A stretch of DNA of 64,000 nucleotides, from positions 582,288-646,287 of the forward strand of contig JAKLJL010000002.1 in assembly GCA_023151185.1 (NCBI GenBank), written 5' to 3'. This stretch comes from Bacteroidota bacterium (GTDB taxonomy: Bacteria > Bacteroidota > JABWAT01). Each line of letters opens with the position of its first letter. The first letter of the stretch is position 1. Position numbers and translations under genes: made by a program. The notes beneath the pieces were generated by a model that saw only the letters and a list, made by a program, of their open reading frames with translations, did not search any database and was not told the DNA's origin. This document shows, in pieces, positions 1-64,000 of the stretch.

Positions 1-1
1 T

Positions 2-664
2 CCCAGATATCCTGAAAAAAAATACCACTTTCTTCGCAAGTCGGAAGATGGCAAATATCACCACTCATTTGATGGTCAAAAGGAAGAACTGTATTTTGAC
101 CCAGGTTTGAATGCCGGGGATACATTGATTTGGGAAGGAGAATCAGATCGCTTAGATATTGTTTATGAGACCGGATACATTTTGGTCTTTGATAAACCAG
201 TTAAGTTTTATAAAATTATTTATGATGTAAACAGTTTAATTTCTTACACAAATCTCTATTGCGAGAAATTTGGACTATTATTTACCAGTATGTCAGAAAG
301 CACAGAAAGTCTTTCCCTGCAAGGCTGTGTCCTTGATGGTGTGGTTTACGGTGACACCACCACCACTTCAGTCGGGGTTAAGGAAGCCCTTACCAAACCT
401 GAATCAGTCTGGCTGGGGCAGAACTATCCGAATCCGTTTAACCCTGAAACCGTGGTCCCGGTTCGGGTCAGCCGGGCTGGTTGGGTTAAAGTCGCCGTAT
501 TTGATGTTTCAGGCAGGGAAATACAGGTTCTGAAACAGGGATTTTGGGAACCCGGTGAGTACCGGCTTCCCTTTTCCGGAGCCGGTTTACCTTCAGGGCT
601 TTATTTAATCCGGCTGGAGGCAGCCGGGCAAACACAATCCCGGAAAATGATGCTGGTCAGATAG
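2..664 (+). CDS. T9SS C-terminal sorting domain (CTD) protein, 5'-truncated at the window edge
   Basis: The frame is open from nt 2. The C-terminus is NYPNPFNPETVVPVRV...GLYLIRLEAAGQTQSRKMMLVR, which fits the Por-secretion CTD (TIGR04183-like) consensus. Confidence 0.6.
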   Translation, partial: PRYPEKKYHFLRKSEDGKYHHSFDGQKEELYFDPGLNAGDTLIWEGESDRLDIVYETGYILVFDKPVKFYKIIYDVNSLISYTNLYCEKFGLLFTSMSESTESLSLQGCVLDGVVYGDTTTTSVGVKEALTKPESVWLGQNYPNPFNPETVVPVRVSRAGWVKVAVFDVSGREIQVLKQGFWEPGEYRLPFSGAGLPSGLYLIRLEAAGQTQSRKMMLVR

Positions 665-802
665 TGAAATTAATCCCGGCTTCCTATTTTTTTCGTAGCA
701 CAAGACTAACAGCCGAATAATTTCAGGACAAAAATCTAAAACTGAATCAATCCCGAAAATCTGATGGCCAAAGCCCAACCAGGTGTATCACCATTCCAGA
801 TT

Positions 803-2143
803 TTATTGTTTCATCTGACGGGCAAATTCTTCCCTCGTCCAGTTTTCAGGTCCGGCGGTGGTCATGCAGATATTGTCCTCTATCCGGATGCCGCCAAATT
901 GTTTGAACAGATCTACTTTCGGCCAGTTGACGTATTTCCCTTCCGGTTTTGTCCTGAGTTCGGCAAGCAACGGTTCAATGAAGTAAAAACCCGGTTCAAT
1001 GGTAAAAACAAAACCAGGTTCAATCGTTCTGGTCAGGCGCAGAAAGGGATGTCCGTCCGGTTTGGGTATCAGATCTCCTTTCGGGTTTGAGGCAAATCCG
1101 GCCGCATCATGAACCTGCATGCCAAGCAGATGGCCGATTCCGTGCGGGAAAAACCAGGATGTCAGTTTTTTATCGAGAATGGATTCTGCTGAAAGATCCA
1201 CAAACCGGAAATCGTGAAGCAGTCTGGCGACTGCACCGTGTGCTCTCAGATGCGTTTGCGGATAGGGGTCCCCAACCCTGAGCTGATCAATCAAAGCAAG
1301 CTGTTCACGGTCAAGTGCCTGAATCAGCTCCGAAAATTCATCCTGCAGAAAGGACCAGGTCCGGGTAATATCGGCGGCATATCCCGCAACCTGTGCACCG
1401 GCATCAATCAGAAACGAGTGAAGCTGCCCGGCCTCTTTCCGGTGCTTATCCGTCACCTGATAGTGAAGAACTGATCCGTGCTCATTCAGTGCAATAATGT
1501 TTCCGTAGGGCAGATCACTTTCCATCGACCTGGCTGCGGACAGATAGGCCAGGTGGATTTCAAATTCAGAACTTCCGGCATAAAACGCATCCTTTGCAGC
1601 CAGATGAGCCGTTACCGCCGTCCGGGTTGCCTGTTTCATCAGTTCCTGCTCATAACCGGTTTTGACTGCCCGGAAGTAATGCAGCCTGTTCATGAGATGC
1701 GGCGGGTTCAGTTGTTTAAGTCCCCACTGTTTGAACTGCATTCCGGAAGGGCCAATGTAGGCAGCCCCTGACAGGTTTGCCGGCAAAAATGGTTTCAGCT
1801 CTGCAACGTCCTGAATGATCGTAATTTCGAATCCCTCCACCCAGTATCCGCTGGGTGGTTCAGGCATGATGTACCAGAAATCAGTTGCCAGAAAATAGAG
1901 CAACCGGGGTTTTTTACCAGGTTCCAGAATTACAAAACAATCGGGGTTATCAGTTACCGGTACAAAGTAATTGAAATGGGCATTGACTTTAAACGGCAGG
2001 CTCATATCATCCTGAAACCGGTACTCAAGTGATCCTGAGTGAATAACCAGCCAGTCATACCCCAATTCCTCCATCACCCGGTGATAAGATGCCGTTACCG
2101 TTCTGAGGTGGTCTTGAAAAAGTGTTTTCAGGTCAGTCATCAT
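803..2143 (-). CDS. pepQ: Xaa-Pro dipeptidase (M24B peptidase, PepQ-like)
   Basis: 446 aa. It is colinear with E. coli PepQ (LNEHGSVLHY, FLIDAGA...GYAADITRTW, HGIGHLLGMQVHD, TIEPGFYFIEPLL, FGGIRIEDN), and the pita-bread metal ligands are conserved. Confidence 0.85.
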   Translation of the reverse strand: MMTDLKTLFQDHLRTVTASYHRVMEELGYDWLVIHSGSLEYRFQDDMSLPFKVNAHFNYFVPVTDNPDCFVILEPGKKPRLLYFLATDFWYIMPEPPSGYWVEGFEITIIQDVAELKPFLPANLSGAAYIGPSGMQFKQWGLKQLNPPHLMNRLHYFRAVKTGYEQELMKQATRTAVTAHLAAKDAFYAGSSEFEIHLAYLSAARSMESDLPYGNIIALNEHGSVLHYQVTDKHRKEAGQLHSFLIDAGAQVAGYAADITRTWSFLQDEFSELIQALDREQLALIDQLRVGDPYPQTHLRAHGAVARLLHDFRFVDLSAESILDKKLTSWFFPHGIGHLLGMQVHDAAGFASNPKGDLIPKPDGHPFLRLTRTIEPGFVFTIEPGFYFIEPLLAELRTKPEGKYVNWPKVDLFKQFGGIRIEDNICMTTAGPENWTREEFARQMKQ

Positions 2144-2646
2144 TTCCCCCGTAAATAAAGATCACGAACCGATTTGCCATGTGTACAATCATGGTCCATC
2201 ATTTCGGCAACCCAGAAAAAGTAATCCGTCCGTCCATACTCCGGATGGCGGGACTTCCAGTTCCAGACATCATCCTCCTGCTGGCCGAGAAAGTTAATCA
2301 GGCGTTTCCGGCGGGCAACCCAGGAGTCCAGGTGCCACATGTAGGACTTCCCGTGGAGGTTAACTGATTCCGGATTTAGGCTTTGCCAATTTGAAAGTGC
2401 CAGTTCTTTTGCCTTGTTTTCGATGGGAATAAACCGGTTTTCGTACATCCAGTCTTCCCAGAAATTGAGATGTGCCAGCACCTGAGCCGGAGTCCATTTT
2501 CCGTTTATTGATTCGCATTCTTCCAGAACGGCCCGGTTATCGGCAAAAAACCGGCGGGCATCCAGCGATTCCTGAAGAAAAAGGGTCACAGCCTCCATTG
2601 AAGTCTGGAACTGAACCTGATCCGGTTTAAGGTCAGGAAATGTCAT
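2140..2646 (-). CDS. DinB/YfiT-like (DinB_2) four-helix-bundle metalloenzyme family protein
   Basis: 168 aa. WTPAQVLAHL and a C-terminal HDCTHG His-rich motif are typical of the DinB_2 fold. Its stop overlaps the pepQ start by 4 nt (ATGA). Confidence 0.4.
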   Translation of the reverse strand: MTFPDLKPDQVQFQTSMEAVTLFLQESLDARRFFADNRAVLEECESINGKWTPAQVLAHLNFWEDWMYENRFIPIENKAKELALSNWQSLNPESVNLHGKSYMWHLDSWVARRKRLINFLGQQEDDVWNWKSRHPEYGRTDYFFWVAEMMDHDCTHGKSVRDLYLRGK

Positions 2647-3425
2647 AAATTCTCCTTGCAGCTTTCAGAAGCCATTAAATAAATCTGTCCGACCAGAACA
2701 TTTCCCTTTTGCGGAAACCGCCCGGTAAGCCGGCTGTCAGCGGCAATAACCAGCGGATGGTCCTGCCCGATATCCGTCCGGATCACCCAGAATTCTGATC
2801 CGGTCTCCGGATTTTTGATTTTATCGTAATCCATAACCAATCCCGAAAAAACAGTTTCAGCAGCCGGAATCCAGGCTTCACCCTGATCCTGCCGTTTCAG
2901 TGCAGATAATGAAATGATCTGTTTTCTGAATACCGCCTTGTTTTCACTTTCATACATCCCGACCGAATCATAAAGGGTCAGTTCGGTCCCGAATCCGGTC
3001 AGAAAAAAGGATCCATTGCCATTTTGAACCGGCGGAATCTTTTCGGCAACCAGATCAGCTCCATAGGCGGTGAACCGTTCAAAACCATCGTCATCCCGGC
3101 CGGGAACCCATTCTAGTGAGATAACCGGAATCTCCGTTTCCCGGTAAAAAGGTGTTGCCGCCAGCGGTTCACGGTCACCCGGTTTCCCCCAGAGCTCAAT
3201 GCCCAGGCCAGGCGTCAGACAAACCCAGCCATTCTGGTCCGGAATTCCCGTTTTCAATTTCAGGTTCAGTTCCTTCCAGGTTTCTTCCCGGTGAAAACCG
3301 GTAAACCCGATATCCGAAAAAAAGGAAATTTCATTTTCACTGATCAGCCGGTTCTGCCTGTTACGGAGCCGCCAGTAAAGAAAGAGAAGAAATGCAAGGA
3401 CCGCAAGGGCCAGAAAGGGTACCAT
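2643..3425 (-). CDS. Membrane-anchored hypothetical protein
   Basis: 260 aa. An N-terminal hydrophobic helix (FLALAVLAFLLFLYW) followed by RLRNR, then a soluble domain. It makes a 4-nt overlap with the downstream DinB-like gene. Confidence 0.4.
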   Translation of the reverse strand: MVPFLALAVLAFLLFLYWRLRNRQNRLISENEISFFSDIGFTGFHREETWKELNLKLKTGIPDQNGWVCLTPGLGIELWGKPGDREPLAATPFYRETEIPVISLEWVPGRDDDGFERFTAYGADLVAEKIPPVQNGNGSFFLTGFGTELTLYDSVGMYESENKAVFRKQIISLSALKRQDQGEAWIPAAETVFSGLVMDYDKIKNPETGSEFWVIRTDIGQDHPLVIAADSRLTGRFPQKGNVLVGQIYLMASESCKENL

Positions 3426-3484
3426 ATCAATCCGGAATTACTAAATTCAAAGATATTCGATTCCCGGGATAAAAATACCGGGTA

Positions 3485-4948
3485 TTAAAAATTTTCTGCT
3501 TCCGGAAACCCGGTTCCCTTCTTTTTTTCATGAAGAAGGTTTTTCATCATAACCCAATCCTGTTTACCGGCAACGTTCATCGAAAAAACTGTCGAAAGGT
3601 ACAATCCGCCGGCAACAATAATCCGGATCGTGACCGGCCAGTTATCCGAAAGGATCAGGAACCCTGACATTGCCAGAACCGGCACAAAAAACCGCCAGTT
3701 AATTCCAGCAGAAAACGTAAAGGCTTTTATTTTTCTGATTCTGACAAGCAGAAAGGCCAGCAGAACAGTTTCGGCAGCTACAGTTGCCCAGGCTGCACCC
3801 ACTGCACCAAATTGGGGGATAAAAAACCAATTCAGGATAAGATTTACCCCAACACTCACTGAAGTTAAAATCAGGTTCCACCGGGTTTTCCCGGCTATCA
3901 TCAGCAAATTCAGAAAAATCAGGTTCCACCCCATCGGGATGAGTCCCCACCAGAGAATTCTGGCCAGTTCACCTGCAACCAGAAATTCCGGACTGAACAG
4001 CCAAACCATCAGGTCACGGGCAACAAAGAATCCACCTGCAGAAACTGCAACCGAAAACAATAGTGAAAATTTGAGAAGTTTGCCGGTAAGTTCAGGCAGG
4101 TTTCGCCGTTCTTCTGCCCAGAAATAATTCAGTACCGGGAAAAAGGCAGCAATGGCCAGAACCGGGATTGTCTGGACCAAATCCTGAATTTTCATCACGG
4201 CGGTGTACTGACCGATTTCACTTAAATCGCCTCTGAAAAACTTCAGCATGACCACATCCACCCGAAGGTAGATGACCACCAGAAAGGCCGTCAGGGATAC
4301 AGGCAGAGCCTGACTGAAAACCTGCTTCCAGTTGAATCCGGAACCTGAAGGCAGATTTTCCCTCACTTTTACCTGTCTGATCCGGAACCATCCGGCACCG
4401 GCAGAAATCAGGTTTCCGGCAATCGATCCCGCAAGGGCAAGTTCAAGTGAACCGGCCGAAATCCCCGCAATTGATCCGGCAGCAACGAGAAACCGGTTCA
4501 GTGTTTTTATGATGGATTCAGCCTTCTGATCATCCAGACTCCAGAGCAGGTGCTGAACAAACTCTACCCAGGATCCGGTGACTAAAAATCCCAGCATGAG
4601 AAACAGCAAACTTTGCTCTTCAGGTGTCCAGGATGGAAGAAGGGCTGCCAAACCGGTAACTGCGGCAAAAATCAAAGACAGTCCAGCTTTCGCTGTCAGA
4701 ATCCGGCGGGCATACATCCTGAATACAGACCGGTTCTGACTTACATCCCGCACCAGAATGAGATTCAGCCCCAGATCAGTCAGAACTATAAAAAGAGACA
4801 GGAAACTGTAAACCGAAGACCAGGCCCCGTAGGCATCTGTCCCAAGTCGCCGGGTCATAAGCAGAATAACCCAGAACATTGCAAGGCGGGAAAGTGCCTC
4901 TGCAGTCAGTTTAAAGGCAAAATGGGAAAAGACCCTGGTCGCTGACAT
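3485..4948 (-). CDS. Wzx-like polysaccharide/oligosaccharide flippase (MOP superfamily, PF01943-like)
   Basis: 12-14 predicted TM segments. The N-terminal pattern LTAEALSRLAMFWVILLMTRRLG...YGAWSSVYSFLSLF is typical of polysaccharide-biosynthesis flippases. The likely start is the internal Met at 4948, which forms a TGATG overlap with the upstream gene stop. The ORF track extends to 5011. Confidence 0.7.
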   Translation of the reverse strand: MSATRVFSHFAFKLTAEALSRLAMFWVILLMTRRLGTDAYGAWSSVYSFLSLFIVLTDLGLNLILVRDVSQNRSVFRMYARRILTAKAGLSLIFAAVTGLAALLPSWTPEEQSLLFLMLGFLVTGSWVEFVQHLLWSLDDQKAESIIKTLNRFLVAAGSIAGISAGSLELALAGSIAGNLISAGAGWFRIRQVKVRENLPSGSGFNWKQVFSQALPVSLTAFLVVIYLRVDVVMLKFFRGDLSEIGQYTAVMKIQDLVQTIPVLAIAAFFPVLNYFWAEERRNLPELTGKLLKFSLLFSVAVSAGGFFVARDLMVWLFSPEFLVAGELARILWWGLIPMGWNLIFLNLLMIAGKTRWNLILTSVSVGVNLILNWFFIPQFGAVGAAWATVAAETVLLAFLLVRIRKIKAFTFSAGINWRFFVPVLAMSGFLILSDNWPVTIRIIVAGGLYLSTVFSMNVAGKQDWVMMKNLLHEKKKGTGFPEAENF

Positions 4949-6351
4949 CAGGCAAGTAACCCGTGGCCGACCCGGATACCGGCAACCACAGACCCGAACC
5001 AGGTCCACCAATCCGGATTTTCCTGATGGGTAAAGGAATTGTGGAACAATAAACTGACGTGGCCCTGCCAGGTTTTAACTTCTTTGAGTAAACCGGCGGT
5101 TAATCTGAGGGCTTCATCTGCAGAAACTTTCCGGTAATCCGTAAACGTAGCATCCATGGCAATCAGGGGTATGTACCAGGTATCGGTTAGCTTCCATGCA
5201 GTCAGATCAAATCCCTGAAAAGGATGAACCGAATTCCGTCTGAAGCCTTCATGGTCATGAAACCCAAGTGTATAATCTTCTTTGATGTTCAGATCCTGAA
5301 GGATAGAAGGCGTAACAGCCGGATCAAACATCAGAAAATGCTGACGGTTGATGGGATTCATTTCGGGAATTGCTGTCTGCAACTCCGTCAAATCCTTAAA
5401 AAACTGTTCCGGGTCGGATGCTGACCGGATGGTTGGATGCAGGCCAATCCGGCATTGGTTTTCTAGTGCCATTTTCCTGATTGTAGCAAGAATGGGATCC
5501 CTGAAATCAATCCGGCTGTCCCGTTTGTCGCTTTTCCCGGCTCTTAAAAAATAAACCGGCCGGGATTGGTGGTCGTTATGGAATCCGATGATTTCCTTCA
5601 GTGAAGTTTGATACGGATCTTCAGAAGTAAACTGCCGGCGGAATTCCTGCCAAACTCCCAGATTTTCCTGATTTGATCCGCCTGGGATCATAATCCGCCT
5701 GAGCCAGTAACCAGCTGTCCATTTTTTAAGATGATCCAGATCATGAGTCAATGTTACCCGCCAGGAATATCCGTCATGCAGAGCAAAAGAAGCCGGAATT
5801 CCCAAACTGTGAAGTCCGGTAACCAGACAGGCTATCGTTTCTTCGGCAAGTGCCCGTCCGGAACTGTTTAAGCGGGCAGCGAGTGACCCTGAAAAAAGAA
5901 CCCGGCCAAGGGCATCCCGTTCAGAAAATAATTCATTCCAGCCGGTGAGAAGAATAAAAAGCTGAGAAATCCAATCGGCATGATAAAGGACCCGGTCACC
6001 AGTCAGATCTGCAATTCCGGAAGTCTCCCGGTTAACAGGGAATAGCATCGGGAGGTCATGGTCAAGGTTTTCAAAATTCTGTGCCTGGTCGGGAGAAACC
6101 GGTTTCCGCCGGAACCAGAGGTTTTCTGCTTCCCGGCTGAACGGAACAAAAAGGCATCCGTCAACAGAGGCATACTTTTTCTGGTTTTCCGGGTAGTCCC
6201 AGATCAGAACCAGGTTATCACCGGGCTCAAGGGCAAAGACCCGTTCGATTTTTTCAGGCGTCAGGAGTGAATTCAGGTGGCGGATAGTATAATCGGCAAC
6301 CCTTTCTGCCTTCCCGGTTAACGGTGAGAAAAAAAGAATCATGACTCTCAA
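4948..6351 (-). CDS. Hypothetical protein (possibly a divergent carbohydrate-active or deacetylase-like enzyme)
   Basis: 467 aa with no signal peptide. It is translationally coupled to the flippase (1-nt overlap) and to the upstream HAD gene (4-nt overlap). I could not recognise a confident family motif. Confidence 0.35.
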   Translation of the reverse strand: MRVMILFFSPLTGKAERVADYTIRHLNSLLTPEKIERVFALEPGDNLVLIWDYPENQKKYASVDGCLFVPFSREAENLWFRRKPVSPDQAQNFENLDHDLPMLFPVNRETSGIADLTGDRVLYHADWISQLFILLTGWNELFSERDALGRVLFSGSLAARLNSSGRALAEETIACLVTGLHSLGIPASFALHDGYSWRVTLTHDLDHLKKWTAGYWLRRIMIPGGSNQENLGVWQEFRRQFTSEDPYQTSLKEIIGFHNDHQSRPVYFLRAGKSDKRDSRIDFRDPILATIRKMALENQCRIGLHPTIRSASDPEQFFKDLTELQTAIPEMNPINRQHFLMFDPAVTPSILQDLNIKEDYTLGFHDHEGFRRNSVHPFQGFDLTAWKLTDTWYIPLIAMDATFTDYRKVSADEALRLTAGLLKEVKTWQGHVSLLFHNSFTHQENPDWWTWFGSVVAGIRVGHGLLA

Positions 6352-7061
6352 ACCCCCGTTAAAGTAAGGATACGGGGAAATGCTTCAAGAAGCCTGTCAT
6401 GTCCCTGAACAACGGCAAGTGCCGGATCAGAATGACCCGATTTTCCGGAATAATCAAAAAAAACCGTCTTCCAACCGGCGGCGTGCGAACCCAGAACATC
6501 AGTTTCAAAAGAATCACCGATATAAAGATGGTCTCCTGAAGGAAGTCCGGTTCTCTGTTCGGCATATCTGAAAATTCCGGGATCCGGTTTTTGGACACCA
6601 GCCTCTTCACTCAGAACCACAACCTCAAAAAATGACTCCCACCCCAGGTTTTTTATTTTAAGGTATTGAAGTTCTGTAAATCCGTTCGAGAGAATCCCAA
6701 GCCGGTAATCTGCTTTTTTAACATACTCAAGTACTTTATCTGCACCCGCAACCGGTTGCCATTCCCGGATGTAATTTTCATAATAGGCTGCTGTAAACCG
6801 GTCAATAACCACTTTATCCCGGGTGAGCTGTCCTACACTTCGGTCAAAACGCCCGAATTTCACTTCTTCTTTGGATACTTCTGACCGGCTGTAAGCATCC
6901 CATAATTTCAGATTAATTGCATGATAGGCCAACCGGAAGGGTTCAAACCCGGTGTCTTCGCCAAAAACAGTTTTATAAGTCTTATAAAGGGCATTTTTTT
7001 CAGCAAGGGAGTGGTCGACGAGAGTGTTATCGAGATCAAAAAAAATAAACGGACCCGGCAT
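6348..7061 (-). CDS. HAD-IA hydrolase, YjjG-like pyrimidine 5'-nucleotidase family
   Basis: FFDLDNTL (DxDxT) motif I, ILSNG motif II, K...GDS..D motif III/IV. Colinear with E. coli YjjG. Confidence 0.7.
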   Translation of the reverse strand: MPGPFIFFDLDNTLVDHSLAEKNALYKTYKTVFGEDTGFEPFRLAYHAINLKLWDAYSRSEVSKEEVKFGRFDRSVGQLTRDKVVIDRFTAAYYENYIREWQPVAGADKVLEYVKKADYRLGILSNGFTELQYLKIKNLGWESFFEVVVLSEEAGVQKPDPGIFRYAEQRTGLPSGDHLYIGDSFETDVLGSHAAGWKTVFFDYSGKSGHSDPALAVVQGHDRLLEAFPRILTLTGV

Positions 7062-8599
7062 CAGGGCGTGACTCCCATTTTCCTGAGCTCAGTCTCTATT
7101 TCTCTCGAAAGAGAGTTTACGAAAACATGGTCCTCTGCTGCCAGTGCTTTGCGCATGGCTGTTTCAGCTTCTGCCTTCTTTCCTGTTTTGACCAATACTT
7201 TTCCCTGCTGGAAGAGTGAAAAGGGTTCGATCCAGCTTTGTTCAGGCAGGTCAGATCTTTCTGCAGACCGGTAATATTGCAGGGCAAGGTCTGGCTGTTT
7301 AAGTTCTTCATAGATGCGCCCAAGTCTGAAATCAGCTTCAGCTATAACTTCTGAGGACTTCCCGGCTGATTTTCTTGCATCAAGAAGTGACAGGAGGGCT
7401 TCATCAAAACTTCCCGAGTCGAAATAATTTCTGCCGATCCAAAGTGATTTTTCGGCAGGGGACATAGGTTTTTTGACCCACTTCTTCCCTTCCTCTGAAG
7501 CATACGTCTCAAAATCGTTTTGCTTTCTCGGTTCAAGATTGCCAAACCACTTTGCTGCCTGATCATGCTGGCCTGAAAGTTCATAGGAAAGTGCCAGCCG
7601 GAATTTGGCCAGAGTCAGGTTCGTAAGGGCCTTATTGCCATTTATAAATTCCTCAAGAAGCGGAATCGCTTTGGAGAAATTATTTTCAAAAAAATAACCT
7701 TCCGCAATCCGGAACAGAACCTGATCAGAAAACGCAGGTGAGGTTTTTTTGATGGATTCATATTTAGCTTCCATCAGTTCGACCGATTTCCTGATTTCCC
7801 GGTTTCGCTGATAGGCGATAGATTTTACCAGCAGAAAAACTCCGTTTTCAGGATACCTGAACAGCAGATCATCCAGTTTCCGGATGGCTTTCTCAGGGTC
7901 TTTATCCACAAAAAGATCAATCCCGGAAAGAAAAAACAAAGCTTCGTCCCGTGAAAAGGTACCTGCCTGTGCTGCCTTTTCGAGTTCTGCCCGACCCTGA
8001 GCCATCGAACCGGAAAACCCGGTAATTGAAGCCAGCCAGGAATAGCGTGCAGGTACTGTTCCAATCATAAAATGAAAAATCCCCAGTCCTTTAAGCAGGT
8101 CCGGATTTCCCGGCGTCCTTTCATTGGCACTCTCGTAATACTTATATGCAGACCTGGCATTCCAGGCGGCTGAAATAAAATCATTTTTTCTGACCTGAAC
8201 AATGGCCCGCCAAAGGGTACCTTCCCCTTTCAGAAACAAAATTTCATCAGACTCGGTCTGGGTGCCCAGATACTGATCCATAGCCGTCCAACTCGTTTCA
8301 AATTTTTGGAACTGAGCGTCATCCTCGGTCAGCAGATACATCCAGGCTGAAATCTGCATTGAATAAAACAGTCTGACGGCTTCTGACTCTCCCTTGAGTG
8401 GTTTTACCGGCAACAGACGTCGGGCTTCAGTAAAATCGAACCGGAGAATCGAGGTCCGGATTTGTTCAAACGGCGGCTGATTAAAGATCGGATATGATTT
8501 CGCAAATCCAGCGGAAACCTGAAAAAGCAGGGAGGCAAGGAGTAAAAAAGGCACAAAAACGGTCAGGTCAGATTGTTTTCGCATCCGGGTTTTCTTCAA
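7061..8599 (-). CDS. Tetratricopeptide-repeat protein with signal peptide
   Basis: 512 aa. N-terminal signal peptide (FVPFLLLASLLFQVSAGFA) and multiple TPR-like helical repeats. Its stop overlaps the HAD start (TGATG). Confidence 0.55.
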   Translation of the reverse strand: MKKTRMRKQSDLTVFVPFLLLASLLFQVSAGFAKSYPIFNQPPFEQIRTSILRFDFTEARRLLPVKPLKGESEAVRLFYSMQISAWMYLLTEDDAQFQKFETSWTAMDQYLGTQTESDEILFLKGEGTLWRAIVQVRKNDFISAAWNARSAYKYYESANERTPGNPDLLKGLGIFHFMIGTVPARYSWLASITGFSGSMAQGRAELEKAAQAGTFSRDEALFFLSGIDLFVDKDPEKAIRKLDDLLFRYPENGVFLLVKSIAYQRNREIRKSVELMEAKYESIKKTSPAFSDQVLFRIAEGYFFENNFSKAIPLLEEFINGNKALTNLTLAKFRLALSYELSGQHDQAAKWFGNLEPRKQNDFETYASEEGKKWVKKPMSPAEKSLWIGRNYFDSGSFDEALLSLLDARKSAGKSSEVIAEADFRLGRIYEELKQPDLALQYYRSAERSDLPEQSWIEPFSLFQQGKVLVKTGKKAEAETAMRKALAAEDHVFVNSLSREIETELRKMGVTP

Positions 8600-9863
8600 A
8601 AAGGTTTTCCTGAGTCGCTATGACAGATGCAACAACGGCATCGCCGGTTACATTAACAGTCGTTCTGAGCATATCCAAAACCCGGTCCACTCCAAAAATC
8701 AGGGCAATTCCCTCCGGGGGGATATGAACACTCTGTAAAACGATGACCAGCATAATCATTCCGACACCAGGAACGGCTGCAGTTCCGATCGACGCCAGTG
8801 TTGCCGTCAGAATAATCGTCAGTTGCTCAGACCAATGAAGCGGAATGCCATAAACCTGTGCAATAAAGACGGCAGCTACTCCCTGATACAAGGCAGTTCC
8901 ATCCATGTTGATGGTGGCCCCCAATGGCAAAACAAACCCGGTCACTTCTTCTTTAATTCCCAGTTTTTTCTGGCAGACGTCCATATTTAACGGAAGTGTA
9001 GCCGCCGAACTGGATGAACTGAAGGCCAAAAGCTGAACCTCTGAAATGGCTTTAAAAAACTTTCGAACTGTTAGTTTGGACAGAAAGGCAATCATCGGGG
9101 CATAGACAATCAGGACATGCAGAACCAGGCCGGCAACCACAACAAAGAAGTATTTACCCAGCGGAAGCAGGATTTCAAATCCGAAATCTGCAATGACGGC
9201 TGCGATAAGAGCAAATACGCCGTACGGGGCAGCCTTCATTACCAGTTCAATGATTTTGATGGTTGCATCCGTTAACCCGTCAAAAAACCGGACAACTGGC
9301 TCAGCCTTTTCGTGGGGTATCCGGTTTAGGGCAATTCCCAGAAATAGAGCAAAAAAGACAATCTGAAGCATTTCTCCCCGTTCAGTTGCCAGAGAATGAA
9401 ACGGATTGTAAGGTACAATATCCAGTAACTGCTCCGTAACACTGAATTGGGGCTGATCAGACAGTTTGGATTTGACCACATCTGAATACTCAGTCCTAAG
9501 CTGACTTTTTACTGAATCATCCAGGCCTTTACCCGGACCGGTCAGGTTGGCAATTAATAATCCAATGGTAATGGCTACAGCCGTTGTCGCCAGATAAAGG
9601 GCAAAAGTTTTGGTACCGATCCTGGAAAGTTTTTTCAGGTCTTTCATAGACGCCACACCAACAACCAGAGACGCCAGAACCAAAGGAACTGCAACCATGG
9701 ATATCAGCCGGATAAACAGAGATCCGACCGGTTTAACATAGTCCGTGACCAGCCAGGCATATCCGGCTGCTGAAAGAAGGGCTCCGGCAGCAGCACCAGA
9801 GACCATTGCAATCAGGATTTTCCAGTGCAGGCTCAGTTTTTTAGGTTGGTTCATGGTGGTCAA
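8568..9863 (-). CDS. gltP: Dicarboxylate/amino acid:cation symporter (DAACS family, GltP/DctA-like)
   Basis: 431 aa. PLGATINMDGTA and AAVPGVGMIMLV motifs and 8-10 TM segments are typical of the SLC1/DAACS family. Confidence 0.8.
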   Translation of the reverse strand: MTTMNQPKKLSLHWKILIAMVSGAAAGALLSAAGYAWLVTDYVKPVGSLFIRLISMVAVPLVLASLVVGVASMKDLKKLSRIGTKTFALYLATTAVAITIGLLIANLTGPGKGLDDSVKSQLRTEYSDVVKSKLSDQPQFSVTEQLLDIVPYNPFHSLATERGEMLQIVFFALFLGIALNRIPHEKAEPVVRFFDGLTDATIKIIELVMKAAPYGVFALIAAVIADFGFEILLPLGKYFFVVVAGLVLHVLIVYAPMIAFLSKLTVRKFFKAISEVQLLAFSSSSSAATLPLNMDVCQKKLGIKEEVTGFVLPLGATINMDGTALYQGVAAVFIAQVYGIPLHWSEQLTIILTATLASIGTAAVPGVGMIMLVIVLQSVHIPPEGIALIFGVDRVLDMLRTTVNVTGDAVVASVIATQENLFEENPDAKTI

Positions 9864-9930
9864 TTTTGGTAAAAAGCAGGAAAATGTGGCTGTAAATGTG
9901 TAGTTTTATAAAAACAAAAGCGAATATAGG

Positions 9931-10770
9931 ATGATTTTAAAGGCTTTCGCAAAAATAAATCTTGGATTGCGGATTCTGGAACGCCGTCCTGATGGTTTTC
10001 ATAATCTGGAAAGTATTTTTTGCTACATCAACTGGTATGATGACCTGATTTTCACACCATCCGGCCAGTTTCAGTTTACCTGTTCGGATCCATCCCTGCC
10101 AACTGATGAAGGAAATCTGGTTGTAAAGGCAGTCCGTCTGGTTGAAGAAACAACAGGAAAACCCTTTTCGTTTCAGATTCACCTTGAAAAACGGATTCCA
10201 CATGGGGCAGGGCTTGGCGGAGGGTCTTCGGATGCTGCCGCCGTTTTCAGATTTGCAATGGCCCGGTTTCCCGAAACCCTTTACTTCGAAAAAGCATCCG
10301 AACTTGCCGCCAGACTTGGGTCAGACCTGAATTTCTTTCTGTTACCGGTCACCCAGTATGCAACAGGAAGAGGAACAACTTTATCGCCGGTCGATTTTTT
10401 TATTCCGGGCTGGGTGTTAACAGTCTTTCCGGGAGTTCCGGTGCCCACCGGTTGGGCCTATCAGCAGATAAAACCCTACAATCTCCATCCGCTTCCACTT
10501 AATCAGGAACTTCCCTTGCTAAAGAACATCCGGGACTTTTCCGGTAAGCTGGTTAATGATTTTGATGCCCCGGTTTCATCTCAAAAACCAGAGATCCTGC
10601 AATTGAAAACTGAACTTGCCGAAACGCTGCCGGAGTACCTTTCCCTCTCAGGAAGTGGAAGTGCCTGTTTTGCCATCTACCAAACAAAAAGCCAGGCTGA
10701 GGAAGCGTTCAGGATATTTTCCGCAAAATACCCTTCAAACCTGACTCCGCCTGGCTTTAAACCTGATTAA
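9931..10770 (+). CDS. ispE: 4-diphosphocytidyl-2-C-methyl-D-erythritol kinase
   Basis: AKINLGLRIL N-terminal motif and the GHMP-kinase glycine loop PHGAGLGGGSSDAAA. Confidence 0.85.
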   Translation: MILKAFAKINLGLRILERRPDGFHNLESIFCYINWYDDLIFTPSGQFQFTCSDPSLPTDEGNLVVKAVRLVEETTGKPFSFQIHLEKRIPHGAGLGGGSSDAAAVFRFAMARFPETLYFEKASELAARLGSDLNFFLLPVTQYATGRGTTLSPVDFFIPGWVLTVFPGVPVPTGWAYQQIKPYNLHPLPLNQELPLLKNIRDFSGKLVNDFDAPVSSQKPEILQLKTELAETLPEYLSLSGSGSACFAIYQTKSQAEEAFRIFSAKYPSNLTPPGFKPD

Positions 10771-10776
10771 TGTAAG

Positions 10777-12387
10777 TTACTTTATTTTGTCAACCCAGGC
10801 ATCTTTGACAACTGCCTTGAATTCTTCCAGGGCCTTCAATGCATCGGGTCTGGTAGAAAACTGTCCCACCCGGATTCTGTAGAGGGTTTTTCCATTAACC
10901 TGAGCTTCTTTTAACCCCGAAGCATAGCCTTTCGACTGCCACGATTTTACTTGTTTTTCTGCCTGTTCTTTCGATGGAACAGAGGCAACATTAAAGGTAA
11001 ATCCGCCTTTTGCTTCATCATAAGTCCCTTTAAGACCGGCGGCGGAAACAGGTGCAGGAGCAGATGCTTTTGCCGGTTCCTGTTTTGGCCTGGGTTCAGT
11101 TGCAGCAGGTTTCAAAGCCGGGGTTTCTTTCACCTTCGGGTCAACAACCGGTTTCACAGGAGTTACGACTTTGGATGGCTGGGCTTCTGCAGGTTTTTTC
11201 GACTCGGATGGTGCAGCGACAGGACTTGAACCTACAGGGGTTTCGGTTGCAGCCGGGACCGGCAGGTTTACAGTGATACTATCTTTTTTTACCGAATCAG
11301 GAAGAACCGTTCCTGTTTTTTTCGCCGTATCAGCCTGAATTGCAGGTAAGGTGGTTGCCTGTTTAACTTTCTTCACTTCTGCAACATCATTTTTCATGAA
11401 CCAGTAAATAAACCCACCCAGAGCAATAACACCAACTGCAATCAGGAACCAGATCCAGCCACGGTCCATTTCCTTGCCAAGTTCGGTATGACTGAGGTAT
11501 TGATACTGGTAGGTATTTCCGTCAGAAGGCGGTGCAGAAGGTAAGGGCTCGCTGGATGCCGGTGAAATCGAGATATCCGGACCGGGTTCAGTCCATGTGA
11601 AAGGTTTCGGTTCCGGAGGAACAGGGGCGGCTGGTTCTGCAGCCGGCTCAGGAGCAGACTCTGCAACCAGGCCCGATATTTCTTCCTGGGTAAAGGCCGG
11701 AAGCTCATTCCCGGATTCTGGTGTGGGTTCCGGTAGTTTTTCCTCAGATTCAGGTGCAAATGCCGGAACGAAATCCTGCAAAAGAACCTGCTCGTCAGAC
11801 TGATCTGCCTGCGGCATTTCGGCAGCAACCGGCTCAGAGGTTTCTGGTTCACCTGAAACTGGCTCTGACAGGAATATCTGTTCCGGTTCTGATAGTGCAT
11901 CAGAAGGCTCGGTCATTTCTGCAAAGGAAATACCGGGTTCCTCAGTTACGATTTCTTCAGCAGCAACCAGATCAGAGTCTGTTTCTGAATCAGCAAGCGC
12001 AATAATTTCGGGACTTTCCGACACTGCGGATTCAATTTCCTCAGAAAATTCAGCAGCCTGTGGTTCAGAAAGTACTTGCGGACCGGCTGCAGGCGAAGAT
12101 TCGGCTTCAAGCACAACCGGTCCGTACCCGTTATATCTGAAATTAATCAGGCGTTCAAACTCCGGTTCGGGGATAAACGTCAGGCGGCCCGTATCGGAAA
12201 GCCCAAAAGAGCCTAAACCGGCAAAATCTGCCCGGTCACCGGCTTTGATTTTCTCGAGTTGTGAAGTAATCAGGGCATCCAGAATATGTGCGATATCGGT
12301 AGGATTTTTCCCTGAGCCGGTCTGGATTTTTTCGAATAGTTTTTCTGCATCCATGGGGGTACCTTTAGCTTTCAGGGATAAATTCAA
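10777..12387 (-). CDS. HU-like domain / acidic Pro-Glu-Ser-rich linker / TM helix / C-terminal SPOR domain protein
   Basis: N-terminus GDRADFAGLGSFGL matches the HU fold. The low-complexity acidic PE-rich region spans about 11500-12050. TM helix WIWFLIAVGVIALGGFIYWF. The C-terminal SPOR-like domain carries the YRIRVGQF motif. The start may instead be Met-12 at 12354. Confidence 0.6.
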   Translation of the reverse strand: MNLSLKAKGTPMDAEKLFEKIQTGSGKNPTDIAHILDALITSQLEKIKAGDRADFAGLGSFGLSDTGRLTFIPEPEFERLINFRYNGYGPVVLEAESSPAAGPQVLSEPQAAEFSEEIESAVSESPEIIALADSETDSDLVAAEEIVTEEPGISFAEMTEPSDALSEPEQIFLSEPVSGEPETSEPVAAEMPQADQSDEQVLLQDFVPAFAPESEEKLPEPTPESGNELPAFTQEEISGLVAESAPEPAAEPAAPVPPEPKPFTWTEPGPDISISPASSEPLPSAPPSDGNTYQYQYLSHTELGKEMDRGWIWFLIAVGVIALGGFIYWFMKNDVAEVKKVKQATTLPAIQADTAKKTGTVLPDSVKKDSITVNLPVPAATETPVGSSPVAAPSESKKPAEAQPSKVVTPVKPVVDPKVKETPALKPAATEPRPKQEPAKASAPAPVSAAGLKGTYDEAKGGFTFNVASVPSKEQAEKQVKSWQSKGYASGLKEAQVNGKTLYRIRVGQFSTRPDALKALEEFKAVVKDAWVDKIK

Positions 12388-12622
12388 GGCTGTCTTTGGG
12401 CGGGTAAAGAGAAACCCTGCCGGAAGAAGGATCCACTTCTTTCAGACTCGCCAGATGCTGAACCCTGAGTGTCCCCAAACCCGGAAGCTGGACGTCTTCG
12501 CCGGATAGAAGGGATTCCTTGATTGCAGTGTAAAATTGTCGGAGGACAAGGTCAACATCCGCCTCAGGAAGGTTGGTCTTGATTGCAATTTCCTGTACAA
12601 ATGTTTTTGAAAACATACTCAT
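12365..12622 (-). CDS. HU/IHF-family DNA-binding protein
   Basis: 85 aa. GEDVQLPGLGTLRVQH aligns with the HU consensus GDxVxLxGFGxFxVxxR. Confidence 0.7.
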   Translation of the reverse strand: MSMFSKTFVQEIAIKTNLPEADVDLVLRQFYTAIKESLLSGEDVQLPGLGTLRVQHLASLKEVDPSSGRVSLYPPKDSLEFIPES

Positions 12623-12627
12623 CCTGT

Positions 12628-14193
12628 TCAGAATTTAAAGGAAACACCAAAGGTTATTTGATTTGCTTCCCTGTTAAAACCGGGATAAACGAGATCCTTA
12701 TTATTTACGATAATCCTAATTTCACCGTAAAAATTCAATGTAGTAAAGTGAAAATCGTCAATTCTTAATAAAATATCACTGTAATCGGGCAGTTTCTTCT
12801 GTTTTTGGGGGTCTGTATACCTATTTGTGTGATAGCGGGCACGGGCAGAAATCCTGTTCTTTTGGTTTTCGGTCAGCCAGTCCAAATCCAGACCGGATGT
12901 AACGGCCGGTAAAAAAGGAACTGATTTGATTTTTCCAAAGAAAATTTCCTGACTGCCGTAAAGCCTGAGGACCAGTTCCGGGTTTAGATACCAGGAACAG
13001 GAAAGCGAAGCCTGGTGCGACGAAACCGTTACCCACTGTGTTGTCCCGGTTGTATCCGGATACAATCTGTCCTCTGATTCATGGTACAGAGTTCCCAATT
13101 TGACTATCCAGTGATCGGATGGAATCCATTCCAGAATATATTCAGCACGGTTGGTCTGATGGAGATTCAACGAGAAAGTTTTTCCGGGGTTAACCCAGAA
13201 AAATCCACCCGTGTAAAATTCTGGTGCCGGTAAAGACTGATAAAGCGTCCACTCCAGTTTATGGTGGAAATGACGGGTGTGCCCGAAGAGTTTTGCACTT
13301 CCCGAGGGCAGGTGGCGGATTGCCCCTGCATCATTGCGGTGAAAATAACCGCCCGCAACTTCAAGTGAGAACACCTCATTCCCTGCCTGAAAACCGGTTT
13401 CCGCCTTTCCTGCTCTGGAATCCGAACCTGACCGACCAGTTCCCTGCCAGCCTTCAACCCGGCTGATCCAGTATAAAAAAGATAAATCGAACCGGCTTTC
13501 AGCCAAAAGGCCTGCCGATCCACCCGAATTCTCTGACGGCCCCGAAGAAAAATAGTCGTGATAAAATCCATCAATCCGCCAGGAAGTTCCGTCCTCAAGC
13601 GGATCGCTTTTCACCTTTCCTTCAAGGCGGAGGGTTCTGTAAAGGGAGGTATCAATGGTGGACTGATGGGGTTGAATATCGGCATAGTCTAAACCGGCAG
13701 CCAGGGAATAGCTGGTTCCTGATGGGGTCATTCCGGTATTCAGCTGGCTGTTTCCCGTTATGAAGTCACCTCTGAACGTCTGGAGGCGGAAAGTCTTTTC
13801 TGTCTGGCGGTTGCCGAAAACTTCAAGCGTCCTGAACTGCCTGCTGCCAGGCGCCGTGTAAACAGCCCCCAGTTCACCATTATCAGAAAGGTGACTTCCC
13901 AGATAGAGAACCAGTTTGCTTTCCGGTTGAAAGTCGGGTTGACGGTAGGGCAGCAAATCGGACGGACCGTAAAGATCCAGCTCTGGGTTCAGCATGGAAA
14001 CCGGCTTGATTTCAGCCTTCCAGAAGGTAATTGGTACCGGCTTAAACGCCGGGCTGCCGGGTGGCTCCTTTCTGAAAACCTGAACAGAATCCGCTGTGCT
14101 CTGAGCCAGAACAGGTTCTGTCCCCAGCAGGAACCTAGCGGAAAAGAGCCCTGAGATCAGGAGAAACGGTATTTTTCGGGTACTTTTTGTCAT
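12628..14193 (-). CDS. Outer-membrane beta-barrel protein (unknown family)
   Basis: 521 aa. Signal peptide, alternating amphipathic beta-strand pattern, aromatic-rich, C-terminal ...GVSFKF (terminal Phe). Confidence 0.45.
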   Translation of the reverse strand: MTKSTRKIPFLLISGLFSARFLLGTEPVLAQSTADSVQVFRKEPPGSPAFKPVPITFWKAEIKPVSMLNPELDLYGPSDLLPYRQPDFQPESKLVLYLGSHLSDNGELGAVYTAPGSRQFRTLEVFGNRQTEKTFRLQTFRGDFITGNSQLNTGMTPSGTSYSLAAGLDYADIQPHQSTIDTSLYRTLRLEGKVKSDPLEDGTSWRIDGFYHDYFSSGPSENSGGSAGLLAESRFDLSFLYWISRVEGWQGTGRSGSDSRAGKAETGFQAGNEVFSLEVAGGYFHRNDAGAIRHLPSGSAKLFGHTRHFHHKLEWTLYQSLPAPEFYTGGFFWVNPGKTFSLNLHQTNRAEYILEWIPSDHWIVKLGTLYHESEDRLYPDTTGTTQWVTVSSHQASLSCSWYLNPELVLRLYGSQEIFFGKIKSVPFLPAVTSGLDLDWLTENQKNRISARARYHTNRYTDPQKQKKLPDYSDILLRIDDFHFTTLNFYGEIRIIVNNKDLVYPGFNREANQITFGVSFKF

Positions 14194-16891
14194 AGTCCTT
14201 AATCAGTTTCAGTGCGGCCTGTTTTTTCTTTTCCCTGACCAGTGATTGAACAGATAAAATCAGGATCTGATCCTCAATTTCACGGTCTTGCTGCCATTCG
14301 GTTCGATAAATTTCCAATTCTTTCTGGAGGTCTCCCGAGGATAGTTCCATCGCACGGATCTCCATTTTTTGCATGATTATTTTTTTCCGGAGCCGTTCAC
14401 TGAACTGGTTTTTTATCCGGAAATAATAGTCATCAAAGGCATCCCAACCGGCAGATTTCTGTGTAAAAAAAAGATCCTCCAGCAAGAGGGCTTCAAGAGA
14501 AGGAGAGATACTTTCTTCCCGCAAAGCTTCTTTCCTGAAAAACAGGGACAGAAGAGAATCCTTCCTGAAAGAATGGAACCGGTATAATCCCAAGTATAAC
14601 TGGAACCGGTCGCCGGGTGCTACAGGCCTTGATCCGTCATTAATCAGAATCTGAATCCGGGAAGTATCCAGCATTTCATATTCAGCCGGTGAAATCAACG
14701 TTCTGAGGTCAGAAATCCGGTCTGAAGGAACCCGGCCATCGTCCTTCCATTTCTGAAAATCCCGGGCTTTTGAAGTCAAAAAAAGTGACCGGATTACAAC
14801 CGGTTCTATCCATTCTTTATCCGGTGACAGATCCAGGCGCATCAGATTCTCGCCGGTTTTCTCCGGGTCAGGGCTTGCAGAGAGTAATTCCCGGAACAAA
14901 TCGGTTTTGTCGGGATCAATCCCGTTTTTCGCCAAAATCTGCGATTGGGAAGCAGGGATTCCTGAAGCCGCCAGTATAAAACAGCCACCATCACCAAAAT
15001 TTCGGAGAAGGTCCAGCAATGCCGGATTTTTCAGAACCGAAAGCACAGAATCATGGCCCAGAAACCGGATTCCGGTCTGCACGGAATAATGAAATGCCTG
15101 GGGCTCAGAGATCCTGAGCAGATTGCCGGCCAGCAGGTGTGTGGTCAGTTCCTTCCGCTTTCCGGAAAGTGTAGTTTCCACCGGGATAAGCCAGTTTTCG
15201 GCTTTGAACCCAAATTTTGACCGGTAATCCCGGATCCGGTTGTTCAGGTAAGCATAAGAACCTGTTGCGAATTCGGCCAGAATCTGCATCAACTCTACCG
15301 ACTCAGGAAAGAAGTCGGGGCTTAACCGGTTGAGAACCCGCAGGTATCCCAAAGCCAGATCCGGCCGGCCGGCATCCAGGGTCATTTTTGCCGCAGAAAA
15401 CATCATTCTGTTTTTTACTGAGTCGGATGCAGCGTACCGGATTTTTTTATCCAGAAGCGCAAGTCCGGTGCGTTGTTTCCCTGTCCTGAACAGGTTTTCT
15501 GATTGAATCAGATCGATATCATCATAATACCGGACGAAACGGTCACGGTAAAGCCGGATCCGTCTTTCGATGGAATCAGTCCAACCCAGGCGAATACAGG
15601 ATTCAAGCCCGGCCATAAAGGCGGGACCCTCGAGCCGGTGTCCCTTATAATCTGTCAGGAAATAGTCGAATTGCTGAATGGCCTCAGGATACTTTCCGGC
15701 TTTGAAAAGTGCAAAACCAGAATTATAAACCAACCCTGGCCAGGAGGCCTGCTGCCTTTTTTTATTGAATCCGGAAGCCGTCAGATAGGCCCTTCCGGCT
15801 TCCTTCCACCGGTTATTTTCAACGGCCACCTGCGCCACCTGAACCCAGAGTGAATCCAGGCTGAGCCCGGTGTCGGTTTCATCCGTTATCAGACTTAAAT
15901 CCCGTTCAAACAGATCCCAGCGATTCAATTTTAAGGCAGCCCAGAGACGGTGATTCAGGTTATACCGGTTGATTTCGGGTGAAAAGGTAAAAATCTGGAG
16001 ACGGGCCTCCAGAATCTGATCAATTTGCCCGGACTCTTTCCAGAGTTCAACAAAAAGGACTTTTTTAAAGGGTGCCAACCACGAATTGTCGCCGATTCGA
16101 TCAAGAATCTGCATGGCCCTGTTTTTTTGGTTTTCTTTCAGCAGGGCGTAAGCCAGCCTGAACCTGACAAAATCAATCTGGAAAGATCCCGGAAAAAGCT
16201 GGTCATACCGTCCCAGACTGATAATTGCATCCTTCCATAACCCGAGCCGGATGTAGGATTCAGAAACAATCAGAAGGCTCCGTTCCTTTTCATCCTGCCC
16301 AGTAATCAGTGGCTGAAGCAACAGGAGCTGATCAATGGCCCGGGCATACTGGCCAAGATGGTAATCGCAATCAGCAACGGACAGAGAAGCATAATTTCCG
16401 GACGGGGATTCCGGGTAGTGCTCAGAAAATCCCGAAAAAATCTGCCGGGCAGTTTCCCAGTTTCCCAGACGGGCGTGAATAAATCCTCTCAGTAAATAGG
16501 CGTGTTCAGACAGGTCTCCGCCCGGACCTGAACCAGCCGAATCGAGAAGGGAAAGTCCTTCGGTGAACTGATCGTAATCAATATAGGTCCGGGCAAGCCA
16601 GTAACTGATGGTAAAATTCCAGTCGCCGGTCGTTTTCCGGCGCAGTTCTGCCAGAAGTGGCCGTGAGTCCTGCAATCTACCCTGCTGAAGGTAAATTTGG
16701 GAAAGTTCCCACAACCAGACTGTACGTCTGGGGTGAACAGGATAGTGGTTCAGGTCAGCCCGCAATTGATGTTCGCTTTCAGCCCACAAACCGGAAGTAA
16801 AAAGGGGAGAATCAGGCGGGGGTAAAAACTGGGCCTTTCCGGTTCCGGCAAGAACGGTCATCAGAAAGACAAAAACCAGGACATTTTTCAT
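14135..16891 (-). CDS. Large TPR-repeat protein with signal peptide
   Basis: 918 aa. Signal peptide MKNVLVFVFLMTVLAGTGKAQ (no lipobox Cys) and many TPR-like repeats. Confidence 0.5.
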   Translation of the reverse strand: MKNVLVFVFLMTVLAGTGKAQFLPPPDSPLFTSGLWAESEHQLRADLNHYPVHPRRTVWLWELSQIYLQQGRLQDSRPLLAELRRKTTGDWNFTISYWLARTYIDYDQFTEGLSLLDSAGSGPGGDLSEHAYLLRGFIHARLGNWETARQIFSGFSEHYPESPSGNYASLSVADCDYHLGQYARAIDQLLLLQPLITGQDEKERSLLIVSESYIRLGLWKDAIISLGRYDQLFPGSFQIDFVRFRLAYALLKENQKNRAMQILDRIGDNSWLAPFKKVLFVELWKESGQIDQILEARLQIFTFSPEINRYNLNHRLWAALKLNRWDLFERDLSLITDETDTGLSLDSLWVQVAQVAVENNRWKEAGRAYLTASGFNKKRQQASWPGLVYNSGFALFKAGKYPEAIQQFDYFLTDYKGHRLEGPAFMAGLESCIRLGWTDSIERRIRLYRDRFVRYYDDIDLIQSENLFRTGKQRTGLALLDKKIRYAASDSVKNRMMFSAAKMTLDAGRPDLALGYLRVLNRLSPDFFPESVELMQILAEFATGSYAYLNNRIRDYRSKFGFKAENWLIPVETTLSGKRKELTTHLLAGNLLRISEPQAFHYSVQTGIRFLGHDSVLSVLKNPALLDLLRNFGDGGCFILAASGIPASQSQILAKNGIDPDKTDLFRELLSASPDPEKTGENLMRLDLSPDKEWIEPVVIRSLFLTSKARDFQKWKDDGRVPSDRISDLRTLISPAEYEMLDTSRIQILINDGSRPVAPGDRFQLYLGLYRFHSFRKDSLLSLFFRKEALREESISPSLEALLLEDLFFTQKSAGWDAFDDYYFRIKNQFSERLRKKIIMQKMEIRAMELSSGDLQKELEIYRTEWQQDREIEDQILILSVQSLVREKKKQAALKLIKDYDKKYPKNTVSPDLRALFR

Positions 16892-18378
16892 GGGCGGATA
16901 AACACATTGTAGGCAATTATCCCCAGGAAAACGGAAAGAGCAATACTGAAAAAGTTCACCGAGTCGTTATTAAACACCGTGTATCCCTTTACAATTCTGC
17001 CGGGTTCATTGCAGTGAGAGCCTTCCTCTGATTCCCTGCCGCAAATCCGGCAGGCGAATCTGACCTGGAAAGCAGATCCGAGAACGCTGTCAATCAGTGT
17101 TCCGGAAAAACCGGTTAAAGATATTAAAATCCAAAATTGCGCGGTTTTTTCAAAATAATAATCGGTCTGAAAATAAATCAGGGAGGAAATTAACGCGGCG
17201 CCGGCAAGACCGCCAAGGAGACCGGGAATTGAAATCCCGCCAGACCTCCCCTTTTCGATGGGATTAAAGGACAGGATATCAACCGGATTTCTCCGGCCAA
17301 ACAACTGCCCGATTTCAGTGCTCCAGGTATCTGCTGTGGCGGCGGCTACCGCAATAAGGAAAATTGCATAACTCCACGGCCACAGATTATTCATTGCAAC
17401 CAGAAACACCAGCAGCGCAGGTCCACCGTTGGCCCAGACCTGAGTTTGATTTCTTGGAGAACTTAATCCAGTCAATTCTCCCTTTTTCCTTCTGAAATAA
17501 TGGCTGATCAGAGTCAGAACGGAAGACAGAACAAAAAAGACCAGCATAGGAACCGTCCAGGCCCAACCACCCATTCCAAAAAGAATAAGTCCCATGAAAA
17601 ATACAGCCAGACTGCCGGAAAGTGACAAAAATCTGAACTTCCAGCTTATCCAGACAAAAGGAATCAACCCGGCTGCCACCATCCAGAAACGGGTAATATC
17701 AGAAGGGTCGATCAGAATATAATCAAGGAAAAGCGCACTGATAAGGGGAATTCCAAGATTATCGGTTCCGTTTGTCATCAGCAGTTCTGCAAGCGCCACC
17801 ATCAGACCGGTCAACCCTGCAATCTGAAAAAGTTCAAAGTAGGTAACCGGCGGAAGCTGTCCTGAAAACCCGGCAAACAGAATGATAAAGTACCCGGTGA
17901 TCATCATAACCAGAAAACCGTTGACCGATTTTCCTCTAGGCAAATCCTGAAACCGGGAGCCTTTTCCTCCCGGCTTTCCTAAAAAGGAGGCAAATGCATC
18001 GCCAAATCCCAGAATCAGCATGGATGCCTGCATTATGACCGGATCGCGTTCCCAATAGAAAAAACTAAGGACTGCAAAGGCGAGAGGAAAATAAATCACC
18101 CCTCTGGAAGCCTTATTGACAGAAAGAAACGGAAGCCAGGCAGGCCGGACGGAGGCAAGAAAATGAAGAAAAAAAAAGAGTCCGGCAAGCAGGATGACCG
18201 GAAATTTGTCCTGATAAAAATAAGGGGAAACAGCACAGGCCATTCCCCCAAGGATATGCAGATATTTCCGGCTGGTTTCCGGGAAAATCCAGTTTTTGGA
18301 TGCAGTAAAACTGAAAATGGCCTGAAGGAACAGAAAAAAGAGAAAGGTTACACCAAACCAAAACCAGTCAGATTGCAT
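16888..18378 (-). CDS. Fusion protein: CTP-dependent polyprenol/phytol kinase-like (VTE5/dolichol kinase family) N-terminal half + DUF92 (TMEM19/VTE6-like) C-terminal half
   Basis: N-terminal half GFGDAFASFLGKPGG...KSVNGF matches the GDxxAxxxG...KSxEG pattern of the dolichol/phytol kinase family. C-terminal half ATADTWSTEIG matches the DUF92 signature. Polytopic membrane protein. 4-nt overlap with the upstream TPR gene. Confidence 0.5.
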   Translation of the reverse strand: MQSDWFWFGVTFLFFLFLQAIFSFTASKNWIFPETSRKYLHILGGMACAVSPYFYQDKFPVILLAGLFFFLHFLASVRPAWLPFLSVNKASRGVIYFPLAFAVLSFFYWERDPVIMQASMLILGFGDAFASFLGKPGGKGSRFQDLPRGKSVNGFLVMMITGYFIILFAGFSGQLPPVTYFELFQIAGLTGLMVALAELLMTNGTDNLGIPLISALFLDYILIDPSDITRFWMVAAGLIPFVWISWKFRFLSLSGSLAVFFMGLILFGMGGWAWTVPMLVFFVLSSVLTLISHYFRRKKGELTGLSSPRNQTQVWANGGPALLVFLVAMNNLWPWSYAIFLIAVAAATADTWSTEIGQLFGRRNPVDILSFNPIEKGRSGGISIPGLLGGLAGAALISSLIYFQTDYYFEKTAQFWILISLTGFSGTLIDSVLGSAFQVRFACRICGRESEEGSHCNEPGRIVKGYTVFNNDSVNFFSIALSVFLGIIAYNVFIRP

Positions 18379-18382
18379 TCAG

Positions 18383-19324
18383 TCAGATTTTTAAGGTGAA
18401 TTGAAGGGCAGGAACGGAATATCCGGTTCCTGTCGGCAGACTGTTCAAAGATAACTTAACCTGATCGGTATGTAAACGGGCCTGCATGGCAGCATTGACA
18501 GCCGACACAGTATGGTTTACCAGGGTCAGGACGGCAAAAGTACTGGCGAGATTATGCATTTCATTGGCCCTGGTCCGGCTGTCACGGTAAGACCGGAAGG
18601 CCGGTGTCAGAAACTGCATATGACTCATTGGAAGACTGTTGTCATAATCATACCAACCCGGCATGAACTGTTCATACTTCCCGATCAGTTCATAATACTG
18701 CTGGGAATCATAACCGGGCAGGACATGTGAGAATTTAGCTCCGCCACCAAATGTAAATGTCATCTCCCTCTCGAGTGAATTCAATTCAGTCCACCATTCC
18801 CTGTTCCCGGGTGTCATATTGGGGTCTCCGTTGATTTTGTTTTTCAGTGCTACAGCAAGATCTTTTGCTTTCTGATCCTGGCCACCTCCAGAATCCTCGG
18901 CCCAATATATAAGGTAATCGGCATATTTACGGACACTCCACCCTTTAGCAGGGTCGTTGGCAACCTTCTGGTATGCTTTTTCTTTATTTGCGGCATCTTT
19001 GTCGAAATACAGGTAACTGCCAACCAAAACAATCTCTGCAGTAAAAAAGCCGATTGCCGACTTATAGGCTTCTGCATACCACTCACCGGTACCGGGAATG
19101 ACCGCAGAAAAAAAAGCCGCCTTCAGCGGACTTTTCTTTTCATCACTGAAAAAAGCCCAGGCTGAGGGTTGGGAATCCGAAATCCCCAGTTGGCTGTCCA
19201 GAAGCAGATTTCCGTACAGGGGTTGCAGATTCTCACCAGTCCGAGGCTCTGAAAGCGGCTGACCGGATGAGGCAGAAAAGTAAAAAATAAAAACAGAAAA
19301 GGAGAGTAATTTTAAAAAGTCCAT
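18383..19324 (-). CDS. Secreted hypothetical protein
   Basis: 313 aa with a signal peptide and no recognisable motif. Confidence 0.35.
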   Translation of the reverse strand: MDFLKLLSFSVFIFYFSASSGQPLSEPRTGENLQPLYGNLLLDSQLGISDSQPSAWAFFSDEKKSPLKAAFFSAVIPGTGEWYAEAYKSAIGFFTAEIVLVGSYLYFDKDAANKEKAYQKVANDPAKGWSVRKYADYLIYWAEDSGGGQDQKAKDLAVALKNKINGDPNMTPGNREWWTELNSLEREMTFTFGGGAKFSHVLPGYDSQQYYELIGKYEQFMPGWYDYDNSLPMSHMQFLTPAFRSYRDSRTRANEMHNLASTFAVLTLVNHTVSAVNAAMQARLHTDQVKLSLNSLPTGTGYSVPALQFTLKI

Positions 19325-22300
19325 TTTTCGAGTCCAAGATCAAAGTTAAACAACATTCCGAAATGGTATTGCCATTCCTGCCCGTACCGGACGGAATTTT
19401 TCCCGTCCGGTGTTTCAAAACCCTTGGTCAGGGCTACATCAAACCGGTCGAAACCGTAGGTTCCGGAAAAGAATATCCGGATAGGCATCAGATAAAATGA
19501 AGTGGATTCCAGGCGAAGTTCAAAACCTGCATCCCGCCTGAAAGAGGAAAGTGCAGGCATTTTGGCATTCCAGGCTTGCCCGATGTCAGCAAAGACTGAT
19601 CCGTAAAGCCGGTCGAAATAAAACATCTTGAAACTTTTATCCAGTTTTCTGAATATCGGGAACCGGTAGCTGATTTGACCGTGTGCCATTTCAAATCCGC
19701 CGATTGAATAAAACGGATATCCCCGCATCCCGGAAAAACCACCAGCATAATTATAATAGAACGGTTCACCCTTCCCACCTGTAACCCCGGCCCGACGGAT
19801 CCAGAATGATAGCGTGTGGTTGAAAAAGGGTAGTCCGATATGTTCCTTGTACCCGATGGAATATTTAAAAATAGAAAACTTCTTATAATGGAAAGTGAGT
19901 GCTCCATTTTCTACTAAAACCGAATCTAAAAGTTCATTGGCCTCGGCACCGATAGACAGGCTTCCCTCACGGCCTACCGGATTGATACTGGATTCCTTGG
20001 CTGGCTGTAAGTGCTCGAATGAATAATTCAGCAGTGCGCCATGTCCGGTAAAGTAGGTATCTGTAGAGGAGGAAACTTTTGAAATCTCATCGTTCACCTT
20101 AAAGAAAAAGGTGGCAATTTTATTTGAATAAGAGGAGTAAATATACTTCAGTGACAAAAGACCTGCGGGATCGGTTTTTATCTGGGCTCCTGCTTCAACC
20201 TGATTCAGATTATAAATGACATTTGCCCGTGCCGAATCCTCTCCAACTCCGAAATTCACTGCATCTTCTGACTGACGGGAAATATTGAAATAATCAATTG
20301 TCCAGCGAACCGGAAGCAGGCTGCTGAAAATCCCGTCTGCCAGATTCAGGCCCAGAAAAACATCCCGGTCCCACTCAGTAAACTTCCCGTCACCGAATGG
20401 GTTGATCAGGGCACCGGCACTGAACTGAATCCAATCCAGCGGATCAGATGAAAAAGCATAAGTCCCGATTTTTAAATCCCGTGACAAATTGTGCCCCAGC
20501 TTATCCCAGTTTTTTTGGCGGATATTATCCAGATAGCTCCCATCTGATTTGATATAGCCATCAAGCCGAAGTACCGGGTAAAACGATATCGGGTTCTGTG
20601 TTCTCATCCGGTAGGCAAAAACAGGACCGTCAACCGGCTGTATATTGGCATGATTCAGCGGAATTTCCTCAATTCCCTCTGATTCGGGATGGTTAACAAA
20701 CGGATAGGTAACCCTGGGTTTTAAAATTTTGGCGGCCGCAGTAAATACTCTCGCCTTAAATCCGGCTCCGGTAAAAACTGACCCGGCAACCTGCGATCCG
20801 GAAAGGGGCACTCCCTGAAAAACACTTCCTCTTACCTGAGTAATCTGAGTTCTTTTCCCGGTTGTCAAGTCCAGGGTGTAAAGATTGAAAATTCCGGTTT
20901 CATCAGAAGTTATCAGTAATTTTTCAGGAGTAATCCACCGGGGTTCCCGGTTATCACGGCCGGTCCTGAGTAGTTTTTTCCAGGCTTTTGTTCCTGCAGA
21001 ATAAAGTTGAATTTCTCTTCCATGGATCTCGGTAAAATCTACAGCAAGCTGCCCGGATTCCCGTTGAAAATCAAGGGTATGAAATTCAGTTTCTTCATTT
21101 TCGGGCGTGAGGTCAGAGGTTACTGATAGCATTTCCCCGGGTTCCCAGCCTGAAAGTGAAAGACAAACCACCGATTTCAGTGCATTTCTATTGCTGATGG
21201 CATAAATCAGGGAATCCCCATCCCAAACCGGAGAAAAAAGGCGGGCATCCCGGGTTAACCGGATGGCCTCTTCCTTCTGAAAATCCCAGATCCATAAATC
21301 AGAATACCGGGATCCAAGATGATTCGGTGTGCCAGTTTGGCTGTACAGCAGGTAGTTCTTTCCATTCCGGTTGAAAAAACGGATTCTGGCATTGGCATGG
21401 ATTTCTTCAACACGGCCCGTTTCAGTACCGGTCGTATCCATCAGCAAAACCACCGTTTGACCGAAATAATCGGCTTTCTGGTTGGACCGGATAATCAACC
21501 TGCCGGTCGCAGGATCAAAATCATCCACCCAGTTAGAAAATCCGGTTTCGGATAGGATTCGGCCTTCATCAATTTCGGGCTGGATTGGGGCAATCTGAGT
21601 GGCATAATGCGATCTGAGTACAGAAACCCACTCAGAATAGATGACGTCTCCAGGTTTACCGAAGGCATCCTCGAGGGCATCCCCGATCGAAAAAACAGTT
21701 TTCTTTTTCAGGGACAGGTTCAGCCGGTCAACTGCATCAAGTCCATAAGTTTTGCTTAAGTAGGAAACCAGATTGAATCCCTGGTTATAAACCGTCTCAC
21801 CATCAAGGGAGGTTTTGTTGAAACTGACCATTTCGGACCAGGTCAGTAAGGTAGAATCCAGAGTTCTCGCCCGCAGAATCATATCCCGGTGAGCATCCCA
21901 ATAGTCATAGTGAAGCCCGGGAACGTTAAACTGGGCAGTTCCTTCTGCCAGCCAGGCCGGAACCACAATGTTCAGGAACGGAAAAGAAACCAGCCGGTTC
22001 GGATATCCGTAGAGATAATCCGGCCGCCTGACATCTTCATATCCAAAATACTGAAAATAAAAAGCGGGGATCCGTTTCGACCATTTCATCGCCGACTGAA
22101 TCTGAACGATATGGGTAAATTCATGCGAAATGACATCCTCGAGCCATTTATGGTTGCCTCTGAGCGGGAAGTCGAGGGCCGTGGCATAGATTTCAATTTT
22201 ATCATCAAAAAAATAGGCAGCCCCGTTCGAGTAATCGTCGGTATCCTTCAGAATCAGGGTTTGTCTGGCCGGAAAATAATTATAAACCTTGCAGACCGGC

Positions 22301-22503
22301 AGATATACCGAATCGTATACGGCTGCCATTCTTCTCGCCATTTTTTCCATGGGCTCATGATACAAAACAGTTGCATATTTTGATTCCAAAGATTTCCAGG
22401 AGAGGTTTTTATACCCCATCGGGAAAAAAGGCTGGGCAAAAGAAGATCCTGCTGCCATTCCGCATAGAAGAATGACAGCAAAAAGAAAACGGGATCGGAT
22501 CAT
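19312..22503 (-). CDS. Multidomain outer-membrane protein: peptidase-MA-like (HExxH) domain + PD40/TolB-like propeller region + Omp85-type C-terminal beta-barrel
   Basis: 1063 aa. Signal peptide. HEFTH at aa 127-131, followed by WLAEGTAQF (an EGxA third-ligand-like motif). Mid-region repeats resemble PD40. The C-terminus MRGYPFYSIGG...SYRFPIF...FADIGQAW...FELRL...IRIFFSGTYGF...KWTF matches the BamA/Omp85 barrel signature, with a terminal Phe. Confidence 0.5.
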   Translation of the reverse strand: MIRSRFLFAVILLCGMAAGSSFAQPFFPMGYKNLSWKSLESKYATVLYHEPMEKMARRMAAVYDSVYLPVCKVYNYFPARQTLILKDTDDYSNGAAYFFDDKIEIYATALDFPLRGNHKWLEDVISHEFTHIVQIQSAMKWSKRIPAFYFQYFGYEDVRRPDYLYGYPNRLVSFPFLNIVVPAWLAEGTAQFNVPGLHYDYWDAHRDMILRARTLDSTLLTWSEMVSFNKTSLDGETVYNQGFNLVSYLSKTYGLDAVDRLNLSLKKKTVFSIGDALEDAFGKPGDVIYSEWVSVLRSHYATQIAPIQPEIDEGRILSETGFSNWVDDFDPATGRLIIRSNQKADYFGQTVVLLMDTTGTETGRVEEIHANARIRFFNRNGKNYLLYSQTGTPNHLGSRYSDLWIWDFQKEEAIRLTRDARLFSPVWDGDSLIYAISNRNALKSVVCLSLSGWEPGEMLSVTSDLTPENEETEFHTLDFQRESGQLAVDFTEIHGREIQLYSAGTKAWKKLLRTGRDNREPRWITPEKLLITSDETGIFNLYTLDLTTGKRTQITQVRGSVFQGVPLSGSQVAGSVFTGAGFKARVFTAAAKILKPRVTYPFVNHPESEGIEEIPLNHANIQPVDGPVFAYRMRTQNPISFYPVLRLDGYIKSDGSYLDNIRQKNWDKLGHNLSRDLKIGTYAFSSDPLDWIQFSAGALINPFGDGKFTEWDRDVFLGLNLADGIFSSLLPVRWTIDYFNISRQSEDAVNFGVGEDSARANVIYNLNQVEAGAQIKTDPAGLLSLKYIYSSYSNKIATFFFKVNDEISKVSSSTDTYFTGHGALLNYSFEHLQPAKESSINPVGREGSLSIGAEANELLDSVLVENGALTFHYKKFSIFKYSIGYKEHIGLPFFNHTLSFWIRRAGVTGGKGEPFYYNYAGGFSGMRGYPFYSIGGFEMAHGQISYRFPIFRKLDKSFKMFYFDRLYGSVFADIGQAWNAKMPALSSFRRDAGFELRLESTSFYLMPIRIFFSGTYGFDRFDVALTKGFETPDGKNSVRYGQEWQYHFGMLFNFDLGLEKWTF

Positions 22504-22508
22504 GGGTG

Positions 22509-25500
22509 TTACCGGATTAAAACGACTTTTAGAATTTTTGTGAGTGATTTGCCTTCACCCGAAAGGTCAACTGAAGCGAAGTACATCCCCGACTGGGCAG
22601 AACCCGAATTCCAGGTAATTTCAGTTTCAGTATTTTTTTGGACGGAAACTGACAGGTCAGTTACTTTCTGTCCGCCTAAATCGAGAAGTGTAATTTTACC
22701 CGTCCCGGTAAAAGGTACCAATATCCTGAAATGAACAAGTCCGTCTTTACTCGGATTTGGCCAGGAGTAAACCGTTTCTTCGTTTTCAGGCGTTTGGCTG
22801 ACCCAGGATTTCCGGCTGACTGAAGATTTCCCGGCAACCCGTAACGCCTCACCCGGGTTTTGGTCGGTGCCCTGGAAAAATCCGTTTAACAGAACAAGAT
22901 CAACCGAAAGTGAATCAGCCAGAAGCTGGGCAGAAACTACCCGGCCGTTAGCAGAAACCAGTCCGGAGGGATTGATTCCGGCAGATAACGGTGTTTTATT
23001 CGGGTACCCGTGAACCGGTGTTGTATACCAGGTTTGCCCGGATTTTAAAACCAAAACCAGATTTCCGGCAGATTCCAGCATTTGAATCCCGGTGATCTTT
23101 TGGGACATTTCCACCGGAAAACCTTCAAGCTGAAGGTTTCCATAATACCCGGAAACGGATAATGAATCAGAAGAAATGAAGAACTGGTACCGGTCTTCAG
23201 GCCCATTTAAAATCAGATTCCGGTTGGTGGATCCGGTTTTTTCATTAACCAGTTCCAAACTGCCGGGTGCAGAATACCCAACCAAAAATGTTTTGAACTG
23301 ACCATTTTGGGTTTGAATAACAACCTGATTATCCTCCGAAGAGGCAGTCACTGACCGGTAAGGTTCAGAATGCGGCAAAACACCCTCTGCCGACCCCAAT
23401 GACAGCGTCAGTTTATTTCCAAGGATTGAGAACCACTGCCCGTTTTGCTGGAAAAAAATCCGGTCAGTAAATCCTGAAGGATCTGAAAGCTGGCTGTGCG
23501 GGATCAGTTGACCGTCTTTCAACCGGGCAATAAACCAGTTATTATCCGTTTTGCTTTGAACCGGCAGGTAAAAAGAGCCTGAACTGAAAACCAAACTTCC
23601 GCTTAACCTCCAGTCGTCAGAATTCCGGCCGGGCAGAACAGGAATAGTGTAGAGAGCATCTGAGATTTGTCCGTTTAAAAGCTGAATAACCCGGATTCCA
23701 GCCGGGAACTGGGGAATTGCAATAAAAAGGGTGTCTCCTGAAGAAGCCGGGTTTGAAAACCCGGAAACCCATTCTTTTGCAGAAATTGGCCAGGTTCCGG
23801 CTGCTGCTGATCCCTGATAAAGGGAAACAGTCTCCGCATGAACTGCCACTGTCCAGATAGAATCCTGGTGGTAAAAGGATCTGATTTTACCAGTTACTTT
23901 TTCAGGAAGACTCAACAGCTTCCGGGAAATCAGAACCGGATTTGCCGGTGCAGAATAATTGAAAGAAATCTGAATCCCCGTCCCTGCCCGGATAAACCCT
24001 TTTACCTGAATGCCCGTCTGGGCTTGCTTTTCCCAATTTGAAGAAGGAACCGATTCAGCCGAAAATTCACCTTTATAAAGAGGTGAAATATTTCCATCCG
24101 TCCAGTAGTCGAAAATAGTCCCGGCTTCAGATCCGCTGCCCCCGGTAAAGGAACCATAAACCTGGCCGATATCCTGACTTCCGTCAGCCTCCAGAAGAGT
24201 CAGAACACGGGTTTCTTCTTTCGAATTTAATTTTGAAAATTCCCCGGGTGTCATCCCGGAATAAAGGTTTCCGTCATTTATCTTCCAGATCAGCATACCG
24301 CCACGGATCGTATCTTCCTTTTCGTTTATCCCTGCTGGAATAACCCACCAGGGATTGGAAATATCGGTGATAATTCCCTTCAGCAGAGACTGGTCGTACT
24401 CGTAAAATCCGTTAATATCCTTCGAAACCGGGAGGGTTTTTGCTTCCCCCCGGTCAAAATAGGAAATCGTGGTCCCATTTTCTTCCAGATTGGGATTCCG
24501 GTGAAGAGTTTCCAGTAAAAAGTACTTTTTATCGCCAAGATGAATAAAAAAGGGCTGTCCCGGGTTGATTGTTTTCAATTCAGGAAGCGCCGAAATATCC
24601 TTAACTTCGGGGGTAATCCACCCCAGTTGATATTGCTCCCAGGCATTTGGCGGGCTTGGAAAAAAACCGTTGAAATTGAAAATTCCATATCCGTCCATCA
24701 GTCCGAACCGGCCGGTCACCGATGCTCCGGTAGAGGTATTATATAAATCAGGCAACCCAAGAAAATTGCCGAAATTTGCAGTCATAATCCCGTTAATCCC
24801 AAAGGAAATCAGAACCTTTTTCCCGTAACTTTCAACCACCCGGGAAAGCGTTTCAGGAAGGATGGACAGGTTGGATAGTGTTATTCCCGGATAAATTTCA
24901 GCCGGTGAGAACGGAATGGCAGAAGATGGGCTCAGGTAAATAGAAGAGATATCTGCTGGAGTCGGGTCTCCGCCCAGAATTGATCCCCAGTTGATGTCTT
25001 TCCCCATTCCGGCGTGAAAAAGAATAAAATGGGTTTTCTTTTCACCGGAATAAAATGGCCGGATTTCATCCGCAAGCTCTGGTTTAGCAGCAGCCGCGGC
25101 AAGGAAATCTGAAACCAGCCTGGAATAGCCTTCAGCTGCAGTTTGCTTGTAGGCTGAATAGGTTCTCATTTTGCCGGGCAGAACCAGGATTTCTGAAGCA
25201 ACATGCAATTGGGAAAGACTGATTTTTCCGCCGGAAACCCGTTCCCAGTAAGATTTTAGAAATTCAAGGTGCTTTGAAAAATAGGTTTTCTCTCTGGGAT
25301 AGGAATCCAGAAATCCGGTATCAGGTGCGGTAGTTACAAACCGGCCTGTTCCCTCTGTAAAGGGATCCGAATCCTTCCCGTCAACCAGTTCATCCTGAAA
25401 TTCAACCTGAAAGGCAATAACGGAATACTCACCGGAAACAGGAGTTGGGTTCAGCCTGACCGGAAGCTGGGCTGAAACCAGCGAAGAGCAAAACAAAAAC

Positions 25501-25532
25501 AGATAAAAAAAGCTCGGTCTGGCTTTATACAT
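22509..25532 (-). CDS. T9SS CTD cargo protein with M6 (InhA-like) metallopeptidase-like N-terminal domain
   Basis: 1007 aa. Signal peptide. The VIAFQVEFQDE N-terminal strand is typical of M6-domain proteins. The position homologous to HExxHxxGxPDxY reads TANFGNFLGLPDLY (aa 251-264). The C-terminal CTD is YSWPNPSKDGLVHFRILV...ILKVVLIR. Confidence 0.55.
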   Translation of the reverse strand: MYKARPSFFYLFLFCSSLVSAQLPVRLNPTPVSGEYSVIAFQVEFQDELVDGKDSDPFTEGTGRFVTTAPDTGFLDSYPREKTYFSKHLEFLKSYWERVSGGKISLSQLHVASEILVLPGKMRTYSAYKQTAAEGYSRLVSDFLAAAAAKPELADEIRPFYSGEKKTHFILFHAGMGKDINWGSILGGDPTPADISSIYLSPSSAIPFSPAEIYPGITLSNLSILPETLSRVVESYGKKVLISFGINGIMTANFGNFLGLPDLYNTSTGASVTGRFGLMDGYGIFNFNGFFPSPPNAWEQYQLGWITPEVKDISALPELKTINPGQPFFIHLGDKKYFLLETLHRNPNLEENGTTISYFDRGEAKTLPVSKDINGFYEYDQSLLKGIITDISNPWWVIPAGINEKEDTIRGGMLIWKINDGNLYSGMTPGEFSKLNSKEETRVLTLLEADGSQDIGQVYGSFTGGSGSEAGTIFDYWTDGNISPLYKGEFSAESVPSSNWEKQAQTGIQVKGFIRAGTGIQISFNYSAPANPVLISRKLLSLPEKVTGKIRSFYHQDSIWTVAVHAETVSLYQGSAAAGTWPISAKEWVSGFSNPASSGDTLFIAIPQFPAGIRVIQLLNGQISDALYTIPVLPGRNSDDWRLSGSLVFSSGSFYLPVQSKTDNNWFIARLKDGQLIPHSQLSDPSGFTDRIFFQQNGQWFSILGNKLTLSLGSAEGVLPHSEPYRSVTASSEDNQVVIQTQNGQFKTFLVGYSAPGSLELVNEKTGSTNRNLILNGPEDRYQFFISSDSLSVSGYYGNLQLEGFPVEMSQKITGIQMLESAGNLVLVLKSGQTWYTTPVHGYPNKTPLSAGINPSGLVSANGRVVSAQLLADSLSVDLVLLNGFFQGTDQNPGEALRVAGKSSVSRKSWVSQTPENEETVYSWPNPSKDGLVHFRILVPFTGTGKITLLDLGGQKVTDLSVSVQKNTETEITWNSGSAQSGMYFASVDLSGEGKSLTKILKVVLIR

Positions 25533-25545
25533 AATTTAAACCGGT

Positions 25546-26697
25546 TTACTCTAAAATATTTGAAAGATTCATTCCCAGGGTAACCCGAACTGTACCTGCC
25601 AGCGGATGAGATTCTTCGAAGGTTGAAATATAACTGAAGTCCACATTCAGGAAGGAATAGAGAATTCCCGCACCATAAGTCATGAATTTCCGGTTACCGG
25701 CCCGGCGGTCTTCGTAGAAAAATCCTGCCCTGAGAGATACGTATTCATCATAGACAAATTCACCGCCCAGCATCAGGTTTGCTTTGTTCAGTTCATTGAC
25801 AACTCCATCCTGGTACCAGGCCTTATAGATGGCCTGGTAAACCGGATACTTATGATCCTTGTCTTTGTTGGATACCAATAATTTTGCCATTTCAATATAG
25901 GTATCCAGATAATAGTATTCGTCATTGATCAGCCGGTATGCAAACCCAGTTCTGAATTTTGTAGGAAGCGGATCGGCCTGTGCCTCGTCAATATAAGTCA
26001 TTGAAGGACCGATATTGGTGATACTTGTGCCCCAGCGGAACCGGTCTGAAAGGTCGGCAACTTCATACCAGCTAAAAACTGAAGAATCATCACTGGTTAA
26101 CACTGACGGGACAGGGATTCCAAGCGAAAAACGGGTAGGATGATACTCAAAGGCAAGGTCAATCCCAAAGCCGCTTGCGATTCCCCGACCCTCTTCCTGA
26201 GCAGTACCGAACGGGCTTAACCGTGAATAAATAAACCGGCCACCAGTCCCGATACTCCAACTGTCAGAGACCGGTACACCATAAGAAACTCCAACCGCCA
26301 TTTCCCAGCTTAAAAACCGACCGAGTTCCTGTCCGGTCTGATCTGTCCTTACATTTTCCCCTAAATTTAAAAAGGTAATATGTGCGCCCAGGGACCCCAG
26401 TTCTTCATCCAGCGGGTAAACAAATGCCAGATAATCATAAAACAAATCTCCGGTTAGCTGAGGTAACCAGTTGGAGTGAGTGATACTGACTTTCATTTCC
26501 TGAATGCGGTAAAGTGCTGCCGGATTCCAGAAAACGGTGTTCGGATCCTTACCGGCCATCGCAACACCCCCTTCTCCGAAACCGCTTGACCGGCTGTCTG
26601 GGGCAATTTGCAGGAATGGGACCGCTGTTGTGGTAACCTGTGAAAAAACGGCTGTTGACCAAAGGAAAAAAACGAATAAGGTCAGTTTGGCTTTCAT
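25546..26697 (-). CDS. porV: T9SS outer-membrane protein PorV (LptO)-like, FadL-family beta-barrel
   Basis: 383 aa. Signal peptide. N-terminus VPFLQIAPDSRSSGFGEGGVA...NPAAL fits the PorV/PorQ family pattern. It lies immediately downstream of porU, the conserved porU-porV arrangement. Confidence 0.55.
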   Translation of the reverse strand: MKAKLTLFVFFLWSTAVFSQVTTTAVPFLQIAPDSRSSGFGEGGVAMAGKDPNTVFWNPAALYRIQEMKVSITHSNWLPQLTGDLFYDYLAFVYPLDEELGSLGAHITFLNLGENVRTDQTGQELGRFLSWEMAVGVSYGVPVSDSWSIGTGGRFIYSRLSPFGTAQEEGRGIASGFGIDLAFEYHPTRFSLGIPVPSVLTSDDSSVFSWYEVADLSDRFRWGTSITNIGPSMTYIDEAQADPLPTKFRTGFAYRLINDEYYYLDTYIEMAKLLVSNKDKDHKYPVYQAIYKAWYQDGVVNELNKANLMLGGEFVYDEYVSLRAGFFYEDRRAGNRKFMTYGAGILYSFLNVDFSYISTFEESHPLAGTVRVTLGMNLSNILE

Positions 26698-26730
26698 TTA
26701 AAAATCTCTCCGGTAAGGTTTGAGAATTGT

Positions 26731-29700
26731 TTAGTTATACTTCATTAATTTTATGATTTCGGTTTTTGTTTTCCCGGATCCGGTTTCTTTAAGGACCAGT
26801 CGGGCCAGATAAATGCCATTTGCAACAGGATCTCCGTCAGAATCCAGCCCATCCCAAACCAGCAGGCCCCCGTTGTTTGTTTCCGTTGGGTGCTGTTTAA
26901 GTGTTCGGATGAGAAGACCGTTAAGTGTATAAATTGACGCTGTTATCTGAACTTTTGCATCGGGTAAATTTTGGTTGTAAAAAAAACGTACCGTTTTCCC
27001 GAACGGGTTTGGATAGGGATACAGGTTGCTGACTGAAAAATCAGTTCCTTCTGTTACAACAAAGCGGATTGTAGATTCTGCACCATTGTTGAAAGAATCC
27101 CAAACCTTTAGTTTGAATTCGTGGGGACCTGCTGAAACTGTACTCAGCGGATACTCAATGGTTCCGGTTGTAAAGTCGTTCAGATTGGCTGTAAAATAAG
27201 GACTCATGTCAATGGCACCCGTAAGATCATTATCGAGAATACCTAAAAGCTGGTGGCCTATCCCAAGCCCGGTAGTATTAATACCGGATGAATCAGAAAT
27301 GACAGCCTTCAGAAAACCGGAATTTGCAACCCGCTGACCATCAGAAAAAGAGGAATCATTGATAAAAAGGGAAACCGAAGGCGGTAAGGTATCGGTAAGA
27401 GCTCCGGTACCACCTGATATGTACTGGATCCGGGGAGAGAGAATTAATCCGGCATCTTTTTCGTTCCATAAAAACCCGGAAACTCTGGCTGGAGACCGGC
27501 TTGGCGTTACGTCGGATGGAACCATAAATTTCATTGAAAACTGACCATCCGAAACAGAAACAAGACCCTTAAAGATATCTGATCCTTCATTTTGATATTC
27601 GGTCACATCTGTCCCTGGTTTTGAAACCCATTCCGGAACCGTAACCGTTACCGGTTCTCCTGCTAGCCGGATTAAGGCAGACCCGGAAAACTGGTCTGCG
27701 TTCCCAGCGGGAAGTTCCGAGAGTCTTCCAGAAAGTCTGCCAACAGACTGAATCTGAAATTGAATCAGGCTATCCTGGGTGAGTTCAGCTTCCTTATTCA
27801 GAAGGCGGCCTCTGCCTTCAGGAATCAGAAGGCGGGTGGCTGGGTCTGCAAGCAGGGAAAATTTATTCACATTTTCATCTGTGTAGAATTTTCCGGTTTT
27901 AACATCAAGTTCAGAAAAATGCTGCTTGGTCAGAGTATAAACTTCGCCAAGTGATAAATTTTTCCCGGTATCATTCTTTTTAAACAGGTTTGAAAACAAA
28001 TAATAATTCAGCGCAAGATTATAAGGACCGTCCAGTCTTCTGTCTGTATAAACGAGCCGCGTGGTGGTAAACATTCCGATTACACCGGTTTCTTTTTGTG
28101 TCACCAGAAGTTCTGCGGCACTTTGCTCATCAGGATCATCATATTTTCCGAAATCACAGGTAGCGGTGATCAGAAACGGAAGTTTTGAGGAATTGGTTAG
28201 TCTCGGAAGGAAGGCTCCGATTTCCAGAATCCGTTCATGAGTCCAGACTTTTGTGTTTCCATGCCCGGAGTAATTAATAACTACACTGCCGGAATTAAAA
28301 TAATTGATCAGGGAATTTGCAGCTTCTGGTTTTCTTCTTCCTTCACTGGTTGTAATGGTCGGGAACGAAACGGAATATAATTTTCTGACCGAAAGGTAGG
28401 GTGGTATGAGTGTAGAAACGACTTCTGCATTGTAGGTGTGCAGATCGTAATCATCACCGCTGGAAGTCAGACCATCATCTGCAACCATGGTGACTTTCAT
28501 CCGCCAGTCCCCTTTTTCTGAATTGAGATCATAGTTGATGAGCTTATCAACCATCTGATCTGCCTCTGCAACCGTTACAACCGGAAGCCGGCCGATACCA
28601 ACCCGGAATTGGCCATCAGAGGTTACCCGGCTGAAATCATCATCCGAGCAAAACGTAGAACGCTGAAGTAAGGATTCCTGACTTTCAAATGTAGGAATTA
28701 GTCCCGGAAAAGATTTCTTTCCGCCAATTTCTTTGAAATCATAGGATGCATCCCCCAGCAGAAGCACATTTTTCAGCACTCCTGACCCTGCAGAATAAAC
28801 CTGCCCGATGAATTTCCGAATAGCCTCCGGATTTGCCTTTCCCCCTGAAAAATGAGTATAGATATCTTCGGTGGTTACAACGGCCCCGTTCCAGTTTTGG
28901 GCAACCCGGTGAGCCAGAAGCCGTTTTGCAGGTAAGGTAAACTGCGGAGGAGTAATTATCACGTAATCAATCCCGGCAGCAAACGCATCCGGAACAGTAG
29001 AGACCCCCAAGCGTTCCCAGCTTAATGATCCGGCGGAAATAACACCGTCTGTTTTGTGTACTGCAAAGAAACGGTTTGCTTTTTCCGGACTCAAAATAGA
29101 CCCGAAACGGATATCACCACCAGAAATTGAAGTCTGGGATACAACTTTGGGAGAAAGCGGATTGTCAAGATTAAACACCAAAATACCAGAATCCCGAAAA
29201 CCGCCTATCCTGAAATTCACCGGGCCACCGGATGAAGGTTGAAAAAAATCGATTTCAGTTTTGGAGGCTAAAAGGGACCTGCTGTACTGCAGGGTGAACC
29301 AATCCAGCCACCCGGTAGCAGTACCATTGCTGACCAGGGCAATTTCAATCGAGGCCCTGTCCTGATTGAGTTTTGAAATCTGTCCGGAAACCGTTCGCTC
29401 ACGGGCAACCTTGTCTTCATAATTAGCCGGATTTGAATAGCCGGTGATAATATCCTTAACAACATACTGGCCGGATTCCAGTATAGATAGTCTTGCAAGA
29501 GATGTCGAAGGGTATTGCGCAAGAACGGAGCCCCTGAACAGTACCGGTGATCCGGTTACATAATCAGGAAGTTTCTGAGTCCAGATCTGGGTGCTGTTTG
29601 CCGAAATTCTGGGTCCGACCCAAAGGGTTCCCGATTTCAGCAGATTCTCAGATTCCGGATTCTCCCACACCATAAACTGAGCTGTACCGGTTTCGGAAAC

Positions 29701-30543
29701 CCCTTCGATGAGAGTCCCTGGAACACTTTCCATTCTTTTTCCGGGCGAAGTCCCAAATCCCAGAAATAAATACTGGTTTTCAGAGTAAATATCATCATAC
29801 CAGGAAAATGCCCGGGAAGTAGAATCAAAATATATTCCCTGCTGAATATCAGAATAGAAATACCAGACCTGAGAGTCACTCCAAACATCCGGTTCGGTAG
29901 TTTCAGAAAACAGGGGAATTTCGACTGTTCCAGGTCCTGACGGCCGGGGGCCTGAACTCGAAAATACCCTTAGATTTTTTGGATTTTCTGTCTTTGAAAA
30001 TCCAAATGAGATCAGATCTGAGGCTGTAAGTTTAAAAATACCGGAGCGCAGCGGTTTCAACCTGACCCAAAGCCCGCTTTCAAACAGAGATTCGGCTGCT
30101 GTTGTTTTCTGAAATGCAATCCTTGAAGATTCCGGCTGCCTTTTCCCGGTGCCGGAAAGAGTAAATTTTGTACAAATAAGAACATCGTTTCCGGAAAACA
30201 CACCAATTTGGCGCCGTTTCCAGAATCGGAAATCAGGCTCGGAAGTGACGGTAACTGCCTGTGGTCTGGTACCGGGATCCGAAATTGAAAAAGAAACAAA
30301 GGACCCCCTTTCGGGAATGACTTCATCAGACGGATCAGACTCAGATCCCACGTAAATAATTTCACCGGAAGGGGAAACCATCAGCCGGGGATTTGACAAT
30401 GTCCAGACAGACTTGTCTCCTGCATCTCTTAGCTTGAAAAGTTTTGGAAGGTCCGGACGGATATCTGCATACCTGAAGTTTTGGGCTGTAAGAAGCCCGG
30501 AAGGCACCAAAAAAAGCAGCAAATAAAACAGGGTTTTAAGCAT
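26731..30543 (-). CDS. porU: T9SS C-terminal signal peptidase/sortase PorU (C25 gingipain-like cysteine peptidase) with its own CTD
   Basis: About 1270 aa from the Met at 30543 (signal peptide MLKTLFYLLLFLVPSGLLTAQ). The ORF track extends to 30699. C25 catalytic His in NYSGHGN and Cys in ITATCDFG. The C-terminal CTD is YPYPNPFGKTVRFFYNQ...IIKLMKYN. Confidence 0.7.
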   Translation of the reverse strand: MLKTLFYLLLFLVPSGLLTAQNFRYADIRPDLPKLFKLRDAGDKSVWTLSNPRLMVSPSGEIIYVGSESDPSDEVIPERGSFVSFSISDPGTRPQAVTVTSEPDFRFWKRRQIGVFSGNDVLICTKFTLSGTGKRQPESSRIAFQKTTAAESLFESGLWVRLKPLRSGIFKLTASDLISFGFSKTENPKNLRVFSSSGPRPSGPGTVEIPLFSETTEPDVWSDSQVWYFYSDIQQGIYFDSTSRAFSWYDDIYSENQYLFLGFGTSPGKRMESVPGTLIEGVSETGTAQFMVWENPESENLLKSGTLWVGPRISANSTQIWTQKLPDYVTGSPVLFRGSVLAQYPSTSLARLSILESGQYVVKDIITGYSNPANYEDKVARERTVSGQISKLNQDRASIEIALVSNGTATGWLDWFTLQYSRSLLASKTEIDFFQPSSGGPVNFRIGGFRDSGILVFNLDNPLSPKVVSQTSISGGDIRFGSILSPEKANRFFAVHKTDGVISAGSLSWERLGVSTVPDAFAAGIDYVIITPPQFTLPAKRLLAHRVAQNWNGAVVTTEDIYTHFSGGKANPEAIRKFIGQVYSAGSGVLKNVLLLGDASYDFKEIGGKKSFPGLIPTFESQESLLQRSTFCSDDDFSRVTSDGQFRVGIGRLPVVTVAEADQMVDKLINYDLNSEKGDWRMKVTMVADDGLTSSGDDYDLHTYNAEVVSTLIPPYLSVRKLYSVSFPTITTSEGRRKPEAANSLINYFNSGSVVINYSGHGNTKVWTHERILEIGAFLPRLTNSSKLPFLITATCDFGKYDDPDEQSAAELLVTQKETGVIGMFTTTRLVYTDRRLDGPYNLALNYYLFSNLFKKNDTGKNLSLGEVYTLTKQHFSELDVKTGKFYTDENVNKFSLLADPATRLLIPEGRGRLLNKEAELTQDSLIQFQIQSVGRLSGRLSELPAGNADQFSGSALIRLAGEPVTVTVPEWVSKPGTDVTEYQNEGSDIFKGLVSVSDGQFSMKFMVPSDVTPSRSPARVSGFLWNEKDAGLILSPRIQYISGGTGALTDTLPPSVSLFINDSSFSDGQRVANSGFLKAVISDSSGINTTGLGIGHQLLGILDNDLTGAIDMSPYFTANLNDFTTGTIEYPLSTVSAGPHEFKLKVWDSFNNGAESTIRFVVTEGTDFSVSNLYPYPNPFGKTVRFFYNQNLPDAKVQITASIYTLNGLLIRTLKQHPTETNNGGLLVWDGLDSDGDPVANGIYLARLVLKETGSGKTKTEIIKLMKYN

Positions 30544-30683
30544 AAAAATTAGGGCTGAATGATGAACTTTAGGTTCAAAATAATCAAAAAATATTACTTC
30601 TTTAGCATTCGGCCGATATGCAGTTTCCCTGTTTTGAATTGGTTCTAAGAAAGTTACGATTCCGGCGAAAGAAAAACAACCTG

Positions 30684-31028
30684 TCAGCCCGGAGGCCACA
30701 AAAATTTGCGCTTTCCAAGGAAATGGGCATGAAGATGAAAAACGGTTTGCCCGGCATCTTCATTGGCATTAAGAACAACCCGGTAGCCGGAATCAGAAAT
30801 TCCGAGTTCTTTGGCAATCCTGGCACCGGTCGCCAGGAGAGACCCGACCAGTTCCGGGTCAGATTCTGCAGCATCAGTTAAATTCCTGAAATGGATTTTA
30901 GGGATGACCAGAAAATGAACTGGCGCCTGAGGGTTAATGTCATTGAAGGCCAGTACAGAATCATCCTCATATACAGGATTTACCGGTATTTCTCCAGAAA
31001 CAAACTTACAAAAAAGACAGTCTGTCAT
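30684..31028 (-). CDS. HIT-family (histidine triad) nucleotide hydrolase/transferase
   Basis: 114 aa. HLHAH histidine-triad motif near the C-terminus, with typical Hint-like length and order. Confidence 0.8.
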   Translation of the reverse strand: MTDCLFCKFVSGEIPVNPVYEDDSVLAFNDINPQAPVHFLVIPKIHFRNLTDAAESDPELVGSLLATGARIAKELGISDSGYRVVLNANEDAGQTVFHLHAHFLGKRKFLWPPG

Positions 31029-31076
31029 TGGTATCCTCCGGATGGTTCAGGGGTAAACTTAATCATACCAACTTTA

Positions 31077-31108
31077 TTTGTAAAAAGAAACAGAGTTTCG
31101 TATTTTTG
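31077..31108 (+). promoter_or_regulatory. Bacteroidetes-type sigma-A promoter candidate upstream of glgA (-33 TTTG, 20-nt spacer, -7 TATTTTTG)
   Basis: TTTG at 31077-31080 and TATTTTTG at 31101-31108. This matches the Bacteroides consensus TTTG-N19-21-TAnnTTTG. The glgA ATG is at 31156. Confidence 0.35.
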
Positions 31109-31155
31109 TGAATATTTTCTTTTACAAACCTCCTCATAAGCTGATCGAGTTAGAG

Positions 31156-32637
31156 ATGGCCAAACCTGCAAGTGTTTTATATGTATCAACTGAAGTCAGT
31201 CCGTTTGCAAAAACCGGAGGACTCGCTGATGTTGCCAATTCCCTCCCGGTTTCCCTTTTCAATTCGGGCGTGGAAGTCCGTGTTGTCATGCCGAAGTATG
31301 GTTTTATCAGTGAACGGCGCAGCAGGCTCCATGAAGTTATCCGGCTGAAGGACATTCCTGTTTCCCTTAATGGTGAGACCAGGAAGATCAACGTCCGGGT
31401 AGGAGTTCTGCCCGAAACCCGGGTCCAGGTTTACTTCATCGATAATGAAGAGTTCTTCAAAAGAGACAGTCTCTATACCAACCCCAAAACCCAGTCAGAT
31501 TACGAGGATAACCACATCCGGTTTGCCTTTTTTGCCAAGAGTATTTTCGAGATGCTGAAAAGACTGGGCTGGCAGCCAAATATTATCCATTGTAATGAAT
31601 GGCATACAGGTCTGATTCCGTTATACCTTAAATCCCACTACCATCAGGACGAATTTTTCAGTCATACTAAAACTCTTTTCACTGTTCACAATACTGCCTA
31701 CCAGGGTATTTTCCCTTCTTCTCACTCGACTGTTCTCGACATTCCGTCTGAGTTCCAGAATGACCAGGGAGTTCTTCACAACGGAAGTCTTAACTTCCTT
31801 AAAACTGGGGTTCAATTTTCTGAATTTGTCAATACAATCAGCGATTTTTACGCCAAAGAAACCAAGACAAATGATGAAATGACAGGCGGTTTGTCCGGTG
31901 TTTTCGAGTCAAAAGGGGCTCATTACACCGGAATTGGAAACGGAATTGATTACAAAATCTGGAACCCTGAAACTGATTCCCTGATCCCGGCAAATTATTC
32001 GTTTGATCACCTTGCCGGCAAAAATGAGTGCAAAAAAGCCATCGTTGAAAAACTGGGCCTCCCCTTCCATGAGCATACACCTGTTTTGGGTATTGTAACC
32101 CGGATGGTGGACCTGAAGGGAATCGACTTAATGGTGGAAGCTATTCCTGATCTTCTTCAAAAAGAAGTTCAGATTGTTTTCATGGGGCAGGGCGAAGAAA
32201 AATACCAAAAAGTTCTCGAACAAATGAAGTCAAAGTATCCCGGAAAAATGGGAATTATGTTTTCCCATGATCAAACTCTGGCTCATCTTGTGTTTTCAGG
32301 CGCTGATATCTTCCTGATGCCCTCACGCTTCGAAACAAGTGCAACCAGCCACCTTCAGGCTTTAAGGTACGGCACCGTTCCGGTTGTCAAAGAAACCGGC
32401 TCTTTGGCTGATACCATCCAGGATGCCAAAGAGAATTCAAAGTCCGGGAACGGGTTTAAGTTCAGAGACTATTCAAAAACGGCCTTTCTCGAGTCTGTAG
32501 GACATGCTCTTGAGTTGTTTAAAAACCGTGAAAAATGGCTTCACATCATGAAAGCCGGCATGCACTCTGATCATTCATGGGAAAATACAGCGTTGGGTTA
32601 TCAGGGACTTTATAAAAAAATTCTCAAGGAAAAGTGA
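31156..32637 (+). CDS. glgA: Glycogen (starch) synthase, GT5
   Basis: The N-terminus SPFAKTGGLADV is the KTGGL motif. Colinear with GlgA. An ATG at 31156 is preferred over the GTG at 31108. Confidence 0.85.
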   Translation: MAKPASVLYVSTEVSPFAKTGGLADVANSLPVSLFNSGVEVRVVMPKYGFISERRSRLHEVIRLKDIPVSLNGETRKINVRVGVLPETRVQVYFIDNEEFFKRDSLYTNPKTQSDYEDNHIRFAFFAKSIFEMLKRLGWQPNIIHCNEWHTGLIPLYLKSHYHQDEFFSHTKTLFTVHNTAYQGIFPSSHSTVLDIPSEFQNDQGVLHNGSLNFLKTGVQFSEFVNTISDFYAKETKTNDEMTGGLSGVFESKGAHYTGIGNGIDYKIWNPETDSLIPANYSFDHLAGKNECKKAIVEKLGLPFHEHTPVLGIVTRMVDLKGIDLMVEAIPDLLQKEVQIVFMGQGEEKYQKVLEQMKSKYPGKMGIMFSHDQTLAHLVFSGADIFLMPSRFETSATSHLQALRYGTVPVVKETGSLADTIQDAKENSKSGNGFKFRDYSKTAFLESVGHALELFKNREKWLHIMKAGMHSDHSWENTALGYQGLYKKILKEK

Positions 32638-33206
32638 AACCCGGTATTTTTATTGACCGGGACGGAACCCTGATCCGGGAAGTCAATTATCTTCACAAAC
32701 CCGACCAGGTTATCCTGATCTCGGGTATGTCAGAAGCTATTAAAAGGGCAAATGAAATCGGCATACCGGTTATTGTAATTTCAAATCAGTCTGGTGTAGG
32801 GCGGGGATTCTTTACTCTGGAAGATGTTTTCCGTGTTCACCGCCATATTGATGAGGTACTGCTGGATTCAGGAGCTTTTATAACCGGCTGGTTCGTATGT
32901 CCTCACCTTCCCCCTGCCGGGAAATCCCCAATTTCTGATTGTTCCTGCCGGAAACCTAAACCCGGGCTATTTCTTGAAGCAGCCGGAATTCATGGTATCG
33001 ATCTGTTCAAATCTGTCATGGTTGGGGATAAATCCATTGATATAGAAGCCGGAAAGGCACTTTCTATGCAAACAGGTTTGGTAGAAACCGGATACGGCCG
33101 GAAAACTTTAGCTGAATCAGAACTATTCAAACCCGACTTCGTCTTTACCACCGCCTCGGTGGCCCTTCATTTCTTTCTGGATCAATATGAGAAACTACTC
33201 AATTAA
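32634..33206 (+). CDS. gmhB: D,D-heptose 1,7-bisphosphate phosphatase-like HAD-IIIA phosphatase (GmhB family)
   Basis: FIDRDGTL, VISNQSGVGRG, and CSCRKPKPG (Cx-CRKP-PG zinc-binding loop), then GDK..D. GTG start overlapping the glgA stop by 4 nt. Confidence 0.7.
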   Translation: MKPGIFIDRDGTLIREVNYLHKPDQVILISGMSEAIKRANEIGIPVIVISNQSGVGRGFFTLEDVFRVHRHIDEVLLDSGAFITGWFVCPHLPPAGKSPISDCSCRKPKPGLFLEAAGIHGIDLFKSVMVGDKSIDIEAGKALSMQTGLVETGYGRKTLAESELFKPDFVFTTASVALHFFLDQYEKLLN

Positions 33207-34446
33207 ATTTAACAGTTTTACCCCTTTCCTTTTGGTAACCTCCTTTTGGTTTGCAAGCTGCAGTGATGATAACCCGGAACTTGGTGCTGACCTGATTGAT
33301 GACAGTTTGAAACCGGTTTTGAGTTCTGTATCAACGGATACTCTTCCTGGTTCCTTTACGGTTGAATATGTAGATTACAACCCGGTCACGTCAAGTTCAA
33401 CCCGTCTGGTTATCGGTTCTGGCTCAACCGATATCGGAAGAATTGACGCAGCAGGAATTATCCGTCTGATTCCTTCAACAAAAGCATTTGAACCGGATTC
33501 GATGGTTAAAATTCTTTCCGCAAGAATATTCTTAACTCCGTTTTTTGTCACCAAAAACTCAGTCTCTGTTCCTTACAGCACCGGTGACACCACTCAGCCA
33601 TTTAATATCAAGATTTCTGTTCTGGGCGAAAGGACCTATTTCTCCCAGAAAAAGCTGAAAGATGATGTCCCCGTAACAGGACTGCCGGTTGCCGACACAA
33701 CCTTTACCGGGAACCAGTGGAATACCTTTTCATTCGCTGCCAGCGATACCAACTGGGTTCGGAAAATGATACAGGGAATGAATTCCGTTTCAGATACGTC
33801 CACCCTTTATGAAGATAATTTTGGGCTTAAAATTTATTCTGGCAATTCGGGAAACCGAACACTGGGGATCTATGGTTTTGCCTCAAATGAGAGTGTGCTG
33901 AATTACGATTACGAACCCCAGCTAAAAGTGACTGCACTGGTAAAATCAGGCTCAAAAACTGATACTTTATCTGCCTCCTTTTACCTAGGATCCGCCAATC
34001 AGCTTTCAAAATTTACCCAGCTTGGTCCCTGGTGGTCAGGAAATAATTTTGTTGTTCTGGCCGGATTAAGTGGGTTAAGACCTCTGATCAAATTTGATAG
34101 TCCCTCCGTTGTTCCATCTAAAGTATTGTTTTATTCAGCTCTCATGAGTGCTGAATATGATACAACCGTATCCAAAGTAATTGACTCAGATTATTTTGCA
34201 GTCTGGAATTCAACTACCGACAAGGTTTTGCAGTCCCCCGGCCTTTTCTCCACTTTTGGCAAGGAAAACAGCGTTTCATTGAGCGTGGCTTCCCTTGCCC
34301 AATACTGGAGTCTGAACTCGACAGAAAAGGGGTTTTTCCTGATCCCATCCGGTGAGCTGAACCGAACTGAGATGCAGGCCATCTACCTGAACCATTCCGA
34401 TCCGGATAAGAAACTATCCTTCACTTTTACCTATACTGGTCTGTAA
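33187..34446 (+). CDS. Lipoprotein of unknown function (possibly DUF4270-like)
   Basis: 419 aa. Lipobox LLVTSFWFASC at the N-terminus. Overlaps the gmhB-like gene by 20 nt. Confidence 0.4.
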   Translation: MRNYSIKFNSFTPFLLVTSFWFASCSDDNPELGADLIDDSLKPVLSSVSTDTLPGSFTVEYVDYNPVTSSSTRLVIGSGSTDIGRIDAAGIIRLIPSTKAFEPDSMVKILSARIFLTPFFVTKNSVSVPYSTGDTTQPFNIKISVLGERTYFSQKKLKDDVPVTGLPVADTTFTGNQWNTFSFAASDTNWVRKMIQGMNSVSDTSTLYEDNFGLKIYSGNSGNRTLGIYGFASNESVLNYDYEPQLKVTALVKSGSKTDTLSASFYLGSANQLSKFTQLGPWWSGNNFVVLAGLSGLRPLIKFDSPSVVPSKVLFYSALMSAEYDTTVSKVIDSDYFAVWNSTTDKVLQSPGLFSTFGKENSVSLSVASLAQYWSLNSTEKGFFLIPSGELNRTEMQAIYLNHSDPDKKLSFTFTYTGL

Positions 34447-34449
34447 TTT

Positions 34450-35685
34450 ATGAAGCGCATTTTCTTTTTAAGCATTTTACTATTCCTTGCCAGACCTATT
34501 GTTTTTGCTGGCGCAAATGGCCCGATAACATCATCAATTGGTATTGGCACACTGAAAACCGGCGCCATTCTTGGCATGAATGGAATCGGTGGAGCCGGTA
34601 CCGCATTGCCCTCCTATTCCTTTTTCAATGGACTAAATCCGGCTCAATGGGTCTATTCAAGATCTACTCACCTGATCTCCGGCTTTGACTACACGGGAAA
34701 CACCCAATCATATGGGGGAGGATCCGCTTTTTCAGGTTCTGCCGGGTTTTCTGGTCTTATCTTTATCTTCCCGGTTAAAAATGATTTCAATTTCGGACTG
34801 AGCCTATTACCCTATTCCCTAAGCAATTTTGAAGTCAATTCAACTGAGTCCTTTCAGGGAGTTTCTCATGAGGTCAGGTATTATGGAACCGGAGGACTTA
34901 GTCAAGCCGGACTTTCAGGCGCCTGGAAAGTGACCTCAGCCACAAGCATTGGCGGAACAATTTCTTATTATTTCGGTAATACCACACAAAACCGGTCACT
35001 GGTATTTTCCTCAACCGGAGTGACAACAGAAAGAATCGTTTCAAATAAGGTAAAAGGGGCCGGGGTTGGCCTTTCAGTTATGACACTCGCTGCTGAAAAT
35101 CTATTCAAAGAAAATGACCGGCTGTTTTTTTCAGGAATGGCCGACATTCCGTTTACCTTAACCGGAACCCGGGATATTGAGAATTTTTCTGATCTCGTTG
35201 ATGATACATTGAAAACCTCTGAATCCTCGACCCTTAAACTCGGAAAGGCATTCAGGGCCGGATTGGGGTACCAGGTTGGTTCGAGGTTTTTTGCTGCCGC
35301 AGACCTGGTGTACAAAACAACTTCCGAAATTGCCTATGACAACGGACCAACCGGCAGCCATAGTGATGTTTTGACTTTACGGACGGGACTTTCTTATATT
35401 CCCGACAATTCAGCAGGTGCATATTATTTTGAAAGAATGAACTATCGTGCCGGCTTCTTCATCGGGAATTCTGCAGTAAAAGTAAAGGGTATCACTCAGG
35501 ATGAAGCAGGTTTGACTGCTGGACTCGGGTTTCCCCTTCCTCAAATGAAAACACTGCTTGATCTGTCAGGAGGTGTCAGTTGGAAAGGTTATCTGAATGA
35601 CTGCCCTGCAAAGGACACCGAATTCAGCCTTTCGGTTGGCATCAATTTAAATGAACTTTGGCTCCAGAAAAGAATTATCGACTAA
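34450..35685 (+). CDS. Putative outer-membrane beta-barrel protein
   Basis: 411 aa. Signal peptide, Gly/Ser/aromatic-rich with alternating strand pattern. Confidence 0.35.
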   Translation: MKRIFFLSILLFLARPIVFAGANGPITSSIGIGTLKTGAILGMNGIGGAGTALPSYSFFNGLNPAQWVYSRSTHLISGFDYTGNTQSYGGGSAFSGSAGFSGLIFIFPVKNDFNFGLSLLPYSLSNFEVNSTESFQGVSHEVRYYGTGGLSQAGLSGAWKVTSATSIGGTISYYFGNTTQNRSLVFSSTGVTTERIVSNKVKGAGVGLSVMTLAAENLFKENDRLFFSGMADIPFTLTGTRDIENFSDLVDDTLKTSESSTLKLGKAFRAGLGYQVGSRFFAAADLVYKTTSEIAYDNGPTGSHSDVLTLRTGLSYIPDNSAGAYYFERMNYRAGFFIGNSAVKVKGITQDEAGLTAGLGFPLPQMKTLLDLSGGVSWKGYLNDCPAKDTEFSLSVGINLNELWLQKRIID

Positions 35686-35700
35686 ACAAAAGGTATCATT

Positions 35701-36996
35701 ATGAAACGGCTAATCCTTACCCTGCTTTCAGGCCTGGCTGCCTTGACAACCCTAACTGCCCAAACTACCGATCCGGGTGTAAATACCAGCCTGATTAACC
35801 GGAACTGGAGCCTTTTTTTCGAATACCATAAAAACAAGGATTTTATATCTTCTGTAAAGTATGGTATGTGGCTGGTTAAGAATGCCCCTGATGCAAAAAA
35901 AACATTGTGGGCAAAACTGAATGAATCTTATTACAGCCTGGCAAATGATTCAACTCTGGCACCTGAGGTAAAGGCAGCATACTTCGATACCTCTATGTAT
36001 ATTCTGAATCTGGGAATCAAATACACGCCAGACAAAGCAAAATCCTTTTATGTGATAAAAGGATATAACTTTGAAACTTTCCCTGGGGGTAACTCTGACA
36101 GTGCAATTGGCAATTACCTGGCAGCCTTTAAACTTGGGTTCCAGGATGTGGACTACCGGTTTATCGTTCGCTGCGGGCAGCTTATGGCCAAAAAAGAGCA
36201 GATCGGTGATGCCATTGACCTCTATTCTTCTGCAAAAGACTTCATGGATGCCAACGGCCAGGCAGATGCTTCGGCATTTCTGGTCAATGAATTAAATGGT
36301 ATTGCCAGCCCGGAACAGATTATTGACGTTAACAATAAAACACTTGCTATCGAAACTTCAACAGAAAAGAAACTGAAGCTCAGATGGCAGAACTTCAAAC
36401 TTTATCTGAACCAACTTAAAGAGGATGATAAAGCTCTTGCCGAAGTTCTCGAAATTCTGAAACTCGAGCAAACTTCCTACGCCTACCGGATGGCCGGTCA
36501 ATCCTACTACAACCTTGGGAAATATTCCAATGCAGTCGAAATGTATCAGAAATCGCTGAAACTGGAAGAATCGAAGGAAGACTATCTGAATATTGCCCAA
36601 TGCTATGTAAATCTGGACAGGGGTCAATCTGCAAAGGAATTTGCCTATAAAGCTCTGAAACTGGATAAAGGTCTTGGCAGAGCCTACCTGGTTATCGGTC
36701 AGGCCTATGAAGCGGCTGTTTCTTCCTGTGTCTCTCAAAAAGGGGGCTGGGCGGAAATAAAATTCGATGATAAAGTAGTTTATCTGGCAGTACTGGATAT
36801 GTATCAAAAGGCAAAAGCTGTTGAACCTGCTTTAACCGGAGAGGTTAACCAACGGATCAACAGCATTTATTCAAGCAATTTATTACCGACAAAGTCTGAT
36901 TACTTTTTCAAAAAGAAGAAATCGGGCGATAAAATCCAGGTTAAAGGAAATTGTTATAACTGGATCGGTGAAACGGTTACTGTGCCTAGCTTCTAA
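35701..36996 (+). CDS. TPR-repeat protein with signal peptide
   Basis: 431 aa. Signal peptide ending TLTAQ, and repeated A..Y...G/AY..LG TPR-like helices. Confidence 0.45.
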   Translation: MKRLILTLLSGLAALTTLTAQTTDPGVNTSLINRNWSLFFEYHKNKDFISSVKYGMWLVKNAPDAKKTLWAKLNESYYSLANDSTLAPEVKAAYFDTSMYILNLGIKYTPDKAKSFYVIKGYNFETFPGGNSDSAIGNYLAAFKLGFQDVDYRFIVRCGQLMAKKEQIGDAIDLYSSAKDFMDANGQADASAFLVNELNGIASPEQIIDVNNKTLAIETSTEKKLKLRWQNFKLYLNQLKEDDKALAEVLEILKLEQTSYAYRMAGQSYYNLGKYSNAVEMYQKSLKLEESKEDYLNIAQCYVNLDRGQSAKEFAYKALKLDKGLGRAYLVIGQAYEAAVSSCVSQKGGWAEIKFDDKVVYLAVLDMYQKAKAVEPALTGEVNQRINSIYSSNLLPTKSDYFFKKKKSGDKIQVKGNCYNWIGETVTVPSF

Positions 36997-37000
36997 GCAA

Positions 37001-37441
37001 ATGATCTTCCTTTCAACCGACCATGCCGGAATCAAACTCAAGCAGGAACTCGTAGATTTCCTGCTTGAGAAAAAACTTGAAGTTCAGGATCTGGGACCAT
37101 TTTCTGAAGAAAGTTCTGATTATCCTGATTTTGCACAGTTGTTGTGCCGCCATGTTCTTAATTCTCCAAACTCTCTCGGGGTATTGATTTGCGGAAGCGG
37201 AATCGGGATGAGTATCGCCGCCAACCGGTTTAAAGGAATCCGGGCTGCATTGGTTTGGAATGAAGACACGGCCAGACTGTCCAGACAGCATAATAATGCC
37301 AATGTTTTGGTTCTCCCTGCCCGGTTTATCACTTCGGATGAAGCAAAAAAACTTCTTGAAACCTGGCTTTCATTTGAATTTGAAGGCGGCAGACATGAAC
37401 GCAGGGTGCAAAAAATTGAATCTGGTCTGTCAAATTCATAA
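37001..37441 (+). CDS. rpiB: Ribose-5-phosphate isomerase B (RpiB/LacAB family)
   Basis: MIFLSTDHAG...LICGSGIGMSIAANR...ANVLVLPARF, with the catalytic Cys and His region conserved. ATG at 37001. Confidence 0.85.
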   Translation: MIFLSTDHAGIKLKQELVDFLLEKKLEVQDLGPFSEESSDYPDFAQLLCRHVLNSPNSLGVLICGSGIGMSIAANRFKGIRAALVWNEDTARLSRQHNNANVLVLPARFITSDEAKKLLETWLSFEFEGGRHERRVQKIESGLSNS

Positions 37442-37473
37442 CATTGCGTCTGTTGTTTTATTCTTTGAATTTT

Positions 37474-37505
37474 AAGCCACTTTTTGAGTGGCTTTTTAAT
37501 TTTAA
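37474..37505 (+). terminator. Rho-independent terminator after rpiB
   Basis: Perfect 7-bp stem AGCCACT/AGTGGCT with loop TTTTG, followed by TTTTAATTTTAAAT. Confidence 0.6.
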
Positions 37506-37520
37506 ATCTGGGAATTTCTT

Positions 37521-38819
37521 ATGGCCCTCTCTCATCTTGCTTCAAGTGATCCTGAATTATTTACAGCCATTCAAAATGAAACCCGCAGGCAAACTGAAAA
37601 AATTGAGCTGATTGCCAGCGAGAATTATGTTTCTGAATCTGTATTGGAAGCTGCTGGCAGTGTTCTTACAAATAAGTATGCTGAGGGATATCCCGGGAAA
37701 CGGTATTATGGCGGTTGCGAATGGGTTGATGTTGCTGAGAATTTAGCCAAGGACCGGCTGAAAGAACTCTTTGGGGCAGAATATGCCAATGTTCAGCCAC
37801 ACTCGGGCAGTCAGGCAAATATGGCGGTATATTTCACTTTTTTAAAACCCGGCGACACCATTCTGGGTCTCGACCTGAATCACGGTGGCCACCTTACCCA
37901 CGGGTCGCCTGTTAATTTTTCAGGTCAGCTTTATTCTGTTGTTTCTTACGGAGTATCCAAAGAAACCGGCAGGATAGACATGAACCAGGTTCAGGAGCTT
38001 GCCCTGAAACATAAGCCAAAAATGATTGTGGTGGGGGCAAGTGCCTATACCCGGGATTACGACTATGCCACATTCAGGAAAATTGCAGATCAGACCGGAG
38101 CCTTTCTTTGGGCAGACATTGCCCATCCTGCAGGATTAATTGCAACCGGAAAACTAAATAATCCCCTACCGCATTGCCATGTTGTGACCTCAACAACCCA
38201 CAAAACCCTAAGAGGTCCACGGGGCGGCGTTATTTTACTGGGAAAGGATTTTGAAAATCCGTTTGGCCTTACCATGCCCAAGACCGGCAGATTGAAAATG
38301 ATGAGTGAGATATTTGACTCCAAAGTCATGCCGGGCATTCAGGGTGGACCGCTGATGCATGTCATTGCAGCAAAGGCTACTGCTTTCAAAGAGGCCCTTT
38401 CCCCTGGTTTTTCGGACTACACCTCCCAAATCATGCAGAATGCAAAAAAACTGGCTGCAGAACTTACCCAAAAGGACTATCACCTGATATCTGGCGGAAC
38501 GGATAACCATTTGATGCTGATTGACCTCCGGAATAAATCCATTACCGGAAAGGAAGCCGAAATTGCCCTTGGAAAAGCCGGTATCACAGTCAACAAAAAC
38601 ATGGTTCCCTTCGATACCCAATCCCCCTTTGTTACATCGGGCATCCGGATCGGAACACCTGCTGTTACATCACGGGGGCTCAAAGAAACAGAAATGAGCC
38701 AACTGGCTTCCTGGATCGATGAGGCAATCTGCAACCATCAGAACGACCAGAAACTTGACGGGATTAAAGAGGAAGTCAGGCACTTTTCTTCTGGTTACCC
38801 GATTCATCCGGTAATCTGA
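37521..38819 (+). CDS. glyA: Serine hydroxymethyltransferase
   Basis: [37 protein letters not shown] and the PLP-lysine region [14 protein letters not shown]. Confidence 0.95.
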
Positions 38820-38823
38820 TCGT

Positions 38824-39594
38824 ATGTCTGACACAGCAAAGGAAAAAAGTGAACTTGGTACTGCCGGGTTTCTGGAGCATCTGGAAGCTCTGCGGTGGAC
38901 CCTGGTCAAGGTTGCATTAGGACTTGTGGTTACAACCGCTGTTTCGGCCTATTTCATCGACTTTATTTTTGATGATGTCCTGCTCAGGCCATTAAAGCAA
39001 TTCACCCCTCCGGTCCATCTTCAAAATCTGAAACCCTACGGTCAGGTGGTTCTTTATCTGCAGGTCGCTTTATTTTCCGGATTAATTCTTGGAATTCCCT
39101 GGGTTTTGTTGCAAATCTGGAATTTTATCGCTCCGGCCCTGCATAAAAAGGAAGTGAAGTACATCAAATCAATTGTTGCTTTCAGTTCTCTTTGCTTTCT
39201 GCTCGGTGTTTCTTTCAGTTATTTCATTGTAATTCCCTATTCCGTAGCCTTCTTTTTGGGTTTCGGTTCCCCTATGATCGAAAACAACCTGGCAGCAGAT
39301 GAATATTTGACCTTTATTATCCAGATTTTACTTGCCGGGGGAGTTATTTTTGAATTGCCGATGGTGTCTTATTTTTTAAGCAAACTGGGAATTCTGACTC
39401 CTGCCTTTATGCAGCATTACCGCAGATATGCCTATTTCGCAGTCGTAGTACTGGCTGGGATTTTAACTCCACCCGATGTGATTTCTCAGGTTTTACTGGT
39501 AGTTCCCATGTTATTTCTCTATGAACTGTCTATTTATATTTCAGGTATCGTTCAAAAGAATAAACTCAAGAAAGAAAGAGCCGCCAGAAGTTGA
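38824..39594 (+). CDS. tatC: Twin-arginine translocase subunit TatC
   Basis: 256 aa with 6 TM helices. N-terminus FLEHLEALRWTLVK, typical of TatC. Confidence 0.8.
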   Translation: MSDTAKEKSELGTAGFLEHLEALRWTLVKVALGLVVTTAVSAYFIDFIFDDVLLRPLKQFTPPVHLQNLKPYGQVVLYLQVALFSGLILGIPWVLLQIWNFIAPALHKKEVKYIKSIVAFSSLCFLLGVSFSYFIVIPYSVAFFLGFGSPMIENNLAADEYLTFIIQILLAGGVIFELPMVSYFLSKLGILTPAFMQHYRRYAYFAVVVLAGILTPPDVISQVLLVVPMLFLYELSIYISGIVQKNKLKKERAARS

Positions 39595-40565
39595 AACCAA
39601 TTTCTGACATATTAAGACCCCTTGAAGATGATTTCCAGGTCTTTCACTCCCGGTTTTCTGATTATTTAAAGTCAGATACACCGTTATTGGACAAAATTCT
39701 GCAGTATATCCTCAGGCAGAAGGGGAAGCAGATTCGTCCTGCATTGGTCCTGCTGAGCTCTCATCTTACCGGCGGCATCAACGAAAAGTCCTACAGAGGA
39801 GCAATTCTGGTCGAATTGCTGCATACCGCCACTCTTGTTCATGATGATGTGGTTGATGATGCCGATATGAGAAGAAGCCTCCCGAGTGTCAATGCACTCT
39901 GGAAAAATAAAATTGCGGTCCTGATCGGCGACTACCTTCTTTCCAGAGGGCTATTGCTTTCCCTAAACAACCAGGATTTTTCTCAACTGGCCATATTGAG
40001 CCGTGCAGTTAAAGAAATGAGTGAGGGTGAACTTATTCAGATCGAAAAAAGCCGGCTTCTGAATACAACTGAAGAAATTTACTTTAAGATCATTCAGGGG
40101 AAAACTGCCAGTCTTATATCTTCCGGATGCGAAATTGGTGGCCTTAGCAATACTACTGATCCTGAAAAACTTCTGACACTGCGGAATATCGGTCATTATC
40201 TGGGTCTAGCCTTCCAGATAAGGGATGATGTGTTTGATTATATGATCAATGATGATGACATCGGGAAGCCAATTGGTCTGGACATTAAGGAAAAGAAATT
40301 GACACTTCCGCTGATTTATGCACTTGATCAAAGCAGTGAGAGTGAAAAAAAGGCAATAAAGAAATTGATTGAAAGTGGGAAGAAAGCTGCCGAATTTCTC
40401 GAAATTGTGGATTTTATCCGCCAAAAACGGGGAGTAGAGTACTCAAATCAGGTTGCCTATGACTATGCCGGGAAGGCAAAAGCTGAACTGATGAAATTCC
40501 CGGAAAGTGAATACCGGGCAGCATTCAGTGACCTTATTGATTTTGTCATCACCCGCACCCGTTAG
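39591..40565 (+). CDS. ispB: Polyprenyl diphosphate synthase (IspB/octaprenyl-diphosphate synthase-like)
   Basis: First DDxxD motif in LVHDDVVDDAD and second motif FQIRDDVFDY. TTG start with a 4-nt overlap with tatC. Confidence 0.8.
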   Translation: MKPISDILRPLEDDFQVFHSRFSDYLKSDTPLLDKILQYILRQKGKQIRPALVLLSSHLTGGINEKSYRGAILVELLHTATLVHDDVVDDADMRRSLPSVNALWKNKIAVLIGDYLLSRGLLLSLNNQDFSQLAILSRAVKEMSEGELIQIEKSRLLNTTEEIYFKIIQGKTASLISSGCEIGGLSNTTDPEKLLTLRNIGHYLGLAFQIRDDVFDYMINDDDIGKPIGLDIKEKKLTLPLIYALDQSSESEKKAIKKLIESGKKAAEFLEIVDFIRQKRGVEYSNQVAYDYAGKAKAELMKFPESEYRAAFSDLIDFVITRTR

Positions 40566-40570
40566 GCCTG

Positions 40571-42820
40571 CTAAAAAGAGTGACCAATTCCGATATAAAA
40601 ACTCATCTGACTGATAAACCCGCTGAAGTCGTTTAACCGGTAGGTATTGGGAATCCACCTTTCACCTGCCGGATTGGCAGGATCATAGGCTTTCCAGGCA
40701 AAATCAAGCCGGGCGGGCCCAATCGGAAGAAAATACCGAAGCCCAAAACCATAATCAACCGCAATTTCCTTCCAGAATGAACTGAAGGTAAATGCTCCCG
40801 GATTTCCTGAACGGCTCCACAGGTTGCCATAGTCGATAAACAAAGCATATCCCCAGGAGTCGCTCCATTTTTTTCTGTATTCCAGGGAACCTTCCAGTTT
40901 GATATCATAAAACCCTTCTGAACTTCCCGGCACGCTGCCAGGCCCCAGTGCGGTTGGGGCCCAGGCTCTCAGGCTTGTAATCCCACCGCCAAAAAAACGG
41001 TTCAGCGGGGGCGTCTCCCTTGAAACACCATACGGAAAAATATACCCGCCAAACAGTTTAATCGCAACCGTTTCGTTCTTACCTGCCGGGATGTACTGGC
41101 GGTGGTCAAAGTAAATCTTTGAGTATTGATAGTAATCCAGTCCAAAAATCCGGCCCGTGTTACCATTCGCAGATACTTTTTCGGTGCTTTTGTCAAACTG
41201 GCCTGCTATCAAGCGGGGTAGGATCCCTGATTCTTCGAAGGTAAATTCCTGAATTCCGCCATAGTTTTTCTCAATCACATCGGTGTTTGTCCATTGAACA
41301 GTCCACCTGAAAACACTGTTTAAATAGGGATCCTGAATAAAACGGGAACCCTGCGAGGTAAAATAGACCTTATCGGCCTTTACCCAGTTCAATTCCAGAA
41401 GGTCAATAAAACTTTTGGTGTAGGTTGCATGTTTCCATTGAACCCGAAAACCTGTACTCAGAACCGTCAGGTAATATTGCTGATAAACGTCATTACCCAG
41501 ACTGGCCCTTTTTGAAGCATGCTGCCCTCTGAAACCGAGCTGTGACCTGTTTCTTGTTCCCCAGAAATACGGAAAATTCAGGTCAATTCCCCCGTTCATG
41601 TTCCATTCACTGATCTGGGATTCAACACCGGTCCATTTTGCCGGAAGCTGAACTGATCCCCCGACACTGATTCTCAGGTTTTCTGCCGAATGGAAAATAT
41701 TTTTGTTGGAATAGATCAGATCTGAACCAAAGGATCCGTCACTCCGGCTGTCAATTCTGACTTCAGGTCTGATTTCATGCTTTGGTGACATTCTGAGCTG
41801 ATAATTTGGAAAAACCTGATAGCTATTGAATTCCGGCTGAAATACGACCGAATCAACCGACATTGTTACCGAATTAAACACACCGAGATCCGTCAGGTTT
41901 CTTATGGATGCCAGCCGGAGTTGGGGGGAGTATATCCGGTTTTGCTCCAGTTCAATGTGCCTGATCAGAATTCCAGGGTCGAGTTCCTTCAACTCCGTTG
42001 AGTGTATTTTAAATCCGTCTGATTTCAAAGTATCAGTCAGAACAGAATCCACACCGGTGCGGTTGGTATATATATACAGGTTTTGCCGGGCTGTCAGTGT
42101 CTTCAGGCTCGGGCGGATCTGGTATCGTACTGAGATTGCCGGGAAATGAGTGGTATCGGCAATCACAGAAATTGAATCCAGAGTGGTAAAAGAGTACCCC
42201 AGTTCAAGAATCGAATTCAGAATCCGGTTTCTTTCATCCCGGATGTCAAAAACCGAGTATCCCTGTCCTTCCGTCAGAATCTGATTTTTAGATACGGATT
42301 GAACCACTTCCTGTGCGGCATCATCAGGGAGCTCATAGGTTATTGATTTAATTTCTGCTCTCTGCTGTTCAGAAACTAAAAACCTGATCCGGATGCCACC
42401 AGGTGTAAATTGCGAGGCCGTATCAACTTTTACCCTGAAGAAACCAAAATACCGGTAATAGGTTTCGAGATAGGATTTATCATCTGCTAATGCAGTTTCC
42501 CAAAAATAGGCTGGCGGTTCACCAAAGTTATTTTTCAGGTAGTTTTTCAGATAGGCAAAAAAGGAAATTTTCGTATCCGGAAGCAACCAGTCGAAGGTTC
42601 GGTACCAAAACAGCCCGGGCTTAATAGACTGGGCAAGAAACCAGCTATTTTGTTTGGTTTGAACACCGTCTGCGAGATCAGGGACATTAAAAAACTGAAC
42701 TCCTTCAAAATCTACCCTCGAAATAAAAATCCGGGAATCCTGAGCAGGCTCAGTTTCGGTTTGCGCACTAACCAAACCCGTATAGGTAAGCAGAATAAGG
42801 AGGAGAAATCGGATGAGCAA
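40571..42820 (-). CDS. Omp85-family outer-membrane protein (BamA/TamA-like)
   Basis: 749 aa. Signal peptide, POTRA-like N-terminal repeats, a C-terminal barrel with surface-antigen motifs, ending ...YIGIGHSF. Confidence 0.7.
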   Translation of the reverse strand: MLIRFLLLILLTYTGLVSAQTETEPAQDSRIFISRVDFEGVQFFNVPDLADGVQTKQNSWFLAQSIKPGLFWYRTFDWLLPDTKISFFAYLKNYLKNNFGEPPAYFWETALADDKSYLETYYRYFGFFRVKVDTASQFTPGGIRIRFLVSEQQRAEIKSITYELPDDAAQEVVQSVSKNQILTEGQGYSVFDIRDERNRILNSILELGYSFTTLDSISVIADTTHFPAISVRYQIRPSLKTLTARQNLYIYTNRTGVDSVLTDTLKSDGFKIHSTELKELDPGILIRHIELEQNRIYSPQLRLASIRNLTDLGVFNSVTMSVDSVVFQPEFNSYQVFPNYQLRMSPKHEIRPEVRIDSRSDGSFGSDLIYSNKNIFHSAENLRISVGGSVQLPAKWTGVESQISEWNMNGGIDLNFPYFWGTRNRSQLGFRGQHASKRASLGNDVYQQYYLTVLSTGFRVQWKHATYTKSFIDLLELNWVKADKVYFTSQGSRFIQDPYLNSVFRWTVQWTNTDVIEKNYGGIQEFTFEESGILPRLIAGQFDKSTEKVSANGNTGRIFGLDYYQYSKIYFDHRQYIPAGKNETVAIKLFGGYIFPYGVSRETPPLNRFFGGGITSLRAWAPTALGPGSVPGSSEGFYDIKLEGSLEYRKKWSDSWGYALFIDYGNLWSRSGNPGAFTFSSFWKEIAVDYGFGLRYFLPIGPARLDFAWKAYDPANPAGERWIPNTYRLNDFSGFISQMSFYIGIGHSF

Positions 42821-42890
42821 AAGTCAGTTTGGGATGGAAGGGAAAACCCAGCCGGTGATTTTGACTTTCCCGGCCGGATTAAAACCCGGA

Positions 42891-43115
42891 TTAATATTCA
42901 TCTTCATCAGAATAGTAGAATTCACTGCTTGACGGGAAATCAGGCCAGATTTCTTCCATTCCTTCATATACTTCTTCATCATCTTCCAGACTTTGAAGGT
43001 TTTCTATCACTTCAAACGGGGCACCAGTCCGGTAAGAAAAGTCAATCAGCTCTGCTTTAGTACAAGGCCAGGGGGCATCATTCAAGTAATTTGCAAGTTC
43101 CAGAGTCCAATACAT
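42891..43115 (-). CDS. DUF2795 family small protein
   Basis: 74 aa. LANYLNDAPWPCTKAELIDFSYRTGAP matches the DUF2795 pattern. Confidence 0.55.
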   Translation of the reverse strand: MYWTLELANYLNDAPWPCTKAELIDFSYRTGAPFEVIENLQSLEDDEEVYEGMEEIWPDFPSSSEFYYSDEDEY

Positions 43116-43221
43116 TCACTACCTCATTGTTTCATTCAGTTTCGGGGGCTTCATTTTTGGCGCAAATGTACGATACGAAACCAGAAAAAGCAATGAAAAA
43201 ATTAACTTGGCCGAAAAGTTT

Positions 43222-44190
43222 TTAATCCAGGGTCGGACGGTCAATATCGCTCGAGTGAATGGCAATATTGTACTCGACCGGATCAAGGTCATCCAGGAAA
43301 TAGACCGAAGGATCCTGAGGGCGTCCCTGGTAGTGAACTTCGTAGTGGAGGTGAGGAGCAGTGGAAACACCCGTATTGCCAGAGTAGGCGATCACATCGC
43401 CGCGTTTAACCTTCTGGCCTTTTTTTACACTTACGCTTGAGAGGTGGGCATAATAGGTTTTCAGCGAGAATCCATGATTCAGGATCACCAGCCTGCCGAA
43501 TCCGGTTCTGGGATTCCCGCCGGAAAATTCAACAGTTCCGCTGCCCGTTGCATAGATCGGGGTTCCTCTTGGAATTGAAATATCAATACCCTGATGGGGA
43601 CGGCGGATTTTATAAATCGGGTGAATTCTGCTGCCAAACCCAGAACTCAGGCGTCCTTTGGCGGGTTTGATAGCCGGGAAATTTTCAAAATACAATTCGT
43701 TGACTTTGTATTGTTCAAGAATCTCTGTGTAGGAGTCTTTTTGGATTTTAAGCTGTCGGTCGATCTGATCCAGAGCAATCTGTGTCGAGGCCAGCATTTT
43801 ATCTACATCAATGTTTCCTGTAATCAGGTCACCGGTTAATTCAGATCCCCCGATCCCGGCTTGCCGGCTGTCAGAATCGATACCGGGTAAATCGACCAGA
43901 TTCCTGAGTTCCTCATCTTTGTTCGAAAGAGTTGAAACGACCCGGTTAAATGATGCAATTTTTTCAGCAAACTTTCCGATCTGAATCCGGAGAGATTCAT
44001 TTTCCACCTTTAGGGATTTGGAGTACTGGCTTTCAAGCTGATCTCCGAAGAAGTAAAGGGTTACAGTCGAAAGGATGGAAGAAACGAAAACAATCAGTCC
44101 AAACCAAAACAGGTAATGGGAAACGGGGTTTTTATCCTCCACCACTTTCAGAGTTACCGGGTCGATGGAGTATTTTTTAAAACCTTTCAT
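43222..44190 (-). CDS. M23 family peptidase with N-terminal TM helix and coiled-coil (EnvC/LytM-like murein hydrolase or activator)
   Basis: HQGIDISIPRGTPIYATGSGTV...HGFSLKTYYAHLS...GNTGVSTAPHLHYEV is the M23 HxxxD...HxH metal site. The N-terminal half is coiled-coil. Confidence 0.8.
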   Translation of the reverse strand: MKGFKKYSIDPVTLKVVEDKNPVSHYLFWFGLIVFVSSILSTVTLYFFGDQLESQYSKSLKVENESLRIQIGKFAEKIASFNRVVSTLSNKDEELRNLVDLPGIDSDSRQAGIGGSELTGDLITGNIDVDKMLASTQIALDQIDRQLKIQKDSYTEILEQYKVNELYFENFPAIKPAKGRLSSGFGSRIHPIYKIRRPHQGIDISIPRGTPIYATGSGTVEFSGGNPRTGFGRLVILNHGFSLKTYYAHLSSVSVKKGQKVKRGDVIAYSGNTGVSTAPHLHYEVHYQGRPQDPSVYFLDDLDPVEYNIAIHSSDIDRPTLD

Positions 44191-44424
44191 TCTTTCCTGT
44201 CAGGTTATTTGTAAGGGTAACGGGAATTTTATCAGGCAAAATTACACTCAAGCCAGACGGGGCACAAGAACGAGTCCGGTTTCCTAATGATTTTTTCAGG
44301 TTATCCTAAACCAAACCAACCAGACTACTTCTTTTATTTACAATGAGTTACAGGAAACCCGATTTGAGAGGACTCCCGGGGTGCGGTGAGTTAAATCACA
44401 CCCTCACAGGATTCACTTCCGGGT

Positions 44425-45456
44425 TTACTCAAAATCATGCTCAAAGTAGGGGGTAATTCTGTCCGGATCCTGCCCGGCCTTAACTTTTGATTTATTTTCA
44501 ATCGCCTGTTGCAGTTTTTCAGCAAAAACCTGAGCAGAGTCATAACCGTAATGCTTCAGAAGATGGTTCAGGGCAATGGTTTCGAGAATAACCGTTACAT
44601 TCTTTCCGGCATAAACCGCAAGTGAGATCAACGGAATGCGGACACCCAGAATTTCTGTGTACTCTCCATCGAGCCCCAGGCGGGTATATTCTTTATCCGG
44701 ATCCCAGTCATCGAGTTCAACGACGATTTCGACTCTTTTCTGGTACCGGATGGATCTGACCCCAAAAATGGACCGGATATCAAGAATACCGACGCCTCTG
44801 ATTTCCATAAAATGTTCCACCAGGTTATTGGAACTCCCGATCAGGATTTCCTCACCTTTTCGGGTAATCAGAACCACATCGTCAGAAACCAGCCGGTGTC
44901 CCCGTTCTACAAGATCCAAACCAACTTCACTTTTTCCGATCCCCGAACGCCCCACAATCAGGATTCCGATCCCGTAAACATCAACCAGAACCCCATGCAC
45001 AGATTGCTGGTGGCTGAACTGATCATCGAGGAAATCTGTGACCAGATAAATAAACTTGGAACTGTTATAGATAGTTTGGTAAACCGGAATTCCCTTTTCG
45101 CCACACATGGCAATCAGTTCAGGGGCAACACTGTTTTTATCTGCTTCGGTGACGACGATACAGGGAATATCATAGTTGAGCAGCAGCCGGAAGGAAGAAA
45201 TCTGTTCCTCGAGAGTGAGTGATTTCAGAAACCGGCATTCGGTATTCCCTAAAATCTGGACCCGGTGAAAGGTAAACAGATCGGTAAACCCAGCAAGCGC
45301 CAGACCGGGACGGTGAACTTCACGTTCTGTTATCAGTTTTTTTGATGCATCAACCCGGGTCAGTTCCTCAAGCGGAATTCTTAACCGGTTTTTCAGCATC
45401 CGGTAAAAAAAGTCAGCATTGATTTCCTGTTTTCTGATCAGCGGTCCAAGTTTCAT
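44425..45456 (-). CDS. hprK: HPr kinase/phosphorylase
   Basis: Walker A GILIVGRSGIGKSEVG. HprK family order and length, 343 aa. Confidence 0.85.
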   Translation of the reverse strand: MKLGPLIRKQEINADFFYRMLKNRLRIPLEELTRVDASKKLITEREVHRPGLALAGFTDLFTFHRVQILGNTECRFLKSLTLEEQISSFRLLLNYDIPCIVVTEADKNSVAPELIAMCGEKGIPVYQTIYNSSKFIYLVTDFLDDQFSHQQSVHGVLVDVYGIGILIVGRSGIGKSEVGLDLVERGHRLVSDDVVLITRKGEEILIGSSNNLVEHFMEIRGVGILDIRSIFGVRSIRYQKRVEIVVELDDWDPDKEYTRLGLDGEYTEILGVRIPLISLAVYAGKNVTVILETIALNHLLKHYGYDSAQVFAEKLQQAIENKSKVKAGQDPDRITPYFEHDFE

Positions 45457-45460
45457 TGAA

Positions 45461-45488
45461 TTAAAAAAGGCATCTTTTCAGATGCCTT
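45461..45488 (-). terminator. Rho-independent terminator-like hairpin downstream of hpf, immediately 5' of the hprK start
   Basis: On the minus strand: stem AAGGCATC/GATGCCTT, loop TGAAAA, then TTTTTTAA. It ends 5 nt before the hprK ATG. Confidence 0.5.
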
Positions 45489-45511
45489 CCTCCGGTAAAA
45501 GGGTTTCGGGC

Positions 45512-45820
45512 TTAATGGTCACGTTTTAGTTCTTTGTATTTTTTCAACTGCTTGATCAGGTCATCTACGGCTGCATCAATCGCCACTTCGAAATGTTCTG
45601 ATTTTTCGGTAGCCTTCATCAGCTGGTTAAACACGTTCACCTTGATTTCAACAATTTTGATGTGCTGTCCGTTTTGGGAATTATTCTTTTCGTAATCGAG
45701 AGTTACCGTGCAGTCAATGATGTTATCGTAATACTTTTCCAGTTTTGAGGTCGCATTCATAACATATTCTTTTAGTTCTTCTCTGGCATTGAAGTGTCGG
45801 GCAGTTAAAAACGTATTCAT
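45512..45820 (-). CDS. hpf: Ribosome hibernation promoting factor / RaiA family
   Basis: 102 aa. RaiA/YfiA-HPF short-form fold pattern (the motif quoted earlier could not be located in the protein). Confidence 0.8.
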   Translation of the reverse strand: MNTFLTARHFNAREELKEYVMNATSKLEKYYDNIIDCTVTLDYEKNNSQNGQHIKIVEIKVNVFNQLMKATEKSEHFEVAIDAAVDDLIKQLKKYKELKRDH

Positions 45821-45830
45821 AGGACCTCCA

Positions 45831-46721
45831 TCATGATTTTGCTTTCGGATGCGCCAGCTGATAAACCTGTTTCAGTCTTTCGATGCTGACATGGGTATAA
45901 ACCTGTGTGGTAGACAGTGACTCGTGACCTAAAAATTCCTTGACGGCCCTCAGATCTGCCCCATGATCAATCATGTGGGTTGCAAACGAGTGCCTGAGGA
46001 CGTGAGGTGATTTTTTAGGAATCTCGGTAACCTGCTCCAGATATTTTTTCACAATTCTCTGGACGGATGCGGCCGCAAGAGGTTTCATTTTCTGATTGAT
46101 AAACAGACTTCCAGCAGAAGAATTCAATTTTTCCCGTTCACTCATCCAGTTGCGGATCGCTGCAATGGCAGGTTTACCGACAGGAACAATCCGGTCTTTG
46201 GCACCCTTCCCGTGGACCTTTATTGTTGACCCGGAAAGGCTGATCTGGGCGCAGGAAAGAGCCGTCAGTTCTGAAAGCCGGATTCCGGTTGAGTAAAAAA
46301 GTTCAAGGATTGCCTTATCCCTGATTCCTTCCCATCCAGTGGTATCGGGTAAGGACATCACTTTTTCAATTTCGGTTTCAGTTAAAAACTGAGGAAGTCG
46401 TTTTTCGGGTTTGGGGAAAATTAACTGCAAAGCAATATTGTGAGAAACCGCCCCTGCCCTGCGGGCATAACGGAAAAAAGACCGGAGAACTGCAATTTTC
46501 CTCGAGACCGTTTTTTTGCTCAGATCCTGATCATACAGAACAGTGATAAAATATTTGAGATCGTTCCGGGTGACTTTTTTCAGGTCGGCTTCGTCATTAC
46601 CGTTTTGAATGAGGAAGGAATAAAATTGATCAAGATCAGTTTTATAGGCTGTCAGAGTAAGTTCTGAATAATTTCGTTCGATCCGGAGGTACTGGAGAAA
46701 TTTGGGGAGTAATTCGATCAT
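45831..46721 (-). CDS. xerD: Tyrosine site-specific recombinase XerC/XerD
   Basis: N-terminal SAM-like domain FLQYLRIERNYSELTLTAYKTDL. The C-terminal catalytic box has HVLRHSFATHM and LGHESLSTTQVYTHV (R-H-R-Y residues). Confidence 0.8.
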   Translation of the reverse strand: MIELLPKFLQYLRIERNYSELTLTAYKTDLDQFYSFLIQNGNDEADLKKVTRNDLKYFITVLYDQDLSKKTVSRKIAVLRSFFRYARRAGAVSHNIALQLIFPKPEKRLPQFLTETEIEKVMSLPDTTGWEGIRDKAILELFYSTGIRLSELTALSCAQISLSGSTIKVHGKGAKDRIVPVGKPAIAAIRNWMSEREKLNSSAGSLFINQKMKPLAAASVQRIVKKYLEQVTEIPKKSPHVLRHSFATHMIDHGADLRAVKEFLGHESLSTTQVYTHVSIERLKQVYQLAHPKAKS

Positions 46722-46841
46722 AATCCGGTCAGATTTTAGTTCAAGATAACCAAACCGGCGGGGGTTGTCAAGCCCCCTTATTGATTTCTAATTGTGGTTG
46801 TGAGGATACTCAAATAGCTGAAATAATTCAATTTACGGAGT

Positions 46842-49136
46842 TTATACTTTCCCTTCAGAATTGTCTTCAGATTCGGGTACTTCGGTTTTGTAACTACAGG
46901 CCGGACAGTACCGTGAGGTTCCGGCTTTGGTGACTTTATCCAGCAGGAATGGGTTTTGACAGGATGGACAGGTTTCGGCAACCGGGCGGTCCCAAAGTGC
47001 ATAATCACAGGCCGGATACCGGTTACAGCTAAAGAATATTTTCCCGCGTTTTGATTTTTTCTCTTCAATCTGCCCTTCCTTACATTTCGGACAGGGAATA
47101 AGCGGCTTCTTCTCGGTCTGAATATTTTCGGAGTATTTACAGGCCGGATAGGTTGAGCAGGAAATAAACTTGCCAAACCGCCCTTTTCTGAACACCAGGG
47201 GATTTCCGCAGGTGGGACAGTTTTCACCGGTGTATTCCGGACTGGCTTTTTCAGCTTTGTCTGTGCCCTGATCGTCGAGTGATTTGGCATTTTTACAGGC
47301 CGGAAAGTTGGAGCAGGCAAGGAATTTTCCGTTTTTGCCCCACCGGATTACCATCGGCGAGCCACATTTGTCACAAATGACATCGGTGGATTCAACAAGC
47401 TGCTTTTTAATTGAACTGACGTTGGATTTCAAGGATTCCAAAGTGTTCTGAAGCGGATGGTAAAATCCGTCAAGGACCTTCAGATAGGGTTTTTTGCCTT
47501 CGGCAATTTCATCAAGATTTTCTTCCATTCTGGCAGTAAAATCAAAACTGAAAATGTCTTTGAAGTTCTCAACCAGAATATCATTGACACTCAGCCCGAT
47601 GTCCGTGGCAAAAAATTTCCTTTCCTTCAGTTCTGCATATTTTCTTTCAACCAGAGTTGAAACAATTCCGGCATATGTTGAAGGTCTCCCGACACCATTG
47701 GCTTCAAGTTCTTTAACCAGGCTGGCTTCAGTAAACCGTGCCGGCGGCTTTGTAAAGTTTTGTTTGGAGATCAGTTTTGTCAGATCCGTTTTTTGTCCGG
47801 CGGCAAGTTCCTTCGGCAATTGAACTGAATCGTCGTCCTGATCAGAACTTTCTGTTTCCTTTTCTTCGGCGGAATCACCATAAACAGCAAGAAAACCGCT
47901 AAACCGGATGACCCGGCCTGTTGCTCTGAACGTGTAACTACCACCTGTAATATCAACAGTTGTCTGATCGAATACAGCAGATTCCATCTGGCTGGATACA
48001 AACCGGTTCCAGATCAGTTCATAAAGTTTAAACTGGTCGGGTGACAATGATTTTTTGATTGCCTTAGGTTCGTACTCCAAACTGGTAGGCCGTATTGCCT
48101 CGTGGGCATCCTGGGCTGATTTCTTGGTTTTATACACCCGGGGGGATGCGGGAACATACTCTTTCCCATAGGTTTCATGAATATAAACACGGGCCGACTG
48201 AATCGCCTGTTCGCTTACCCTTACCGAATCTGTTCTCATGTAGGTAATGAGCCCCACCGTTTCGCCGTTCTGCAGTTCAATTCCTTCATATAACTGCTGG
48301 GCGACCATCATGGTTTTCTTTGTATTGAACCGGAGCCGGGAAGACGCATCCTGCTGAAGCGTACTGGTAATAAAAGGTGCGCCCGGATTTCGTTTTACTT
48401 CCTTTTTTTCAACAGACGCAATCTGCCAGTTTTCTGCCCGGACTGCCTTTTCGTGGCTTTTCGCCTCTTCTTCGGTTTTAATTACGGGATCTTTTCCTGA
48501 AATTTTAAATAACCTTGCCGGAAAAGTGGCAGAGGAGGCTGTTTTAAACTGCCCTGTCAGAGTCCAGAATTCCTCGGGATTGAAGGCAGAAATAGCCCGC
48601 TCCCGCTCGGCAATTAACCTGAGGGCAACTGTTTGAACCCGGCCGGCAGAAAGTCCCTTGTAAATTGCTTTCCAGAGAAACGGACTGACCTGGTACCCGA
48701 CGATACGGTCCATCACCCGGCGGGCCTGCTGGGCCTCTACCATTTTATCGTCAATCGAAATCGGATTTTCAATTGAGTGTTTTACGGCTTCTTTGGTAAT
48801 CTCATGAAAAAGAACCCGGTGTATATTCTGGTTTTTCTTTTGAACAGCCTGTGCTATATGCCAGGCAATTGCCTCTCCCTCACGGTCAGGGTCAGTTGCA
48901 ATGAAAACCCTGTCGGTTTTACCCGCAAGATCAACCAGTTTTTTAATGACCTCATTCTTGCCCTTAATGGTTACATATTCTGGGGTGTATCCTTTTTCGA
49001 TATCAATCCCGAGTTTGCTTTCGGGAAGGTTTTTTATATGCCCGGCAGAAGATTCAATTACGTAATCTTTGCCCAGATATTTGGAAATAGTTTTTGCTTT
49101 TGTCGGAGACTCGACGATTACAAGAGATTTTGCCAT
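46842..49136 (-). CDS. topA: DNA topoisomerase I
   Basis: MAKSLVIVESPTKAKTISKYLG Toprim start, catalytic Tyr region, and a C-terminal run of Cys4 zinc ribbons. Confidence 0.95.
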   Translation of the reverse strand: MAKSLVIVESPTKAKTISKYLGKDYVIESSAGHIKNLPESKLGIDIEKGYTPEYVTIKGKNEVIKKLVDLAGKTDRVFIATDPDREGEAIAWHIAQAVQKKNQNIHRVLFHEITKEAVKHSIENPISIDDKMVEAQQARRVMDRIVGYQVSPFLWKAIYKGLSAGRVQTVALRLIAERERAISAFNPEEFWTLTGQFKTASSATFPARLFKISGKDPVIKTEEEAKSHEKAVRAENWQIASVEKKEVKRNPGAPFITSTLQQDASSRLRFNTKKTMMVAQQLYEGIELQNGETVGLITYMRTDSVRVSEQAIQSARVYIHETYGKEYVPASPRVYKTKKSAQDAHEAIRPTSLEYEPKAIKKSLSPDQFKLYELIWNRFVSSQMESAVFDQTTVDITGGSYTFRATGRVIRFSGFLAVYGDSAEEKETESSDQDDDSVQLPKELAAGQKTDLTKLISKQNFTKPPARFTEASLVKELEANGVGRPSTYAGIVSTLVERKYAELKERKFFATDIGLSVNDILVENFKDIFSFDFTARMEENLDEIAEGKKPYLKVLDGFYHPLQNTLESLKSNVSSIKKQLVESTDVICDKCGSPMVIRWGKNGKFLACSNFPACKNAKSLDDQGTDKAEKASPEYTGENCPTCGNPLVFRKGRFGKFISCSTYPACKYSENIQTEKKPLIPCPKCKEGQIEEKKSKRGKIFFSCNRYPACDYALWDRPVAETCPSCQNPFLLDKVTKAGTSRYCPACSYKTEVPESEDNSEGKV

Positions 49137-49182
49137 AAATTTTTTCTGAGAGTTACCGGACTCTAACAGCCGGGAGGGGAAT

Positions 49183-49476
49183 TTAATTCACGGAATCGGA
49201 AAGATTCATCAGTCTGATCTGAGGAAGTCCGTCTGCAGTACGTTCAAGAATCAGTGAGGAAGCGGCAATTTTGATGTCATCAACAGTAACCTGGTCATAG
49301 GGAGTAAAGGTAATCCGTTCCATCAATTGCTCAATTTCAGAAGACGTCATCAGCCCGGATCCAGCCAAACTGATCAGATACCCCTGCGCCTGAACAGTCA
49401 GAACTGACCGCTCAAAATCATTGAGTATCCGGAATGAAGGTGTTTGTCCCGGGGTTTGTTCCTGGTAAATGGACAT
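49183..49476 (-). CDS. Small hypothetical protein, translationally coupled to ybeY
   Basis: 97 aa. Its start overlaps the ybeY stop (TGATG). No recognisable family. Confidence 0.35.
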   Translation of the reverse strand: MSIYQEQTPGQTPSFRILNDFERSVLTVQAQGYLISLAGSGLMTSSEIEQLMERITFTPYDQVTVDDIKIAASSLILERTADGLPQIRLMNLSDSVN

Positions 49477-49901
49477 CAGAGTGACCCTCCTGCGGCCAGG
49501 TAAAAATCTTCCTTCTGCCGCATTTCTGCCTGCTGCCCGGCTGTTGCATCATCGTAACCGCAAAGGTGAAGGCACCCGTGAATGACCAGCCGGTTCAGTT
49601 CATTTCCAAAGGTGACCCTGAATTCCCCGGCCTGAATCTTTGCCTGGTCCAGACTGATGTAAATTTCACCTTCAACCGGCCCGCTATCCTGAAGGCTGAA
49701 GGTAATAACATCGGTATCAAAGTCGTGGTTGAGAAACTCGGTATTCATTTTCAGAAGAAAGGCAGCATCCGTCAAAATGATATTGATGTATTTTACCGGC
49801 GTGTTCTCGCCGGAAAACACAGTCTTTGCAAGATTCTGAAGTTCTTTTTTGATGACTCTTGGTGAATCAGGGTGTTCGTTAAAAACAGAAACTGAACCCA
49901 A
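49476..49901 (-). CDS. ybeY: rRNA maturation endoribonuclease YbeY
   Basis: IHGCLHLCGYDD is the HGxLHLxGYDH zinc motif. 141 aa. Confidence 0.85.
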   Translation of the reverse strand: MGSVSVFNEHPDSPRVIKKELQNLAKTVFSGENTPVKYINIILTDAAFLLKMNTEFLNHDFDTDVITFSLQDSGPVEGEIYISLDQAKIQAGEFRVTFGNELNRLVIHGCLHLCGYDDATAGQQAEMRQKEDFYLAAGGSL

Positions 49902-49905
49902 AGGG

Positions 49906-50391
49906 TTAATCTTCTTTCTCTTCGGAGGGGTTTTGAAGAATATGTTCGGTTAATGACAGGGCGATACTGCTCATCATGACTTCTGGGGCCATCTGTGTAA
50001 AATCACCCGATAAAACTGCCCTGTCCACATTACAGAAAAGAGAACATCCGCCCAGTTTTTCAATGATCAGCCCGGAAACCTTTTTCCCGGATTCGGCAAC
50101 AAAGGTGACCTCTTCACACATTTCGCTGACTACAAAACCGGTTACAAAGTGAAGCTGCAGGTGGCTGTTTGCAGTATAAACAGAAACAAGAGTCCCGTTC
50201 ACGTCCCCGATCGGGATGTCTGAGTAAATTTCAAGTGTCAGCTTTCGGGTTTCGTCGTGATGGTTAACTTCGAACCGGATATTATTGCCTAGAATCTTGG
50301 GCTCAACGCCCAAAACACCCGAAATTTCAGCCAGATTTTCTTTGATAAGCTTGAAAGACATGTTTCTGACATCCCGTTTTAAGATGTACAA
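49906..50391 (-). CDS. Hypothetical protein
   Basis: 161 aa. It sits 4 nt upstream of ybeY. There is an alternative Met at 50361. No recognisable motif. Confidence 0.35.
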   Translation of the reverse strand: MYILKRDVRNMSFKLIKENLAEISGVLGVEPKILGNNIRFEVNHHDETRKLTLEIYSDIPIGDVNGTLVSVYTANSHLQLHFVTGFVVSEMCEEVTFVAESGKKVSGLIIEKLGGCSLFCNVDRAVLSGDFTQMAPEVMMSSIALSLTEHILQNPSEEKED

Positions 50392-50421
50392 ATATAACTG
50401 AAAATAAAATGAATGAAAAAG

Positions 50422-51435
50422 TTACCGACCGGTTATTGCTCTGATAATCACCGGTAAGGGTGACAACCGGGGTAAAACAAACCTTCTGAATCCCAAAATA
50501 ACCTTCGAATTCTCTTTCCGCTTGGCACCAAGAAGCCCAGCATTTTTTACAAGCCACCACCAGGCTTCCGGAATAATTCTGAATCCCTGCCAGCCTTTTT
50601 GAAAAGTATATACCAGCCAGGCGAGAATATCGAGTCCCATTCTGACTGGGAAAATGAATCCAAAAAACCAGAATGGAGTATTTTTAAACAGAAGATACCA
50701 GTTGTTCCGGTGGTTCAGATACAGTTTTCTTGGGTTTCCGAGAGCCAGTGTCTGCCCGCCAAGATGGTAAACAACCGATCCTGGCGCCGACATGACCCCT
50801 CCACCCAGGGCAAGCACCCGCCAGCACAGATCAATCTCCTCCATGTGGGCAAAATAATCTCCATCAAAAAAACCAAGCTGACCGGCAATTTGTCTTTGAA
50901 TTACGAGTGCAGTACCCGAAGCCCAGAAAACCGGTTTGGGTTCATCATACAATCCAAAATCTTCCTCGACACGGCCCATAACCCGGCCCCAGGCAAACGG
51001 GTAACCCAGAAAATCCATCCTGCCGCCGGCAGCCCCTGCGTAATCGAAAACCTTTTTTCCCTCTCTGAATGCCTGGAGGGATAAAATTTTAGGCTGAAAG
51101 ACACTGGCTTCCGGATACGCCTGAATGACAAGGTCCAGTTCAGAAAGCCACTCGGATTCTGTTTCTGTATCATTGTTCAGAAAGATGAGAAAATCACCCG
51201 ATGCAAATCCGGCACCATAGGTACAGCCGCCGGCATAACCCAGGTTTTTTCCCGGTTGAACGATGACTACAGAAGGATATTTTTCCCGGGTTTGGGGAAT
51301 TGACTGGTCGGTTGACCCGTTATCAACCAAAATAATTTCGAAGGAACCAGCCGAACGAAAAAGCGAATTCAGGCAGTTTGCCAGAATCCGCTCTCCGTTG
51401 AAATGGGGAATGATGACAGAAAACCGGACGCTCAC
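50422..51435 (-). CDS. Family 2 glycosyltransferase
   Basis: FSVIIPHFNGERIL...VDNGSTDQS and a DxD region, as in GT-A/GT2. Confidence 0.75.
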   Translation of the reverse strand: MSVRFSVIIPHFNGERILANCLNSLFRSAGSFEIILVDNGSTDQSIPQTREKYPSVVIVQPGKNLGYAGGCTYGAGFASGDFLIFLNNDTETESEWLSELDLVIQAYPEASVFQPKILSLQAFREGKKVFDYAGAAGGRMDFLGYPFAWGRVMGRVEEDFGLYDEPKPVFWASGTALVIQRQIAGQLGFFDGDYFAHMEEIDLCWRVLALGGGVMSAPGSVVYHLGGQTLALGNPRKLYLNHRNNWYLLFKNTPFWFFGFIFPVRMGLDILAWLVYTFQKGWQGFRIIPEAWWWLVKNAGLLGAKRKENSKVILGFRRFVLPRLSPLPVIIRAITGR

Positions 51436-51442
51436 GGGAAGA

Positions 51443-54073
51443 TTATTTTACCGGAGCCGGAACTGAACCTGCTGCAAGACTGTCGTAAAATTTGATCTTG
51501 TTCAAAACGTAGGGTTCACCCGGATATTGCTCAAGAATTGACCGGAAGAAATCAGATGCTTCCTTATACCGTTTCATATCCCGGTAAATTCTTTCCATGA
51601 AATACACATTTTTCGGATCTCCCCTTCTCGAAAAGAGATCGGCCTTAACCATTTCTTCAGCTTTCAGCATGTATTCTGTGTACTTCTGCTTAAAGTCAGG
51701 CTTATCCTTGTATACCGCTGCCATATTGATAAGCGAAAGTGCGTCATCAATCGGGAAAGTTTTCTCTGAGAAAAAAGTTCCCATTTTCTCGATGACTGCA
51801 AATGCCTGATCCATCTCATTTTTTTCTGAATAAGATGTAGCGAGCTGGATAAACAGATTCCGGTAATTGGTTACCAGACGCCGGATATTTTCATCGTAGT
51901 AAACATCATCCAGATTCAGATTTCTGTACTGATAAACCTCAGTGAGGTTTTTGAACATGACATCTTCTTTCATCCGGAAAAACGGTGACCCGCCCTTAGA
52001 CGGAACCAGGCGGTAGACCATTCCTTCGAGACGAAGGTAATTATCAAGTCCGATCCGGTTTTCTTCGGGAACCGTAATAGCAAAGTAAACCGGACGTTTC
52101 CAGGCATTGGCCACAATAATATCATAGATCAGGTAGTCCTGGACCCGGATGAGACTGTAGCCCTGGTATTTCATGGATGGTTCGAGTTTAAATTTAATCT
52201 GGGGGTCAATTTTGAGGTCAGACTCACGACCCAGGTCTGATTCCATAATTGCCTGCCGGTTCAGCGGAACAGAAAGGACATAGCCAGTATCCGGCCAGAT
52301 TTGGGGCTGGATATCAGAAATAGTCTGGTCGGTATAATTTGCCGGAAGGGCCACTTTTTTGGCACCTCTTGGTTCTTCGTTTTTCAATTGGCTGATGTAC
52401 CAGTCTGTATTCAAAAGAGAAAGATTCACCACCCGAACATCCGTCCGGTACCGTTCAACTTCCTGCTGGTACCACAACGGGAAGGTATCGTTATCCCCAT
52501 TTGTGAAAATAATGGCATCTTTTTCAAGTCCGCCAAGTAAATTGATAGCATAATCTGCCGGGACGTACCAATGACTGCGGTCATGGGAATAATAATTTAC
52601 AGCCAGCATCCGGCCGGGAATGAAGACCAACCCGGCTACCACACCAGCGCCGACTGCTGCTTTCTGAAGACTTTCACTCCTGACCAGTTCCCGAAGAGTT
52701 TCAAGAAACCCATGCATCCCGATTCCGATCCAGACAGCAAAGGCAAAAAAGGCCCCAACGTAGGAATAATCCCGTTCACGAGGCTGGGGTTCGGTCTGGT
52801 TCAGGTAAAGTACAATAGCATATCCGGTCAGGAAAAACAGGGCCAGAAGAGCCATTCCACGTTTATAATCCCTGTAAAAGTGGTACCAGGCCCCGAACAA
52901 ACCGAAAATCAGCGGGATGGCCCAATATTTTGAAAAGTCCACATCTGCATCCTGAATATCCGACTCCCTGCCAACAAAATTCCAGCCGAGATACCGGTTG
53001 AACATGTGATTGACTTGATAAGACCAAAAATAGTCCCATGGACCGTCATACCGGGCATAGGCTCTCTGGTGAACCGGATCCGGGCTCCAGGTCCGGTTCA
53101 GAATAGGACTGTCCCCATACTGCTCCCTGTTCAGATAGGAAAACATTTTAGCCGGGGTGGACGGGTCATTTTCATTAATCGGCGGATGGGCATTTGCCCG
53201 GATGTAAATAGCAGCATAAGAGGCGTATCCGACTACAATCATCAAAACTGAAAGCAAAATCAGATTGATAACTTTGTGGCGGTTAACATGGCTCCAGTAA
53301 ATTCCGTATCCGATTAAACCCAGAACAGCTACTGAATAAAACCAGTGGTTTTTAAGCAGGAGAGGAACACCTTTGATAATTCCGGGATAAATGGATCCGA
53401 AGACCAGTACAGAAATAATCATCATCAGGAAAAAGGACAAAACCGAGAATTCGTATTTTCTAAAATAGTAAATAACGGCAACAGCAAAAATGGTCAGCAT
53501 ATTGAGCAGGTGAATTCCGATTGCCAGCCCGATGACATAAGCAATGAGCAGAAGATACCGTTCATTGTGTCCTTCGTCGCCATGATCTGTCCATTCCAGA
53601 ATCAACCAGAATACAATTGCTGTAAAGAACATGGAAAGAGCATAAACTTCAGATTCAACCGCATTGAACCAGAAGCTGTCAGACACGGCGAAGGCAAGGG
53701 AGCCAATCACGGCGGAACCATAAATGGAAAGCTTATCCAGCAGGGTCCAGTTGGCAACATCCGGTTTGTAAAACTGAATCAGGCGGACAATGATCAGGTA
53801 CCCGAGCAGAACTGAGAGTGCCGATGAAATCACACTCATGTAATTCATTCTCAGCGAAATGTCATCAAAAACCGGAATTGTGGTAAAAAACCGGCCCAGA
53901 ACAAGGAATATCGGCGATCCCGGAGGGTGGGGAACTCCCATGGTGTAGGAAGTTGCAACAAACTCTCCGCAATCCCAGAACGAGACAGTCGGCGCCACCG
54001 TAAGGGCATAAAGGATAAAGGAAGCAAGAAAAACGGCACCGCCGATCACTCTGTTCAGCTGTTTATGTGTCAT
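51443..54073 (-). CDS. DUF2723 (GT117/PMT-like) polytopic membrane protein with C-terminal TPR-like region
   Basis: 876 aa. N-terminus YALTVAPTVSFWDCGEFVATSYTMGVPHPPGSPIF is typical of DUF2723/TMEM260-like proteins. More than 10 TM segments, then a soluble helical-repeat tail. Confidence 0.6.
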   Translation of the reverse strand: MTHKQLNRVIGGAVFLASFILYALTVAPTVSFWDCGEFVATSYTMGVPHPPGSPIFLVLGRFFTTIPVFDDISLRMNYMSVISSALSVLLGYLIIVRLIQFYKPDVANWTLLDKLSIYGSAVIGSLAFAVSDSFWFNAVESEVYALSMFFTAIVFWLILEWTDHGDEGHNERYLLLIAYVIGLAIGIHLLNMLTIFAVAVIYYFRKYEFSVLSFFLMMIISVLVFGSIYPGIIKGVPLLLKNHWFYSVAVLGLIGYGIYWSHVNRHKVINLILLSVLMIVVGYASYAAIYIRANAHPPINENDPSTPAKMFSYLNREQYGDSPILNRTWSPDPVHQRAYARYDGPWDYFWSYQVNHMFNRYLGWNFVGRESDIQDADVDFSKYWAIPLIFGLFGAWYHFYRDYKRGMALLALFFLTGYAIVLYLNQTEPQPRERDYSYVGAFFAFAVWIGIGMHGFLETLRELVRSESLQKAAVGAGVVAGLVFIPGRMLAVNYYSHDRSHWYVPADYAINLLGGLEKDAIIFTNGDNDTFPLWYQQEVERYRTDVRVVNLSLLNTDWYISQLKNEEPRGAKKVALPANYTDQTISDIQPQIWPDTGYVLSVPLNRQAIMESDLGRESDLKIDPQIKFKLEPSMKYQGYSLIRVQDYLIYDIIVANAWKRPVYFAITVPEENRIGLDNYLRLEGMVYRLVPSKGGSPFFRMKEDVMFKNLTEVYQYRNLNLDDVYYDENIRRLVTNYRNLFIQLATSYSEKNEMDQAFAVIEKMGTFFSEKTFPIDDALSLINMAAVYKDKPDFKQKYTEYMLKAEEMVKADLFSRRGDPKNVYFMERIYRDMKRYKEASDFFRSILEQYPGEPYVLNKIKFYDSLAAGSVPAPVK

Positions 54074-54100
54074 AAAATTCCTTGAAAATTTTCGGCCTGA

Positions 54101-55318
54101 TCAGACCGTTGAATCCAGAAAAAGTTCCTCTGCCAATCCGTCCCCGAAACGAAGTCCGGATGGGGTGGCTTTTAAAAATGAATCAGACCAGTTAAGATAA
54201 CCCTTTTTTTCAAGGGTGTCGAGTTTCAGGCGCAAATTCGTCGCCCGTGAGGGGGAAAGAGCCTGCCAGATTTCCCCCAACCGAACACCTTCTGTTGTCC
54301 GCACTCCCATCATCAGTTTCTCATTGATCAGATCGAGGTTTGTAAGCGTTTCGGTTTCTTCGCCGGGCAACTGCCCGGCCTCGACCAGGGCCAGATACTT
54401 CTGAAGGTTTCTGACATTTTTGTACCTGGATCCCCCCAGAAACCCATGGGCTGAAGGCCCGAATGCCATCCAGGGATCCAGAGACCAGTAGCCAGAGTTA
54501 TGCAGAGATTCAAATCCGGGCCGGCAGAAATTGCTGACTTCATACTGAACAAACCCCTGATCAGCCAAAAACTCTATGGTCATTTCATACAGTTCACCGG
54601 CAAGATCCTCATCGGGAACCTGAACTTTTCCGGTGTGGACCCAGGCATGAAGGGGTGTTTTTTCTTCGACAATCAGGTGGTAGCAGCTCAGGTGGGTTAC
54701 CGGCAATGAAACGGCACGTTCAAGATTTTTTTTCCAGGCCCCGGGGGTCTGGCCGGGAAGGCCAAAGATCAAATCGGCTGAAATATTCGAAAAACCGGCA
54801 GAGAAAGCTTCACGAAGGGCTGTTTCAGCAGTTTCCGCAGAATGAATCCGGCTCAGAAACCGGAGATCCTGATCAGAAAAAGATTGAACTCCCATCGAAA
54901 TCCGGTTAAACCCCTGAGCAAGCAGCCTGTCCAGTTTCCCACGGTTCAGCGTTCCCGGATTGGCTTCCAGGGTAATCTCCGGGTCAGAAACAAACCTTCT
55001 GCTTTCCCGGATGAGCCTGATGCAGTCACCAAGATCTTCCGGATCGGCTAAAGAAGGTGTACCGCCGCCAAAAAACACAGAGGAAACCGGTGTTTCTTCC
55101 GGAAACTGGTGATACCTGAGACGGATTTCCTCTTTCAGCCCCTTATAAAAACGAACAGCCTGATCATGATTGGTCAGGCTGTAAAAATCGCAGTATACGC
55201 ATTTGGTATCGCAGAACGGAATGTGCAGGTAGGCGCCGAGCCGCGATCCGGGTTTAGTAGATAAGCCGGGCAATCCGACTCCAGCGGATACTGGCCAGCA
55301 GGTCAATCGGATGGGCAA
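54101..55318 (-). CDS. hemW: Radical-SAM heme chaperone HemW (HemN-like, oxygen-independent coproporphyrinogen oxidase family)
   Basis: YLHIPFCDTKCVYCDFYS CxxxCxxC motif. HemN C-terminal domain. The annotated start overlaps lepB by 65 nt. Confidence 0.8.
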   Translation of the reverse strand: MPIRLTCWPVSAGVGLPGLSTKPGSRLGAYLHIPFCDTKCVYCDFYSLTNHDQAVRFYKGLKEEIRLRYHQFPEETPVSSVFFGGGTPSLADPEDLGDCIRLIRESRRFVSDPEITLEANPGTLNRGKLDRLLAQGFNRISMGVQSFSDQDLRFLSRIHSAETAETALREAFSAGFSNISADLIFGLPGQTPGAWKKNLERAVSLPVTHLSCYHLIVEEKTPLHAWVHTGKVQVPDEDLAGELYEMTIEFLADQGFVQYEVSNFCRPGFESLHNSGYWSLDPWMAFGPSAHGFLGGSRYKNVRNLQKYLALVEAGQLPGEETETLTNLDLINEKLMMGVRTTEGVRLGEIWQALSPSRATNLRLKLDTLEKKGYLNWSDSFLKATPSGLRFGDGLAEELFLDSTV

Positions 55319-56099
55319 AACTGATAGCCTGATCCCAGGACCAGTAGGTAATCAGGGCCTTTCCTCTGACATTGGATTCCGGAACGAATCCCCAGTATCT
55401 CGAATCGGCAGAGTTATCCCGGTTGTCCCCCATCATGAAATAATAATTCTGCTGAACGGTATAGGAAGTCAGGGGTTTGCCGTTCAGATAAACCATATCA
55501 TCAAGAAGCCTGGGTTTTACACCTGTTTCGTAAATGATACAATCCTGGTACAAAGAGAAAGTCTCACTGTTCATTGGCAGAACATCTCCCTTTTTCGGAA
55601 CATATAACGGGCCGTAATTATCCCGGTTCCAGGGTTTTTCAAACGGAAAAACCTGATCGTTGATGTACCGGACACCGGCTTTATTTGTATCGGGCAGGAA
55701 TTGGGATTTGGGAGGATTTTCGAATGGGATTCCATTCACGAACACTTGTTTATCTTTCACCTGGATGGTGTCTCCACCAACAGCTATACACCTTTTGATG
55801 TAGTCAAGTGAATGATCTTTCGGGTAAATAAAGACCACAATATCTCCCTGCTCCGGCATTCTGAGACCTGGCACCCGCCAGTCGGTAAAGGGGATTTTTG
55901 CACCGTAAATAAAGTTGTTGACAAACAGAAAGTCTCCGGCAAGCTGTGTACTTTCCATAGACTCCGTCGGAATGCGGTAGGCCTGGATGAAGAAGATCCG
56001 GATAAATCCGGCAACCACCAGGGCAAAAATAATTGCATCCAGCCATTCGGCCAGTTTAGAATCGTATTTCTTTTTTTCTTTCTTCTTGAACCATTTCAT
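55254..56099 (-). CDS. lepB: Signal peptidase I
   Basis: Catalytic Ser/Lys boxes, with GDNRDNSADSRYWGFVPE as box E. Start chosen at MKWFKKKEKKK (56099) rather than the 56159 ORF start. Confidence 0.85.
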   Translation of the reverse strand: MKWFKKKEKKKYDSKLAEWLDAIIFALVVAGFIRIFFIQAYRIPTESMESTQLAGDFLFVNNFIYGAKIPFTDWRVPGLRMPEQGDIVVFIYPKDHSLDYIKRCIAVGGDTIQVKDKQVFVNGIPFENPPKSQFLPDTNKAGVRYINDQVFPFEKPWNRDNYGPLYVPKKGDVLPMNSETFSLYQDCIIYETGVKPRLLDDMVYLNGKPLTSYTVQQNYYFMMGDNRDNSADSRYWGFVPESNVRGKALITYWSWDQAISFAHPIDLLASIRWSRIARLIY

Positions 56100-56139
56100 T
56101 TGTTTCGTCCTGAACGCTGGGTTGTGTCTGGTTGTTGGG

Positions 56140-57945
56140 TTATTTATCGTCCATGGCAAGAACAGCCAGGAATGCTTCCTGCGGAATTTCGACGTTGCCG
56201 ACCTGTTTCATCCGTTTTTTACCTTCCTTCTGTTTTTCCAGAAGTTTTCGTTTACGGGAAATATCACCACCGTAACATTTTGCAAGAACATTCTTGCGCA
56301 TGGCTTTAATTGTTTCACGGGCAATGACTTTTGCCCCGATCGCAGCCTGTACGGCGATTTCGAACATCTGTTTCGGAATAAGTTCCTTCAGCTTGCCGGT
56401 CAGCTTCCGTCCCCAGTCGTAGGCTTTATCCCGGTGAACGATCATGGAAAGTGCATCTACAATTTCACCGTTCAGCATAATATCCAGTTTGATTACAAAA
56501 GACGGCCGGTACCCGTGAATTTCATAATCGAAAGAGGCATATCCCCGGCTGATCGATTTCAGTTTGTCGTAGAAATCAAATATCACTTCACCAAGCGGCA
56601 GATAAAAGGTCATATCAACCCGGTTTGACCCGATATAATGTGTATTCAGCCACTCACCCCGCCGGTCTATACACAATTGCATAATTGACCCGATATACTC
56701 CTCGGGTGTAATGATCTGGGCCTTGATAAACGGTTCTTCAATCCGTTCAATTTTGGATGGATTCGGAAGGTGGGCCGGATTATCCACTTTCAGGGTTTCT
56801 CCGTCGAGTGTATACACCATATATTCCACGTTGGGAACAGTGGTGATAATATCCATATTATATTCACGGGTCAGGCGTTCCTGAATAATTTCCATGTGAA
56901 GCAGACCCAGAAATCCGCAGCGGAACCCAAACCCGAGGGCTGCAGAAGTATCCGGTTCATAGAAAAGAGATGCATCGTTCAGACTGAGCTTATCCAGAGA
57001 AGCCCGCAAATCCTCAAAATCGTCTGAATTGGTCGGGTAAACTCCGGCAAAAACCATCGGTTTTACGTCTTTGTAACCGGCAACCGGTTCTGTAGCCGGG
57101 CGGTCAGCATGGGTTAAGGTGTCTCCTACCTTCGTATCGGCTACTTCCTTGATGTTTCCGATAATGTACCCCACTTCACCGGCCACCAGAATTTCAGTCG
57201 GCTGACGGCGAAGGCCCAGAACCCCGATTTCATCGGCAAAGTATGACTTACCCGTTGCCATCGATTTAATTTTATCGCCCTTTTTCAAAGTTCCCTCGAA
57301 CACCCGGATGTAGGCAATTGCCCCCCTGAAGGCATCGAACGTGGAATCAAAGATCAACGCTTTTAAGGGTGTTTCGGTTTCAGTACCCGGTGCCGGGACC
57401 TTATCGATAATCTGTTCAAGAATTTCCTCGATCCCGATTCCTTCTTTTGCAGATGCCGGGATGATGTCTTCTTCAGGACACCCGATCAGGCTGATGGCCT
57501 CTGCTTTGGCTTTGGGAATGTCGGCAGCAGGCAGGTCAATTTTGTTGACTACCGGAACAATTTCAAGTCCGGCATCAATGGCCAGGTACAGATTGGAAAT
57601 GGTTTGGGCTTCGACACCCTGTGAGGCATCAATGATCAGGATGGCCCCTTCACATGCCGCGAGAGACCGGGATACCTCATAGGTAAAGTCGACGTGCCCG
57701 GGGGTATCAATCAGGTTCAGGGTATAAAGCTGATTTCTTTTTTTGGAAAAATATTTCATCTGGATGGCGTGGGCCTTGATCGTAATTCCCTTCTCACGTT
57801 CCAGATCCATATCGTCGAGAAGCTGGGCTTTCATTTCACGCTGGGTCACAGCCCCCGTAAATTCAAGCAACCGGTCGGCAAGTGTCGACTTACCGTGATC
57901 AATATGGGCGATAATACAAAAATTACGAATTGTTGACTTGTTCAT
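56140..57945 (-). CDS. lepA: Elongation factor 4 (LepA)
   Basis: [18 protein letters not shown]1 motif, DTPGHVDF G3, and the LepA-specific C-terminal domain. 601 aa. Confidence 0.95.
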
Positions 57946-58041
57946 CCGAAAATGGGTTTCCTGCTTTTAAAAAGAGGGGCAAAGATAGCAAACCGGGAAG
58001 GATTTTCCTATCTGTGATCAGGTTAGGCAGACCGGCAACAG

Positions 58042-59034
58042 TTAACCGGGAATTTGTTTCAGGATCTGCCTGACAGTTTTAAGCAGGATTGGAAGCGATT
58101 CAGGATTGCAGGTCAGTTTTTTGGCAGGAATCCGGGCCAGATTCAACTCCCGGGCCCTGCCCTGTACGTCTTCGTACTGGTCCAGACAGACAAAGCCAAA
58201 CCCCCAGACCGGTGAAAGCATGGTAAAAAATTCACCGGCCAGAACCGGGTTTATTGTCAATCCGGAAAAGGCAGTCCGGGTTTTCCGGATCTCGGTTCCA
58301 AGACGGATTCTGAGACTGCGGGAATTGGGCGACCGGGTTGCCAGAGTCTGCCATCCATTCTGAAAATCCTGGTGAATATCCAGAATGTCTTCGAGCAGCC
58401 TGAGGGTGCCGGCAAGCTGAAAGATGGCCATTTCCTCACCATACAGGATCTGCCGGTCAATCAGAGACCGCAACGCCAGCATCGAATAGGCAGCCCGTTC
58501 CCAGGAAAGGCGTTCGATATCCGGTTGGGTGATCGAATCAGACTGCTGCCAGAGATGGTCCCGTTCTGCATCAAAGAGCTTCATCAACCAGGACCGGAAC
58601 AAAGTCTGATCCGGAACCGTCCGGTAAATTTCAGTCAGCAACTGGATGAACAAGGTTTCTTCAGGGGTTTCCGGAACAATGATTTCGGGGTGATTGATAA
58701 GTCTCAGAATCCGGGAATAGTCTGGTGCAGCAACTCTGAAAAAGCCTTCAAAAACCGGCAGAGCAGCACAATAATGAATAACCCGGGACTCCTCTTCACC
58801 TGACATGGCCTGATGATGCAATGAACTCAGGCATTCTGCCAGATACAATCCGGTCAGGGCATACCGGTTCATGCGGTCCTGAAGCTGACTATCCGTCCGG
58901 GAAGATTCCATTATCCACCTGCGGACGGGGGAAAAATCCAGAACCTGATTCCGGACCAGTTTCCTGTGCCGGAAATGACTTCTGAGAGATTTCAGCAACG
59001 TACGGGTAACTGCAGCAAGTTTCATCTTCTTCAC
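58042..59034 (-). CDS. Hypothetical protein
   Basis: 330 aa with no signal peptide or recognisable motif. It is upstream of, and co-directional with, lepA. Confidence 0.3.
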   Translation of the reverse strand: MKKMKLAAVTRTLLKSLRSHFRHRKLVRNQVLDFSPVRRWIMESSRTDSQLQDRMNRYALTGLYLAECLSSLHHQAMSGEEESRVIHYCAALPVFEGFFRVAAPDYSRILRLINHPEIIVPETPEETLFIQLLTEIYRTVPDQTLFRSWLMKLFDAERDHLWQQSDSITQPDIERLSWERAAYSMLALRSLIDRQILYGEEMAIFQLAGTLRLLEDILDIHQDFQNGWQTLATRSPNSRSLRIRLGTEIRKTRTAFSGLTINPVLAGEFFTMLSPVWGFGFVCLDQYEDVQGRARELNLARIPAKKLTCNPESLPILLKTVRQILKQIPG

Positions 59035-59176
59035 CTTGCGGAAATGTACATCTTTTTTTTCGTGAATTCCAGAGGGTCAGTGGGGCTAAAAGCCTGTTCA
59101 CAACCCCATCTCACTTTTTTTTGATGGATTTTACCCAGCCGGCCGGTTTTTATACTGGTACATTCTTTTTACCTTT

Positions 59177-59650
59177 ATGGTCCTTATGGCAAAAGAAACC
59201 AGACCCATTCATATTGATAACCGCCGGGCACGGCATGAATACACCATTCATGAAACCCTCGAAGCCGGACTTGTACTTCAGGGGACTGAAGTTAAATCAC
59301 TCCGTGAAGGCCGAGCCAATTTAAGCGATGCCTATGCCCGGGTCATGAACGGCGAGGTTTTCATTATCGGGATGCACGTCTCGATTTATGAAATGGGCAG
59401 TTACAGCAATCATGATCCGGTCAGAAACCGGAAATGCCTGCTTCATGCCAGAGAAATTACAAAACTGAAATCCCGCATCGAGAAAGAGGGATTTACCCTG
59501 GTACCCCTGAAAATCTATTTCAATGAAAAGGGCATTGCCAAAGTTGAACTGGGGATCTGCAAGGGTAAAAAACTGCACGATAAACGGGATGATATCAAAG
59601 ACCGGGAAGTTAAACGGGAACTGGACCGGGCAAGACGTGACAAGGGCTGA
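59177..59650 (+). CDS. smpB: SsrA-binding protein SmpB
   Basis: NRRARHEY...GTEVKSLR...LSDAY...LLHAREI are SmpB signature blocks. There is an alternative ATG at 59186. Confidence 0.9.
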   Translation: MVLMAKETRPIHIDNRRARHEYTIHETLEAGLVLQGTEVKSLREGRANLSDAYARVMNGEVFIIGMHVSIYEMGSYSNHDPVRNRKCLLHAREITKLKSRIEKEGFTLVPLKIYFNEKGIAKVELGICKGKKLHDKRDDIKDREVKRELDRARRDKG

Positions 59651-59651
59651 A

Positions 59652-60863
59652 ATGAACCAATTTCCATCAATTAATGAACAAATGGATCTGATCAGGCGGG
59701 GCGTTTCTGATCTGATTCCCGAAGAAGAACTGGTTAAAAAACTGGAGCGGTCAAAGGCAACCGGGAAACCGATTGTCGTTAAACTGGGATGCGACCCTTC
59801 CCGGCCCGACCTGCACATCGGGCATGCAGTAATTTTAAGAAAAATGCGTCAGTTTCAGGATTTAGGACACCATGCCATTCTGATTATCGGCGATTTTACC
59901 GGTATGATCGGTGATCCGACAGGAAAAAGTAAAACACGTCCGCCGTTAACCCTGGAAGAAACCCGGATCAACGGCCGGACTTATACTGAGCAGGCCGTTA
60001 AAATTCTTGATCCGGCCAAACTGGAAATTCTTCATAACTCTGACTGGCTGGGCAAACTGACCTTTGAAGAGGTGGTTAAACTTTCGGCCAAGTTTACCGT
60101 TTCGCAGATGATGGAACGGGATGATTTCCATAAACGCTTCAATCAGGAAATCCCGATTTCCCTCCATGAATTTCTCTACCCCCTGGCCCAGGCACAGGAT
60201 TCAGTTGTCATTAAGGCAGACGTGGAACTTGGCGGAACCGATCAGAAATTCAATCTGCTGATGGGCCGTGAACTGCAACGGGCAAACGGACAGGAACCCC
60301 AGTGTATTCTGACAATGCCGATTCTGGAAGGAACCGACGGGGTTGAAAAAATGTCGAAGTCATTGAATAATTACATCGGGATCACAGAAGACCCGTTCGA
60401 CATGTACGGGAAAACCCTTTCAATTCCGGATTCTTCGATTTACAACTGGTTTGTTCTCTGCACCAATTTCCCAACCGGCCAGCTTGCCGGGCTGAAAGAC
60501 CAGATTTCCTCGGATCCGCGGAATACCAAACGGCTTCTGGCCCGGGAAATTGTAAAGGTCTATTATTCTGAAGCGGAAGCCCGGAAGGCAGAAGAAAAAT
60601 TCGACACGATGTTTATCAAAAAAGATGTGCCGGATGATATTCCTGAAGTCACTCTGACGTACTCTGGCGGTGAGTACAGCCTGACCCAGTTTCTTGCAGA
60701 TCAGGGATTTGTTCCATCGAAGGGGGAAGGCAAACGGCTTATTCAGGGTGGCGGTGTATCGGTCAACGGCGAAAAAATCACGGATCCGAACTACCTCCTG
60801 AAAGAAGGCGGTGAAAAAATCGTTAAGGCCGGCAAACGGAATTTCGTTAAAATTCTGAAGTAA
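59652..60863 (+). CDS. tyrS: Tyrosine--tRNA ligase
   Basis: HIGH motif (DLHIGHAV) and KMSKS motif (KMSKSLNN), with a C-terminal S4-like domain. ATG at 59652 is 1 nt after the smpB stop. The ORF track start at 59523 would overlap smpB. Confidence 0.9.
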   Translation: MNQFPSINEQMDLIRRGVSDLIPEEELVKKLERSKATGKPIVVKLGCDPSRPDLHIGHAVILRKMRQFQDLGHHAILIIGDFTGMIGDPTGKSKTRPPLTLEETRINGRTYTEQAVKILDPAKLEILHNSDWLGKLTFEEVVKLSAKFTVSQMMERDDFHKRFNQEIPISLHEFLYPLAQAQDSVVIKADVELGGTDQKFNLLMGRELQRANGQEPQCILTMPILEGTDGVEKMSKSLNNYIGITEDPFDMYGKTLSIPDSSIYNWFVLCTNFPTGQLAGLKDQISSDPRNTKRLLAREIVKVYYSEAEARKAEEKFDTMFIKKDVPDDIPEVTLTYSGGEYSLTQFLADQGFVPSKGEGKRLIQGGGVSVNGEKITDPNYLLKEGGEKIVKAGKRNFVKILK

Positions 60864-60908
60864 CGTTACCCAGGAATGGCGGGATCAGGAAGCCTTTCCG
60901 GAAAAATC

Positions 60909-61955
60909 TTATCCTTTAAACCGGACTTCCTGCCAGGTTCCGGTTTCTGCAGATTTCATCGCCAGTTCCATGAGATAGACCTGAAAATGCCCGTCGGAAA
61001 AGGTAGCAACACCTTCGGGGCCATTCCCGTCTACCCAACTGATGAAATCGGAAAAGACCTCGAACTGACCGTGGGTATTAAATCTGGACGGTTCCACCCC
61101 GATGACCTCGTCTTCGTCGTTATACCGTTTCAGAATGATTTTATCCTCTTCCCGTTCCCGCCAGAGAAGTCCCTTTCGGGTACCCGAAATTTCGACCCAC
61201 ATATCCGAACCGATATGGCCGGCCGCAGTCTGGCAAAAGGTAAAAACACCCTGTGCCCCTGAGGTAAACCGGATCATCAGCGTTCCGTAATCCTCATTCT
61301 CAATTTTAATCCACTCTCCCGAGGGTTTTTTCCGCATGGGGATAAGGGTTTGCTTTTCGTAAAAAACAGATCTCGGGGTCAGGCCGGAGACAAACAGGGA
61401 CATATCCACCAGATGGGATCCGATATCTGCCAGAGCCCGTGAGACTTCACCGTTGGCCGGATCAACCCGCCAGTTCCAGGTTTGCGGAAACAGGAGCCAA
61501 TCCTGAAGATAATTCCCCCGGATCAGTAAAATATCGCCCAGTTCCCCGGCTTCAATCATTTGCCTGATCTGACGAACGGCCGGGAAGCCACGGCGGTTGT
61601 AATTTACAACATTGGCAACAGGTTTCCCCTTAAGGGCTTCCATCATCCCTTTGGTTTCGGCGGTATTGCGGCCAAGGGGTTTTTCGGCATAAATCGGTTT
61701 GCCAAGTTTCAGGCATTCCATATTTACCTCGAAGTGCAGATGGTTGGGAGTATTGTTGATGACGATGTCGATAGAGGGCGAGTTAACCAGTTCATTCCAG
61801 GACTGGAACGGTTTGGTGTCGTACAAGTCGGCATAAACATTCGACGAGTGGGCAGAAGAGCCGGTAACGCCGGCTAACTGATGACCGGTTTTCTGAACGA
61901 TATCAATATACCGCTGCCCGATGATCCCCATTCCGATTAATCCAACCCGATGCAT
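60909..61955 (-). CDS. Gfo/Idh/MocA family NAD(P)-dependent oxidoreductase
   Basis: N-terminal Rossmann GLIGMGIIGQRY and an EKP motif (YAEKPLG). Confidence 0.75.
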   Translation of the reverse strand: MHRVGLIGMGIIGQRYIDIVQKTGHQLAGVTGSSAHSSNVYADLYDTKPFQSWNELVNSPSIDIVINNTPNHLHFEVNMECLKLGKPIYAEKPLGRNTAETKGMMEALKGKPVANVVNYNRRGFPAVRQIRQMIEAGELGDILLIRGNYLQDWLLFPQTWNWRVDPANGEVSRALADIGSHLVDMSLFVSGLTPRSVFYEKQTLIPMRKKPSGEWIKIENEDYGTLMIRFTSGAQGVFTFCQTAAGHIGSDMWVEISGTRKGLLWREREEDKIILKRYNDEDEVIGVEPSRFNTHGQFEVFSDFISWVDGNGPEGVATFSDGHFQVYLMELAMKSAETGTWQEVRFKG

Positions 61956-62129
61956 ATAACCTCCAGGATGCTGTATGACTAGGTGAGCACTCTGGTGAAA
62001 TTACCACTGAACCTACTGAATATCAATAGGTGTTTTAATCTTTTAATCCGGCAGGAGGTTTCAGAAAACAACCGGGAGCAACTACCACCCGGCTTTCAGA
62101 ACCAGGTGGCAACGGCTGGGCTGCAGGAG

Positions 62130-63662
62130 TTAGTGCAGATGAAGATCTTTGTGCAGAACCTTCCGGGTCTCCTTCAGCCGGTCATCGGGTGGCAGAGCCG
62201 CCAGTTGCCGGTTCAGGTTTTCATCATATTCAGCAGAAAGCTGCCTGGCCAGGTATTCAATCAGGCTGGTCGGGAATATTCCGTCTTTTTCGTACAGGTT
62301 TCTTTTTTCGAGGAGAAGCCGGGCAGATTCCACACAGCTTTTCGGAAGCGGCGTCAGGCGGTTCCAGATTTCCTTATTTTCAAAAATATTTCCCCTGACG
62401 TACAACTCTTCAGCCGTTTTCACGCCGGCGGCATCTGCAAGACCGGATTCGGCTGCCAGAATAATTCCGGCAAGCAGCAAATGAACATAGGCACTTCCGT
62501 CTCCGGTTCTGAGTTCAACCGTCTGGCGGCTGTCTGCATCCAGATAGGGTTCGGTCTGTGCAGGGTTAACCAGTTTCGCCAGATCGGGTACATTCGACCA
62601 GCCCAGCGGGACTCTGACCATGGCACTGCGGTTCATATCACTCCAGCAGACCCGGGTCGGGGCTTCCTGATCGGGAACCAGACGAAGGTAGGAAGACGCA
62701 ACCGTGTTTCCGAAAGCTGTCAGGGAGTCCGCATACCGGCAAAGACCGCCGATTACTTTCAGGGCCGGATCAGACAGAGTCCCTTCGGGACGGACCATCT
62801 GGTTATGTCCGTTTTTCATCAAGGCCATGTGGACATGAAGTCCTGAACCGGCAATTCCCTCTTCCAGTTTGGGTGTAAAGGTTGCCACCATTCCATGCCG
62901 GTAAGCCACATTCCGGATAATCCAGCGGGCCAGAACCAGATGATCTCCCATTTCATCAGCCGGAACAGGAAGAAACTCAATTTCAACCTGTTCAGCCTGC
63001 TTACCGTTGATTTCAGTCAATTCAGAAACCAGATTTTCAACATAGCCGACTTCATAATGCCCATATTTCACGGCGCCCGTGATGGAAGAAATGTGGTTCA
63101 GCATTTCATTCAGAACCGAACCTGATTTAGCAAACGGCGAAGAGGCATGGTATCCCCGCTGTTTCGGATTTGGGAAAAGGTGGTCTTCTTCCTTCCGGAT
63201 CAGGAAGAATTCAAGTTCACCCAGGGCATGCAGTTCATAACCGGTCGACTTTTTAAAAAACTCATGGGCTTTATGGACCACGTTATCCAGAGCAAACGGG
63301 ACCCGTTCTCCATTTCTGTTGATGAACCGGCAGATAAAATCCAGACTTCCAGGATCAAACGGATTCAGAAAGGCAGTTTTATAATCCGGGATGACATACA
63401 AATCAGAAACAGCAGCATCCACCAGCCCCTTAAACAGGGATGAGCCATCTGCACGTTCACCATTTGCCAGAATCCGTTCGGCTTGTTTCCGGTTCTGAAC
63501 CGGGATTTTAAGTTCTTTCAGTTTTCCGTCAAGGGCAGTATAGTGGAAGGTAATCCGTTCAATCTGGCGGGTCACCAGGATATTCATCAGATCCTGGCGG
63601 GTTAAGTCATGCGGATCTTTTCCGGTTAACAGCGTAATCGGATTGGTCAGGGCCAAAGACAT
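62130..63662 (-). CDS. glnA: Glutamine synthetase family protein (gamma-glutamyl ligase catalytic domain)
   Basis: 510 aa. N-terminal beta-grasp region and catalytic-domain motifs, including GSGLHVHMAL (like GSGMHxHxSL) and a C-terminal Arg-rich nucleotide site. Confidence 0.7.
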   Translation of the reverse strand: MSLALTNPITLLTGKDPHDLTRQDLMNILVTRQIERITFHYTALDGKLKELKIPVQNRKQAERILANGERADGSSLFKGLVDAAVSDLYVIPDYKTAFLNPFDPGSLDFICRFINRNGERVPFALDNVVHKAHEFFKKSTGYELHALGELEFFLIRKEEDHLFPNPKQRGYHASSPFAKSGSVLNEMLNHISSITGAVKYGHYEVGYVENLVSELTEINGKQAEQVEIEFLPVPADEMGDHLVLARWIIRNVAYRHGMVATFTPKLEEGIAGSGLHVHMALMKNGHNQMVRPEGTLSDPALKVIGGLCRYADSLTAFGNTVASSYLRLVPDQEAPTRVCWSDMNRSAMVRVPLGWSNVPDLAKLVNPAQTEPYLDADSRQTVELRTGDGSAYVHLLLAGIILAAESGLADAAGVKTAEELYVRGNIFENKEIWNRLTPLPKSCVESARLLLEKRNLYEKDGIFPTSLIEYLARQLSAEYDENLNRQLAALPPDDRLKETRKVLHKDLHLH

Positions 63663-63682
63663 AGGTTCTCCATGGTTTAATC

Positions 63683-63714
63683 AGAAAAAAAACCCGGTGT
63701 GGTCGGCACCGGGT
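63683..63714 (-). terminator. Rho-independent terminator after the H+-PPase gene
   Basis: On the minus strand: CCCGGTG-ccgacca-CACCGGG stem-loop followed by TTTTTTTTT. Confidence 0.55.
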
Positions 63715-63722
63715 CAGGAAAA

Positions 63723-64000
63723 TCAGGCTTCAATTCTCATTGCATAGAACGACCGCCAGACAAATACTGCCGAGATCAGGAAGAAGATCAGGGCAATTGC
63801 CGAAGTCAGTCCCGAGCCGCCTTCAGATGACATACTGACGGCCAGTTCAACTGCCAGAAGTCCGAAAAGCGTGGTAAATTTAATCACCGGGTTCATGGCG
63901 ACTGAGGAAGTATCTTTAAACGGATCGCCAACAGTATCCCCAACGACAGTAGCCGCATGCAGTTCAGTTCCCTTTTCGTGCAGTTCGGTTTCTACAATTT
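63723..64000 (-). CDS. hppA: Membrane-bound proton/sodium-translocating pyrophosphatase, 3' end (5'-truncated by the window edge)
   Basis: The minus-strand translation ends ...GDTVGDPFKDTSSVAMNPVIKF...MRIEA*. This matches the conserved GDTxGDPxKDTxGP C-terminal block of H+-PPases. Confidence 0.75.
   Translation of the reverse strand, partial: IVETELHEKGTELHAATVVGDTVGDPFKDTSSVAMNPVIKFTTLFGLLAVELAVSMSSEGGSGLTSAIALIFFLISAVFVWRSFYAMRIEA

Follow-up and report, generated by a model that had tools for sequence, protein, structure and literature searches.

A predicted inactive M6-like metalloprotease homologue encoded directly after porU and porV in Ignavibacteria-type Bacteroidota

Results

A T9SS-sorted protein with an M6-like domain

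The window, a 64,000-nucleotide stretch of a Bacteroidota genome, carries a same-strand run of five genes encoding the sortase PorU, the shuttle protein PorV, a 1007-aa protein that we refer to as M6i, a 1063-aa protein and a 313-aa protein; the successive gaps are 33, 13 and 5 bp, and the last two genes overlap. The features of M6i and of its neighbours are listed in Table 1.

Table 1. Features of the window, with positions counted from its first nucleotide
Feature	Position	Strand	Basis or note
porU, T9SS sortase (C25 peptidase family), first gene of the cluster	26731..30699	-	NF033707, 755.9 bits (cut-off 420)
porV	25546..26697	-	PF19572, 106 bits; NF033709, 277; NF033710, 236.5
M6i gene (1007-aa M6-like inactivated metalloprotease homologue)	22509..25532	-	ORF, stop codon included
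M6i predicted Sec signal peptide, residues 1-21	25470..25532	-	MYKARPSFFYLFLFCSSLVSA, then Q; sequence inspection
M6i Q22, N-terminal residue after predicted cleavage	25467-25469	-	
M6i M6 (thuringilysin)-like pseudo-catalytic domain, residues about 31-360	24453..25442	-	
M6i degenerate zinc motif, T251-Y264	24741..24782	-	TANFGNFLGLPDLY; reverse complement read
M6i Met-turn methionine M279, within GRFGLMDG	24696..24698	-	aligned with M6 motif
M6i conserved post-catalytic region, residues 361-560	23853..24452	-	invariant motif LEADGSQDIG
M6i beta-rich, propeller-like middle region, residues 561-915	22788..23852	-	AF2, Foldseek
M6i type A T9SS C-terminal sorting domain (CTD), residues 916-1007	22512..22787	-	
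1063-aa protein	19312..22503	-	HEFTH, TolB-like propeller, Omp85-like C-terminal barrel
313-aa protein	18383..19324	-	weakly DUF5683-like (25.2 bits)
DUF92 membrane protein, 918-aa TPR protein, 521-aa protein	14135-16891; 12628-18378	-	continuation of the same-strand run
BamG-like gene	34450-35685	+	205 bits, below cut-off
TamL-like gene	40571-42820	-	341 bits, below cut-off
TMEM260-like O-mannosyltransferase homologue	51443-54073		

By inspection, the putative signal peptide of M6i has a basic n-region (K3 and R5), a hydrophobic core and the residues VSA followed by Q; residues 4-19 are modelled by AF2 as a helix of low pLDDT, and A-Q is the consensus of the family alignment at this point. 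Cleavage as predicted would leave a glutamine at the new N-terminus, which recalls the Bacteroidetes 'Q-rule', a rule that is not valid across the whole FCB group (PMC5837995). The C-terminal domain is a type A T9SS sorting domain, and its similarity to the CTD of PorU is only that generic to CTDs. The predicted Sec signal peptide and the type A CTD point to export of M6i to the cell surface by the T9SS, and T9SS machinery is present in the same genome, with PorU (756 bits) and PorV encoded adjacently.

Between these ends, the M6-like domain is followed by a post-catalytic region in which E448, A449, G451, I455 and G456 are invariant in the family alignment. This region is modelled with high pLDDT and falls inside the structural match to InhA2, although residues 360-560 gave no significant sequence match to the MAM or VEG domains of InhA (hhalign). 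The middle region is modelled as all-beta (pLDDT 50-85).

The zinc site of M6i is degenerate

Since the curated M6 models gave sub-threshold matches only (PF05547, 14.3 bits against a cut-off of 22; TIGR03296, 58.8 against 110.8), the M6 homology of M6i was tested directly. The comparison set comprised metagenome proteins picked by the M6 motif, a sample of which was verified with Pfam (PF05547 at up to 438 bits, with InhA MAM and VEG domains); because a motif-selected set permits no independent definition of the motif, the M6 consensus was taken from the literature. In a profile-profile comparison (hhalign), the alignment of the M6i family (A1, 62 sequences) matched that of genuine M6 peptidases (A2, 29 sequences) with 99.4 % probability and an E-value of 1.8e-21 over 267 columns. 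Within this match GINGIMTANFGNFLGLPDLYNT of M6i pairs with the 22-residue active-site stretch of M6, so that A252 and N256 occupy the two zinc-histidine positions and N253 that of the catalytic (general-base) glutamate. G259 and D262, the latter at the position of the third zinc ligand, are retained, and M279 aligns with the nearly invariant methionine of the M6 motif SxMSxGSW. M6i thus lacks HExxHxxGxxD and keeps the Met-turn; the roles of these positions in metzincins, including that of Asp as third ligand in thuringilysins (M6), have been described (PMC12237041).

The full-length AF2 model of M6i (pLDDT 80.7, and above 90 over residues 30-530) places a helix at residues 247-257. As beta-propellers were the top Foldseek matches of this model and swamped the list, a second model was made of residues 23-560 (pLDDT 89.6, pTM 0.90). 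When the PDB was searched with a sequence profile of the family, InhA was not among the matches, which were only FG-GAP lectins and, marginally, the PorZ CTD; homology is therefore shown by the profile-profile and fold comparisons, by which M6i has the homologous M6 catalytic-domain fold. A search of viral contigs with the back-translated M6 motif found nothing.

The first-pass annotation had noted a degenerate motif here, had placed it at the M6 zinc site with HExxH replaced, and had seen no other HExxH in the protein. All of this holds: the motif comprises residues 251-264, hhalign sets A252, N253 and N256 on H, E and H, and neither HExxH nor HxxEH occurs anywhere in the 1007 residues. Nor does the true site lie elsewhere or the region prove unrelated to the M6 active-site helix, as both the alignment and the helix of the AF2 model attest. 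With H, E and H all replaced, M6i would have lost the means to hold a catalytic zinc and to activate water in the manner of a metzincin, which supports its description as a protein descended from an M6 zinc peptidase (a thuringilysin-type metzincin) and presumably without catalytic activity. Binding of another metal by D262, by other invariant acidic residues or by H173 could conceivably occur.

The degenerate site is shared across the family

None of the approximately 340 relatives examined has HExxH at the position of the dead site; it is absent there from the 120 homologues listed and absent from the whole protein in 144 further representatives of 50 %-identity clusters. At 78 of 80 genome loci the degenerate motif is present without HExxH, and the other two, likewise without HExxH, have Glu in place of the conserved Gly of the motif (…LELPDLF; L071, 9875-12946, and L074, 9845-13162), so this Gly is not absolutely required. 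Within A1, the column of A252 holds A53/G4/S3/N2, that of N253 S37/N20/T3/C1/M1 and that of N256 S35/N26/G1, whereas G259, P261, D262 and L263 are found in 62/62 sequences and M279 in 61/62. Of the 28 columns that are invariant within the M6-like domain, half fall in the 52 residues that surround the dead site, from 248 to 299 (odds ratio 6.9, p 8e-6).

When the M6i locus was compared with an 88 %-identical orthologue locus (L202), dN/dS was 0.137 for the whole M6i gene, with values of 0.070 for the M6-like domain, 0.10 for the post-catalytic region, 0.24 for the beta-rich middle region and 0.036 for the CTD; PorV gave 0.038 and the 1063-aa neighbour 0.083. Members of the family form 292 clusters in a library of 1.84 billion proteins (E up to 1e-30), and a collection with one genome per species yielded at least 573 matching stretches, for the most part from MAGs labelled Ignavibacteria, Ignavibacteriota or Bacteroidota. 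Taken together, the lack of HExxH in the relatives, the low dN/dS and the breadth of the family indicate that the predicted loss of the site is ancient and under selection, the dead domain being functionally constrained. The conservation of the degenerate motif in orthologues thus agrees with the earlier proposal of a catalytically dead M6 homologue, for which the lost ligands and general base and the HExxH-less relatives argue; its proposed export by the T9SS is in keeping with the type A CTD, the predicted signal peptide and the adjacent PorU and PorV.

M6i is a divergent relative of NCBIfam NF052323

M6i matches the equivalog model NF052323.1 (T9SSA_dep_M6i, 'T9SS-dependent M6-like inactivated metalloprotease') with an E-value of 7.7e-124. 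Its whole-protein score of 414.8 bits (the better of its two matching stretches covers residues 30-557) lies below the curated cut-off of 600, as do the scores of its nearest relatives (P0003, 449; P0009, 483), whereas canonical relatives with FG-GAP/VCBS repeats in the middle score 766-866 bits. M6i falls short because its middle region has lost the FG-GAP signature of the family. No Pfam match to FG-GAP or VCBS was found in the middle ~350 residues of M6i or of its nearest clade, and the calcium-binding motif D.[DN].[DN]G is likewise absent there, against 1-5 copies in most canonical members. Furthermore, hhalign did not align the middle region of this clade significantly with the FG-GAP region of canonical members (6 % probability). 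Like the members of NF052323, M6i therefore carries the degenerate motif and a type A CTD, is about 1000 aa long and is encoded directly after porU-porV, but it differs from canonical members, and from most of those that pass the cut-off, in a middle region without FG-GAP/VCBS repeats or calcium-binding motifs. Since the middle regions are unlike, function may differ within the family.

The near-identical protein MCK6601487.1 is labelled by NCBI only as 'T9SS type A sorting domain-containing protein'. We found no publication on the family, and literature searches for PorU2/PorV2, T9SS pseudopeptidases and the attachment complex of Ignavibacteria returned only false positives or unrelated papers. 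A review of metallo-pseudopeptidases, whose listed examples belong to M1, M12, M13 and M14, does not contain 'immune inhibitor' in its text (PMC11266112). Judged by sequence, then, M6i is a divergent and differently annotated member of an inactivated M6-like kind that NCBI has already catalogued. The call of a pseudo-protease alone adds little, as both the family and its 'inactivated' status stand in the NCBI annotation models; what it does bring to light is that a whole subclade, including M6i, escapes the curated cut-off and is annotated merely as a generic T9SS-sorted protein.

Gene order around porU, porV and M6i

Among 80 related genome loci, counting evaluable loci only, PorV lies immediately upstream of M6i at 72/72 and PorU upstream at 53/53, while the 1063-aa protein follows M6i at 48/53 and the 313-aa protein is present at 43/48. 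The PorU and PorV of these loci are of the canonical types and not of the "PorU2/PorV2" models, and the position of M6i directly after porU-porV is that of bona fide members of NF052323. Gene order and spacing thus indicate that Ignavibacteria-type Bacteroidota share a conserved, tight porU-porV-M6i operon in which M6i comes third.

Members of the 1063-aa family have an invariant HExxH and downstream Glu, with Peptidase_MA_2 matches in 28/28 (gluzincin-like), a TolB/PD40 propeller in 26/28 and an Omp85-like barrel in 4/28 (best E 2.6e-8); the window protein ends in WTF, and no NCBIfam equivalog exists for it. The dead protease thus has as its neighbour one that is predicted to be live and is fused to a barrel of the outer membrane. 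At the five loci without this protein (L014, L069, L079, L080 and L081, about 12900-14080), a PorQ-like partner was sought downstream of M6i, and the gene there proved to encode a GT2 glycosyltransferase.

Several details of the porU and porV calls were also recorded. The NF033710 score of the window PorV is just under the equivalog cut-off of 250, as is that of locus L012 (242.5), and for both proteins the curated threshold seems to be set a little too high. Public gene calls (L001 and L202) give PorU 1270 aa, 52 fewer than the mechanically called ORF (1322 aa from a GTG start), whose true start probably lies further in. Two tandem canonical PorU genes (NF033707, 696-987 bits) lie upstream of porV-M6i at three loci (L045, 453-8694; L066, 421-8628; L069, 55-8676).

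Discussion

Among the known systems closest to M6i are the immune inhibitor A peptidases (MEROPS M6; for example, B. anthracis InhA2, PDB 4YU5 and 4YU6), in which the two zinc histidines and catalytic glutamate that are replaced in M6i are intact. Compared with InhA, M6i has no MAM or VEG domain detectable by sequence and has gained a beta-rich domain and a T9SS CTD. It also lacks an N-terminal pro-segment, as the alignment starts at residue 31 of M6i but at about residue 130-160 of M6 zymogens, and the catalytic domains of M6 peptidases begin around residues 107-155; this absence would fit a protein that needs no latency. A similar pattern of loss is seen in the ADAM pseudopeptidases (ADAM2, 11, 18, 22, 23 and others), where the zinc histidines and general-base glutamate are substituted and the Met-turn is kept, and which act through protein-protein binding or scaffolding (PMC11266112). 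However, these are eukaryotic membrane proteins of family M12 that have only the clan in common with M6i, and the comparison is one of analogy.

Within the T9SS, the protein that M6i brings to mind is PorZ, again by analogy, as the two have no sequence homology and their functional equivalence is a hypothesis. PorZ, a component of the P. gingivalis attachment complex (PDB 5M11), is a CTD-bearing partner of PorU with two propellers and no protease-like domain, retains its CTD and binds A-LPS and PorQ. The PorZ model NF052228 did not match M6i at E up to 0.1, and PorZ was not found among the other large ORFs of the window. A BLAST survey reported PorV, SprA and Plug, and no other T9SS proteins, in Ignavibacterium and Melioribacter (PMC11705866). 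As PorU is clear in the Ignavibacteria-labelled MAGs that we examined, that survey is incomplete, and any hint it gives of an absence of PorZ and PorQ is weak at best.

Based on these observations, we propose that M6i is a dead M6 metzincin that the T9SS exports and that has a non-catalytic task at the cell surface alongside the PorU sortase and the PorV shuttle, a proposal that we hold to be somewhat better than even. Binding would be the task of the preserved cleft region, which is the most conserved part of M6i, and of the beta-rich domain. With these, M6i might, for example, keep a segment of cargo or a surface glycolipid in place for PorU; alternatively, it might be a constant client or a scaffold of the PorU complex. 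Such a binding or scaffolding role would have analogies in the ADAM pseudopeptidases and PorZ, and the fixed gene order suggests that M6i is a partner of the sorting machinery, without a catalytic function, and not a random cargo. More tentatively, and with considerable doubt, we suggest that M6i may be an unrecognised structural subunit of the T9SS sorting/attachment complex in the Ignavibacteria-type branch, a counterpart of PorZ, which would be absent there. As such a subunit, its dead cleft and propeller-like domain would present cargo linker/CTD segments or surface glycolipid to PorU, and it may work with the neighbouring HExxH/TolB/Omp85 outer-membrane protein.

M6i could instead be an ordinary T9SS cargo, that is, a surface or released binding protein such as an adhesin, a substrate-binding module or a protease decoy, whose position only ensures co-expression with its exporter. 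We regard this as possible, though on the unlikely side. Like a typical cargo, M6i consists of a signal peptide, a passenger and a type A CTD; proteases and protease-like proteins are numerous among T9SS cargos; and no named T9SS component is homologous to M6i. In addition, its middle region evolves faster than the rest and has been remodelled between clades, as expected of a surface-exposed binding domain, and the synteny with porU-porV could reflect co-regulation alone. However, cargo repertoires normally vary by species, whereas the position of M6i is fixed at every evaluable locus and across hundreds of species, and the region of the dead site is selected as strongly as the neighbouring machinery genes (dN/dS 0.07 against 0.038 for PorV).

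Less plausible still is that M6i remains an enzyme, with a new catalytic or metal site built from D262, H173, D179, D194, E299, E448 and D450. Several acidic residues and one histidine are indeed invariant in 62/62 sequences, and the surroundings of the old site are the most conserved part of the protein, but the residues at the lost positions in the approximately 340 relatives (Ala/Ser/Gly and Ser/Asn/Thr) can replace neither the histidines nor the general base, and the NCBI curators likewise concluded 'inactivated'. Given that H173-A-G is conserved in active M6 peptidases as HAGxGEE, it is a feature of the scaffold and not of a new site; we thus think continued catalysis highly improbable. 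The sub-threshold PF05547 score and the failure of the PDB sequence-profile search to find InhA might be taken to favour a decaying pseudogene or a chance resemblance, with the true active site elsewhere or the region unrelated to M6. The results described above refute this reading, and we give it almost no credence.

A non-catalytic role for M6i beside PorU and PorV would matter. What is known of T9SS attachment comes almost wholly from Porphyromonas and Flavobacterium, and here a dead-protease gene is invariably third in the porU-porV operon of hundreds of species outside the well-studied Bacteroidia; if the proposal is true, a conserved extra sortase partner in a sister lineage would show how the attachment step varies. 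M6i would also be a rare bacterial pseudo-metzincin with a defined cellular role.

Other genes of the window

Beyond the 313-aa gene, the same-strand run goes on with genes for a DUF92 membrane protein, a TPR protein that matches PorW/SprE weakly (41 bits; NF052312 cut-off, 250) and a protein of 521 aa that had no matches; this extension was detected by phmmer only in L002 and L003. Elsewhere in the window lie the BamG-like and TamL-like genes, which relate to outer-membrane biogenesis, and the TMEM260-like gene listed in Table 1.
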